64,000 bases of DNA from Marsupella aquatica (lineage: Eukaryota; Plantae; Marchantiophyta), in assembly GCA_973895155.1 (NCBI GenBank), contig OZ316894.1:23682709-23746708 (forward strand). Reading direction: 5' to 3'. Each line of letters begins with the position of its first letter. Positions within the stretch are counted from its first letter, which is position 1. This document shows positions 1-64,000 of this stretch, one piece after another. The notes under the pieces were generated by a model. The model did not search any database. It saw only the letters and a program-made list of their open reading frames with translations, and had not been told where the DNA came from. The translations under genes were made by a program, and so were the position numbers.

Positions 1-3000
1 AATTTATGTGGTAAACCTGATTGGCTCAACATACTCCGTGACCGCTCCAACAGTGTTCGATTGAGCCTCTCAGCGATACCATTTTGTTGCGGAGTATAAA
101 CTGTGGTGAGATGGCAAGTTATCCCCTGTTCTGCATAGTACTCTTCAAATTCTATTGAAGTGTACTCCCCACCGTTGTCTGACCTCATACTCTTCACTCT
201 TGTATCCAAACACTTAACCGTGTTTCCTGTCTGATTCTCCACTTGGGCCTTCCACTTCGTAAAAATGGACAAGACATCAGACTTATGCGTCATGAAATAA
301 ATCCATACAAATCTTGAGTAATGGTCAATAAATGATACATAGTACAATTTTCCAGAGTGTGAGGGAGTCGGGGATAGACCCCACACATCACTATGTATGT
401 ACTCAAGAATCGCTTTGGAACGACGAGTTCCAACACCGAAAGCACGACGATGCTGCTTTCCAAAAATGCAATGCTCACAGAAATCCAATTTACAAGACTG
501 CAAATCAGAAATGAGCCCATTCTTCCGCAAGATAGCCAATTCCTTCTCACTCATGTGGCCTAGCCGTGAATGCCACAGTTGAGTCATTTCCTCGTGAGAC
601 TTGGTTACATTGGCCTCTCCACATACAAATTCTTTTGTCTGCTCCCCTTCAAAATCACTATCTCTCCCGACATGACTTGAAGTTCACCATCAATTACTCA
701 CCATTGATGACCATTTGTATCCAACACACCGAGTGAAATCAAATTCTTACGCATGCCAGGTACAAACCTGACTCCGGACACTGTGCGCACAATGCCATCA
801 AACATTTGAATCTTTACAGACCCAATACCCTCAACCTTGACAGGAGTGATCATTTCCCATCAAAACTGAACCGTTTGACACAGAATAAGAATTGAAATAC
901 TCGCGAATGTAACAAATGTGAAAGGAGCAAGCACAATCAAGAATCCACACATCATTTTCTCTCCTAGATGATGTGCACAAGGCATACTCCTGACTTCATA
1001 AAACATACTCATCATTGAGTAAATCAACTTCTCCATCAGCACTAGCCATATTGGCTGATGAAGATTCAACTGTCTTACCCTTACAATCTCTCTTAACGTG
1101 ACCAACCTTGTGACACTTCCAACAGATTAGTGGCTTTCTCTCCTGGGACTTCCCCCTTGAAGCAAATCTTGTCCTAGATTTAATTCTTCCCATGCCCTGC
1201 GTGCGCTGCTCTTGACGTTTTTGTGACCTCCCACGATTCACATTCAAGGCAACACCAGACAATGATGATGGCTGAGAGGGCATGATCAATTTTTGTTGCA
1301 AGTCATCAGTCAACAGAGCACTTACAACTTCATTGTAAGTGATAGTCTTCCTGTCACGATGAAGCAACACTCGTGACAATGACTGATACGATGAGGGTAA
1401 AGAGCTAAGCAAGTGAAGAGCCTACCGCTCATCACTCAAATCCTCCCCCAGATTTTGCAAATCAACGACCAGGTCGTTGAAACCATCGATATGGTCCTGA
1501 ATCTTTGCATTTCCCTCCTTCATCTTGAAGCTCATAAGCTTCAAAGATGTGTAGAGCCGATTTGATAGCTCCTTTTGATGGTACTTTTGCTCCAATGCGG
1601 CAAACAATGATGCACAATCGACATAGTCTGCCAATTGCTTGATGACATTAGGCTGAAGATAGAGCATCACGGTGCTCACAGCCTGCTCCTGCATGTCCTG
1701 CCAGTCATCATTGTCGACATCATTTGGCTGGTCCTTCAGCAATTTCCCAAGCCCGGTTGCACGGAGTACCCCCTTCACTTGTCGCTCCCACAACAAGTAG
1801 TCTGTGCGGCCATCGTATTTCGTAACCTCAAACTTGGGACCTCCAAGCTTGATAGTCCCCATCCTTTTTCTTGTCACTCGTCGCAATACCGGTGACCATA
1901 ATTCTACTAGATCTTCCACTTCCTCCTCTGTTCTCTTCGGTGACTCAACAGAACCCTCCTCCAAGTCACTTATGTGAGAAATCAAGAAAAAATAACGTTT
2001 TTCTCAACTTCTCAAAAAACTCAAAAGTTATCACTACCATGTAGACCACGAGCCTAGCTTTCCAACACTGAAAACCAAAATCAAAACCGAACTCCGACGT
2101 AAAAGTTATTCACTTTTCGGTCGAGATGGGTAAAACTTGGAATTCTCCCCCGTTTTGACCACCTCAAGAAATAACCAAAATGTGAACTAGTACCCAACGT
2201 CGGAAATGCAATTCAATTTGTGCACCGCGTTGCCAACTCCGATGGCTAGCAACTTGCCAAAGACAAACAAAAAAAGTTACCTTTCGGCGGACGAAATCTT
2301 CGACGGATGGACAAAAAATAGCTCTCTGGTTTTTTGGAATATTCTATGACCCTTGTACAGGCCCTATGGGAATTTTGGAAGAACAATCGAGGGGCTGACA
2401 CGTGTCCTCAAACCCCCAAAACCCCCTACCACCCTTCGTCATCGAAATCTGGTCGCGCGCGCAGAAAATACACACGGCATAATGTACCCCTCGACACCAA
2501 ACACAAAATATCTCACTCGGGTTTTGACGAAATCAAGATCTGATTTCAGATTTGGCAAACTAGACTCCAAGGCGGTGAAGATTGATATAAGAAGCACCCA
2601 AAACGAGGAAAGAATGAGGGAGAAAAAAATTGGTAAAGATGACAGATTTTTCTTAATTGCCATAGCCAATTTCGAATCAGTTTTTCAAAGAGAAAAAATG
2701 GTACCTTGTCAACAATGAATGTTGATGAATTGCACTTGGTGCCGTCACCAAGTCCAACAAGGTAATTGATTTTGCTTAGCCTTCCTCTTCGCATCAAAGA
2801 GCCAATCCCGGACTCAAAATAATCGTCTTGCCTCAATCTCTCCGTTGAGTCAAAACACTTGACGCTTCTCCCTCCGAGTCGATTGCCACGACAAGAAACC
2901 CCGCTGAGGCAAAAGAGGACTCCATAGCGGGTCAGAAAATCAGAATGCTTCTTTTGCTCGTCCCGTCGCACACGGTACTCACTTGGTAACAAATCAGCTA

Positions 3001-3358
3001 CCAAAACAAACAGCTCGTCCCGATCTACAAGCAGAGCTATAGCATGCGATGCCTCCTTCGCCATAGAGCTCACACCGTCGAGAAAATAAACTCTGGTCCC
3101 TCCTCCAAAAAACCGTCGAACACGAATGTTGCCGACTTTTTTCACAAAATCCAGAACAACAAAAACTTAGATCTCTTCGCACCACGAGCTCCGTTCAACG
3201 ATTTCTTCACACCGTTAGAAAGCTCTTGCCCCGATCTATCCGTTGAGCCCATAAACTCCAAGTTCCATGCGACGGAACTCCGGGAAATCCATTGAACACT
3301 CAACGCTGGAAAAACCGTCACGAAATCCTGTCACGAACACACGTCACCTCCCAGACAT

Positions 3359-3370
3359 GCTCTAATACCA
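3359..3370 (-). promoter_or_regulatory. Primer binding site, tRNA-iMet type
   Basis: The minus strand reads TGGTATTAGAGC two nt inside the LTR, one mismatch from the canonical TGGTATCAGAGC. Confidence 0.85.
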
Positions 3371-3372
3371 AT

Positions 3373-3715
3373 TGTTGAGCATAGACGACACTCGTAACGA
3401 TAAGCACATGACACATCCAACGCGCAAGTAGTCGACACAAGAGATACGTGGTTCACCTCCTTGAGGCTACGTCCACGGGAACACACAAGAGAGCTTTACT
3501 GAACTCTAAGCCCGTCGGCTATACCAAGTCTCCACAGTGTAAGCTCTCCTCATCTCTCAAGTGGCCTCATAACAATGAGCCTAAGTTCCACTTATCCAAG
3601 CAAACATCGTTTGGCATATAGTGTGCATCCTAGTTAACCTGACCACGTCTCCGACTACGGTTAGTCTAACTATGGTTATATGTCGTAACCCTAGACCTTG
3701 AGTAAATACCTAACA
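3373..3715 (-). repeat. 5' LTR (343 bp) of the copia element
   Basis: Termini are TG...CA (TGTTGAG...CCTAACA on +). It adjoins the PBS, and a near-identical copy lies at 48761-49118. Confidence 0.9.
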
Positions 3716-6700
3716 TTTACACAATTATAAAAAGTATTTGAGTAACAGATAGCCTTACAGAGTGATCTATGCTAGTTGCAGTGGTCTATCAGAGCATCTT
3801 ATTAAACATGATGATCCATTGGAGCCTCAATGGGATTGGTGGGTGCCCATCTATGGACTGGATGTCATTATTACTGTTTTTGGGTCGTCAAGGTCGTGAT
3901 TGAGAAAGGGCCTTGTTCATGATATCCATCATGGATTTCAATATTTTTCTAAATACAGCAATGAGCTTCTAGTAATTTGACCCATCCAAGGCAAGGGAAT
4001 ATTTTCAAAAACAGCGTAATAAAGAGTAGTCGAGCTGAATTATGCTCAGCGTTTTCAGTCCATTCATCTCCTTACAAACAACGTATGATTCATTTTTAAT
4101 GTTTAGGGGGACATACCAAGTGAGGGAGTCATTCTCCTTTGTAGCTCCCAATATATTTTCTTCAGTAGTACAGTTGACTAAAAGGACCTCTAGCTTGTTT
4201 TCAAGGTTAAACCCCGTGGAATTGTTTGCCATCTTAGTTAGTTCACGGGTGGCACAACATTTCTTTCATAGTAGTCAGGAGGGGTCTGCTAAGTACATGG
4301 AAGTGTTTGCCATGATGGGCCACATATATTATTTGTGTAAGATTGATCAAGAAGAAAAGCAACAATACATGAGAGAAAGTGAAGTAGAGGGAAGCACTGA
4401 AAACATCTTGTCATTGAATGAAGTGGGGATAAAGGACAAAGTAACATTGTGCTGTATGGACTTTAAGGGATTCATAGAAAGCCCTGAACTCGAGCACAAG
4501 TAAGAGTAGAGCAAAGTTTAATGCAAAGTGGGCATCCTCCAAGCCAAATAACGAGCAAGCTTGAAACCAAAGAGCATTCCATCTTGCCTAAGCCCAAGGG
4601 CATGACCTTGGCCAAATTTGAACTGTAGTGTTTCTTTGATTTGTTTTCCTATTACCTCACCCCAATTGCAGCAAGAACTATAGCAAAGTTTGGAAATAAG
4701 AGGTCTCTCATGAGAAGCATGCATCGTTTTGGACCAGTGAGGGCTGAGATAGCGTTAGAGCCACTGCCACTAGAGTGCAGAAAGCCCCAAATCAGAAAAT
4801 TGTCACTCAACAACATTGCAGTGCAAGTTCACAAGTAAAGCCAGCATAAAAATCCAGATTGGATTTGTGACCGTGAAGGTATAGAAAGATTTCTGAAAAT
4901 TAAGTCAATGGGGACTTCAATATCATTTTGAAGACGTCACCCTAAAGAAAGTGTCCAAAAATGTAATCCAAAAAACAGCAAAGGGTCGGGAGAATTTACT
5001 ATTTCTTAGACGTGGAAGACATGGAAATTAAGCAATTGTGGATAGCATATATGCACACAACATATTTGCCTTGAACTACAATCTTGGGAAGTTTCTTTCA
5101 AAAGCATACAAATTCATTTTTGTGAATAACTTGCATGAGGAATATCAGCTACAAGTGATGTAATAGCATTAGACACAACTTTCACTGGCATCTTGAGCTG
5201 GAAACCAAAAATTCAGTTGTGAAAGTCTTAGGTTGTAATATTTGGTGAGACAAAACCAGGATTGAGGGCACGCATGACTTTGCCAAATTTTACTTTGTCC
5301 CAATTTGGCACAAACAAGTATATAGCTAGAAGGTTTGGAGAAATAGGTAGTTCTCTAGAAAGAAACCTTTTGATTTGCTTGGACAACTGGAAACAATAGA
5401 AAACCAGAGTTGATAAGATACAAAATATAAACTGGGGATCCTTCCCCATCTGCAAGCCTGTTCTGCAGCTTGCTTGATAGCAGTTTCTTCTTTCCCAAAA
5501 GAGATTTGGTACCAGTAGCACAACTGGGCAAGCTTTGTCTTAGGTGGTCCCATTCTAATATATGCAAGCCAGCTCCAAAGCTATTCCCCTTTCCCTCTCT
5601 ATGGTCCCCAATGCACCCCGCTCCCACTTTGGGTGTTTGTGTAGTGCTTAATGGCTTTTGCTTTTCTTGTGAATGATTGAATTTGTTTGTTTGGAGTCCG
5701 GTTCCCACCTTCGCTTGTGAGTGGTTTTTACTATTCTTCTACCACGCCTTTGAACACTTTCAACAAACCAAAACAAGCTTGTAGATAATTAAACAACCAA
5801 CATGAATAATAGATCAACCTTGCAAACCCATTAAATAGTTACCTACTCCTTCTATGGGCTTCGACCTAAAGATGAGGCAAGTTCATGTCTACCTTACTCT
5901 CTATCTAACCTTCTCCATGAGTCTTGCAGAGTGCAAAGACATGGACCACATTATTAAAGCTCCTTGGGACCTTTCCTTTAAATTTATTTCGTTTTTTCCC
6001 TGAACACAATCATAGATTGAAGTGTACTACTATGTCGGGCTACCACCAACAATGATCTCGATTTGCGTCCAAATGGAATCTCCATTGGAACTTAAACAAA
6101 TTATGTATTGAACATATTTGCCACCTTTGCACAGTTTGATTTTTTTTTTATGAAAAAAGGGGACAATGCCCCACACTCAGCTAGGAGAACAAGGAACACC
6201 CGCAACATAATGCATAATTATGACAATTTAAGCAAAGGAAATAAAGAGTTTCATGCAAGTCCCAAGCAAGAAAACATGATACTGACCTGGAGATTTTGCA
6301 CAAACTAAGTGTGATCAGTAATATGTCCCATCAGTCAAGTGTAATTCTGGGGTTGCGAGGCTTCCCCCAAAAACAGAACAAACAAACAATCAAAACAAAA
6401 CAAAACAAAACAAGACCACCATCAAAGGCACTATATTGCACATCTGTAGCCACTAGCAAAAGTTCACATGGCTCATAATTATATTTGTGAATATCAATCA
6501 CACTAATAGGGTCAATTGTTGACAAAGCTTGAATGTGAGACACCTGTTAGTACTCGAATGAATAATGTACTCGTCCACCTGGGCTATTTGAGATAATTTG
6601 GCACGGGAATTTGCATTGTCATTGTACATGAATCGTGTCAAAGCACAACCAAGAACTTAACCAGCCCCTCCTGCAACTTCTGGTGAGTATTGATGGACCC

Positions 6701-9370
6701 CAAAGATTGACCTAGGATTTGACCAGAACCTTTGGATAGTAGCCTGTCAGAAATTCTTAGAAGCACTAATCCTGTAGCAGTCAACCTTGGGTCCACCTCT
6801 GTCACAGGTAGCCACTGAATTACATTTTGATGTGTGATTACCAGCAGGGGAAGATATGGAGAGAAGTGTAAAGAAGAGCATTCAAGCATGTTTTTGTGTA
6901 TTGATTCAGTCCATCCAAGTTTGGCTTGTCCATGGGGGATTTATGGACAAGGTATCAGTCCATCGGGGCTTTAAGTTCCATTTTATTAGCCAATAAGTTT
7001 TTGGTCTTTACCACAAATTAGCTTTGTACAGGTTTCATGGCATCCAAGTAATTCCCCTGCTGGTAATCACACATCAAAATGTGGTTGCATTCATTGATTG
7101 AAAGGAAAAAACTAGTATTATCAGTGTATGCAAGGGTGTCGTACATAATATATGTCATATTTTGATGTGCAGTTACCGAGACCCCATATCTTCCCTGTGA
7201 GGTCATCATTTTTGTCCTAAAAACCTTGTTTCTGATTTCATGATCACTTGTGTCCAAAAGATATCATGTCACTTACCATAGGAGACTTGATTGCAAGCTT
7301 TGCTTTATTTGGGGGTTTTATTCTCTTATCATCATATTCCCTCCAGATAGTACTCTTTCCATGTTTTAGAGTTCAATACAAAAGACAAAAAATAAGGTAC
7401 ATTCAGGTGTTTGAGCACCTTATCTGGCCTTTATGGTCAATGAAACTATGTGTAGACAAAGAACTTCACATTTTACTCATAGCGTCTCAAGTAGTTTCTT
7501 AAATTACGACAAAAAACAATTGAACTCAATTTTTTCAAGAATATTATTTATAATGGACTGCAAAACCCCAACAAAAAGGGAAGCAAACAACACAACTACT
7601 CATGCACGAGTGGAACTATTCACACCAAGGAAACTAGGGGGAAATCTTGATTTTTATATTGTTCTTGTTACTGGACTGTAGTAATTTTGCCATTGCAGAG
7701 CTAAAGGGCATTTTAATTTGCAAAATATTTTATACAAAATTCTATTTTTCATAGAATGTCGCTCTTGTGTTAAAAAGGGTTTTGACTTATTTTTCTGCTC
7801 AAAGCTACCTCAGATTTCTAAAGGAGTATTGTTGAGAAATCATATTTTCCAGAGAGCATTGCTCTTGTCACAAAGAACGCTTCAAGTAATTTTTCCACTG
7901 CAGAGCTCCAAAAAATCATGTTTAATTTCAATCAAACTTGAAGGGGTTGCTTTTGTTATAATAAGTGCTTCCAGTACTTTGAATTACTGAAAATTTCAAT
8001 TATAGTGTCAAATGGAATTTTCACTCCATATATGCATGTTTTCAATTCAACTTCACGTGCACACAGTCTTTAAACCTAATTGAAATGTAGGTGAACAATC
8101 AATGAGAACATTAACATTTATTATCTACACTATCTCATCATTAGGTGTGAACTTCTATGTTTATGTGTCACAGTCCATGGAGATCATGGGAGACAACCTT
8201 CCAGTCTATCCAAGCTTTGGTTTCATCACAACTCATCCAAAGCTTATTTTCTTTTACCCCTATTTTGCCCTTTTCTTTGGTCACTTGACATGTTAATTTT
8301 CAGTTTTCCATTGTTTTCATAGTTACAGGGTTTAATTATTTTCCTTTGCCTTGCCTCAAACACAAATAATTAAATTTGATTCTTCTTGCATAACTATCGG
8401 TTCTTGTTTGTGACAAATCATGCTGATGTGGCTGCACGTGCATCCAAGAATTTTGGAAAACTTCCCATGGGGTCCGTAATTAAAGTGATTGGATTCACAC
8501 ATTTGAAATCTAATAGATAGCAAAAATTAAAAATTAAGAGGGGTGCCAAAATAATTTCAAAGTACTTCAGGATACCAACAATTAAAGGGGTCCCAAAATT
8601 AACTATAAATCTAAATAATACATATGATGCCCCTTGATAAGTCACATTTGAAATAAAATATACATGACACAAAATTTAAATAAGACAAAAGGTGAAAGGT
8701 GGATTCACCATCATAGCAGCTTCAAAATCCACATCTGAATGGTGAGTCAGGTGGATTCACAATTGACACCTGTTGGAGTTTCTTTTAGGTATCTAGAGCA
8801 AAGTTAGAATCAAAACTAAGCTACATTGCTTCTGCAAATACAATCTAAGTGAAGTGCAAAAGTATTATGCTTATGCTACACAAATTGACAAAAGAAAAGT
8901 GCACAAGTGTAGATTGTAGTTTGTGAAAAAGTGATTTTTGGAAATATAAAACTGAATGTTAGAGATATCCAGAAAATTCCAACTAGCTTGGTCTTCACAG
9001 ATCACACCAGAAAATGTTTATCTCAAACAGAGGTCATTTAGTCATCCAGGACAATACTCAGTTTTCCAAAAAATAAACATCACAACCTATAACACAATTG
9101 TGCCACTTTTTACAGTGGTCGTCAGTCAAATATGTAGCGGCCTCCCTGCTCCCTGCCTCTCTCCCTCCGATGGAAAAGAGGAGAGAAGAGGAGGGGTTCG
9201 GTGGAGGAGGAGAAGCAGGGTACTTGGCATTGTTGTCATTGGTGGCATTGTCGGTGCGTTTCTCGTCAGCTGCGTTTACAGTATCGCGGTCCAGATGATT
9301 GAGGAGGAGGAGGAGGTGGTGGTGGTGGTGGTGGAGGGAGCGAGGGAAGGGTCAGGGTTGAGGAGGAGCG

Positions 9371-11259
9371 ATGGCTGCATATGAGAAGTTACTGAAGGAG
9401 GCGAAGAAGCTGCCGTGGGAGGAGAGGCTCGCGCACAAGAACTGGAAGGTGAGGGTGGATGCGAATTCGGACATTTCCGCGCTTTGTGATTCGATTGGCG
9501 ACCCTAAGGACCAGAGGCTGAAGGAGTTCGGAGTGCTCTTTAGGAAATCGGTTGCTGACTCGAATGCGTCGGCTCAAGAGAGGGCGCTGGACGCCATGAT
9601 TTCGTACCTCAAGATCGTGGATGCCGATTCGGCGAGATTTCGAAAGAGATTTGCGATGTCGTCGTCCTCAAGTGCCTCACGGGCCGGCCGAAGGCCATCG
9701 AGAAGGCGCAGGCGGTGCTACTCCTCTGGATCGAGCTCGAGGCAACGGAAACGTTCCTCGATGCAATGGAAAAGGCTGTCAAAAATAAGGTCTCCAAGGC
9801 CGTGGTCCTCGCCGTGGACGTTATGTATCAGGCTGTGAGCCAATTCGGGACCAAGGTGGTGCCTCCGAAGAAGATTTTGAAAATGCTGCCTGAGCTCTTT
9901 GAGCATCAGGACCAAAATGTTAGGGCAGCTGCCAAGGGGCTGACAATTGAGCTTTGCCGGTGGATTGGGAAGGACACGGTCAAGTCCATCCTCTTCGAGA
10001 AAATGCGAGACTCCATGAGGAAAGAGGTCGAGGCTGAGGTGGACAATGTGGCCGGAATTTCGAGGCCCACGAGAAAGATCAGAGCAGAGCAGGCCAAAGA
10101 GTTTGAGCTGGAGTTTGTGGCGGACGTTCCATCTCGGCCAGGCGGTGAATCTGCTTGTGATGTAGTAGTGGAGCAGATTGATGAGTATGAGCTGATGGAC
10201 CCCGTGGACATACTCGGGCCTCTGGGCAAGTCCATCTTTTGGGAGGGAGTGAAGGCGTCCAAATGGTCGGAACGGCGTGACGCAGTGGCCGAGCTAACTC
10301 GTCTGGCATCAGCCAAACGCCTCGCTCCCGGAGATTACGTTGAGGTCTCTCGCTTGCTGAAGGAGCTGATCATGGATGTGAACCTGGCCGTGGCCGTGCA
10401 GGCGGTACGAGCGGCTGGGAATCTAGCCAGGGGGCTACGGAAGGATTACAGCAGTGGCTCAAGGGGTTTGCTCCCTCTCCTGCTGGAGAGATTCAAGGAG
10501 AGGAAGCCGGTGATGGCTGATGCAGTGATGCACACTCTGGTGACAATGCACGGGAGTGGATGTTTCACATTAGGAGATATCGTCGAAGAGGTGAGAGTGG
10601 CATCAAAGAGCAAGGGTTTAGGGTTTAGGGTCAAGGTGAGATCTCAATGCTTGATCTGGGTGGGGCAGTGCACGGATAATAGCAATAAAGCCATCATTAC
10701 AAAGCACTATAAGGAATATGTTCCCATATTGATGGAGAGCCTCAACGATGGCATTCCGGAGGTCAGAGACGCGGCACTAGGTGCCGTGGCTGCAATTGCG
10801 AAAGTCGTTGGAATGAGACCGCTGGAGGAATCCCTGAAGGAGGTGGATGCCATGAAGAGAAGGAGGCTACCGGATTTGATTGGTGTGAATGGTTCTGCGG
10901 GAGCAGCAGGCGTTGGTGGCGCTCCTTCTGCTTCCATGGCAGCTCCTCTCACTTCAAACGGGCGTAATGTTGACTCAATTGCGAATGTCTCTACTGGAGC
11001 AGCACCAAGATCCGCTGCTAGCCTTCTGTCTGGTAGAATTTCTTCTCAAGCGGCCTCCGCAAAGATTGGCAGTGGGAGGCCAAGTTCAGGAACAAAGAAG
11101 GGTGATGGAGCCGTCGGGAAGCAAGCAGCCAAGTCGAACGGGGTTGTTGAAAGCTTTGAAGATTCAGGAAAATGGCTGTACATAGTTGAGAGCCATGAAG
11201 ATTGGTTGTACATAGTCGAAAGCCATGAAGATTCGGTACAGTGGCTCCTCGTCAATTAG
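9371..11259 (+). pseudogene. MOR1: Intronless MOR1/XMAP215 retrocopy covering TOG1 + TOG2 + basic linker; one -1 frameshift at ~9640; may be an intact retrogene if that is an assembly error
   Basis: EKLLKEAKKLPWEERLAHKNWKVR, KEICDVVVLKCLTGRPK, LLWIELEA, ELCRWIGKD and FWEGVKASKWSERRDAVAELTRLAS match the plant MOR1 N-terminus. There are no introns over ~1.9 kb, whereas plant MOR1 is intron-rich. ORFs 9371.. and 9715.. join by adding one nt at TTT/CGAAAG. Confidence 0.9.
10613..10630 (+). repeat. Interstitial plant telomere repeat AGGGTTTAGGGTTTAGGG inside the MOR1 copy
   Basis: Read directly; translates in frame as (K)GLGFR. Confidence 0.75.
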
Positions 11260-12783
11260 TGAAGTGGAGGCAAATTTGAAGATTGAGGAAAATGGCTGTA
11301 CATAGTTTTTTTCCCTCGAAAAAACTCGATGAAATCCATTCAAAAAGCCAGAATACAGGAAGGGGGGCCAAAAAAGGCAACCACCTGGAAGGACCAGAGG
11401 TCAAGGTGCCGGGGTCGGTGAAGCCGGAACCGAGTAAGAAGCCACGCCTCAAAAAGGCAGCCAAACTAGAAATTTGGAAACTACTACAGGAGCAGCACAC
11501 CCCCAAAGACCGGTCAGTGAACAGGGACCGGCGAGGTACTGAACAGTGGGTCCGTGAAAGAAAAACAATCAGTCTACCAGTAGTGCAGCTTCAAAACCCG
11601 AAGCATCCGTTGAATCATGGAGGACGCGGAGGAACAGGTTGAACCTGAAGTGTGTCTTCATGAATTTGCCATAAGCCATCCCACGCACCAAATTCCCGGG
11701 CCAGGTCCCGTCGTGCATCAGCGAAGGTGGTCTTCCCTGACCGAATCCTGGCCCTATGTCTGGCCCAGTCACGTTTGAGGTAAATGCCAAGGCGTTGCCA
11801 GGCCTTCCTGATGACTCCGTGAGGATTTGGTCGTGTATGCTCAATAAAGTGTGTGCATCGGTCCTTCCAGATATTCCAGCAAATAATAGCCCTGAGAAGA
11901 TGCCAGAGCTTTGCTGGAATGTCCCACGTTTCTGGAAGTTCAGCCCCGACGAAAATGTGGACTGGTAGGAGGAGGATCGGTCCTGCTCCGTGAGAGAACG
12001 CGCATTGTTGAAGAATGACTTGCACCCAGGTCCATATCCCCTGAGACACAGCACACTCCCAAATGCAATGAACGATGTCTTCGTGTTGGCTCAAACCGCA
12101 TCTAGTGCACCATGTACTAGGATCAGTGGGTGGGAGACGAGGGAACCTCCAGTGCTGTGTCGCCGGGATGCGGTAAAGCAGTTGCCACAGGTAACAGCTT
12201 TCCCGAGCAGCACGAAAGGTGCGTGTCCATAGTGTTCCAGGGTCAGGGGTCCAGTTCAGTCGAAGTGCCCATTTGTGCAAGGCCTTGTGGAGGATTCTGG
12301 GGGATCTCCCCTGGATTACCCGTAAATGAGCAGTGGACATATCCAGGAAAGGAAGGCCATCCTTCCACTCGTGCTGGAGCAAGGGTGCCAGAAGGCCGAT
12401 GGGCCTCCCGATGCGAAGCATGAGGGCTGAAGCAGCACTCGACTTCCTAACCAAAACCCTGTGCAGGAGTGCTTCCGGTGGTGGTGCAAAAGTGGCCATC
12501 TTGTGTAGACAGTTGTTGATGACTTGGAAGGTCCGTTTTGGTGCTGAGGTAGCCTGGGCGAATTGCCATTGGGTCGTAATGAGTTGCCTCATGGTAGAGA
12601 ACTCCCAGATGTACAGGTTGCCATTCAGAAGCCATGCTTCCATGAAAATTGGGAGTACTCCGCTAGGCTCATGGTGCAGTTAATGGCTGTACATAGTTGA
12701 GAACATGAAGATTAGTTGTACATAGTCGAAAGCCATGAAGATTCGGTACAGTGGCTCCTCTTCAATTAGTGAAGTGGAGGCAA
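11155..12783 (+). repeat. ~120-bp tandem duplication at the 3' end of the MOR1 copy; the second unit is split by a LINE
   Basis: Unit 1 spans 11155-11274. Unit 2 starts at 11275, breaks at 11305 and resumes at 12682-12783 (..GCCATGAAGATTCGGTACAGTGGCTCCTC..AATTAGTGAAGTGGAGGCAAA). Confidence 0.9.
11306..12681 (-). mobile_element. 5'-truncated L1-type LINE (C-terminal zf-RVT region, 3' UTR, short poly-A) with 15-bp TSD
   Basis: ORF 11615..12643 has YLWQLLYRIPAT..WCTRCG..EDIVHCIWEC..W..IWKDR (zf-RVT). A T7 tail lies at 11306-11312. The TSD AATGGCTGTACATAG occurs at 11291-11305 and 12682-12696. Confidence 0.9.
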
Positions 12784-13607
12784 AAAGGGGAGAGTTGTTG
12801 TAATGCAATCCCCTGAGACTCCTGTATATATGGTTGTCGCTTGTCTTGGTAATAAGACAAGATAGTATTTTGGCTTTTCATTTTTCATGTAATATAGTTT
12901 TCCAGTATGTTTTAGAAGTGATTTACTTATCTTTGGAGTCCTATAGCGAGGAGATTAAATATTGCTTTCTGTGATAATATTTTTGCCGTCTGGCAAGTAT
13001 ATTATCTTTCATTGCGGCCTTAGGCAACTTAATGCACCCACTTTTCAGTACAGTGAATTGACAACATGGGTCCATACTTCTTGTCTAGAAATTCTGTTCT
13101 CCCAGGGGTCTTGTACTGCTGTTTTAAGTACCCAGACACAAGTATGTGAAACATTCATTTGCTTCGTTTGCATTGAAGACAGGCCAATGCAACAAAACAA
13201 AATGCCAAGTTTTCCTTCAGAGACTTCAATGGGTACCGATGTAGCTGCCCCGGTCCAAGTCAGGGCTAAACAATACATCACATTTGAGTGGAAGTTCAGA
13301 ATGCGTTCCTTTCTCAGGTTTACTCCATGAACTGTCTTTTAACTTCTTTTATTTCAAAATGCTTATATCGCAAAAGGTGTAATATGTACATCAAACTTCT
13401 TTTATTTCAAAATGCATATATCGCAAAAGGTGTAATATGTACATCAAGAACAAAGATGGTAATATGTACATCAAGAACAATGATGGTGCGGGTACATCTG
13501 TCCCCCATCAGGCCTGCCTTGCAACAGAGACCCCAAAATTACTACGGCTGTGTAATATATGCTGAAGCAAATAAGCCTCTTGGTTCAAACAAAACCAATA
13601 AACGTTG

Positions 13608-13819
13608 TAGAATGGGCCAGCTATATTGTCTGGGTTTAGGGGTTCTGGGTTTAGGAGCTTGTAATTTATAGGTTGTAAATGAGTGGTTTGGGGTTTTGTC
13701 TTGTGACCTAAACATCTTAGAATGGGCCAGCCATATTGTCTGGGTTTAGGGGTTCTGGGTTTAGGAGCTTGTAATTTATAGGTTGTAAATGAGTGGTTTG
13801 GGGTTTTGTCTTGTGACCT
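13608..13819. repeat. 110-bp tandem duplication (2 copies) containing GGGTTTAGG motifs
   Basis: TAGAATGGGCCAG...GTCTTGTGACCT at 13608 and again at 13718. Confidence 0.9.
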
Positions 13820-16800
13820 CAGGTTGATGCGTGGGTCAACTCTGTGGTCACTGGCTGTGTAAAGTGTAAAGGGTAGTGAAAAGACATTGAGAGAGTTTAC
13901 TTGGCTGTAAATTGCGAATTAAAGGCCCTGTAAAATATATGTACATAAGTCATAAATTGGTATTTCTTGGACATGTTGGACATTGAGGGCCTGAGTACCT
14001 ACGTGACTTTGATTCAAAATATGGGTTTACTCGAGAGACTACTGGAAAATTGTTATTATAGGGTTACTGAACAGACAATACTGGAAAATTGACTTTGTAG
14101 TCAATAATGTTCAATCAGTGCTTGAGCTTGGTATACAATGACCAAAGTCAATCAATAATATTCTTGAGAAGGTAGAACAATGGCTATTTTGTACATCCCT
14201 ACCTGGTGAAAGTAAAACACTGCACTATTTTGTTTCTTAAGAAAGTAAACCAGGGACTCTTTTGCACTCCCCAAACCTGATGAAAGTAAAGCAATGCTCT
14301 ATTTTGTACTCAGGAGACAAGAGGCCTTTTGAGCTTAAGGAAATAATACAATGCACTATTTTGTACTCCCCTAACCTGGGAGAGTAAATCAGTGCACTAT
14401 TTTGTACTCTGGAACCTGGTGGAGAGTGGCTGTTTAAGACAAGAGGCCTTTTGACAAAAAGCTCAAAAGGACTACTGTAGGTGGTAAAAGCAACGGGAAG
14501 TCTGTAATTTTGTTACTCAGAGTCAACTTCTCATTCATGGTTTTAGCATTGTTCCCCAAATTTTTAAACTTCACACCTCCAGTGATATGTTGCTGCCAAT
14601 TCTTGGCCAGACCAATTGTGCATTGCCACATGGCATTGGACTAATCACGGGAACCTCAAGTTTGGTGCAGCAGTTCAGTTAACCCCATACCTGATGTGGG
14701 GGTCGAGATGACAATTATAATAGTTACAAGGACAGATTACAAACTCCGTAGAGGCTTACTCATCGTGCTCTTGCCATAATGTGCTGCTCGAGACAAGAGG
14801 TCTACTGTAATACGAGCATTGCGTGTCAAGTCAGTTATCCTGGCCGTACCTGTTGGATCAACTGGGGGACAAACAATGGTAAGTGCTTGCACGAATGAGC
14901 CAAAAGATTTTTGAAGCTGCTATATGGTGAATGCACATTTCAAATTTTGTCTTATTTAGATTTTTGTGTTATGTATTTTCATTTCAATCTGCCTTATCAA
15001 GGGGCAGCCTTTGTATTCTATACATTTTTAATTAATTTTTAGACCCCTTTAGTTTTAGGTATTCTAGAGTGTTTTGAACTTATTTTGGCAGCCCCCTTTC
15101 ACACTATGTGTTTTCTTAGATATGAAACCAAAGGCTCCACCACCACGAGTGAGAGAAATGATGCTGAAGAACATGAATGCATAACCTCTTAAGTTCTCCT
15201 CATGTTTTTCTTTCCTAGGTTTATGGTTTTTATTGAAAGGAGTGTCATTCATACGGCACCCTGAGTTAAGTGCACACATCGTAGCATCGTTTGACTGTAC
15301 CTTTTCTTGGTCACTGTGCTTTTCTTGGCAGACACTTTATTTATATAACAGCACTTCTATGCTCTCATATTTTATTTACTTTCAGATCACTACAAGACAA
15401 AAAATAAAGCATGTTCCAAGATGAGCATGCTATATGGTAAGTGCTTGCATGAATGAGCCAAAATTGGGGACCTCAAACTAACTACAGCATTTTGTTAACC
15501 CCGTACCCGATATGGAGGTCAAGATGCCAATAAAATAGTTTGGACGGCAGGCTACAAATTTGAATCAATTGGGGACAAAAATGGTAAGTGCAAATCCCTC
15601 GGGAAATCCCTGCATGAATGAGCCAAAGTTTGCAAATGTCTAGACCACATCTGGAGATGCATAAAATATAGACAAAAGCACTCCACATCAGCATTTTGGC
15701 CCACTGCTTGCCATGTAGGATAAGTAGACACCGCGTCTGAATGGGGACTGGAGTTATGCTAAAGTCAACTAGAACCATTCCACTCATTCTATGGTCCAGA
15801 TTTAATCTCAAGAGAATAAGTAGGAACAGGGCCCGTGTGGTGTAAAGCCACCCTAGTAAGAGCCAGTTTTAAAAAATTGTTTCTTTGTCTCGTTTGAAAC
15901 CGACAATCTATGATCAGTTTTAGCCCCCACACTATTTATTTATATGTCTCCACATGCATTGGCCTTCGTTCATTCCTTAAGGAGGAGTTTGAACTGGTGT
16001 CACCTTTCCCAATGAAACTTTCCCTCTTCATTGCTAAAAAGATGGAGAAGTTTGAACTGGTGTCACCTTTCCCAATGACACTTTCCCTCTCTCTTGCTGA
16101 AAAGGATATGCATGTGTCTAAGTTGTAGATTGACAGTAGTGTAGCCTAGTGGTGACTAGGTTCAAGCAAACAATGATTAACTAAAAAACAATTGGCGCCC
16201 AAAAACAGTGGGCTGGAAAAATATGGGGCCATTACAAGAAATGGGGATGCAATTAAATTCGAGACAACATCTTGAAAAACGTCTTATGAGGCAAAAGGCG
16301 AAGTGCCCTGGAAAACGTGGGTTTTTAAAAAATAGCACATGTTTTGGCTAGTTGTTAACAAAATAATGGGAAAAATAGACTCAGAAAGCTTTTTGGTTGA
16401 GAATGCTTTCAGGGAATGTTTTCAGCAACCCTCTCTCTTGCTGACTGGATGGATGCACTGAAAGCCTTTTGGTTGAGATTGTTTTTAACAGCCCTCTCTC
16501 TTGCTGACAGGATGGATGCACTGTGTTGAAGTTGTAAAATTGACACTAGCGTGCTTAGGAGTAACTAGATTGATAAAAGAGTTTGGTTGGGAAAAAAATA
16601 AACGGCTACTCATGAAATCAATTCCACCCACAACAACAGTCTGAAAAGAATTATAGGAGGCAACTTTCCCGCCATTTCTGTTGGCTAGGTCTCAGCAGAC
16701 CACTGGGAAAATAGACTGATGAACCTTTTTGGCTAGGAATTTTTTGTAATGGCCAGAGGCGTATTCTGGAAGCAAGTTGAAATATGCTCATTATCAAAGG

Positions 16801-19086
16801 TCATGAAGTTATTTGATGGACCCATGAGTGATCCAGACCATTGATAGATTTGAATTATCAAATTATGCACCCAAGATCACAAGGTCCCATCAAACAACAC
16901 TTCATTTTTAGGATCCATAAACAAACAGTTTGAAGTTAAGACTAGGGTAGTAGAGTCTCCCACAAAGTACAATGTGATCCACACTCACCTAACGGTCAAA
17001 TTGTCAGGGAGTGTTGGAATGTGTGCTACTGTATTCGCTGCTTCAGTCATTGAACAGCAACATTCTCTCTCTCTCGTGCTGTGCTCCATCTCATTTTCCC
17101 ATATGAATGTTTTATATGGCAAAGTTTTCGATGTACAGGAGATTCCAAGAAACGATCGCCCACAGTTAAATGTACTGCATCGATGAATGAGATTTCTGAG
17201 CAATAGATCTAGAGTTTGATTCGTGTTTTATGAGGCTTTGCATTTCTCTATGTGAACTAGGGAACAGAGTTTTGAACGGGAGTTGTATTTTGATGGGCTT
17301 TACATTTCTCTATTTTGAATGGAAACCTAATTCCCAGCCAATTCCTTTGGAGGAGTTCCCCGCCCCTCGCACTCCAATTTGCACATCTGAAAATTCTAAA
17401 CTCCAGAGTTTTAGAAGTACAGAAAAGTCCTCGAAACGGATTTCCCATAGTTGAATATACTCCATGAATGAATAGGATTTCTAGGGACAGATTTAGGTTT
17501 TGATTCGTCTTTCATGAGCGTTGCATTTGACCTAGGGAGCAGATTTTCAACTGAGTTATACTTTCATCGGCGTTGCATTTCTCTTGTGCACATATGATTA
17601 TAGACATAAAAGTGTCGTTACAGTTTTGACGATCTGACTGAATGGAGGAAAAGGTAGGTGATACGATTGGCGAGGGATAGAACGACGAGGGCTGATGAAC
17701 ATGTGCTGAAGGACATTACTCACGCGTGCATGAGTTACCTTCATTATCTAGATAAATTGGAAACGTCTGACTAATGGACTGGCTTGGTGAAGACTTGATA
17801 TTTTCGAAGTCCCTTCTTATCAATTTTCCGCAGGAAGGAATCACATGTCAGTTTGGGCACCTGAGATTTTTTACACAAGGCGCAAGTTACGCTCAGATCA
17901 ACATTAATAGATTGCTTCGGGTTTGCTAGGTTCTGATTTGGAGTCCCTTCGCAAGTCCAAAAAGGCTCCAACATGAAATGCTGAACACTACCTAGAGAAA
18001 TAATAGACAAGGATAAAATTTTGGGCGTGCTGAGCTTCCTAAGTTAGCCATCATTTGGTGGACCTGCACCGTGTTCCCTTGAGATTTCCTGCATGTACTC
18101 TGCCTCGCAGTGGCCACTGTGGGCAAGAAGATGAACCATGCATTAGGGGTAGAAGGAGATGGAGTGTCACACCAAACTGCGTTTGGTGGGTGTATCCTTA
18201 TACCAGCGAGGATCCCACATTCTGGAGACTCACTCTTGCACGACACAACCGAGTATCCAACTTACACCTCTTTGTACATGACCTAACCTTGACACGTCAA
18301 ACATCAAAGTCTGGATTATACTCGTGCTTGGAATCTTCAATCATGTCTCCAGGAGTATCCACCCGCAACGCATACAAAACCTTTAGATACTGACGCCAAA
18401 TTTCATGTTCGGGTTTATCACATTCAAATGAACACCAAGCCACAGTAGAAACTGGATTCAAGTTCAGAGCTTGAAAGGTGGGAGACAATTGGTGCCTTTA
18501 TTGACATGAACGAAAGGGAACACTGGCTCCTACGTGAAAAGCGAACATTCACAATCCCATTTTATTCAGCTTCACGAAAATATTTGTGCGTAAGTTTTAA
18601 ATGCTTCAGAGAAAGCTACTCTCGCATGTGGATGAATTCGTCATGACATCACATCCCTTGCCTGGAACAGCCAAGATAAATTCGTGACTCAAACCTCATC
18701 CTGTAGCCTACACATCGTAGATAACTGCTGAGAAATGTCATTTTGTGGGCAGTCCAGTATATAATGCTTTCCAACGCTCCTGCAGAGTACTTAAACCTTC
18801 TGCAGCGCAGTTAACAAAACGAAGAACGGCCCCTCTCCTTTGGTTGGAGAGGAACCGAGCAATATGTTTCTATTTTGCTTCTAGAACAGTCCTACATGTA
18901 AACGAATTATGAGTCGACATTTCGAGCACCATGCATCTATCTACCCATAGATAATCCTATGGAACCCAGACACGTGCAAAATTGAAATCTCTACCGTTAG
19001 CAAAGACTGACTCATAGGATAGAGTGTGGTACTGATCATCATCTAATAAATCGAGCGACAATGCAACTAATAGATACTGCCGTACT

Positions 19087-22000
19087 TCAACTTTGTCTCA
19101 CAGATATAGAATCTTTCCGTGGATCAGCACCAACCACCAGTACTAGTACTTCACTGCCTACCGCGGGCGTTGTAGGAAGAACAACACTGCAGCGAAAACC
19201 CACCTGTTCAAGTACGAAAAACGCATGACTAATTGCAGGCAATAATCGCACTCTTAGACTTCCAGCACTCTTCCACAAAATGACGACTGATATACTAAGT
19301 GCACCTGAAATTGTTGAGTTTGGTCAGACAGTTATAGCCTTGGTCTTACTATAGCCTTTGAATTACCCTCAGATTTAAGTATCTCTTCAAGTTAGAGAAT
19401 CGCTAAACAAGCATTTTTTATGTCTACATAGATCGGCTCAAGATCACGAGCTCATTCAATGACCCGGGAAGAGAACCAACCTCAAGAAGCAGAACAGACA
19501 CTTCTCCACCTTTTTTGCATTGTAGAACAACCGCTGGGTATTCCCTATCCCTTGGCTGCCTTCGTAAATACTCAATTGTCCAGTATCGTACAGATGACGT
19601 TTGCAATTTTCGAGCATCTTTCGATCGGATGTTTGCCATTGCCATTTTGGCCTCCACATTGCCAGCAGAGAAGGGAGGCACATCTCGTCGCATAAGAGCT
19701 TTGACCTGGGTAAGATTGTAAGAAGACACCTGGATCAGACGCGTATATTCCCTCGATAGAATTACCAAGAAAGATTGTCTTTGCCTTCCGTCAGAAAGAT
19801 ACATCGAGATTAATACAGCTGCAAAGAAATCTACCCCAATTACCTGCAATGTGTATTTCTAAACATTGATAAGATACATGGTCATACAAATGTCGATGCG
19901 AGCAGTTATCTCTAAGTAGACAGATACAATCTTGACCAGGGAAGTTTAAACCAAATCCTGTGACATCCAGAGGTTGTATGTAAATTCAGCTACCTGTGCG
20001 TAAATCATCCTACACTAGAATTACAGGTAAGGAAAAACTGTGGTCAATGACAAGACCTGATAGTGACTTATAAGGTCAGAAAACCGTCGAATAGGAGACG
20101 TGAATTGGACATAGCCAAGAAGTCCCAAGGACGCATGAGGTATTGGCTTGGTGAAGCTCATATCTGCACTTCCCAATAGGCGGCGCATTGCAAATGCTCG
20201 GCATAGGCCGTCTGGGATATTTTCTATAAGACGTTTTGGAAAGTCTGTTTGAGCTTGACCTCGGTAGGGTAAACATAGATTATTCTCTTCACCAACTATA
20301 GATATAGCCTCCCCGCAGAGGATCATCATTTCTGCAACGAGCTGCATTGCTGGGATTGATTGATCCCTGACATCCAAAGTTATGGACGGCTCTATTGAAT
20401 CAGGATCTTTAACCTTAATTTCTGGCTCAGGGATGTTAGTCAGAACAGCACCCTGCAAGAGAACAGACTAATTTAGAATGCTAACAAAAGCAAACTACAT
20501 GTAAAACCAGAGATATAGAAAACAACGACGGACAGACAAGAGCTAAATGCAGTACAAAAGTAAAACAGGAAATCAGACGAAGAGGCAAAGCTAGTGCAAC
20601 ACCATTTGTCGTATACCAACGTGCAAATTCGTCACAAAACCTGGACTCGGAGCAGAGAAAAACCTGACTGGCACGCCACTTGGCACGGCAATTTGCTGCT
20701 TCAGCAAGTAAGTAAAGCTCCGGCTCCTCTTCGATATGCATCAGAAGTAACTCAGTAACGTTGTCGTACGACAGTTTGTATGTTGGAAATATTGTGGAGT
20801 TCATCACAGAGTATTCTGCAATGCTTTTTCATACCAATCAAAAAGCGTTAGATAAATTTTCACCAATGAGGCAATTCAATTCGCCAACTTTCAGCTCAAG
20901 GGCAAATCTAATGAGGTCATGAAGAGGGACTTGAAGCTACCTGCCCTCGTCGTTGAGAACAATAGCTACGGTTACCGCACAGCAATTTTGCCCCCGCCGA
21001 AGGCTCATTTGGCCAGCAGCTAGCTCGATTGGAAACATTGGTATGGTTCCTGTTGGTAGATAGATGGACGTCCCTCTAGATTCCGCTTCCCTGAATATAT
21101 ACAACATTACTTCTTATTACAATGTGACTATTGCACCGTACTGCGAAGGAAGTGTCAAGAAATCTATCATGCAACATTGAACATAATAATTCGAGATTAC
21201 AGTCCGATATTTGATAGATTCTGCACAAACAGCATTTTGACATAGAATCTTCTTCGCAGACTAATTCACTTTTTTAGGTATAAGAAAGTTCCAGACATTC
21301 GCGCTGACGACCACTCACAACACTTGGGCTCAAAATCTGTAACTTTTCACGGCAGTTCAAATATTTGACAATAAGGCAAGTAGTACTAAGGTAGGGAAAG
21401 GGACCCACAGAGACCAGCAGCTAAATAGAGCCCTTGAAATGCTCAATGGTCCGTTTAGAGCCATCAAAATCAGCTTCATAATACTAGCCAAGGATAGAGT
21501 AGTACAATAGCCGCTAAACCACTCCAAACCAACACATACACTACTTTCGATGTAAATGAGTAACCCCTCAAACATCCCAGCTCCCCAGTCAAGATGCTGA
21601 TGCACACCTAGTGAGTAGATGATTTTGCTGTAGCCAGCGAGTAGGATCAGCAACATGAATCCAGACTTTTATTCGGCCATCGGGAAGCCTTTCTGCACTG
21701 AGACCGTCGTCGATCTGCAACCAACCAATGGCCACAATGCTGAAGAAGACGACATTTCAACCAGAAAAGACAAAATGTGACTCTTGTGACATTGCAGGTT
21801 TTGAACTTCAGTAAGGAAATGTAAAACAGCAGCCCTTTCTGTTCGGCAAAAACACTCTGACAGCCAGTCCAATTTCCAAGACTCTAGCGTTGTACAAAGT
21901 CCACACTGCATGCTCAGTTCTCTGCTAAGACCATGTGTCATTACCTCATCTGTATCGTCCGAGTCGATGGTGTAGACTTTCATTGCTGTTAAGTCCACAC

Positions 22001-25000
22001 GATTGTCCTGCCAGTACAAAAAGTCAGCTAAGAAGATTGGTCACCCAAATGTATAATTGTCCGAACCAGAAAAAAACGTAGGAATATAGTAAGAAGATAT
22101 CATATGCGCGAGAAGTTACTTACCACATCTGGGTCAATTGGAGGAGTTTCACACAATTGCTCTACAGCTGCAATGTGCTCCGTGGCAAACTCCACCAGGT
22201 TCGTCATCTTTAAAAGGTCAACATTGACGTGGAGAGGAAATACACCCATCCCGATCAAAAGATTGACAGCAACTGCAGGATGCTTCGGGAGGCCCATGAT
22301 GTCAATCACCTGTATTCCCCACATGAGTCAACCTTAGTATAGCTGACTGCCATAGACAAGAACAGTTGAAGCTATTGACAATACATCTGCCTTCCCAAAC
22401 TTTGCTGCTATCTTCTCGGCTGAAGGATTTCCACTGAGTTCTGATGGAACGTTCCTGTGCCGGAGAAGATTATCTTTCTAGCAATTTCGCAAACTGAAGA
22501 GGAATGAATACAAAGGATATGCATACCTCCTCTGCAGACTTCTTTTGAGCTGGACCTGGACGTGGACTCAACGCGTAGGCTTTTAGCGACTCAGTACGAT
22601 CGTGGAAACTGTCTTCATGCCATCTACTCTCAGCAGGTTTGTCGTGCTGAGGACACTTGAGCGACAATTTTATTGCCTTCACATATGAGACTAACTGTTC
22701 ATGGGCCTTCTCTTCTGCTAACCGCTTCTGCTCCAGCTCCCGCACCTTTTGAAAATTTGAAGAATAACAGACTTGAGTTGGAACGCCTTAGATGAATCAT
22801 CCAAGAAGCAAGAATATAGTCATCAGCTTAAAAACCTTATGAAAACTGTCATGAAGCATTTTGGAAATGTCTGCACTAGAAAAAAACCTTTCTACATCTG
22901 TGTTCTTTTTCCGTTTTCTTGTTTGCAGAGAAAGAACCTATAACGGAGAAGACTGGTTAGCTGTTCAACCTGAGGAGGAGTGCGAGGCTCATAAACTGGA
23001 GTAAGACCTTTCTGCTTGCATCGAAAAAATAGTTGATTGCCAGACAACATTCGGTGCACACTATAGCACTCTACTGGAAAGTCTTGCGAGTATAGGATCT
23101 GCAAAGCATTAATATCAGCAACGACGATAATTCCAAAATGCTCATCTCAAAGATTTGACAATAAAAAAAAGAATTTGATAGTTTGTGACAACACTTGCAT
23201 TCAGCATGCAATCAGACATGTAAACTTTGAACGGAAGCTATCGACGAAGTCAAAAGAGATCAAACAAAGCAATATAATTCTGACTGCGAACGCTAGTTAC
23301 ACTTTTTGGTCGAACAGAAAATACATGCTAATTAAACTTTTTGGTTGGAGAGAAAATACGGAGGGCATTCATAGATTCCAAAACACCGTAGCTACTGGGG
23401 AGGAAGCATCCTCTAATAATGTACCTTAGCGAGACTTTCAGCCTGGACCTGGGTCACCTGCTCTGACAAGACTTCCTCCCACGCAAATTCTAAAAGCCCA
23501 AGGTCCTGTGGACATATTCCACAACAATTCACATCAATGATAGACAAAAGTTTGGGTTGCATGCCATATGCTGGATATTATACCGCTCTGAAGCACTTCC
23601 GAGTCCCAATTCTGTAAAACCATCTTATCACATATAATTCCCATACGTATATACGACCAGATGTTTAAATATCCTTTGCACGTTAGAAATGATTGCAAAA
23701 AATCAACTCCTTACCCGCGTCTGGATATGACAAGGAAAACGACGAGAGGAATCTCTGAAGCAGAGATGTGGATTGTACCTGGAGATTCTCAACCTGGCCC
23801 AAGAACTTTGCAATGTTACATGGTTCAAAGTCGTCGGGGTTTGGTACGAGAAAAGTGATTTGAGCGGGTCTGATGATATGTGTGTTCCCACTCTGTAACG
23901 ATACAACGCCAAAGACTGATTCATTAGAGGAGAGCAACAGCTTCACCAACCAGACCGCACGTATTGCAGACATCATGCACAAAATTCTTCAGCTAAAATG
24001 TGATGGATTGTGAGAATAATTGACGGTCCTCGACACTCTTCTTTAGACACTTTACATGAAACTCCCTTTGCTTATTGCTTGCCCAATACATAGTCTCTCC
24101 TGTAATTTCGTGTGCAACATCTTGTTGAGATCCAGTCCACAGGCTCAATCACGTCATTCTGCTCTGTAAAGTCCCAAATTTATAAGGAGAGCCGAGCCCA
24201 ACGGTTTAACAGCTTGACCTGGGCAAAAAGTTTGCTATGGATAATTTGGACATACAAACTGACCCGACCTGATCAATGGCAGTCCAATTCTTCTTGCCCT
24301 CCTTACTCTGTGCTACTGCAAGGAGAATTTTCCCACCCTCCCTCTCGAACTCCACCAGGGCTCCTTTCCTGAGAACCGCTTCAGAAACTCTGTTTGCCAC
24401 AGCTGCATCCGTATGGCTAGTTGCGGAGTGGAACCTGAACATGCCCATACCATGACACAGAATACTCAATATCTGAGAGCAAAGCAGAAGGGCCACCGGC
24501 AGAGCTGATTACTCTGAAGTATCGTCTGACGCCAAAAGTCTCATCTATGCCCAGCATTCTTAAATAGATTTGTTCGAGCCAAGGCTTCCAGTCCTACTGT
24601 CCTTCGTGCTTCCAAATTCCAACTGGATGAGCGGCGCTTACAGCTACCTCAGAACACGACACGAAATTTGCATAGAAACAAATGTAAGAGGTGAGTTAAA
24701 CCTCCGTTTCTGGATATTCTTTTTTCTAACCAAGTGAAAAAAATAGAATTTCGCACCTCTTTGGACGTTGCGATCCATAGATGATGCTTCCTCCATTCCA
24801 GCCGCTTGAAAGCGATACATAATCGTCCTTTCTCTCTCGTCTTTTCCATCCAAAACTAACCTGGCCATTGGCACCTGAAGATTGAATTTTAAAAGAGCTA
24901 AATCTCCCCCTGACTCTAGTACATCCATGGCATTCCCCTACAGTATTCAAGCTGCAGACAATTGGAGAGCCTGCTACTGCCCCACCATCAAACCCCGACG

Positions 25001-25451
25001 CCAACGATCCTGCACACCTTGCGCTTAACCCTGCCGCATTGCCACCGCTGCTGCTAAAACTGCTAGAGCTATCGTCCAAATTCCTGACACGAGCTTTGAA
25101 TGACAAATGCTCATAATTTGCAACTCCTGATCTTTGCCGCTGCGCAGAACCTGCGGTCCTGCCAGATTCCTCAAAAGCTGCAGCGACAGTAGCTCTCCAG
25201 GCGGCACGTCCGCCACACCGCCTTAAATTCGATAACATCTTCGCATTATTGGCAAGCCCTCCCTTCTCCTGCTGGTGCTGTTGACGATGATGATGATGAC
25301 TCCTCTTCCTCTGGCGAAACCCGAATGCCTCCTCCTTTCTTACCCGAGATACAACACGGCTACCACCACCGCCATGACCGAGTGAAGCAGTACCAACAGA
25401 AGCAGAACGAGGAGCAGCAGGAAGGGAAGGTCGAAGTGCCACCAATGGCAT
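19087..25451 (-). CDS. Ribonuclease II (RNB-domain 3'-5' exoribonuclease), chloroplast/mitochondrial type, ~14 exons
   Basis: GT-AG-bounded exons at approx. 24757-25451, 24269-24433, 23779-23892, 23425-23505, 22969-23098, 22526-22746, 22126-22309, 21945-22007, 21608-21714, 20941-21090, 20665-20822, 20057-20452, 19480-19704 and 19087-19203. Motifs: TIDSDDTDE|IDDGLS (catalytic acidic cluster), WIHVADPT, RGTSIYLPTG, LVAEMMILCGEA and HASLGLLGYVQFTSPIRRFSDL. The long Ser/Arg/Ala-rich N-terminus resembles a transit peptide. Confidence 0.93.
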
Positions 25452-25880
25452 CGCGAAAACAAATGTCTGCCGTCAAGGCAGCAGCAGCAGCAGCAACAGC
25501 CGTGACGCGAGGATGCTCCGCTCCAGCAGAGCACCAAGCAAGCAAGCAAGCAGCTAGATCATCAAGAATGCGCTGCCGTCCTCCTGTATTCACTCACATC
25601 TTCATAGATTCACACCGTTCTCGCGCAGCTTCGAGAGCAATAAAAGCACCACAATACAAACCGCATCGCGGAAACAAATGTCTGCCATCACGGCAGTAGA
25701 GCAGCTTCCGCGAGGTATGAACGAATGCATGAATGCGCCGTCGTGGTTTGTGGAATCACACCATTCTCGAGCTGCTTCGAAATCACGGAGTTGTAGATTG
25801 CAATGTACTGAAATGGAAGTTGGATCCAGCAAAACCCCCAAAACCTCACTCTCTACACTACAGGAAGTTTGAAGTTTGTA

Positions 25881-26222
25881 GGGGGAACGAAGATACCCAG
25901 ATGGACGGCGCTCGTGAACCCTACAACCTCCATGAACCGTGACACCCTTTTACACTCTGTTCAGTATGAGACTGAAGCTTCAATGGACCTCCACGGGGGA
26001 ACGAAGATACCCAGATGGATGGCGCTCGTGAACCCTACAACCTCCATGAACCGTGACACCCTTTTACACTCTGTTCAGTATGAGACTGAAGCTTCAATGG
26101 ACCTCCACGGGGGAACGAAGATACCCAGATGGATGGCGCTCGTGAACCCTACAACCTCCATGAACCGTGACACCCTTTTACACTCTGTTTAGTATGAGAC
26201 TGAAGCTTCAATGGACCTCCAC
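25881..26222. repeat. 114-bp tandem repeat, 3 near-perfect copies, with degenerate partial copies at ~26250-26320 and ~26630-26690
   Basis: GGGGGAACGAAGATACCCAGATGG... starts at 25881, 25995 and 26109. Confidence 0.95.
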
Positions 26223-27752
26223 GTTAAATGCTTGGATTAAACTTTTGCACAACCCCCATGAATTGTGACACCCTTTTACACTCTGTTTGGTATGCGATTG
26301 GAGCTTTGATGGACCTTCACATTTGCCAGAATGCTTGTATAAACTTTTGCACCGGGATAGACTGCAGCGAAACTCTTGTTCTACTTATATGGTCCATATT
26401 ACAGCAAAGGCGAGGGTCAATGAATGGGATTCATGAAATGTACATTTTCACAAGAGGATAATGTCGTTTGGTAAAACAAAATAGTGTCTCAAAGTAGTCT
26501 GTGGGTTACAACTGTCCATATAAGCATCTTGTGAAACCTTGTGGTCTATGGGAAGTTTCTTTAGCTTGCATGGTATTAATGGAACATTCATCTTAACTAT
26601 CTATAAAAAAGGTAAAGATGCATGGATGCATAGATGGGCAGAGCTTGTGAACCCTGCAAACCCCATGGACTGTGACATCCCTTACACCCTCACTTGCTGA
26701 CACTCTTCCCGCATCCAAACCTTTTCAACCATTTCACTTTCTCCATTCACTTTCTCCCTTTGCTATGTAACAAATTGGCTATTGTTGGGTTACTTAGAAG
26801 CAGTTTGGAAAATGAGCCTATCTTTGCCAATTTTATTAAGACTTTAGGGAGCAACACATTTCCAAAGACTACACCCTCAGTATACACTTTTCCTGCTTCC
26901 ACAAGCATTGACCAGAAAAAGTTTCTTCTTCAATTTCTCCCTGAGTATTCAATCAAATCAGCTACTGTTGGGCTTGTCTGTTGGGCTTGTAAGGAGGCAG
27001 CTCGGAAGATTATTCCAACTAGCCTAATATCAACAACTTCCATTTATAAAAAAATTCCAAAGATGGATGTCTTGCCTTCTTGTCACATTTCCTGTAATTT
27101 GTATCATCTGTGCAAAAACGAGGGTTTCCCTAAGGTCTATGTGGTGGGTGAGTCTCTCCAGGCATTTGCACAAACCCAGAGGTCCATACAGGCTTCTTTA
27201 ATTCCCACAAATCCACGTGGCAAACATCTTCATGCAACTTAAAAAGTTTCAGCACAGAATTAATAGAGTTGCATCACCTTCATTCAGCTCAATTCTTCAA
27301 CACCTGATTGAACACATTGAGAGAATTGTGTGTTGTTGGGCTATTTTCACAGAGGTAGGACAACCTCTATTCTAAAGGTTACAATCTTTTGAGTTGATCC
27401 ACACTCTGGTTAAAAACTCATTGGATTATGTACAGTAGACTGAGGATAATGTACATACTGAGCTGGCTTTTGGGACTACCAGCCAACTAACTGATCTGAA
27501 TCGTAGTCTTTTAGTCTATTTAGACTATATTCGTGGTTTATTACAGTGTTGTTGCACATCTTTGCCCACGTTGCTTCCCAATCATGTAGAAGTTTCCATT
27601 TCTGTAATGATGTAAAGTACTCCTAGTACTTAAAACTTTGCACTGGCTGCAGCTTGCACGAGGATACATTGGGCATAGCTTGGATTCACATGACCACGCT
27701 GAGTAGGGTTGGATTCACTATGTACAGTTTTCAATCTAGTGAGAACATCTCT

Positions 27753-30608
27753 CTAGAGCTCGAGCTCTTTTGTTCTTTGCAGCACAAGTAGTAGATACTG
27801 CTCTGCCATCGTTGACTGAAGCACCACGTTCATGCCATAGGAGGAGGCTTGCATCTTTGCTTCCATCATCATCTCTTGATTGTCATCAATCAACACCAAT
27901 TTACCTTGTTGATGAAGTTTGGCTCTCACAGAACAGTAGAGTCGTCCAAAGTCTTGAATCACGTCAAGACCTAGGCATAAGATGGTCACATCCAAGCTAC
28001 CTGGCAGGGTATGCGGTAAGTGGTCAAAACTCTTATTCAGGACCGCTGTCAAATTGAGCACAGCCTCATGCTTGGCAAGGCGTCGAGTGTGTTCCACCCA
28101 GGTACGCTTCCGGGTGACAGCATAGCAATCGATTTCCTTAAAATGCTTGGCCACTTGAATGGACATCAGCCCTGCTCCAGCACAAAGGTCAGCAAATTTT
28201 GTGGACGGATGCACTAGTGTGGACAAGAAAGAACAGACTTCCTGGAAGTTTGTTCGGTTTTGAGAGAAGGACGTGTACCGCTCAGCTGCATCTTCATCTC
28301 TTGGGGAAGTCGGGCACGATATCTGCTTGTATGGTGCCATGATTTTCCCCTGAGATCCACTTATATGACTAGAAGGATTTCCATTTTCTAGAAGGCAAAC
28401 TATTGCTTGTTGCAACACGAAGGACTTGTCCAGGAGTATGAAAATGAGGTTTTCCACCTGCCAGCGCAAATGAGCTTCTGCTCTGTATTCACACCATAGT
28501 TGCAGCAGTCGAGTCCCAAGGGCGTAAGCTTTCATTTCTGCAAACTGGACACAGACGTCACAACTTGTTACTGCTATGGTCAGGCAAGTGCAAATACCCT
28601 TGAGAGTCATGGTAGAACTTTTCCCATTTTGTAAGAAATCCATAAGAACATTGAAAGATGTAGGCCTCCGCATGCTGGCCAAAAAACTCTTGTAGCCAGC
28701 TAATTCTGCAAGGATCAACATGGCTGTCTGGTAAGTATGGGGATCACCACTGTGATGGGCTGAGCGAGCAAGCTCTAAAACAATCAAGGAGGGATTCACC
28801 GGCCACAAATCGGCAACCTGCATGGCCACCTTTTTGCTCTTTTGACAAAATTTTGCCAGAGTCTTGGCTGACAATGCAGCCAGTCTATTGGGAAACGAGG
28901 AAAGCAAAGGGACAAACAATCCCCAGGCATGTGCCTGATCTAAAACCTCGACGGAGTTGCTGGCATTAGCCATGAGATCCATGGCTCGAAGAGCATTCAA
29001 CACCAAAATGTGACCGTATCCTGACAGCAAGTTGAAGTCCCTCAACGTGCACTCATGAACTTCGGAAAAATCACTGACATTGGTGGTGATTTCTTCGCAG
29101 ATAAGCTCTAAGTCTTCGTCCCAGATAGAAGATGATGTCGCAACTTTTTCTGGAGCTTGATCGCTCTCTCTAGCGAGAAGGAACGCAACTGCCTTAAGGA
29201 CGCTACCGTCAACAAAAAGAGAAAAGAGAGAGGGCTCAGTGGAGTTGCAAGGCTCTTCTATAGAAACGCCCAAAGGAACAATTGCCTTAGGAACCTCCCA
29301 ATCCTCGGTTTGCCTCATTTTCTCGAATTCTAACAACGCTGTGATTGCTTGGGCCCCCTGAACACGAGTGATCTGCTTGCCCGCTCCGCAAGCACGGGTC
29401 AAGCCCGCACACAAGTCTTGTAAGTATGAACAGCCTGAGAGGTATGATTCTAAGCGTGGGTCTAGAGCCAGTTTGAAAAACAGGCTAACAGAGCTAGCAT
29501 GTTCCGTAACTGAACCTAAGTGCATCGACTTCAGGAGCACTGGCATAAGATTTTCGTGCATTAGGAAAGTAAGAGTCTGCTGGGCCTTGAACGACGCGAT
29601 TATATCCAGAAGGCCTACTGCAGTGCTCCTCATAGCTAGACGAGAATCTTGGAAAGATTTAGCAAGAACAGGGAGGGGTTGGGCTTGCAGGAACGTCCTG
29701 ATGTTTATCTCATCTCCATCTTGCATTGCTTCGTGGAGGATCTCCAACACAAGGAGATCTTGGTGTTCATAGGCGGAAAGCAACGTAGAAAAGCCCGAGC
29801 CTTGCCCCAGCATTTGACGCATTTCCTGACCACCTTCTCGGACAAAGCACTGCAGCTCTTTCAACCGCTCTACAATGACAATAGTGTCAAAATCTTTCCT
29901 CTCTTCTTGTGTAGATTTCGCTGTGGTCCTATAACTTCTCGTTCGTATTCTCCTCCAATGGTCCAATTCATCTGCTTTCCAGATAGCTCCTGCTGAGCCT
30001 GGTTCGTCAAGTACTCTTGCGATTACTCGGAAGCATTCCCTAATTCTACCCAGAAGCTGTGCTGGAGTTACTCGTTTGTCACCCTTCACAAACGGACGAG
30101 GGGGTAGCCTGCTCCCCTTCTCTATCAGGACGTTGTGATGCTGGGCCCGTCTAATAATCTCAGCCTCTCGCCTGCATCTTGCTCGGAGCTTCTCAAGATG
30201 GGTTGTTCTCTTAGGACACAGCTTTTTGGCCTGTCTAAGGTCAGCCACGGCCTCGGCAAAGCAACCCCGCTCTCGACAGGCTGCTGCTCGGAGAGCATAA
30301 GCTCTCCACACCTTGGGTTGCAGCCTGATGATCTTGCTACAATCATGAATGACATCGTCGTACATTTCTAGCTTCATGTAAGCATTGGCTCTGTAGCACA
30401 AGAGAGGGACGGTGACCTCGTGCTGCAATGCTTGGGAGTAAAACTGCACTGCCAGCTGCACCTCCCCATGACGCATAGCCTCATTGCCCTTGTCACGCAG
30501 CACAATACCAAATCGAGCATCGTTGCCGTGATGATGATTCCTCGTTATCTCTGTGACATCATTGTGTATATGGCTGGGCTCTTCCACTCTCCTTCTGGTC
30601 AACGTCAT
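27753..30608 (-). CDS. Intronless ~950-aa protein: 3 TPR motifs + ARM/HEAT-like helical region (TTC12/UNC-45-like layout) + C-terminal class I SAM methyltransferase-like domain
   Basis: Uninterrupted ORF; first ATG at 30608 (the ORF track start at 30623 is TTG). TPRs: RDKGNEAMRHGEVQLAVQFYSQAL, YRANAYMKLEMYDDVIHDCSKII, RAYALRAAACRERGCFAEAVADLRQAKKLCP. The middle is Leu-rich and helical. MTase motifs: FADLCAGAG, LPGSLDVTI, LHQQGKLVLID. Confidence 0.85.
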   Translation of the reverse strand: MTLTRRRVEEPSHIHNDVTEITRNHHHGNDARFGIVLRDKGNEAMRHGEVQLAVQFYSQALQHEVTVPLLCYRANAYMKLEMYDDVIHDCSKIIRLQPKVWRAYALRAAACRERGCFAEAVADLRQAKKLCPKRTTHLEKLRARCRREAEIIRRAQHHNVLIEKGSRLPPRPFVKGDKRVTPAQLLGRIRECFRVIARVLDEPGSAGAIWKADELDHWRRIRTRSYRTTAKSTQEERKDFDTIVIVERLKELQCFVREGGQEMRQMLGQGSGFSTLLSAYEHQDLLVLEILHEAMQDGDEINIRTFLQAQPLPVLAKSFQDSRLAMRSTAVGLLDIIASFKAQQTLTFLMHENLMPVLLKSMHLGSVTEHASSVSLFFKLALDPRLESYLSGCSYLQDLCAGLTRACGAGKQITRVQGAQAITALLEFEKMRQTEDWEVPKAIVPLGVSIEEPCNSTEPSLFSLFVDGSVLKAVAFLLARESDQAPEKVATSSSIWDEDLELICEEITTNVSDFSEVHECTLRDFNLLSGYGHILVLNALRAMDLMANASNSVEVLDQAHAWGLFVPLLSSFPNRLAALSAKTLAKFCQKSKKVAMQVADLWPVNPSLIVLELARSAHHSGDPHTYQTAMLILAELAGYKSFLASMRRPTSFNVLMDFLQNGKSSTMTLKGICTCLTIAVTSCDVCVQFAEMKAYALGTRLLQLWCEYRAEAHLRWQVENLIFILLDKSFVLQQAIVCLLENGNPSSHISGSQGKIMAPYKQISCPTSPRDEDAAERYTSFSQNRTNFQEVCSFLSTLVHPSTKFADLCAGAGLMSIQVAKHFKEIDCYAVTRKRTWVEHTRRLAKHEAVLNLTAVLNKSFDHLPHTLPGSLDVTILCLGLDVIQDFGRLYCSVRAKLHQQGKLVLIDDNQEMMMEAKMQASSYGMNVVLQSTMAEQYLLLVLQRTKELEL

Positions 30609-33600
30609 CTTGCGCAGACTCAAACCACTCAGCAGGTGATACTCGACATAGATGTTTCATGCATCTATTCATTCATTGGTCCGGCCGGAATGTGAATAAC
30701 GGTTAATGTGCATACTCCTCTCCACTGTGCATTCTTCATTGGACTCTATCTATTCTTCAAGTAAGATGTTGCAAAAGAAGACTTGATCGGGCCTCTCTCT
30801 GCAAAACAATCCTCCAACGGGTAATGAACTATCTAATGTACTTGATCGCAATCCAATTTCGCAGCTCTGCAATTCAATTTCTTTTCTTCGCAATCCAACT
30901 GTTATGCAGGCCTAACGGTTCTAAAACTACTCAATTGAATCGTAAGCGAGGCGTTTCAGGGCAGAGCACCTTTGGCAAAGCAAGAACTACTGAGCTTCGC
31001 GATCATCTCGAGATTTCCCTGGGAGTCGCTCAAGCTGACCACTACGTGAATAGACTTGATTTTGAACCAGCTAAGGTCCCACCAGAACCCTTTCTCCGTC
31101 GGGAGGTCTACATACAATTCGTCTGCGCCATTCAGCAATATGTAGGACTTCGTCAGCAGCCCTTGCAAGATCCTCGGTTTGGTGACATGTTATCTGCGCA
31201 ATCGGGACGTCTATCGTCTTGGTACGATGAAGGATGCGGGAGAGAGTTCGAGGACGATAATGCTCGCAGCCCACAGTTCTTTGTGCATACCACAGTTGCG
31301 AATTTGGGATCGTAAACTACTGTAGGCTAGCCTGAAGACTGGGTGGATGTCATGAGCTATCTCATGAGGATCTTGATGAATCAAATCCCTGCTGGGGAAA
31401 GAGCGTCGAGATTCAATGACCAGCTACAGCTGTAGTCTCAACCGAAGGATAACGAAGTCGTTCTATCTAAGTTCATGCTCAGGGAACTTTTGTAAAAGCC
31501 AACCTAACATATACAACTTTGCGTCTAATTGCAGTCCTTCAGATGACGTTGAGTGCATGCTCGCTGACAACAGGATTGAGAACGAGGTTGAAAATAAGCA
31601 CAACCCAGGACAGAAAGATTACAAAGCTGAAGAAGGCTGAGAATTGAGGCAAAGATATCACTGAAAATGAACGAAATCTCAAGTGAGAAGAAATTGAATG
31701 AATGAAGACTTTGATTGAGAAATCGAATGCAAGGAAATTGAATGAGAAGTCTGGATGAAAAAAACAAATATGAATGACAAGAGACGCAGAGCAGAAATGA
31801 ACAACGAATTGTATGAGAAAAATGAACCATAGAAATGAGAATAAAGAAACAAGAAATGAATCAGAAGAATCAAGCGAGCAGAATGAAAAGACATCTAACG
31901 AAATCAAGTCGATAACCTTCAACCTGAAAGAAGAAATATACCAAAACCTTCAAAATGAAAGAATAAAGAGACGATAAGCCTCAATCTGAGAGAAGAAAGA
32001 GACGCGAACCTGCTAACTGAACGAAGAAACAGAGAGGTGAGTAACGATGAGCGACTCAGAGAGCAACGTTGGGAAGTTAGCTGCGTGTTTGTTCAGTGCG
32101 ATCTTAAAATCTATGGTGCGCGTTACACCTATCTACTGAGTTGTCTGATGCTCTAAATGAATCGACGAGATGGATTTGAAAGAACGAAGAAAATCACAAC
32201 CTCTAGTCATCACAGTTTCCTGGCGGAAGAAGTGATCGGCGAGAAAGTAATCCAAAGAAACCAAATCGAATATTGTGCATGTGAAATCGAACAAAACAAC
32301 GAAGAGGAGTCAGAAAGAAGCTCGGAAATGAGAATAAGCCCCACTGGTTCATGGTGAAGTATTCAAGAATTGCTACAAGAAGCGGGGAAGAGGAGGTGCG
32401 CCCTGGAGGTAACAGAGTCGAAGGAGAACGAGGATAAGGTAGTAGGTGAGGTGATAATTATGTATGCAGGATGTAAGACCTAGCGTCGAATCGAAGAGAA
32501 GGTGGAGGGGTTTTTCTCTCTTGGCTTTGTTTATTAACCGCTTTCGGGAGGAGAGGGGATTACGGTTGGAGGATCTTGGCGAGGGGGAATGATGCTCGGC
32601 CCGGCAGGTAAGTGGAGAGGCTAGGCGGATCGACAGGCAAGCGGGCTGGGTCATGATGTCATCGTCCCTGCAGGAAAGATCGAGAAGTGAAGAGCATGAT
32701 GAGAAAGTCGAGGGGAGAATGGACTCCTTCGAAATCTTCGAGGCAAAAAGAAAGTCGAGAGGAGACGTAGCCCAACCTTCACCGAGACTGTAATCAATTG
32801 GAGGCTTCTGCTTCTGATGCAGTAATTTGGGAGAGCAATGTCGATGATCAAAGAATTATCGTCTTATTATTATAACCTTATCATCATATCAAAGAACGGC
32901 CCAAAATTCCAAAAATCTTATGTGTGGGGAGGAGGGTAGAACGATGTTTCCCTTACTAGATGAGATCTCCGCCCTGAAAACTCGAAAGCCAACGACGCCA
33001 TTCGTTGCATGACCTTTGCTGACTTATTAGACGGATGTTTGCTGTAGTTCCTCACCAAGTTCATTTTCCTCAGGTCGAGATGGCCTCTCTCTGCATGAGC
33101 TTTGCTGACTTAGTACCTCACTTAAGTGGGATGTTTGCTCTGGTTCCTCACCAGGTTTCGCTTTCTTCTGGTCGAGATAACCTTCTCTGGTATTTAGTGT
33201 TCATACCTACAGTGCAGCTTCAGTCGGTACTCGATATATGTTTTAGTCTCGATGGTCTCTGAGACTCTCAATCGGGCCAAGCGTTTTTGTAGACAGGTAT
33301 TGTAATTGAAGTGTTAGAAGAATGATGCATCATCAGTGCTGTCTGCAGTGATCCAGTCCCAGGATTTTCGGGCGACAGGACACTGAGCTGTGAAGTATGC
33401 CACTGTCAAAGAACTCGTTGTGGGCCATATCCAACTGTCAAAGAATTCGTTGTGCATGGGATGTTGTCAAGAGAATGATGTCACTAATCTTGCGGGAAGA
33501 TGAGTGGCTTGTCCAGTTGAGTCTGCCTGTGTTCGTTACAGTGTAAACAAAACTGAGAAAAGGCATTTACATTGGATCCGCTACAAAACTCCTCAACCTC

Positions 33601-36569
33601 AGGCTACTGCCTTACATCGAGGGTGATGTACGCGGCCGAAATACGACGGAAAACACACTGAAGTGCGACCAAATTATATTCAAATGTACACCAGAAGTAA
33701 TCCTCGCAGCTGATGTCACTAGTATCAATGGCAACAGCCTCAGAAGTGCCGACTGAACATATTGGCGAATTCAACTAACTCTTCTAGCTTCCACAAGTCT
33801 AAAACTTTGAAGGACCGGTCGTCCATCCCACTGCACGTGTTGATGGTTGCCTAGAATCTCAGGCTACCGGCTCATCCTGACTTCTACATTAACAAATAGC
33901 CCAAAAATGACAGGAAGGAAGGATTGTACATGAACGAGTCCGCGATCGTTTCCTCCTATGGTTTGCTAATGACCGCTGGGCCCCAGTGTGTCCTACTTAT
34001 AAAGTTTTTCAGTTCCTGCAAATACAAAGACAACGACAATAGCACCAAAATCAGTACATCTCCCAGTCCGGGTAGAATTAAGAAGCAATACCCCGTTTAT
34101 ATACCCAACTACTGATGCATGTCTTTCTTTTTCACAGTTTTCTTTCAGCTATAATTTCAGCTATAACAGTTTATTGTTCATAATTTCAGCTATAACCGTT
34201 TTGAAAGAATCTGTGCTCTGGACAAGCCACCTGAACACTGCCAGCTCAACCAGACCTCAAGAACAATTGAACTAGAAATTGTCACAATTACAGCGGATTG
34301 CCCACGAAATTAAATAGCTGGCGTTCAGAACAGCTGAATCCAGGTGACTGTTCAAGTTAAGGTGACGCAAGATTCTTAAATTCGCGCCAAGGTAACGAAA
34401 GGTCAATGGGACGATTAAGAAACTCCAATTTAAGTCCAAGACAATTAAGGAGACAATTGAGAACAAACTACCCCATTGCACAGCACAGTAGTCGACCTCG
34501 CAGAATTAATAGTTTGGACCATCTGTATTCGTTCTATTGGAGAAACCAGAGAAATAAATTTAAACCATAGGAAGAAAGGAAGTCCAGCCAAAAGTGACCA
34601 AAAACAACAGGAAAGATAACAAACACCCTGTACAGCCTACTGTGGTCCAAACCTACTTTAAGTCGATAATAATACGTAAAGACGATGCATCATCGAAATT
34701 CGGGATCCGGAGAAAATCAAACGAATATGCTGCCATAGAAGCAGAGTTTCAAAGTCTAGTATCTATCATGTGCAACATTTCCATACTTTTACTTAATAGA
34801 CTGAAAGCCGTACAAGACCGCCAGACGAGAAATAACCATCCGATCATCACAGAGAGAACACATCATCTTGAGATATATATATATGCACCCATAACCACGA
34901 GAACAAGATTTGAAGGATAGACGTGGCATAAAACTCCTTCTACATCTCCATCGTTGTATACTCTACAATCACATTTGCGAAAATGCTTGGATCACCTATG
35001 TAAAGTATTCTGGGACGAATAATCACAAAGTAAATTGTTTTTGTGATAACTCTTATCACATAGGGGGAAACACTGACTTATAGTAAATAATCAAATCATG
35101 GCTGGACTACATCAAGCAATTAATATTTCGCAGACGGTAAAAATAATGTCAAACTACCTAAATTGATTGTGACAATTTATCGCTGACCTAATAGACACAT
35201 ATTTTCCCTATACTATCTACATGTCCATCTACACATATGATTTAAACACTCATGCTCTGTTTTCCTACACCGATTGAACAGTCACTTCGATCCACTTTCC
35301 TGGAATGCTACAAATCTATCCTTGCTTTGCGTTTACCGACAGGAGCACAATAATTTTCCACTTAACTTCAAAACTCGTTCAAGGACCCCCAGCTTTCCCG
35401 GCAGAAACCGTCTCCCAGAAACGACCAACTCATGCTAGATGAGACCTCATATCTCGCTGGGCAAGGAACTATGCAGTGGCTCTCCTAAAAAGAATGGAGT
35501 ACGAAATACAAGACTAAGAGACTCCTACTCTACTCCTTATCTGATACTCGAAATTATAAAAAGCTTGACCAGCAGTGGAGTGTTATACAAGCTTGGACAG
35601 TAACATGGGAAGTTCTGATAGTTTTATCTTCGTCTAATTGAACACCAAATAACCATTAAATTCATGAAAGATGAGTTCACGTCGACTCAGCTAATCATTC
35701 TTTCAAACTCATCAGTGTTCCATCACCTCAGGATGTGACAAAAATTGGTAGACCAGACAGACCGACTTTCAGTATGACGTTCCCGTTTCTTCGGTTGTGG
35801 AGTACGCACCCTTTTGGGAGTCACCCCACTGACTCTACGGCCAGCTGTAATCACATTCGGAGTCATCCACAACCGCTAAGAACTCGCAAGTTCAAATTGA
35901 AGGGGACCGATGCCTGCCAGTTGTTAGGGAGCTCTGAATTGTGCTCTGAACAGTGCTAATTTAGCAGTCTTGTGAGTTGAGGCTCTGGTGTTATGTTTCT
36001 TTCACATAAACCATGAAACAAGGCAGCACTGAAAGAAACAGCCTCGAACAAAGCCTTAACGTCATTTGTGCACATGACCTAAGCTTCGAATCTTGGATTG
36101 AATGCTTTCACATCGCTGTTAGCTGGACTGTTAGCACACTCTCAGTTTTCTCGTAAAACTGTTCTCCAATTTGGACTCCAGTGTGACAGACATTAATCTT
36201 AGGTTACTATTAGACGGCCGCCTCTTTGTTGGAGTCCAAGATGGAAAATTGACCCATGGACATGGATCGACCACTAAAGAGTAAATGCTCGAAATACATG
36301 AACCACTCTCAATTTAATACAGTAGCACTGGTCATCTCGACTCTCAGCCCATATTTTAAGTTGAATTAACCTGTGGTTACTCGTCTACTAGCTCCGAATG
36401 ATTCAGTTAAGTTTCTTCTGCTCAACGTACTTCTGAGTCTTCGGTACCCGGGACGTCATACATCTCTTCCATTGAATGAGTAGCAAGTAAATAGAACCAT
36501 GATTGGTTCCGGTCGTGTACAAAATCGTAGCCGCAGAATAAATGTCAGCAAGCAAAACATCATGCTTCT

Positions 36570-39439
36570 AAGTCCTTACCCGCACCAGCATTACTCCAGA
36601 GACTCGGTGACAACTTTTCATCGTCCTCAGTTTGCTTTGCGTTTACTCCACCCTCAGCTGAAAGAAGAGGATCGCTCTCGCTTTCGTTGAAGTCCTGCAA
36701 AACGACAATAAAATAGACTCGTCCTTGTCATGCACCCTTGCCAGTTGAATGAACTTAACACTAAAAGACAGTGTAAGCGATTTGAGCAGACAAGTTCTCT
36801 TTCTCCCTGTCTGTGGATCAAATCTACAAAGCACATAGTTTCTCACCTGTACAGCCTGCCCGGCTTCAACCGACTTTTGCTGGCTTTCAACTATACAGGC
36901 ATATGAATACAATGCCATCCCGACAACAGCGATTGCAATGCCGAAGATATTTCTCCAGCTGAAAGGATTCCTCAGTAAGATGTACCCGAAGGCCAAGACC
37001 AGGCAAGTCTTTAAATGGCCCAAAACTTGATAAGTCACTGGAGAAGTCTTTCCAATGACAAGAAAAGTGCTGAAGTTGACTGACACCGAAATGACACAGG
37101 ATAATGTGATGAAAAACTGCCAGAGCAACAAGGTCGGTTAGACATTCCGTCAATAAGCGGCAAAGGTGAACTCAGTAAAAACACTAAGAATTATCATATT
37201 TAAGAATGAGTTCTACTAAGATGGAGAACAAAATGACATTGCTTTCAAACCAGATTCTGACCGCTGGGACAGACTTACCAAGACCTTCATGGTGTATTCA
37301 AAGGCAAACACGTTTTGATTGGTGAGGGCAGCATCTAGGAATGGGCCGATTAGGAAAAGGGTTGTAGCCTGGTAAGGGCATGACTGGTACAGCAGCTGTG
37401 TGGATGATACTTTAAATCGTTTTTGAATAGTATTAGTCATCTGCGTGCCTTGGTTAAGGATACTTGGTTCAATGTGGCAACCTCTTGCACAGGCCATCTT
37501 TATCGCATGTAAATCTTGATTTCCAACGACTTCTCGGCCGACAGAGAAATCCACCTTTCCAACTGTAGGCACACCCTACTACATTACTACCCTCTCGGTC
37601 AAGAAAGAGAACGAACGGCATCTGACCTCTTCTACAACAGATAGAAAGATGTCACATGGACAAAAGGATACAATTTGTGCCACGCATGTTGTCACTATAG
37701 CCAACAGGGACAAGACAGAGCCGAGGGCATTCAGCTGCAGGTCTGTCACTGTTGCAATGCCGACCCCGACGAGCAGAAGGATCAGCGACATCTGGACACT
37801 CCGACTAATACAGCGAGATCCAGAATTCAGACCAACACGAATGCGAAAAGCTCATAAAATATGACAAACACATATAAAAAAGGAACCTTATGCAAAGAAA
37901 CTAATTACTCTCCTAGAACAAAATTCTCACACGGAAATAGCGCACATAAAAACTTAAAGGATCTACAAGAGCCTACGTAACCAATCGGAAGGTCATCTGA
38001 TTTAAGCATTCAAAAGTGAAACTAATTGCTCTCCACACATTTGAACCAGCAGTGCTCACTGCACAAACAAGTGTACGGCGAACGATCTTGGAAGGGTAGT
38101 CTCCTGCTTGAAAGAAAGGTCGCACATACCTGAATCGTTTCCTAAGAAACAGGGTCTCCAACAATACTGTACAGGGAATTATGGCCAGCTTCGTCATCTG
38201 GAGACAGAAACACAAATAGGTTAAAAAGAGAATCAAACATCAATAAAAAACCTTTACACCTTCAAAAAGAGGAGTTTGATGTACAACTTGATGCGAATCA
38301 AAGTCAGCCGTGACCATGCTATGATCACCAGTCCCAACTCACCTGATAAAACCCAACGGAGTTGAATCCCAAGCTCAGGTTCAGTAAACCAATGGAGATA
38401 CCGTTCAATATCCCAAAGCCCATGACTGTCCGCGAATCAAATGGCTTGTGCTCAAACAGGCTGAGCCATTGTGCAACATGTAGCGAGCAGAAAGTGACCA
38501 GCAAGTGCCAGCTTGTCAATGTCGTTGCTGGAAGTAAATGCGCAAGCAAGAAGCAAGTCAGTTAGTCGACAGAGCAATTTCATCTTAACAAAGACTGAAT
38601 CATCCACTCTTCGTACGACCAGATCTAAACAACAAGATCCCCTCGCATTTTAAATCTGTCTAGAGCACGTGGATAGATAATATGGCAGAGTCCGTGGGAC
38701 TGACGTTGCCTGCGGTGTTGAGTTTCGATTGCACATCAAACAAGGCCATCACAGCAGGTAGTATTCCACAGAGACTTTCACCGCCCACGCGACTATCACT
38801 TGGCTTTTACAAATGACAGTCTAATATCAGTCTGAATTATTGCAGACCGCGTTCTAATCATGAACATTGCCAAAATCTGGACATTCGGATGTAATCCTAA
38901 CAGCTGTCTCCAAACATCCGGAAATCTTGCACTCCAACTTACGTATGTCTCTCAGTTAGTTGGCTGTTCGGGATCTTGAGCATAACGCCTTCTGCTGCGA
39001 AGCTAAGATTTGTGTAGATAAGCGAAGAATGCAGACTTACCTACTGACCAAACTAGCGATCCCCGAGTGGTCTTGAATCAACGAACGAAATACGAGAAGA
39101 GACAGTACTGCAGCCTAGAGAGCCAAAACCCGACCGGGCCATTTGAATAGAGGCTATTAAGGGCAGGGTAAGACGGATGCTCATATGACACGCAAGCCAC
39201 GACGTTCAGACCCTGTGGAACAAATCTGCAATCCTTAACCTATTTATCTGAGTCATTTCCAAATACTTGACGCGACGACTTTCACCAGGGGTCCAGAAGG
39301 GAAGAGAGGCTGTACCAAAGCAGAATCCCAAAGTACTTATAAGAGCCTTGTTGCAGATGACAATTGAGACAGAGGAAATCACAGAGAGACTCAAGGCCCC
39401 GAAAGTTCCCAGCTGGATCCCAACCGTCTTCTCCGCCAT
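36570..39439 (-). CDS. Nucleotide-sugar transporter, UDP-xylose transporter (UXT)-like, TPT family; ~7 exons; exact 3' end uncertain
   Basis: Exons at approx. 39316-39439 (GALSLSVISSVSIVICNKAL), 38343-38528 (TTLTSWHLLVTFCSLH..LNLSLGFNSVGFYQ), 38129-38197 (MTKLAIIPCTVLLET), 37671-37802 (LLVGVGIATVTDLQLN), 37278-37440 (TNTIQKRFKVSSTQLLYQSCPYQ), 36847-37117 (SVNFSTFLVIGKTSPVTYQVLGHLKT) and ~36580-36694 (ESDPLL..LWS). Confidence 0.92.
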
Positions 39440-42400
39440 TTGATCGTCTTTTGGACCAGAGAACGAAGCGGAAGCGATCGACGAGCGGGCCGGTAAGAAT
39501 TTCAGCAAATTGGTATCGTTTTGAGGCTACTCTTCGGTCACCTAAAGAGGGTAAACTTAACAGAGTAGACACCACAATGCCAAGACTGTGAACGCCTTAA
39601 TGTTCCGCCGTCCCACCACAGTAGCAACAGCGGCAGCTCACGGAACGGAGCAATCAGAAATCTCAGCGTTGAGAAGAATGCACATCCTTGGCTGAGAGTC
39701 ACGCTGATGATGTCCAACTCCGATCACTCATTCTTCCACCAGTGCAACGGCGTCAACGCACAACTCAGTTAAATTGACGCCGACTTGAAAAAGATTCGTC
39801 CGACGACGACAGAATAGGGCGCAGGGCCCCAATTATCAGGCTGCGAGACAATGCAGGTGAACTCCAAGGGATAGTGATCGCAACGACGAAGGAAAGCAAT
39901 GCCGGGGCACAAAGGCAAATGATCTCCTTCGCGTGGATGAGCAAGTGCACTACGGACACACAATACACAATGTTGCCTGAAGATCAATCCAAATCCGTCA
40001 GCATGTCAGGAGATTATGGATCTCGCGGAGGACTCGGGAGAGCCTATATCTATGCAGGAGCGCAGCCAATTGAGTGAACTCGCAGTCGAAAGGGAGCACA
40101 ATCGAACACTGTAACATAGATCTAAACTCGAGAATTATGATCCATGTACGCTAAAGACCAAAATATTGAAGCATCCAGCAAGGTTGCATAAGAAACATCC
40201 AGGCCGTAAAAGGTAGATCTGGGCTGGTACTGAGGCAGGGAACAAAGTGTCTACGCGAGGAGTTGCCGACGAGAGGACAGTGTAATGCAGAATCTCGTCT
40301 CCTGGTGACAGATAAGGCACAATAATACGCGAGAAAGAAAACGACCGCAGGGGATGTTCTACGCACACACGGGGCGCACGGGGCCTAGACAACCCGCTGT
40401 CCGACCTGCGGACGCCCTATCTACTTGCCCCTCGCACGACTGCTCACGTTGTTGTACTGTGATGGCCCTGTTACCACCCTCCTCGTCCTCGGCGCAATTC
40501 CAATTTCCGGTCCCGCACCAAACCAACTCCACGATAACCGAGGGATTCCCGCTGACGCGATCCTTTGAGCAATAATGCAGATGCTGAGTTTAGCACCACC
40601 TGCTCAGTGCTCACCCATGTAACGAGTTGCCTCCCTGACTGTCTCTCACGTTACAGTAATAGCTTCTTAGCATAGGTTGCTACAACTCCTACAAGGGTAC
40701 ATGTGTCTGGTCCTCTAGCGTAGGCTCTCTCCCTCGCACAATCGCGAACTGCAAGTCGACCAAGTGACCAACGTAGTAGCTCTGGCTGGGCATTTGACAA
40801 TTGCAGCAGGTGCCCACCCAGTGATTGTTTCGGCATTTATTATTAACAGTACCGCCCTGCACCGGCCACGTCCCGCCTCCCCTTTGTCCGGCTGTCTCTG
40901 CGGTACCTCGGAATGCGCAATCTGCGGTCGGATGATGGTTTCCGCAAGATCGCAGTCACACTAGTACAGTTCACGACAGCAAGCATAGGTGCCACATCGT
41001 ATCTTTTCCCCTCCCTGCCTCATGGGCTTGCTGCTTTCTGCTTTCTGCTCCTCTGGATTCTGGAACAAGAACTTCAAGATCGGTTTAGCAACAGGACGAC
41101 CAGCACCGGCAGGACCATCATTTGCGCAGGTCGACACAACAGACTACGACGGTAACGAAGCTTGAGAATCCGACGAAGCTTGAGAATCCGACCGAGTCGG
41201 TCCAGCCGGAGCATGACCAGGGGCAGGAGGTTGAGAACGAGGAGGAGGCTTCGGACGAGAGAACCAACAGCAACAACAGGAGCTCAAGATGCAGAGGACT
41301 GCCGATTGTACCCCGCGGCGCTTCATCTTGATGCCATTCCACGACAATCATCTTGTACCATCCTGTAGCTCCACCGAAATAGTCGTCGTCGAGCGTGCGA
41401 ATTGTTGCTACTATGTACTGTTCTCCCTCACGTCGACGAAGGACGCCACCTAAACCCTCGGGCACCCGGGGCAAAACAAATGTTCTTCTCACGCTCTATC
41501 CTCATTGCAAACGGCGGCAGCATCAATCACGCATCTCCGCGCCAACATCGCCACGCTCCGTCCACCGTAGCTGACTGGGCTGCACTCGGTGCTTACCACA
41601 GTGAGAAGGCCACTGTGTAACAGTGGGGCGGTGTCGCACAGTAACTGAGTTCAGTCAAGGACATCAAATGGCCAGCACTTCTTGCTTACCACAGTGAGAA
41701 TGCCACGGTGTAACAATAGGGCGTGTTGGGCAGTAAATGAATTACATGAAATGGCCAGGATAAGAACATTATTATTATGGGCTGTGATAAAATAATAAAA
41801 TACTGTACCTATGTTGCGAACCGTAAGAATAGTAAGTACCCAAAAATTTCAGCCATAAGACCTGCAGTGTTGTGACATGCTCTAATAGACTGTAAATAAA
41901 TAAAGCCTTTCATGACTTTTCTCTTTGTATATTTGAGTGCATTAATTCTCCATAATGCACCCCTTTTTTTGAGAATTCAAGATCTCAAGATGATAACCAA
42001 ATCTTATATGGTGATACAAACAAAATATCTATGAATAGAATCTAATATAACTCAAGAAGGTATATTTTTGGCCAATTCCATAGCAACCACTTCTTGGATG
42101 ACCTAATAATCTGAATTTTTTATTTTAGTGATTCATTTTTCTTGTTTGTTACCAAAAAGTCACTCAAGTTTTTACATACATTAATGTCCTCTAACCAGGA
42201 CATTATCCTATTCAAAATGCAATAATTTTTGGTGTGTAAACCATTTCAAGAGATCCTTGCTATTTGCAGAATATATTGCCCCTAAACTCGTGATTGCTCA
42301 CGTTTTTCATGTCACATGTAGGTAGTATAAAGACGACATGTGCCGGTGTTCTGATCTAAAGCTTGCTTCAAGAATGTTCAGAAAAAAGTTCCTACAGTAG

Positions 42401-44548
42401 TTATTTTTCAATTGAATGCACTACAATTATGTTACTCCACTTGGACACAGGTATTAGGCAGGCTGACTGCATGGTCTCACCTGCACTACACTAACAATAC
42501 ACCATTATAAGATGCTCTCACTACAGTAGGGTGACCCACTATCATGAGTAGACAGTCCTTTACCTCCCATATTCTAAGTCAAGCTTAGTCGTTGCCCTAA
42601 ATTTTAGTTTGTATATTGATTTTTCTTATCCAGAGTAACAATGGACTTTGTCTTCTCTGGTTGCTAAGTTAGAAAAACTGTGGCAAGAATTCAAATGTGT
42701 TACTTCTCACACTATTCATAACATGCCCTAAATGAATGCGCAGCAGCTGTTATTTAGGGCAATTCCAGCCACCTGAACAAGTTTTGTTTACTGGGATAGA
42801 AACCTCTATGCAAAGTCCTTTTGTTTCAAAGGTGGGCCTTGTGTTTCAGCAAGGCCTTGTATTTGCAAATGAAGTGTTTGTTGTGTTCAAGCATGGGATG
42901 TTTGCCTTCACTCTAAGAAATAATCCAGGCCTTAATTTGAAAGCCATATCTCAAAGCAACAGACCATATTTGATCCAAACTTAGTATATCTCAAGACTAA
43001 ATAAAAGGCGTAGTGTTATTTGAATAGGAAAAATTGCCCAGTAACCATTTGAGAATACAAAGCCCCAGCCTTGCTCGCAAGAAGTTTGAGACCTTCACTG
43101 ACATGTTATCTGTGGTGTCTAAGGTACAAATATACCAGGCCTATGACCAAAGATTTATGATCACAATTACCTGAACACTAGGGTTTGAGACATTCTTGAT
43201 TTAGAATATGATCTACAATAGGGGGTCTCAAACCTTCAGGTCTGCCAAAAAAAAACCTGTCCAGAAAGTAGGGTTCCGAACTGTGGTCAGGAGTATGTGG
43301 TCCAAGTGTGTGTAGACAAGTCTTTCAGTGTCTGCCATTACTTCTGGGAAAATGCCCTTGACCGGCATTGGAGGCAAAACGAAGACGGTGAAGACTCCCT
43401 AATACTTTCAAGATGCATTCTGGGCCATTTTCAGGCCCCATCAGAACGACTAGAATAGGTTTGTTGTGCTATGTAAGGTGACACTGTCATCTCGTGTTCC
43501 ACACACTGCCCGACTCGTCGATTACAATCTACAATCGCACGTAATCGTGACCGTGTATCCCCATTAATCGCTCCGTAACAATGTCTCCTTGTGCTTCCGC
43601 GGTCCCCGTGGTTGTCCTCGTGCGGGTGTTCTTTACCAGGGTCTTGCAAAAACAGCGAGCCAGCGAGGACCCGTTTTGACCATCCACATACCTGTACGTC
43701 CTAGTTTGCGACTAGTCGACTACGGGAAGGGGTGCCAGCGCCGCGAAAAGTCGGCCTCCACCTTCCAAATCCGGAGGAAGCCAAACTTAGACTCTCCCTA
43801 GTACTTCTCTAATCTGAGCCCTTGGATCGCTAGTGGATACTCATCGAGGAGCCATCAACAAATCCGTACGATTTTGGAGTTGGGGACAGTCCTCTGCGCA
43901 TGGTTGACGGTGAGGGGCACGAGCGTGAATGGAACTCGGCAACCGTACGGGTCAGTGGCTTGAGGATCAGCCAACTGACTCAAGAGCTGAGTGAAGAAGA
44001 AGAGTTCGTGAGTGAGGAACCGACTGTACAGTGTCAAGTTTCGGACCAATGCCGTGAAGGAATTATCATTATTGTTATTATTCCCCGATATGATTTCTCT
44101 CAACCGCAGAATTCCACGATCTACGACTCCGAGCAGAGGCATTCCATGTTTCCTCGGGGAAAATCATTTACCGCGTAATTGCTTTTTGAGATGGATGGAC
44201 GGACTGACGGACGAGCGGTGTCTTTCTGTGGCTGTCCGTCATCATCAGGTGTAAAACCGTAACAGACTGTCCAGAGTACGGGGCGGAGGGGAGTCATGGA
44301 ACCCGAGTTGAACGGACAGGTATGATTTCGGTTGGCGGGGCGGAGTGGCATTCCAAACTATTGGGCAGAACGTCCGCTCTGTGTCCTTGTGTAGTTGTGT
44401 GTGACTCTGGGGCTCGACCTTGGTCCTTGCGCGGGGACTCTGGGGCTGGGGCTCGCGCTTTGTCCTAGTGGGGGACTCCCTTCGTTACGCGTTCTCCTGA
44501 AGCCTTATTTTGAAGCTTATCGCTTTGGTCGGCCGCGAATGTAACCTG

Positions 44549-46540
44549 TTTTTTTGTTTCATTGGATAAGAAGAAATACAATTTTTTTTATAAAAAGGGT
44601 CCAAGAGAGTACAAAAGAACATACAAAAGACATCCAAAGAGAACAAAAACCAAACACAAAACAACCTAATATACACAAACTTTTTACATAAAAAGGCCAG
44701 ACAGAGTACAAAAGAATAACCAAAAGAGGTCCCAAGTGGGCAACACCAAATGGAAAAGAAGTGAGCGAAAGGAAACCTCTAAGAACCAAAAAAGGGGAAC
44801 TAAAACAACCGCAAATGGACCGAGGTCCTTATCATTCCTAGCTAGTGTGGCTAATAGCTAAAGGTCTACATCTAGTGTCGAAACTAAATTGGCAAGTGGG
44901 ACTGAAATGTCCTCTAGGGCGGCTAGCCGCTGCGGAGGCACACTAGCACCTACTGTCAGAGATCGACGATGGATGGCCCGAGCTTGAGCACGCTGTAAGG
45001 TGACTGAAATGCGTTGGCAAAAGTGCGTGGTCAAAATAGATAGCGGGGGTCCGGTGGGACCCATCCGACCATGAACATCCCGAGCAGCTTGTCGAAGAAG
45101 CCCGTCGAATTGATGGTGGAGATGCCCAAATATCTCAAGAGCAAGGGGTAGAAAGCTATCAAATGAAGCTCGGGCAGCATACTTGGCCTCCTTTGTTGTT
45201 GCCGCTCGTGATGCCGCTGCCCCTGCCGTTGTTGCCGTTGACCCAATGATGTCTTGGCGCAATGGGTTTGCCACTACTACATCTGCCAAAGTACGTTGAC
45301 CTTCACAGACCATGGTAAAATCCACCCGCAACCGCTGTGATGGAGGACCAGGTAACTCGAGCACCATCTCCCGCCGCACGTTGACCAAAGAGCCAGAGAG
45401 AACCTGTGTAGTCGCATCTCTCACAACATTGTGAACAAAAATGGTTTCGCTACCCAAACTGCACCGAAGAAAATGGACACTTGTGGCATCACAAGGCTTC
45501 CCACAAGTGCAAGAGGGAGGTAAACCAGCAAGAAGTGGGTAGGGCAGCCCCATACGAAGACGCATGGCTGTCGAGAACTCCGCTGAAGACATCCACAAAT
45601 GAGGAATGACTGGATTGGCCTGAAGCCAACCCCCTGCGCCCTTCCCTCTAGAAGAAAGAATCCGAGCTCAGTCCGTGTCAGGTGCCTCAATGAGGATGTT
45701 GGAGAGGCTGAAAGCGTGCATACGCCCAGCAAAGTCTGCTGAAGACGGACGGGGTCCAAGGATAAAAACTCCTGAAATGAAGGTAACGCAGCACAGACCG
45801 GATCTGGTAATGATGACCGCGCTGCGCACGAATGAACCTAAAATGGGAGGGAATCGTCCTCTACCTCCATGAGAGACAAAAGTAAAAAAGGTCGATCCTC
45901 AGTAAGGAAACGATCTGCCAACAATGAGAAGGTGGCCGCCCACACGCCCAAAAAAGCCAAAGGTGCAAGGCGCTCAATGGAAGTAAGCCCAAACCCGCCC
46001 TGAGAAATAGGAAGACTGAGCTGTCGATGAAGCCACTGAGATGAGAGCAATGTACCTGGCCCTAAAAGAGAGGCCAAAGTTCACAAATGGAGACATCAAA
46101 CGCTCGAAGGTAGAGACAAAGATCCTCGGTAGGGGGATGCGTCCTAGCCAAATAAGACGCACGAGGGTGGATGCACCTCTGTCAACAACATCCCAAATGT
46201 TGCCTGAGAATCTGCTAACTTAGGGAGCAGAGGAGTAGGGGCTAAAGCAGCCTATAGAACGTTAGCGATGAAAGATGAGCAAAAGGAGACGGTACCAACT
46301 GGGGAGCCAAGGACTCGAAGACCATCGGCTGGACGTACGAACCCAGGGGGAAGCGCAAGATCAGAGGGTAACCCGGCTGGACTCCATGCACGACTCTTCA
46401 CAGGCTGAACCCGTAAACCGAGGCCCATCAAATGGGTGGAAAGAGCAAAGGGAAGCCCCTAACAACCCAATAGGAGTAAATGAAACTAACGCAAATGGAA
46501 TGCAAATGGACCCAGGTTCTCATCAAACCTAGCAGATAAG
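44549..46540 (-). mobile_element. 5'-truncated RLE-type non-LTR retrotransposon (CRE-like): late RT motifs, thumb, CCHC knuckle, restriction-like endonuclease; decayed
   Basis: Late RT: GLRVQPVKSRAWSP..GLRVLGSPVG. Thumb: RQLSLPISQGGFGL. Then FSTAMRLRMGLP, CTCGKPCDATSVHFLRC, HNVVRD, RVDF..ADV, KEAKY, FLPLALEIFG and RISVTLQRAQA. An A-rich tail lies near 44549-44561. The RT part has frameshifts and stops. Confidence 0.85.
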
Positions 46541-48048
46541 GCTTTTGTTTCTCTCACTTAGAGTATCTCCAATTGGGTTTTGATATTAGGTTGTTGACCA
46601 AACCCAAAAATGAAATTACAAAAAGTCAGGTCCAACACACTCACTCCTATCAGGTTTAGGAAAAGTTCTTGAGTAGTGTATCTCACTCACTAGAATCCTA
46701 TCAGGTTCAAAGTTCTAGGTTACTGGATCGCACTCTCCTATAGGTTCAGGAAAAGGTTTTTGGTTATTAGATTTGTATACAGAAGATATTAAATATACAC
46801 TACTTGACTCAGGTGGTCATGAATGAGTTTCTTGTTCCTGGATTTGTATACGGAAGAGATTGGACACCAGCTCTCCTTAATTAGTGGATTGTTCCCTGGA
46901 ATTCAAGATTTCAATCTACCCATTATCAGATGCTACTACCTGTTGTCTAGTGAAATTACGCCATTAGGGTTGGGGCTCAATCAGGGTTGGGGCTACTTTT
47001 TAGTTAGCCATGATATATACATGTAGTGAACTAAAAAAGGACATTTTCAGACTAGGTATTTAATGTACCAAGTAAGCAAAATTGGGTGGAGAGCTCTTAT
47101 GCAAGTCTCCAGCAACTTAATTCAAAGGTTTTTCTTCATAAAGATTAAATTTTGGCCTTTAGATCTCCCTAGATTCCAGGACAACCATGGCTAATGCAAG
47201 ACCAGAAAATTCAGAAAATTCAGAAAAAATTCAGATTTGCAAATTTTGAGGTACTAAATTCTGGCCACATAAAAGCAGGTCTCCTGCCTTTGCGATCTTG
47301 TCTCGATCGATGTTTAACATTTCTTGGTCTTTGGCGTGTGATACTGAATGTGATTTATTTTGTTTTATTTTTGGGAACCAATGGATGACATAAACAGAAA
47401 AGAATTGGATGGGTGACATATACAGAAAAGAATTGGATCGATAATGACATTTGACAAACAACTATGATAGACCACTAAAACCTAGATGGACCCATTCAAA
47501 TGTTGTTTTCAATTTAAATAGTATTTCCTTTGCATAAAGAGTCCCTCCAAGCAAGAGCCTTTGTCCACCACAGAAGTCAACTCCCAGTTTTGCTCCACAG
47601 AACCCAGTTCATATTCAAAAAAGCCAACCGGTAGTCTTCACTGGGCAACTTTGAGATGTACTGCATTGGTAAGGTTCCAGATCCTCTGATGAGTCACAAG
47701 TGTGTGAATCAAGGACTCAACAGGTTGGGGCCGTAACGCTTTTTGAAAAGTGCATGTGCTATGTGCCAGACTCGACCTTGCAACCTCCTCTGTAGAAGGG
47801 AGGTTCCCCACCAGTGGACTAATGAAGGAATATGTTTGATGATCGGAAAATCAAGAAAGCAATTAATATGTTTTATGGAATGTAAACCTGGCGAGAACCC
47901 ACCAGTAGTTCATAATTATATGGAAGAATGCTAGTCAGAACAAAAACCAAAGTTGATTGGCATGGGCCAGCTCAGACAATGCACATTATGGGTCACATTA
48001 AGATTAGGACATTCAAGCAACACAGAGCCCTCCCAAAAGGTCAGGCAT

Positions 48049-48760
48049 TGTTAGGCGTTTACTAGCAGGTCTAGAATAACTACTGTAAATATAGTTAGGC
48101 TAACCGTAGTCAAAGACTTGGTTAGGTTTGTCGTGTTGCATACTATATATGCAAACGAGTGTTACTTGGACTCGGTGTTACTGTGTCACTTGAGAGATCT
48201 TAGGGAGAGCTTGTTCTATGAGGACTTGGTATAATTATGGCCAACGAGCCTAGTAAGAGTGTAGTAAAGATCTTGTGTGTTCCAATGGACATAGCCTCAT
48301 TGGAGTTTAACCACGCATCTCTTATAATTGCTGACTACTGGTTTGTTGGATGGTCACTTGTGCATGCAATCATGAGTAGAACCTTTGCTCAATAATTTGT
48401 ACGAGAGCATGCTCAGGAGGTGACAAATTCAATTTGCATTTTCTAGCAAGCCATGGAGTTTTCTTTTGCCTCGCTTGTTGGTCGTGTTTGTCTAGCCTGA
48501 GGGAGAAACAATACATATTGTGGCTCAACAGAGAGATCATGGCATGGCAATTGTTTTGAGTCCAAGATTAGCACACTTGATGCGGAGAGAGGGAGCTCTG
48601 TTGGACTTGCATGCTGATCGCACCGGGTAAAATTTGAGAGCATTATTTAAAGCATTATTATGTCAGAAGTCATATTGTTCTTGACAAAAATGCATGGCCG
48701 CATCTAGAATGATGTGTAGCCAAATTTTTTGTTTTGAAACGACCAAAAGAAAGTGGTTAC
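48049..48760 (+). mobile_element. Degenerate 5' LTR + PBS + leader remnant of the same copia family, in opposite orientation
   Basis: TGTTAGGCGTTTACT..GGTCTAG at 48049 matches the reverse complement of the LTR end at 3715. The LTR ends ..TGCTCAATA at 48394. It is followed by ATTTGTACGAGAGCATGCTCAGGAGGTGAC, similar to the PBS/leader ATTGGTATTAGAGCATGTCTGGGAGGTGAC. The right boundary is uncertain. Confidence 0.75.
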
Positions 48761-49118
48761 TTTTGAGCATAGACATTCACAACGATAAGCCCATGACACA
48801 TCCAATGCACAAGTGGTCGACACAAGAGATACATGGTTGACCTCCACAAGGCTACGTCCATGGGAACACACAAGAGAGCCCGCAAGAGAGCTTTATTGAA
48901 CTCTAAGCCCGTTGGCCATATCGAGTCTCCACAGTGTAAGTTCTCTTTCTCTCAAGTGGCTCCATAACAATGAGCCTTAGTTTCACTATACCAATCACAC
49001 ACCGCTTAGGATATAGTGTGTAACTAACTAGTTGACCTAATCACATCCCCGACTATGGTACGTTAGCCTAACTACGGTTATATGTCATAACCCTAGATCT
49101 AAGAGTAAATACCTAACA
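48761..49118 (-). mobile_element. Solo LTR of the copia family at 1-3715
   Basis: Colinear with 3373-3715 along its whole length (TTGAGCATAGAC..GTCGACACAAGAGATAC..GGCTACGTCCA..GAGTAAATACCTAACA). Flanks GTTAC / ATTAC give a 4/5 TSD. No PBS or PPT is adjacent. Confidence 0.9.
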
Positions 49119-49254
49119 ATTACCGAGGAGCATTTTTGTGTATACACACACTTTTGGATGTCATGTGCTTGCTGTTGTGATTATTGTCTTTGCTCAATGG
49201 GGAGCCTTGATGTGCACCTGTTGATTTAATGCAGTCACTGAGTGTCTTTTCTCA

Positions 49255-49478
49255 AGTACTTGTGATTATCTTGGTGGGACTAATTGAGGAATAAGGTTTG
49301 GATAAATCAATTGAGTGAAGGTTTAAGTTTATTACACATTTATAAGTAATACAAGCACAAAATCTAGTACTTGTGATTTTCTTGGTGGGCACTAATTGGG
49401 GCATAAGGTTTGGGTAAATTGATTAAGTGAAAGTTTATGTGCATTACACATTCATAATCAATACATTTCACAAAATCT
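49255..49478. repeat. ~111-bp tandem duplication (2 diverged copies)
   Basis: AGTACTTGTGATT..CACAAAATCT at 49255 and 49366. Confidence 0.8.
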
Positions 49479-49479
49479 A

Positions 49480-51190
49480 TGATGTCTCGAATGAGGAAGT
49501 TGGCGAGCAAGGAAGAGAGTGAAAGAATATACAACCCAACAAGGGACTTAAGAAGTCCATAATTGCATGGAAAAACATAGTTGCCCCCAAAGAAGACAGG
49601 GTGGGGGGCTGGGGATTCTATACTTTGTGGAGCAAGCCAGATCACTGAAGATGAGATATATCTTGAAAAAATGATCACTCGGACTAAATCATCATGAAGG
49701 GATTCAAGACAGGCCCGGGGAAGAAGGAGACGAGGTGGTGGGCTCCAATTGAAGCCATGCTGCTCTGCAAAGAACTTGTTATCAAAGGATCCACGACGTT
49801 GAAGGGGCTTCTTAAAGTCTGGAATGAGAAGAGCAAACTCCTGAAATTCAATTTTGGAATTGGTATGCTTCCAGTCACTCTTTCCATCGAGCAGATTGCT
49901 CTCATGTGCGCCAGAAAAACAGGTGGATCATGTGGAAGGAGTTGACCTGAGACAATACATGATCAAAAGGAACATTAAGAAGATCTTTGATCTGTGGCAA
50001 ACTCAAGGGGGTTGGCTGAATGAGGAGGAGCTACACCAACTGGTTAGGAGTAATTGACAAAGCAGGCACCCAAAATTCATTAAGGCCTACCATAACCTTC
50101 AGCAAGGCACAGGCCTCAATGAGGGGCTTCTACAGGACTGAAGAGGGTGGCAGTGGGATTGGCAAGGGAAGAATTGGGGCCACTCAATTTGGATCAAATG
50201 CTCTATCCCCAAGGATTACAAGTTGCTAAGCTGAATCGCAAATGGAAGAACTTGACCACCTCAGCCAATGGCGTCAATTGTATATGAAACTCTGGGAAGG
50301 CTGAGCGGTACCAAAGGTGAGATTCTCCTCGGGCTTCTCCTCAACCATGGTTTCTTCACTAATGTCAGGGACAGGCATTAGCAGGTCTGTGATGGCATTT
50401 GCTCCGGATGTAAATCCTGTTTTGACCACACAGAACATTTATTCTTCAGCAGTGGCACCGTTACGGGGAGATGGGGGGAAGTGCAGAGGCTTACAGTGTA
50501 GGACGCCCCTGCTCTCAAAAGCCCTATTAACTCTTTATGCGAGGCCATGACTTTTGTTATTAAGACATCTAAGTATTGTTCTCTTGATGGGAATGTGCAG
50601 TAGCATTTGGAAAGAGAGAAGCAAATTAAGTTGTCCACTCTCATTACTCGGCAGGCTCCCTGGTTGGGTGATACTGCGCCAAATGGAAACCCATCTGACC
50701 TCCATGTTGACTATGTGTAAGTTGCCTTAGAAGAGCTCTCAAACAATTACAGGCTGTTCTCCTCCCATGGGAAAACACGGAGAGCCCAGTTCCCCTTAAC
50801 GCCAATACCAATGATGAGTGAGAATTTGATTTTGAAGGCTCCTTACACAAATGTGATGAGATTGAAGTACTGTCTGGAACCTTTTAGTAATTTAGATTAC
50901 TTCACTCCCTCCCAGCCCTTGAGGAAAGGAGGGCTAGGACGTAGAATTTAGGTAGACTGCGGAATCCTTTCTTAGCTGATAGCCACCTCTGGAATAGACA
51001 TAGGAAGAACCAGGACCTTGGACAGTGGGAAGCTGAGACCGGGTGGCCACTCAGGGTTCCCTGGCCAGATTAGTGTGTGTCGGGGTCTTGGCTGGTTGCC
51101 CCCTGGGGGCATTTGTTTTGCTCTTCCTGCCGGGGCATCTTTTGTCCCTTGGGGCTTGTTTGTTGAGCCCCTCCCCTTTTCTCAAAAGAG
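49480..51190 (+). mobile_element. Decayed L1-type LINE 3' fragment
   Basis: Broken frames give IAWKNIVAPKEDRVGGWG (post-RT AW..PK..GG motif) and GFFTN..ICSGCKSCFDHTEHLFF (zf-RVT-like). A pyrimidine-rich 3' UTR ends near 51190. Confidence 0.65.
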
Positions 51191-54100
51191 AAGAGGGGTA
51201 AAGTTAAATGTATGGGATTGTGATAAGTGCAAATATATTGTTATCAAGGGTTTCACAATTATAAAGTTTCTTAGAAAAGGTGCAGGAAATGAACAGGAAA
51301 TGAACAGGAAATGTCATGCACTTGTGTATTGTGCACTTATAGAGAGTCAGCGTGTCCTGTAGTGGGGTTGTCAAAGTGACATCAATGAATGGCAAAGCTA
51401 TACAGTGAGGCTGTCAAAGTTGGTGACAGCCAATAATGAAGGCAGTGTCAAGAAGCTCAATCATAGGACGTACTTGTTTACTGTATATCAAGCAGCTTAA
51501 TATTTAAGGTTTATGGAATGTCACCTTTTGTGAAGGAGAAGATGCTACAAATATTCCTGAACTGTGTTACTACATTATTTTCTGACCCCCTCCAGTTTTC
51601 TTAAATCTTCCTAGATTTAGGAATGACAGTTAGATTCTGGCTGATACGGTGTGTGGCTAGGTATGACAATATGGAATACAGAAAGGCTAGTTGCTACAAC
51701 TTGTTGGAGAGTTGGAATCTAGTGAATTTTTGCCACAAAAAAATTCCTGGTATCAAGAGCTCTGAAGGAGGGGCATGCAATTGTAGAGGTTCCAAGGGTC
51801 ACTTTGGACAACTCACAGCCCAAGGGCATGGGCAAGGGAGAAAGGGTAGGTCCTTGGCGCTATTGAATTGCATCCTGGAAAGGTCTTCCTAATTTTGCCT
51901 ACTTAGAGAGACTATCAACAAATCTAGATCCAGAGTTGTGTCAAAGAATCGGATGAAATGAAGGATGATCATTGCTGTTAAGCCAAGAAATGAGTAAACC
52001 CTAGAGTTCTTGCTCCAACACAGATTAACTCATGAAACTCTCGTCAAAATCCTGGTCACTGCTGTGACCTCGAAGTTGTTTCCTTCCCCTCCAACAGGAC
52101 TGTCATGACTTAGAGCAAAGCACATCCCAAAGCCCTTCTGGCAGTTCCAGCCTCTATCCTCAGTAGTTAAACTGAGAGACAATCAACTCACCTGGATCTC
52201 TGCCAAAATAAGCGTCAACTAACCCCGAATTGGCAGCTCAACTCACCCTGGATTCTGTGCAGAAATAACACTAGACTCAACCCAATTTGGCGACATTAGG
52301 GATAACTTTAATATCTAGGATCCAGATTACCTTACGCAACAGTGCGTAAGCACACCACAATAGATTTTACGTGGACCTCTGAGGAACAGCTACGAGAGAT
52401 CAAATTGCTGTGGCACTGAGAAGGGCATATTGGAGCTTGTAAAAGTTGGGAGAAAACACCAAATTGTTGTTCGTGTTATGGAATCAACTATGGAGCGTCT
52501 CTCTCAGTTAGAAGCTCAGTGTCTATGAAATAGTTATCGAGATTCAGGATACAAGACCTGTACTACGAGCTCGTGTTAATGTCATTCCTTGTTCCTTTCT
52601 TTCCTTTGTAATTTTACAGGGCTTTGGAGACCATTGTTCCTTTAGAATCAATGTCTATTGTAGTTGTTCTACTGTTTGAGGACGCCACTGAGACCTGTAT
52701 AAGTAGAGGCCGAAGAGGCCTAGAAAGAAGGAAGATCGACGGACTAAATTGCTAACCTAAATCTAACAGCTACTCTTCTCTGACTACCGTAAATTAAGCA
52801 TAAGGGACAACTGAGATGCGGCACCTGACCTACCTAAAATCCTCAAGCTACACAATGTAACAGTTTTATCTCTCACTTAGGTTACGAGTATCACGCAGGT
52901 CGTAACAGGATCCTCCTCCTTGAATTCCCCAGACGATGCAGGACCTCTACCTCGAGCTCGTGGAAACGTATTTGCTGTAGCGTAACGAGAACAATGTTTG
53001 GGCAGGCTTTTGAGGGAGTGAGGAAGGAACTTCATGCTTTCGACACGCTGGAACTTAGGAAGTTGAGGGTCTTCAGGTAATATTCATTTGTTGTGAAGAG
53101 CCAAAACAATCCATTTCTACGGAGGATCCATTTTCAAATTGTGTCCGCAGAAGAAGGTGGAATCTTTCCGTAAAGATAATGCAACAATTGATTGGTCTAA
53201 TAGACAAAGATAAACACATTGCACAAAAGCTATCCAGCTCTCGGTGACCAATGTTCACCAGATGTCTCTGTAAACTGTGCACCCACAGCTTAGAAAGCTC
53301 TGTCAAGGAGCTACGACTCACAGTTGAGAAACAGTTCACATCTGGACAGATTGAAGTACTTAAAGGGCCGCCTGATTCGCAAGAGCAGGGATGCAGGATG
53401 AAGACAGCTAAAAGGTGCTGCTGGTGTATCCGGGTGAATAGTTAAGAAGAGAGAACGATTGAAGATCACAGCAATTGATCTTAATTAAAAGAGAAATCCA
53501 AACTACCAGAGAGTTCCTAATCACTCACGTCTTCGTGCTCTGTTGTTATGGATTTGATCTTATACGGTACGATGAGTTTCTATGGAGACTCGGTCAAAAG
53601 AATTGCATACATCTTAGATGCAATCTAGTGTGTGCCATGGTCTCAAAATAAAAGCTAGTGCAGAAAAGAAGGCTTCTGCAAGATTATGTTGCTTTACTTA
53701 GGATCCGCGCAGAACCAGGCAATTTGTCGCCTATTCAATATATCTGGAAGTGTCAGACATCCACCGAAGTGTTCGCTGAAAAGCAAGGTTGCAATCAATC
53801 TTGAGTCCAGTGATGTCAGCAAAGTTGCTGCCCATACCTACACAGGCTACGAGCATCGTAAAAAAACGGCTACGAGCATGGCCATTCTCAACCTTTCCGT
53901 GCACCTTTTCGTCAAATTGTTCGTTTCTAACATGCAAAAGATCAGGAGACAGGACCCACCTGTTCGAAAGGAGGACATAAGCATTGAAGGAAGTGTTTTC
54001 CCACCTGCCGCAATTCGAACGTGGGGTGTGTTTGTACTGTGCTACACAGTTAGAAAAATAGACATGACATTAGTTGCTGAGATGCAGCTCATAACTAGCC

Positions 54101-55004
54101 TGGGGTCTTGGCTAGCAGGAACGGCGTTTGATCACTGTTCCAAATTCTAAGAAAGGGGCCCACCGTCATATTTCCTCCGGCCATAATGCAAGACGGGACG
54201 ATATGGTGGTCACAGCAGCAGTTCATTGCATTGAATTAGGATGACTGGAGCTGACGTCGACGAACGCTCAATTCCCTTCTCATTCTCTGCAGATTGATAT
54301 ATAGTAGACCGATGTGGTTGTCAAGACCTTGGCGTTGATCATTAGCTAAGTATTGAGGCCCCGACCAGCTCACAATATTTTCCCGAGACAAGAAATTTGT
54401 GGTGGGACAGCTTCTGTGCCAAGCCGGCACCTCCTTTGACACAAGAATGACTTGTCACACATTCGGCAAGACGACGAAGCTGTATGCTTCTAAGATACTC
54501 TTTTCCAGTCAGTGTATATTTCAGTCGAGAGAACATCGTTTGCAAGAGCAGTTTATCGTGTAAAAGTACACTGCTGTGCTAGTGGTGACGAATCGGCAAC
54601 GCCTGGACTAGTCCATGTGAAGAGTTGCCCGGTCAGCATCCTGTAGGACTGAAGCAATGATGTCTGGCTCTATAGGAGCAGGGTAAGCGGCCCTCTCATT
54701 CTTTGAAACGAAGAAAATATTACGAGGTACGTCAGTTATAGCAATCAACAAGCTCTGCCGATTCACGTTTCTTTAGACCTGCCTATCATAAGAGGCAGTT
54801 AAAAATCCACTTTTAAAACATACCTGAATCCAGAAAGAGCCAGCAAGGATATTGACAAGCTCTGAGGCTATGACAAAGTGCACGATGGAATTATGCAAAT
54901 AACGCTTGATTCTTATTATTGATCAGAGCGGACGAATAGAGTGACCCCGTTCAAAATTCCACTTATGAGGAACTGCTGGGGTGCCGTAGTGCAAAATCAG
55001 TGAG

Positions 55005-55590
55005 TTAAGGTCTAAGAATTTCTTTAAGAACTACACTTAGGTCCTGTGCAGCCTTCGAGACATCCCCACCACGTCTGCAAACATAAGGATCAATGAGTTT
55101 GAATGGAGCCCTTACGATCTCACCAGACAATACGAAGGCAACCAACCAACCGAAACAAACACCATTTGCGCCAAGCCTAGTCTGTAAGCCAACCAGTAGC
55201 ATCCCTCTACTTCCAAGACACGCGCGGACAAGAAAGTTATGGTCATGCAAGAAGCCAGTAAGAGTGGTGCAGTTGAAGTCTAAAGAAATCTACCTGCATG
55301 TTGGTCAAACGTGATTGGATGATGGTAGTCATGGTATGGTGCTGTTGCATTAACTTATCGATGAGCTCTTCGCCCGGCACTAATAAGAGTGGTGCAGTTG
55401 AAGCCTAAAAAACCCTACCTGCATGTTGGTAAAAACGTGATTGCATGACGCTAGTCATGGGATGGTGCTGTTGCATTAACTTCTGGATGACCTCTTCATC
55501 CGACACTAATAGTGTTCCATGCCCATTTGACTGATCCTCTACACGCTTTACCGTGTCAGGTAGTATTGAAGATGATTCAACCAGGACTTG
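55005..55590 (-). pseudogene. Katanin p80 (WD40 subunit B1) C-terminal gene fragment: duplicated con80-start exon plus last exon, middle exons missing
   Basis: SDEEVIQKLMQQHHPMTSVMQSR and EELIDKLMQQHHTMTTIIQSRLTNMQ|GTAG (125-bp duplication, splice donors kept), plus TTTGCAG|RRGGDVSKAAQDLSVVLKEIL*, resemble the start and end of the plant katanin con80 domain. Confidence 0.7.
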
Positions 55591-56448
55591 ACACAGGATA
55601 TCGTGAAACAAAACCAAACAGCAAGAGAATACTCTTCAATTATTCTTCAAGCATCTCTCAAGAAAACACACTGCGTGCCTGGTTACCAAGGGAAATGCTG
55701 CAAGGTTGAGGAAATACCACAAAGCAAGATAATTGGTTACGTTAGAAAGACGCTTGGAGGGAAACATTTGAACTACTCGTCGGGTTTAAGGAGTCTGACA
55801 TTACCTTAGACCTCAAAAACTACAACAATGTGAATAGATTCGACCGATCATATCGGAAATTATATAAAATCAGCTGAAATCCAATCCTGAAGGTTTCAAC
55901 CACAATTTTTCGCCTGTCTTTGCGTCTCTACAACATCATGCCTCTCCTTTCGACCAAATTGAGCAAAGAGTCCTTGCATTCTAGTGGCCTAACTCGACAT
56001 TCATGAGATAGCAATTAAAGAAACTCTTCATAGATAGGGCCAAGAACCATCGGATCAATTCACTTAGGGCAAAAGAGTTCAAAGAGGCTTGCACTTTCAT
56101 GAACCATTCGTGCTTCTGAGGCAGCGACCAAGGATGAGTCTTACTCAGAAATGGCCCATTGGAACAGGCATTCGCATGTTTAGCAGTGGTGTCAATGTCG
56201 AGGAGCTAGACCTCCAAGAAAATAATCCACTGAGGACAACTGACAAACGACGGAACCTCAACAGTCTCCTAGAAAATGGCCGACAATTGTTAATTGACAG
56301 AGCAGCACTTGCACATAATAAATTTACAGAGGGGCTGGATCGTTTCCAAAGACGGTTGCCAAGAGCTTCTCCCGCAAATTGGCATTACATGAGATTGGAT
56401 TCTCAAAGCAACAATTCTTCCAGCGTAAGGAGTCGAAGTGACCGATCA

Positions 56449-57630
56449 AACAAATCAGTTGGCTCAGTTTAGGGTTTGGGTACCAAGATACCTGATATTG
56501 CTTCCCATGAATCGATCGACTCAACTCCACCATTTCAACGCCACCATCAGCACATCTACGACCAAGGAACTGAATCAGTTTCTTCTAGCTCTCAAATCCG
56601 TTGGCCAGTTTGCAGTTCAGGTGCCAAGATACTCGATCTTCCTTACAGGAATCGTTCGATTCAATTCCACACAGCAAGAATAACATCGATACTCCCCAGA
56701 AGTCAATCAATTTCACAGAGACAATTTGGGACTGGTGCGGAATGCATTTCTCGTGCTGATGGATCAGATTCCATTGGGAGAGATCGGACAAATCGATTGC
56801 CTGAATGTAGGGTTTCTGTGCCAAGATACTTGACCCTGCTTCGCAAGATTCGATTTATTCAATTCCACACAGCGACGATTACACCGATCCATCTACTTGA
56901 TATCCTTCCCAACAATCGATCAATTCAATTCCGCACAGCTACGATTAACATCGACCCATCTACTAGATTATCCTTCTCAGGATTCGATCGATTCAATTCC
57001 ACACAGCAACAATAACATCGATACTCCCCAGAAATCAATCGATTCAATTCAAGAGACAATAACATCGATCCTCTACATAATTAATACTCCTTCCCAGGAA
57101 TAGACCGATTCAATTTCCATGACGACGGAAAAATCAATTCTCTTCCACGTAAGGAATAGCATAAAGTTTCTTCTGTCACTGGTGGAATGAAATTGATGTG
57201 CTGAAGGGTGCTAACGGGGATCACCCTTTACAGATTAGATTGGGCTCCCTACATACTCTTTCCCAGGAAGCCAACGCCACAATTCAACGGCGACGAGAAC
57301 GCATCCACGAGGGAGGTACTGCATCATTCTTTTGGTGCTCATGCCCGGACGCAACTCTTGCGCTCATAGATCGTCCTGTTCCGATTACAGACACGAAGTA
57401 GGGGTTCGACAGGAAAGTCGTTTCGATTCAATAAATTCGTAGTAAATCAGGAGTCCAAGAGAGACACAGGATATGTCACTCACCTAGCACTGGGCTGCGT
57501 TCGATGTTCAGGTGCCCAAGAACTTGATGCTCCATCACAGAAAAAACCCATGCAATTCCACTCAGCTGCGTTAACATCGATTCCTCAAAGACCGATTTCC
57601 ACGAGCATTTTCTGGAGCTCATGCGGAATA
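56449..57630. repeat. Array of degenerate, variable-length repeats 3' of the U2 gene
   Basis: GT(A/G)CCAAGATAC recurs at ~56480, 56620 and 56820, with a weaker copy at ~57512. CAATTCC(A/G)C(A/T)CAGC..AACATCGA recurs at ~56662, 56860, 56926, 56994 and 57553. Confidence 0.7.
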
Positions 57631-57682
57631 TGAAGTGACAGTGGACATCCTTTTTAAATTACATTGGTCTTCCGTGAGGAAG

Positions 57683-57878
57683 GTGGGCTGCGCCTGCCTT
57701 GGAGGTAGTGCGATACCAAGGCGACACTGGCAGGACCGAGATAGCAAGCTACCCCGTTGGCCCTGCACCCGAGAGAAATTAGATTAATATCGTGAGGGTC
57801 GATGACCCTCGTATCAGATATTAAACTGATAAGAACAGATACTACACTTGATCTTAGCCAAAAGGCCGAGAAAGGTAT
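57683..57878 (-). ncRNA. U2: U2 spliceosomal snRNA gene (~196 nt)
   Basis: The minus strand begins ATACCTTTCTCGGCCTTTTGGCTAAGATCAAGTGTAGTATCTGTTCTTATCAGTTTAATATCTGATA, with the branch-site pairing sequence GTAGTA intact. Stems IIb (GAGGGTC/GACCCTC), III and IV (GCCTTGG/CCAAGGC, 13-nt loop) can all form. Confidence 0.97.
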
Positions 57879-57902
57879 GCATTAGCAGTGTCACTCGCGA
57901 GA

Positions 57903-57950
57903 TTAAGTACCTGGGGAGAGTGGTGAGTGATCTCCCCTGGGCTTATGGTC
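57903..57950 (-). promoter_or_regulatory. Putative snRNA promoter: USE-like GACCATAAGC (about -72 to -63) and TATA-like TACTTAA (about -31 to -25)
   Basis: Positions and ~32-bp spacing fit plant Pol II snRNA promoters. The sequence differs from the angiosperm USE RTCCCACATCG. Confidence 0.5.
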
Positions 57951-58662
57951 TTTTCGTTTCAAGGTCTCTCACGTACCAATTCCCGTGACCAGACCTACAC
58001 TACAGTACCGTTGTTCATTTCACCTTCCTATCGTCATTACGATACAATAGGCAAAGCTAGAGTAATTCCATTACACTCCCTGACGCCTCACCACAGTGTT
58101 ATGGTTTAGACGAACAAAAGGAGCCAGTTGTGGATATTAGAGGAATCGCTCATGGGAGGGAAAGAGAAGCCAGTCAACTCGAATTCTAAACGAATCCCCC
58201 AAACCAAGAGAAGTTAAACCACAATTCAATGTATATTCGAGTGAGTGGTCTTATCAACTCTACATAAAGTGTATATTTAGATGGCAATCCTAACTGGCCC
58301 GGACCAAGCCCTTAAGTGGTTTAAAGTTGGGGGGCATAACCTCTAGGGTGAGGCCACAGAACCTTGTGCCAGCTTGATATGGATATGACTCCCATATTGC
58401 CATTCACATAAGTCATTGGCATTGTATACAGTTGCAGCTCCAATTAAGTTTGTAAAAAGGAACCAAATAGTTCAAATGTGGCAATTCCAACAGGCAATTC
58501 CAACAAGACTTTCAATTAAGTTTGTAAAAAAGGGACAATGTAGTTGAAATCAATCCTTTAGCTATTCAATAATTTTTACTACTGACAGAAAAACCAAAAT
58601 TTTCTTATGTCACGTTTGGAAACTGAAACAGACTAGCCTGACTATCCATTTTTTGAATAGGA

Positions 58663-58769
58663 TAATGTCCTTGTTAGAGGGCATTGTGGGATATAATGCC
58701 CTGAAAAATGAGGGCAGTAGCCCGAGTTTTGAGGGAATTATTCTCATAATGCCCGTAACTAGGACATTA
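58663..58769. repeat. 107-nt imperfect palindrome (MITE-like or hairpin RNA locus)
   Basis: The left arm TAATGTCCTTGTTAGAGGGCATTGTGGGATATAATGCCCTGAAAA aligns with the reverse complement of the right arm, TAATGTCCTAGTTACGGGCATTATGAGAATAATTCCCTCAAAA. Confidence 0.8.
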
Positions 58770-60659
58770 ATGTACGTAAAAACTTGAGTGACTTAATAGA
58801 AATGAGGATAAAAAAGTGTCGACCCTCAATGACAGCAGCTTACCAAAGTTTCTTCAAGTAATGAAGAAGAGCTGGCCGTTTCACCATAGCCCTCAACCCT
58901 TGATGACAGCAACTCGCCTCTTCACAGACGACCGGCCTAATCTATCAACTCTCTTCACTTGCAGCCCCTACTGCACTGACTCTCTTCAAAGGTGGCCCTG
59001 TTTTCAGATGCGATGCACTACTCCCAACACTATTCCACCCCCATCCCCATTTTCACCCCCCCCCCCCCCCCCCCCTTCACCCCCACCCGTAATTTGATAT
59101 TGCCCTTTAAGTCCTTGGACATAAACAGGGACCAAGACAATAAAGAATCCTGCAATAACAATGATGATATACTATTTCTGGTTGATTTTTGCCCTATCTG
59201 TGTTTTTGTGCACTCTACTTTTCTGTTTTGTCCCCATTGAAAGTTCCTTTCTAGAGGCTTCACTCTACATACTAGCACTCAAAAGTAGCTTTTTATTGTG
59301 CTTTATTAGTAAGATGCTATGCTTCCAAGACCAAATTGAAATGCTAGTGGATAAGAAAGAGTATAGGTTTGTGATAATTAGAGTAACTGGTATTAATTTC
59401 TTTGTGCGTATGTTAGGCCATGACTAGACTGACTGGAGGGGGACCCAAGAGTTTGGAAATTTTGATGCAAATGGTGCTTGTTTGCAAGTAAGAAATTTGT
59501 GTATCCATATACAAGTTGAAAACTTGGTCACTACCCTAAAGCACAAGAATATAAATAGGATATTTTGGGGCACAAACAACCATTGCATTGTCACAGCTAA
59601 AAGAACTAAACACTCATACTTTATCTGCATACAGTCTTAGTTTGTATTTTATGTGTTCAACTTCACCTGATAGTCCATCTCGTTTGTACTGTTTCCATGG
59701 TCCAAGCTCTTCAGCAAGTGCCATAACTATGCACAAATTTTGCAAGCTCTAACTAATAGGCATCCACCATAAAGTCTTCAACTTTCAAACCTAGCTACAG
59801 TAGCCTTTGTTTACTTCATTCATGTACTCAATTCAAAATTGTTGCCCAGTTTTGACACTGTCTTGTTCTGCCATGGTATTGGACTGGTTTTACTAACAAA
59901 TGGGAAACAGTTCAATTCATGGATGTTTACATGAATCAATTGAGTAAAGTGTTGGCTTATAGCTAAAGATGCTTTGAGCTTCAGGGTCCATATAGTTTGA
60001 CTTTGGATTGAGTTTTATTGAGACGATCACAAAGTCAAAGGAGCTAATAATGTCAATCTTGGCAAGGGCAGGGAAAGACAAGTACCCTATTTGTTTTGGT
60101 TATTAAAAGGGAATTAATCAAAATGAGGTTTCATTATTGCGCTGGTCCCAAAGTTCTTCACTAGCCTGATGAATCTGAGCAGTTTGACAAGGATGGATGT
60201 CATCAAGGTTGTTCTAACTAAATAGAAGGAGTTTGTACATTTGCAAGTTCAAACCTGGTTGTACAAACTAAATAGAAGGAGTTTATACGTTTTGCAAATT
60301 CAAACCTACCAAATTGTTTGGAAAACATGTAGAGTATTCCGCATCTTTTGCAGACCTGATGTTGCTGACAAATACTTCTTTTTTAGATTTATTTGTTGCT
60401 GGTGAGACTTGACAAGCTCCTTAGTCAGCTAGAAAACCATTGAACACCAACTTGTACAAGGAAAGATCGTGAGTGTCCTGACTGCATGAGTTCCTTTATT
60501 GCATAAGAAGTTTGTTGACACTAGTATTCCTTTTGCACCAAGTTGAGAGCATACAGATTCAAGCAGAGTTGGATTTCTTGTGGTGAGCACATTTAAGATG
60601 AAAAATTGTTCTACGCAATGAGAACGTCCATGATTGTTGACAATTGTTTTACAACTAAG

Positions 60660-61418
60660 TTACTCAGGCACTGATTGCAACCTTGAGCCTAAGGCACAAC
60701 TCATACTTGTCAATAATGGGGATGAGCATTGTAATGACCCCAGCACAGACCCTCCAGGTGAGCATGGCACAGACCCAAGTCCAAGGTCCCTAGTCCCTGG
60801 TCTGGAATTAGTGTGCACAGAGCCAGCCACTTTAGAACAAGATGTTGATAGTTTGGTTCTAGAAGTATCTAATTTGGTGGTGGAGAGGGAAGGAGTGTGA
60901 CCAGTGGAAGCCACATTTGTTGCAGAGAGCCTCCTCATTTCCCCGGTGGGTGCAGTTTTTGGTCGTACGTTCTCATTTTGGGGTGCTCCTGCTTTAGTGT
61001 TATCTCCCCTGAAGCAGCTCCTAGCGTTATTACAAGCACTTGGAAGGCGACAAGGGTAACAAGCCTGGATGTCACCCAACTCAGTCCGCTTCCCCTGGAC
61101 CCTCACTACTTGTCCATTGACTGATGCTGTTTGGCAAGCATGAGTGGGAATGGCGTGCTGCAAGTAAGCAGTGATATCCGTCTGCTTCTTTTCAAATGGC
61201 CCAATTGGACTCTCCCGAAGAAAATTGGTAGAGTCCACAAAGAAGATTCGTGTGATGTCACTATGCTTGACCCCAAAGTACCTAGTTTCTCTATGTGGGT
61301 CACTCTTCTCTTGCTGCAGTTGTACAGTTGTTGATGTTGGTGCCCTTGCCCTGGGCCGCTGCTTGAGAGATAGTTTGGGCCGACGAATTACTTTTCCCTT
61401 TGGCTTTGGAGTCCACAT
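60660..61418 (-). CDS. Orphan 252-aa ORF, basic and Ser/Thr-rich; possible gene or pseudogene fragment
   Basis: The long open frame has higher GC than its AT-rich flanks and no recognisable domain. In-frame TAG TGA lie ~22 codons upstream of the ATG. Confidence 0.35.
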   Translation of the reverse strand: MWTPKPKGKVIRRPKLSLKQRPRARAPTSTTVQLQQEKSDPHRETRYFGVKHSDITRIFFVDSTNFLRESPIGPFEKKQTDITAYLQHAIPTHACQTASVNGQVVRVQGKRTELGDIQACYPCRLPSACNNARSCFRGDNTKAGAPQNENVRPKTAPTGEMRRLSATNVASTGHTPSLSTTKLDTSRTKLSTSCSKVAGSVHTNSRPGTRDLGLGSVPCSPGGSVLGSLQCSSPLLTSMSCALGSRLQSVPE

Positions 61419-64000
61419 TTCTAATATACATCCACTTTCACCTCTAGCTATCCATCCACGTTGCCTTGCTTGTTTGTCTTTGAATCACTATACTCTGGAT
61501 TCCCTAATTTGCATCAAGTCAGTGCATTGAGATAATATTTAATGAAGCAAAAACAAGAGCAAAAATTATTCTTGCACTGTGTTTTGTCAATGAATTTGCT
61601 GATTGCAGCAATGATAATCCAACAAATATTAGAAATTTGTCTCAAAATCTATGCCATGAAGGGGAATTCAACAGGAACAGCCCTGGACGATATTCTCTCT
61701 CATCAGTTTAAGTTAGACCACTTTTTTGATCACTTGGATCTTTCTTTTTGTTTTGTCAGTGCCCCTTGGAATACAAATAACTTTATCAACTTTGCACATA
61801 CTTAGTCCAAGCAAACTCAATGCTACTACGTATTCATCCTTGTCATTATCAAGGCCTATTAAATTGGAGTAAAAATCAATGCGATTGTTATATTTGCTTT
61901 TAGTTGAGTGGTAGACGCAACCTTGAAAAATCAGCCTAAAGCAGGTCAAATATGAAAGCTGAGCTTTCTCAAGTCTACCATTGCAACAATCACCTTAGGT
62001 AATGATCAATCACTTGAAGAGGTAATCCTAAGAGAAGTCTCTATCCAATGGCTCTAATCTCTCAACCCTTGATCCATTCTTCCATCTGAAAGTCCTGCAT
62101 GCGCATTGGTTCTTGGAATTTGCAATTTTCCCATTTCCTCAGTTTTTTTCATATCACTCATTCCAAATTCATTTCTTGGATCCACAGCTGCTTGGATCCA
62201 CAGCTAGCTGAGCGTGTGACTATATTGTTCAATCTGTCAATGTTTCATAATTATTCCCAAGGGTTGAGTAGGATTGAACTCCTCTCAAAATCTCTATTCT
62301 GAGGAAATTCTCCAAAAAAGTATTTCACCCAATTGAACAATCCTTAGTTGTATCTTCTTTTGCACTGACTAGGACTCCAAGAAGCTTGGGTGAGCTGTTT
62401 GACTCACATCCATCTCTCTGCACCTTCAATTGCTTTATGTGTGGGTGAGGCATCGGATATCCAAAGAGAAAATGGGCTGTTCAAGAGATACAACAAGCAA
62501 GTAGGGCCAGTAGCGGTTGCAACAAAACAAACAAACAACACACTCCCAACTTCCAATTTGATAGAGGCGGCCAGAGTAATATTCATCAAAGTATATACCG
62601 GAGAAGAATGTCTTGTGGCACAAGGAAGGGGGAAGGAAGGAAACCAAAGCAAAAGCCATAGGAGCAGTCTCATCAAAGGATGCAAATTAGGTGAGATTAT
62701 TTTGGAGTTAAAATTATTTGACAGTAGTATAGAGTATTGCGTGAAATAACTCCTATACCTGATAAGAGGACATACATATATAGTTGAATGTACTGCCACT
62801 AGAAGATAAAAATAACCTATATATAATTAATGTTAGGCTTGTCCAGGCAGGGTGAAAGAGTTAGGGTCCTTTCAAATTTTGATTAGTCTACTTTTCATAT
62901 TTACAAGGGGCTTACACCACCATTGAAGTTATTTTAATTTGATGTTACAAATAAAGGCATAATTTTGAGCTTTTTCCTTGAATTAATTTAATAATACCCT
63001 TGCTATATTATCTCAGAAAGTTAGGCTCCCATGATTGAGGTGAGATGCAAGCAACTTTTCCTAGTTAGAAATCCGTATGGAATGTCAAGAGTTTTATGTA
63101 AAATACAAGGTCTGATAAAGAATATATAAATAATAGGACCCTCTCATACTCTTCTATCTATATATTTTGGATGATTCTATTTCATGGCAGAAGTCCTACT
63201 ATAATGTAATTACAAATATATACCTCTGGTTTCTTCCAAACTAGGATCAAGACTAGATATAACTGTCAGGGGTGAAAAATTAAATTAGCTTAGATGGTCC
63301 TCTACTTTAATCTATCAAACTAAGTCACCAACTTTGATGTATCAAGTCCAATCTATCCTGATGGGAGAGAAACCTCTGACTATCAACTATTTGCTTATGG
63401 ACATGCTCATATTAATCAAAGAGAGCTGCAGAAACCAATGCAATGAATGTGTGGCTCCTCTAAACAGGTGCTTAATATATACAACTTTGTTTTGTCTCAC
63501 TCATTTTATGATTCATAGAAATATCCCCTCAGTTGCTTTTACTAATATATCTCTGATTGAGTGTTTGTGACTATTTACAAGACTATTTAAGCAGCATTGT
63601 GACATTTTGATTTTGAATCCAATCCAACGTCTTGAAAGCTACTTTCCATTTCTGAAAGAATTCTAGTGTAGCAATCAACTAAGAATGTGATTTTGGATTT
63701 TAGCTGATTATTTTCAGCATTATCTCTGGTTGATCCCAAAAATTCAATTGCTAGCTCATAGTGATGGACATTCATCAACATTCTTATCATAATTTCTTAT
63801 TTGTAGTTTCATGCATAACAACGGGCATAACAATTCTTAAAGTGCATCAATATCTAGCATTTTCCAACAAGTAGCTATTGATGTTTTCAAAGTCTAGGCT
63901 GAATGTATGCTCTAGCGGTACCAGTAGGTTTGGCTGGGGTAAATTTCAATGTTCCCATTATTATTCAATTCAATGTTTTTAAGTACAAGGTACATTGCAT

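What the first reader, a model, noticed from the sequence alone, without database searches (positions are those of the whole stretch)
27753..30608. TPR + ARM co-chaperone-like protein fused to a SAM-dependent methyltransferase-like domain
Seen: one intact intronless ORF with three N-terminal TPRs (~30200-30510), ~600 aa of ARM-like helices, a P/S-rich linker and a class I MTase fold (~27800-28240). The MTase has motif I FADLCAGAG, LP..SLDV and LHQQGKLVLID, as in UbiE/Methyltransf_31-type enzymes. Known: TPR+ARM is the layout of TTC12 (axonemal dynein assembly factor) and UNC-45 (myosin chaperone), and I know of neither carrying an MTase. Two oddities: the TPR clamp Asn of 'NRA' is Tyr, and the SAM-binding acidic residue after strand 2 is Thr (CYAVT). 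Inference: this may be an undescribed chaperone-coupled methyltransferase or pseudo-enzyme, plausibly in flagellated sperm. The lack of introns suggests retroposition or domain capture.
Basis: partly seen in the sequence, partly recalled or inferred. Interest (0 to 1): 0.78.

Follow-up and report, generated by a model that had tools for sequence, protein, structure and literature searches.

The report
Liverwort TPR–armadillo–methyltransferase fusion protein
A single-exon gene, likely from a leafy liverwort, joins a TPR domain, a long armadillo-repeat arm and a methyltransferase-fold domain in one protein that is also found in other liverworts; it likely acts as a scaffold that helps assemble a client protein, and its methyltransferase part lacks the usual cofactor-binding acid, so it may not methylate anything.

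Summary
27753-30608 (-) is an intact 951-codon ORF. It has three TPRs (Pfam E 7e-14), an armadillo solenoid (about residues 170-750) and a class I methyltransferase fold (Methyltransf_25 E 7e-6; all 50 listed structural matches are of that fold). The full fusion recurs in Calypogeia fissa (77%), Riccia fluitans (43%) and an unnamed record (75%). The ARM-MTase junction also recurs in a more distant unnamed lineage (39%). The MTase part is the best-conserved domain. Both oddities are real and shared by relatives. The ribose-binding acid after strand 2 is Thr/Ser in 7 of 7 sequences, followed by invariant Lys-Arg-x-Trp. The TPR carboxylate clamp has lost 2 of 5 residues (3 of 5 in Riccia). UniRef's automatic name 'unc-45 homolog B' has no sequence support beyond the TPR region. 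TTC12 orthology could not be tested, and no expression data were obtained, so the sperm link stays a hypothesis. Best reading: a diverged TPR-ARM assembly scaffold with a conserved, likely non-catalytic MTase-fold module. I found no description of this architecture: a new variant of a known kind.

The parts
27753..30608 (-). Single-exon ORF, 951 aa, TPR-ARM-MTase-fold protein
   Evidence: full-length homologues
30204..30509 (-). Three-motif TPR domain (aa 34-135) of the carboxylate-clamp type, with a degenerate clamp: R38, N42, Y72, R102, L106 against consensus K-N-N-K-R
   Evidence: Pfam TPR_1/TPR_2; PDB hits SPAG1, RPAP3, Hop, SGTA; residues across relatives; consensus from PMC2939883
30111..30203 (-). 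Long helix after the TPRs (about aa 132-166)
   Evidence: model helix H132-166
28359..30101 (-). Armadillo-repeat solenoid (about aa 170-750)
29004..29324 (-). Acidic, low-confidence insert within the ARM region (about aa 429-535); the distant lineage's gene calls break in this region
   Evidence: pLDDT under 50 over most of it; P0124 and P0158 end and start here
28269..28373 (-). Poorly conserved Pro/Ser-rich linker (aa 746-780)
   Evidence: 14-18% identity to distant relatives; crossed without gaps by related-species contigs
27765..28268 (-). Class I SAM-methyltransferase-fold domain (about aa 781-948), the most conserved part of the protein
28170..28196 (-). Motif I (aa 805-813); Asp807, Gly811 and Gly813 are kept in all six relatives that cover it
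28098..28115 (-). Tip of strand 2: Thr832 in place of the ribose-binding Asp/Glu, followed by invariant Lys834, Arg835, Trp837
   Evidence: strand E59-62 of the domain model = aa 829-832; 0 of 7 sequences acidic

Best explanation
The gene encodes one conserved TPR-armadillo-methyltransferase-fold protein that likely works as a non-enzymatic assembly scaffold descended from a TTC12/UNC-45-type co-chaperone. Shown: the fused architecture, its conservation, the loss of the strand-2 acid and the partly lost clamp. Inferred: the ARM groove holds an unfolded or assembling client. The TPR docks Hsp70/Hsp90 weakly or has switched to another partner. The MTase fold is kept under strong constraint as a binding module with little or no methyl transfer, and its Thr/Ser-x-Lys-Arg pocket would suit a phosphate-bearing ligand or an acidic protein surface better than SAM. 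The client I would bet on is inner-arm axonemal dynein in sperm (about 0.3 taken alone). Odds for single steps: architecture real 0.97; MTase not a normal SAM enzyme 0.55-0.6; descent from TTC12 about 0.45.
For: The fusion is conserved in Calypogeia, Riccia and an unnamed record and, for ARM+MTase, in P0158. The MTase core is the best-conserved part: 88-89%, 59% and 52%, against 74-80%, 42-48% and 38-41% for the ARM segments, so it is kept for a function. The strand-2 acid is absent in 7 of 7 sequences. PMC4777477 (passages) reports this acid in nearly all Rossmann methyltransferases, an up to 450-fold fall in kcat/KM for Glu29Thr in M.HaeIII, and its loss as the route to binding phosphorylated NADP. 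The TPR's best natural PDB matches are co-chaperones, led by SPAG1 TPR1 (E 2e-11) and RPAP3. TPR+ARM is the TTC12 layout (PMC10267457 passages), and TTC12 is needed for dynein arms (PMC8836003). Land plants with swimming sperm keep inner-arm dyneins (PMC9237703). From recall only, not tested in any call, the second TPR and first ARM repeats look alignable with TTC12.
Against: No call links the protein to TTC12, dynein or sperm. The ARM region matches generic armadillo proteins; UNC-45 and ciliary ARM proteins appear only at TM 0.12-0.17. The clamp is degenerate, which argues against a true co-chaperone. Motif I and an acid after strand 3 (Asp/Glu862 in 7 of 7, aligned with a PRMT2 Glu) are kept, so SAM binding may survive; PMC4777477 notes five methyltransferase structures that bind the ribose by another loop. 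Both models are of low or middling confidence (mean pLDDT 55 and 63.5; motif I under 50), so pocket geometry was not assessed. SPAG1's lead over SGTA is small (45.9 against 41.2 bits).
Confidence: 0.4

Rival explanations
1. Active, non-canonical methyltransferase: the ARM arm presents a protein client and the C-terminal domain methylates it, binding SAM without the strand-2 acid. This would work like DNAAF3, but with the scaffold built in.
For: Motif I and Asp/Glu862 are conserved and the domain is the most constrained part. The weak best PDB sequence hit of the domain profile is PRMT2 (E 0.03). DNAAF3 is an MTase-fold dynein assembly factor, and the same paper infers another unidentified dynein methylase (PMC10835030 passages).
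Against: The strand-2 acid is missing in 7 of 7 sequences, whereas DNAAF3 keeps it. P0158 has Arg in motif I. There is no PRMT double-Glu loop or beta-barrel (features recalled), and the domain ends after the last strands with no obvious substrate cap.
Confidence: 0.27
2. A bryophyte-specific ARM scaffold unrelated to TTC12, UNC-45 or flagella, for example a signalling, trafficking or immunity adaptor, which acquired TPR and MTase-fold modules independently.
For: Structure and feature searches give only generic ARM proteins: importin-alpha, beta-catenin, ARMC8, HspBP1. The clamp is degenerate. No homologue outside the small family was found by the non-TPR profile.
Against: The TPR is of the three-motif co-chaperone class and lies N-terminal of the ARM region, as in TTC12 and UNC-45. 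The protein has no nucleotide-binding domain and no near-identical repeats. The homologue searches could not have reached 20%-identity relatives.
Confidence: 0.23
3. A plant UNC-45 (myosin chaperone), as UniRef's automatic name for the Riccia protein implies.
For: The name itself. Foldseek aligns the whole model to C. elegans UNC-45 at E 3e-5. One Atlas row at 0.90 is a fungal UNC45-central cluster (140 of 256 features shared, a lead only).
Against: No UNC45-central Pfam hit among the 15 families at E up to 1. The UNC-45 chains match the profile only at positions 39-186 and are absent from the 49 hits of the non-TPR profile. TM-score is 0.14. PMC8166112 (passage) places the origin of UNC45 in Fungi.
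Confidence: 0.07
4. Artefact: a mis-assembly, a chance read-through, or a transcript that ends or splices before the MTase part.
For: No RNA evidence was obtained. The linker is poorly conserved.
Against: The frame is continuous with no stop in three other full-length proteins and in P0158. Contigs cross the junction without gaps. The MTase part is the most conserved region. A simple scan found only one donor-like and one acceptor-like site in the ORF, neither near the linker.
Confidence: 0.03

Closest known systems
TTC12 (dynein-arm assembly factor, 705 aa in human)
   Same: N-terminal TPRs followed by ARM domains (PMC10267457, passages); liverworts have flagellated sperm with inner-arm dyneins (PMC9237703, passages)
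   Different: This protein has an added MTase-fold domain, an acidic insert and a degenerate clamp. Orthology was not testable here, and 0 papers hold both TTC12 and Marchantia.
UNC-45 (TPR-central-UCS myosin chaperone)
   Same: TPR plus long ARM solenoid, similar length; UniRef's automatic label for the Riccia homologue
   Different: No sequence match to the central or UCS domains; it carries an MTase-fold domain; the clamp is degenerate.
DNAAF3/PF22
   Same: A class I MTase fold inside a putative assembly factor (PMC10835030, passages)
   Different: DNAAF3 keeps the strand-2 acid and has no TPR-ARM part; no similarity to it showed in any call.
Small class I methyltransferases (Methyltransf_11/25/31, UbiE, CbiT-like)
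   Same: Fold, motif I and motif III region
   Different: Identity only 8-16%; strand-2 acid replaced by Thr/Ser plus Lys-Arg; fused to a 770-residue helical scaffold.
Carboxylate-clamp TPR co-chaperones (SPAG1, RPAP3, Hop, SGTA, PP5)
   Same: Three-motif TPR with the same register
   Different: 2 of 5 clamp residues are radically replaced here, 3 of 5 in Riccia.

Membership tests
Class I SAM-dependent methyltransferases | Rossmann-like seven-strand fold | tested here: met
   Pfam Methyltransf_25 at its cut-off; Atlas 0.95; all 50 listed VIA rows are of this fold, best Z 7.5, rmsd 5.2, 150 aligned; Foldseek best E 1.3e-3. The model is only partly confident and strand 1 is not modelled as a strand.
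Class I SAM-dependent methyltransferases | Motif I: acid at the end of strand 1 and a Gly-rich loop | tested here: met
   Asp807, Gly811 and Gly813 are kept in 6 of 6 sequences covering it; the first Gly position is Cys (Arg in P0158).
Class I SAM-dependent methyltransferases | Asp/Glu at the tip of strand 2 binding the SAM ribose (PMC4777477) | tested here: not met
   Thr in 4 and Ser in 3 of 7 sequences; position fixed by the model strand and the PRMT2 alignment.
Class I SAM-dependent methyltransferases | Acid after strand 3 binding the adenine (feature recalled) | tested here: inconclusive
   Ser/Gly860 in the small-molecule register, but Asp/Glu862 in 7 of 7 in the PRMT register.
Class I SAM-dependent methyltransferases | SAM binding and methyl transfer | not testable with these tools
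   needs biochemistry
Carboxylate-clamp TPR co-chaperones | Three-motif TPR domain | tested here: met
Carboxylate-clamp TPR co-chaperones | Clamp K5 N9 - N6 - K2 R6 (PMC2939883) | tested here: not met
   R, N, Y, R, L here; R, N, H, R, L in two relatives; K, H, H, K, V in Riccia. The paper notes that some real co-chaperones tolerate a change at R6, while N6 is highly conserved.
Carboxylate-clamp TPR co-chaperones | Binding to Hsp70/Hsp90 EEVD | not tested
UNC-45 | N-terminal TPR domain | tested here: met
   UNC-45 chains match profile positions 39-186 at E 1e-9, below many other TPR proteins
UNC-45 | Central and UCS domain sequence similarity | tested here: not met
   no UNC45-central hit at E up to 1; no UNC-45 chain among the 49 hits of the non-TPR profile or the 2 hits of the ARM-only query
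UNC-45 | Structural match of the ARM regions | tested here: inconclusive
   Foldseek E 3e-5 but TM 0.14, rmsd 27; low-confidence model
TTC12 | TPR followed by ARM domains | tested here: met
   layout from PMC10267457
TTC12 | Sequence orthology to TTC12 | not testable with these tools
   no call returned a TTC12 sequence; word-based searches cannot reach such distances, and the HMMER list was filled by multi-TPR proteins (143 of 150 rows)
TTC12 | Confined to ciliated lineages and expressed in ciliated cells | tested here: inconclusive
   named homologues are two liverworts; no seed-plant homologue appeared, but neither did Marchantia or mosses, so absence means little
Protein arginine methyltransferases (PRMT) | Double-Glu loop after strand 4 and a C-terminal beta-barrel (features recalled) | tested here: not met
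   no Glu in aa 876-886; the domain ends about 70 residues later as helix plus two strands; the PRMT2 hit is only E 0.03

The most novel reading that the evidence does not exclude
Early land plants carry a TTC12-derived dynein assembly factor that has captured its own methyltransferase domain. One polypeptide would hold inner-arm dynein on its ARM arm and methylate it, or sense a phosphorylated adenosine ligand, through a SAM pocket rebuilt without the near-universal strand-2 acid. Chaperoning and modification of sperm motors would be joined in a single chain.
Probability: 0.12. Interest if true: 0.8.

Novelty: new variant of a known kind. Interest (0 to 1): 0.5.

Why it matters
I found no description of this three-domain architecture, and public annotation labels the Riccia member UNC-45 without support beyond the TPR region. 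If it is a TTC12 descendant, it gives a testable handle on how plant sperm, which lack outer dynein arms, assemble their motors. It would also bear on the unidentified dynein methylase inferred in the DNAAF3 work. Whatever the client, a methyltransferase fold that is the protein's best-conserved part yet lacks a near-universal cofactor contact is a clean case for studying pseudo-enzymes or cofactor switching, and knockouts are feasible in liverworts.

Tried and rejected
No whole genome is held, so copy number in this genome was not checked; the window holds one copy. No RNA holder was listed. The eight runs laid behave as DNA contigs, so nothing is said on expression. Homologue searches: 3 full-length relatives among 6 hits of 7,994 candidates; 4 hits of 7,997 with the non-TPR profile; only the query itself of 7,995 with the Riccia protein. 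The last missed even the 43%-identical relatives, so not finding Marchantia, moss or fern members is uninformative. Metagenome scans: 0 of 149 pattern matches and 1 of 277. That one, L001, is rejected as chance: 37% over about 50 residues in a short frame opposite a longer unrelated ORF. Prokaryote genomes: 0 of 72, so no bacterial donor was identified. UNC-45 is not among the 50 rows of either VIA run on the full model, which does not exclude it. The whole-protein Atlas search gave only bacterial TPR+MTase clusters at 0.78, a lead below chance level. Marchantia Mapoly0203s0010 (TPR + ARM, antheridiophore-enriched, 6.8-kb transcript; PMC7363739 supplement 6) could not be tied to this protein by sequence and has no MTase annotation, so it is not used as evidence. 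Literature searches: TTC12+Marchantia 0; TTC12+dynein arm+armadillo+TPR 0; UNC-45+land plants+UCS 0; the accessions and gene ids 0; none of 30 listed rows held TTC12. Supplements of PMC6290024 (0 hits) and PMC3268115 (no TTC12 or unc-45; one file cut when stored) gave nothing. The original TTC12 paper (Thomas 2020) is not held. No complex was predicted. Recent domain capture is rejected on composition and age.
Full report
Observation. The stretch 27753-30608 on the minus strand is one open frame of 951 codons; by chance this has odds near 3e-22. Pfam finds TPRs at aa 34-135 (TPR_1 E 7.3e-14) and a methyltransferase domain at aa 807-898 (Methyltransf_25, E 6.9e-6, 27.1 bits against a cut-off of 27), with weaker hits to five other MTase families. 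A contig of run X1 spans 26194-31967 with no difference (this run may be the window's source). Contigs of related species cross the ARM-linker-MTase junction with substitutions but no gaps, for example 27883-28671 with 57 differences and 0 gaps, whereas intron-containing stretches nearby carry many gaps. The fusion is not an assembly artefact.

Relatives. A search of 5.8 billion proteins gave 6 hits among 7,994 candidates: 3 full-length relatives and 3 TPR-only matches. The relatives are Calypogeia fissa (77%, with a second copy P0008), an unnamed Logan protein (75%) and Riccia fluitans (43%, automatically named 'unc-45 homolog B'). All have the same order of domains. The window is therefore likely from a leafy liverwort. 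The HMMER search listed 150 of 57,805 hits: 2 full-length relatives, 5 non-TPR fragments and 143 TPR-only proteins. The fragments lead to a more distant unnamed lineage. P0158 joins ARM, linker and MTase in one frame, 39% identical to this protein and 32% to Riccia. In that lineage the gene calls break between about aa 440 and 467, which fits an intron or a frameshift; its DNA was not seen. No member outside these was retrieved, but the searches were too insensitive for that to mean absence.

Domains. The middle region is an armadillo solenoid. The non-TPR profile hits designed ARM proteins and importin-alpha. The model (mean pLDDT 55, 4 sequences) matches importin-alpha3 at Z 14.4, rmsd 3.8 over 244 residues, and beta-catenin and others over aa 170-750. 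These are generic ARM matches. UNC-45 appears in Foldseek at E 3e-5 but TM 0.14, and by sequence only over the TPR and the following helix. The C-terminal domain folded alone (pLDDT 63.5, pTM 0.65) matches class I methyltransferase folds in all 50 listed VIA rows (best Z 7.5, a middling value) and throughout the Foldseek list (best E 1.3e-3). The Atlas gives 0.95 to small bacterial and archaeal methyltransferases. Identities are 8-16%, so no donor or substrate class can be named.

The two oddities. The MTase core is the best-conserved part of the protein: 88-89% to the close relatives, 59% to Riccia and 52% to P0158, against 38-48% for ARM segments in the distant pairs. Yet the residue at the tip of strand 2 is Thr or Ser in 7 of 7 sequences, followed by invariant Lys, Arg and Trp. 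PMC4777477 (passages read) reports an Asp/Glu here in nearly all Rossmann methyltransferases, an up to 450-fold loss of kcat/KM for Glu-to-Thr in M.HaeIII, and replacement of this acid as the step that allows binding of phosphorylated NADP. Against a dead pocket, motif I is intact, an acid at 862 is kept in 7 of 7, and the same paper notes five structures that bind the ribose another way. The TPR clamp consensus is K-N-N-K-R (PMC2939883, passages). This protein has R-N-Y-R-L and Riccia K-H-H-K-V, so normal Hsp70/Hsp90 docking is doubtful.

How it likely works. Shown: a conserved three-domain protein with an altered cofactor pocket and an altered clamp. Inferred: the ARM arm holds a client, the TPR binds chaperones weakly or another partner, and the MTase fold is a binding module and not a normal enzyme (0.4 for the whole). 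The layout is that of TTC12 (PMC10267457, passages), which is needed for dynein arms (PMC8836003, passages). Plants with swimming sperm keep inner-arm dyneins (PMC9237703, passages), and DNAAF3 shows that an MTase fold can serve in dynein assembly (PMC10835030 and PMC12633730, passages). From recall alone, parts of the TPR and first ARM repeats resemble TTC12; no call tested this. Rivals: an active non-canonical methyltransferase (0.27), a scaffold unrelated to TTC12 and flagella (0.23), a plant UNC-45 (0.07), an artefact (0.03).

Origin. The MTase part has the same GC (0.47) and GC3 (0.52) as the ARM part, and the fusion is shared by Riccia, Calypogeia and a more distant lineage, so it is old. 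No poly-A tract lies within 1.5 kb downstream; an AATAAA lies at 27542. The single-exon state may come from old intron loss, but this is not shown.

Comparison and novelty. It resembles TTC12 and UNC-45 in layout. It fails the UNC-45 sequence test, cannot be tested for TTC12, and fails the strand-2 test for a canonical methyltransferase and the clamp test for a canonical co-chaperone. Pfam and NCBIfam hold no family for the fusion. Targeted literature searches found no description; subscription papers and most supplements were not searchable, and Marchantia expression tables that I could not link by sequence may bear on the sperm question. PMC8166112 and PMC9587637 were seen as passages only. 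Earlier scan notes held no look-alike. Verdict: real, conserved, apparently undescribed architecture; a new variant of a known kind; interest 0.5.

Noticed in passing
window 9371-11259 (+): Intronless N-terminal part of a MOR1/XMAP215-like gene (TOG domains, Pfam E 1e-20 and 1e-38) split over two frames by a frameshift near 9640-9650 and truncated after about two TOG domains; likely a processed retrocopy.
   Followed up: partly
window about 19424-25451 (-): Multi-exon RNase II/RNB-family gene just downstream on the same strand (RNB E 7e-18 at 20024-20467); conserved in related species' contigs.
   Followed up: partly
window 36643-37137 (-): Exon of a nucleotide-sugar/triose-phosphate transporter family gene (TPT E 3e-8).
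   Followed up: partly
window 996-2003 (-): Copia-type gag with zinc knuckle, interrupted by a stop.
   Followed up: partly
window 11615-12679 (-) and 44858-45667 (-): ORFs of 342 and 244 aa that look by eye like tails of retroelement proteins; no Pfam hit at E 0.05.
   Followed up: no
P0021 (Riccia fluitans, contig of the same length as that of P0004): A short second copy joining an ARM piece (77% to P0004) directly to the last third of the MTase domain (64%); likely a decayed or mis-annotated duplicate.
   Followed up: partly
P0015 and P0087 (ENA contig of 25,328 bases): The distant-lineage gene is broken by an apparent frameshift at the start of the MTase domain, whereas its close relative P0158 reads through; sequencing error or pseudogene.
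   Followed up: no
window 27755, run X4: A 6-base in-frame length variant next to the stop codon in a related sample.
   Followed up: no
PMC7363739 supplement 6, Mapoly0203s0010: A Marchantia TPR + armadillo gene enriched in antheridiophores (5.69 against 0.16 in archegoniophores) with a male-upregulated Pellia match; its relation to this protein is unknown.
   Followed up: partly
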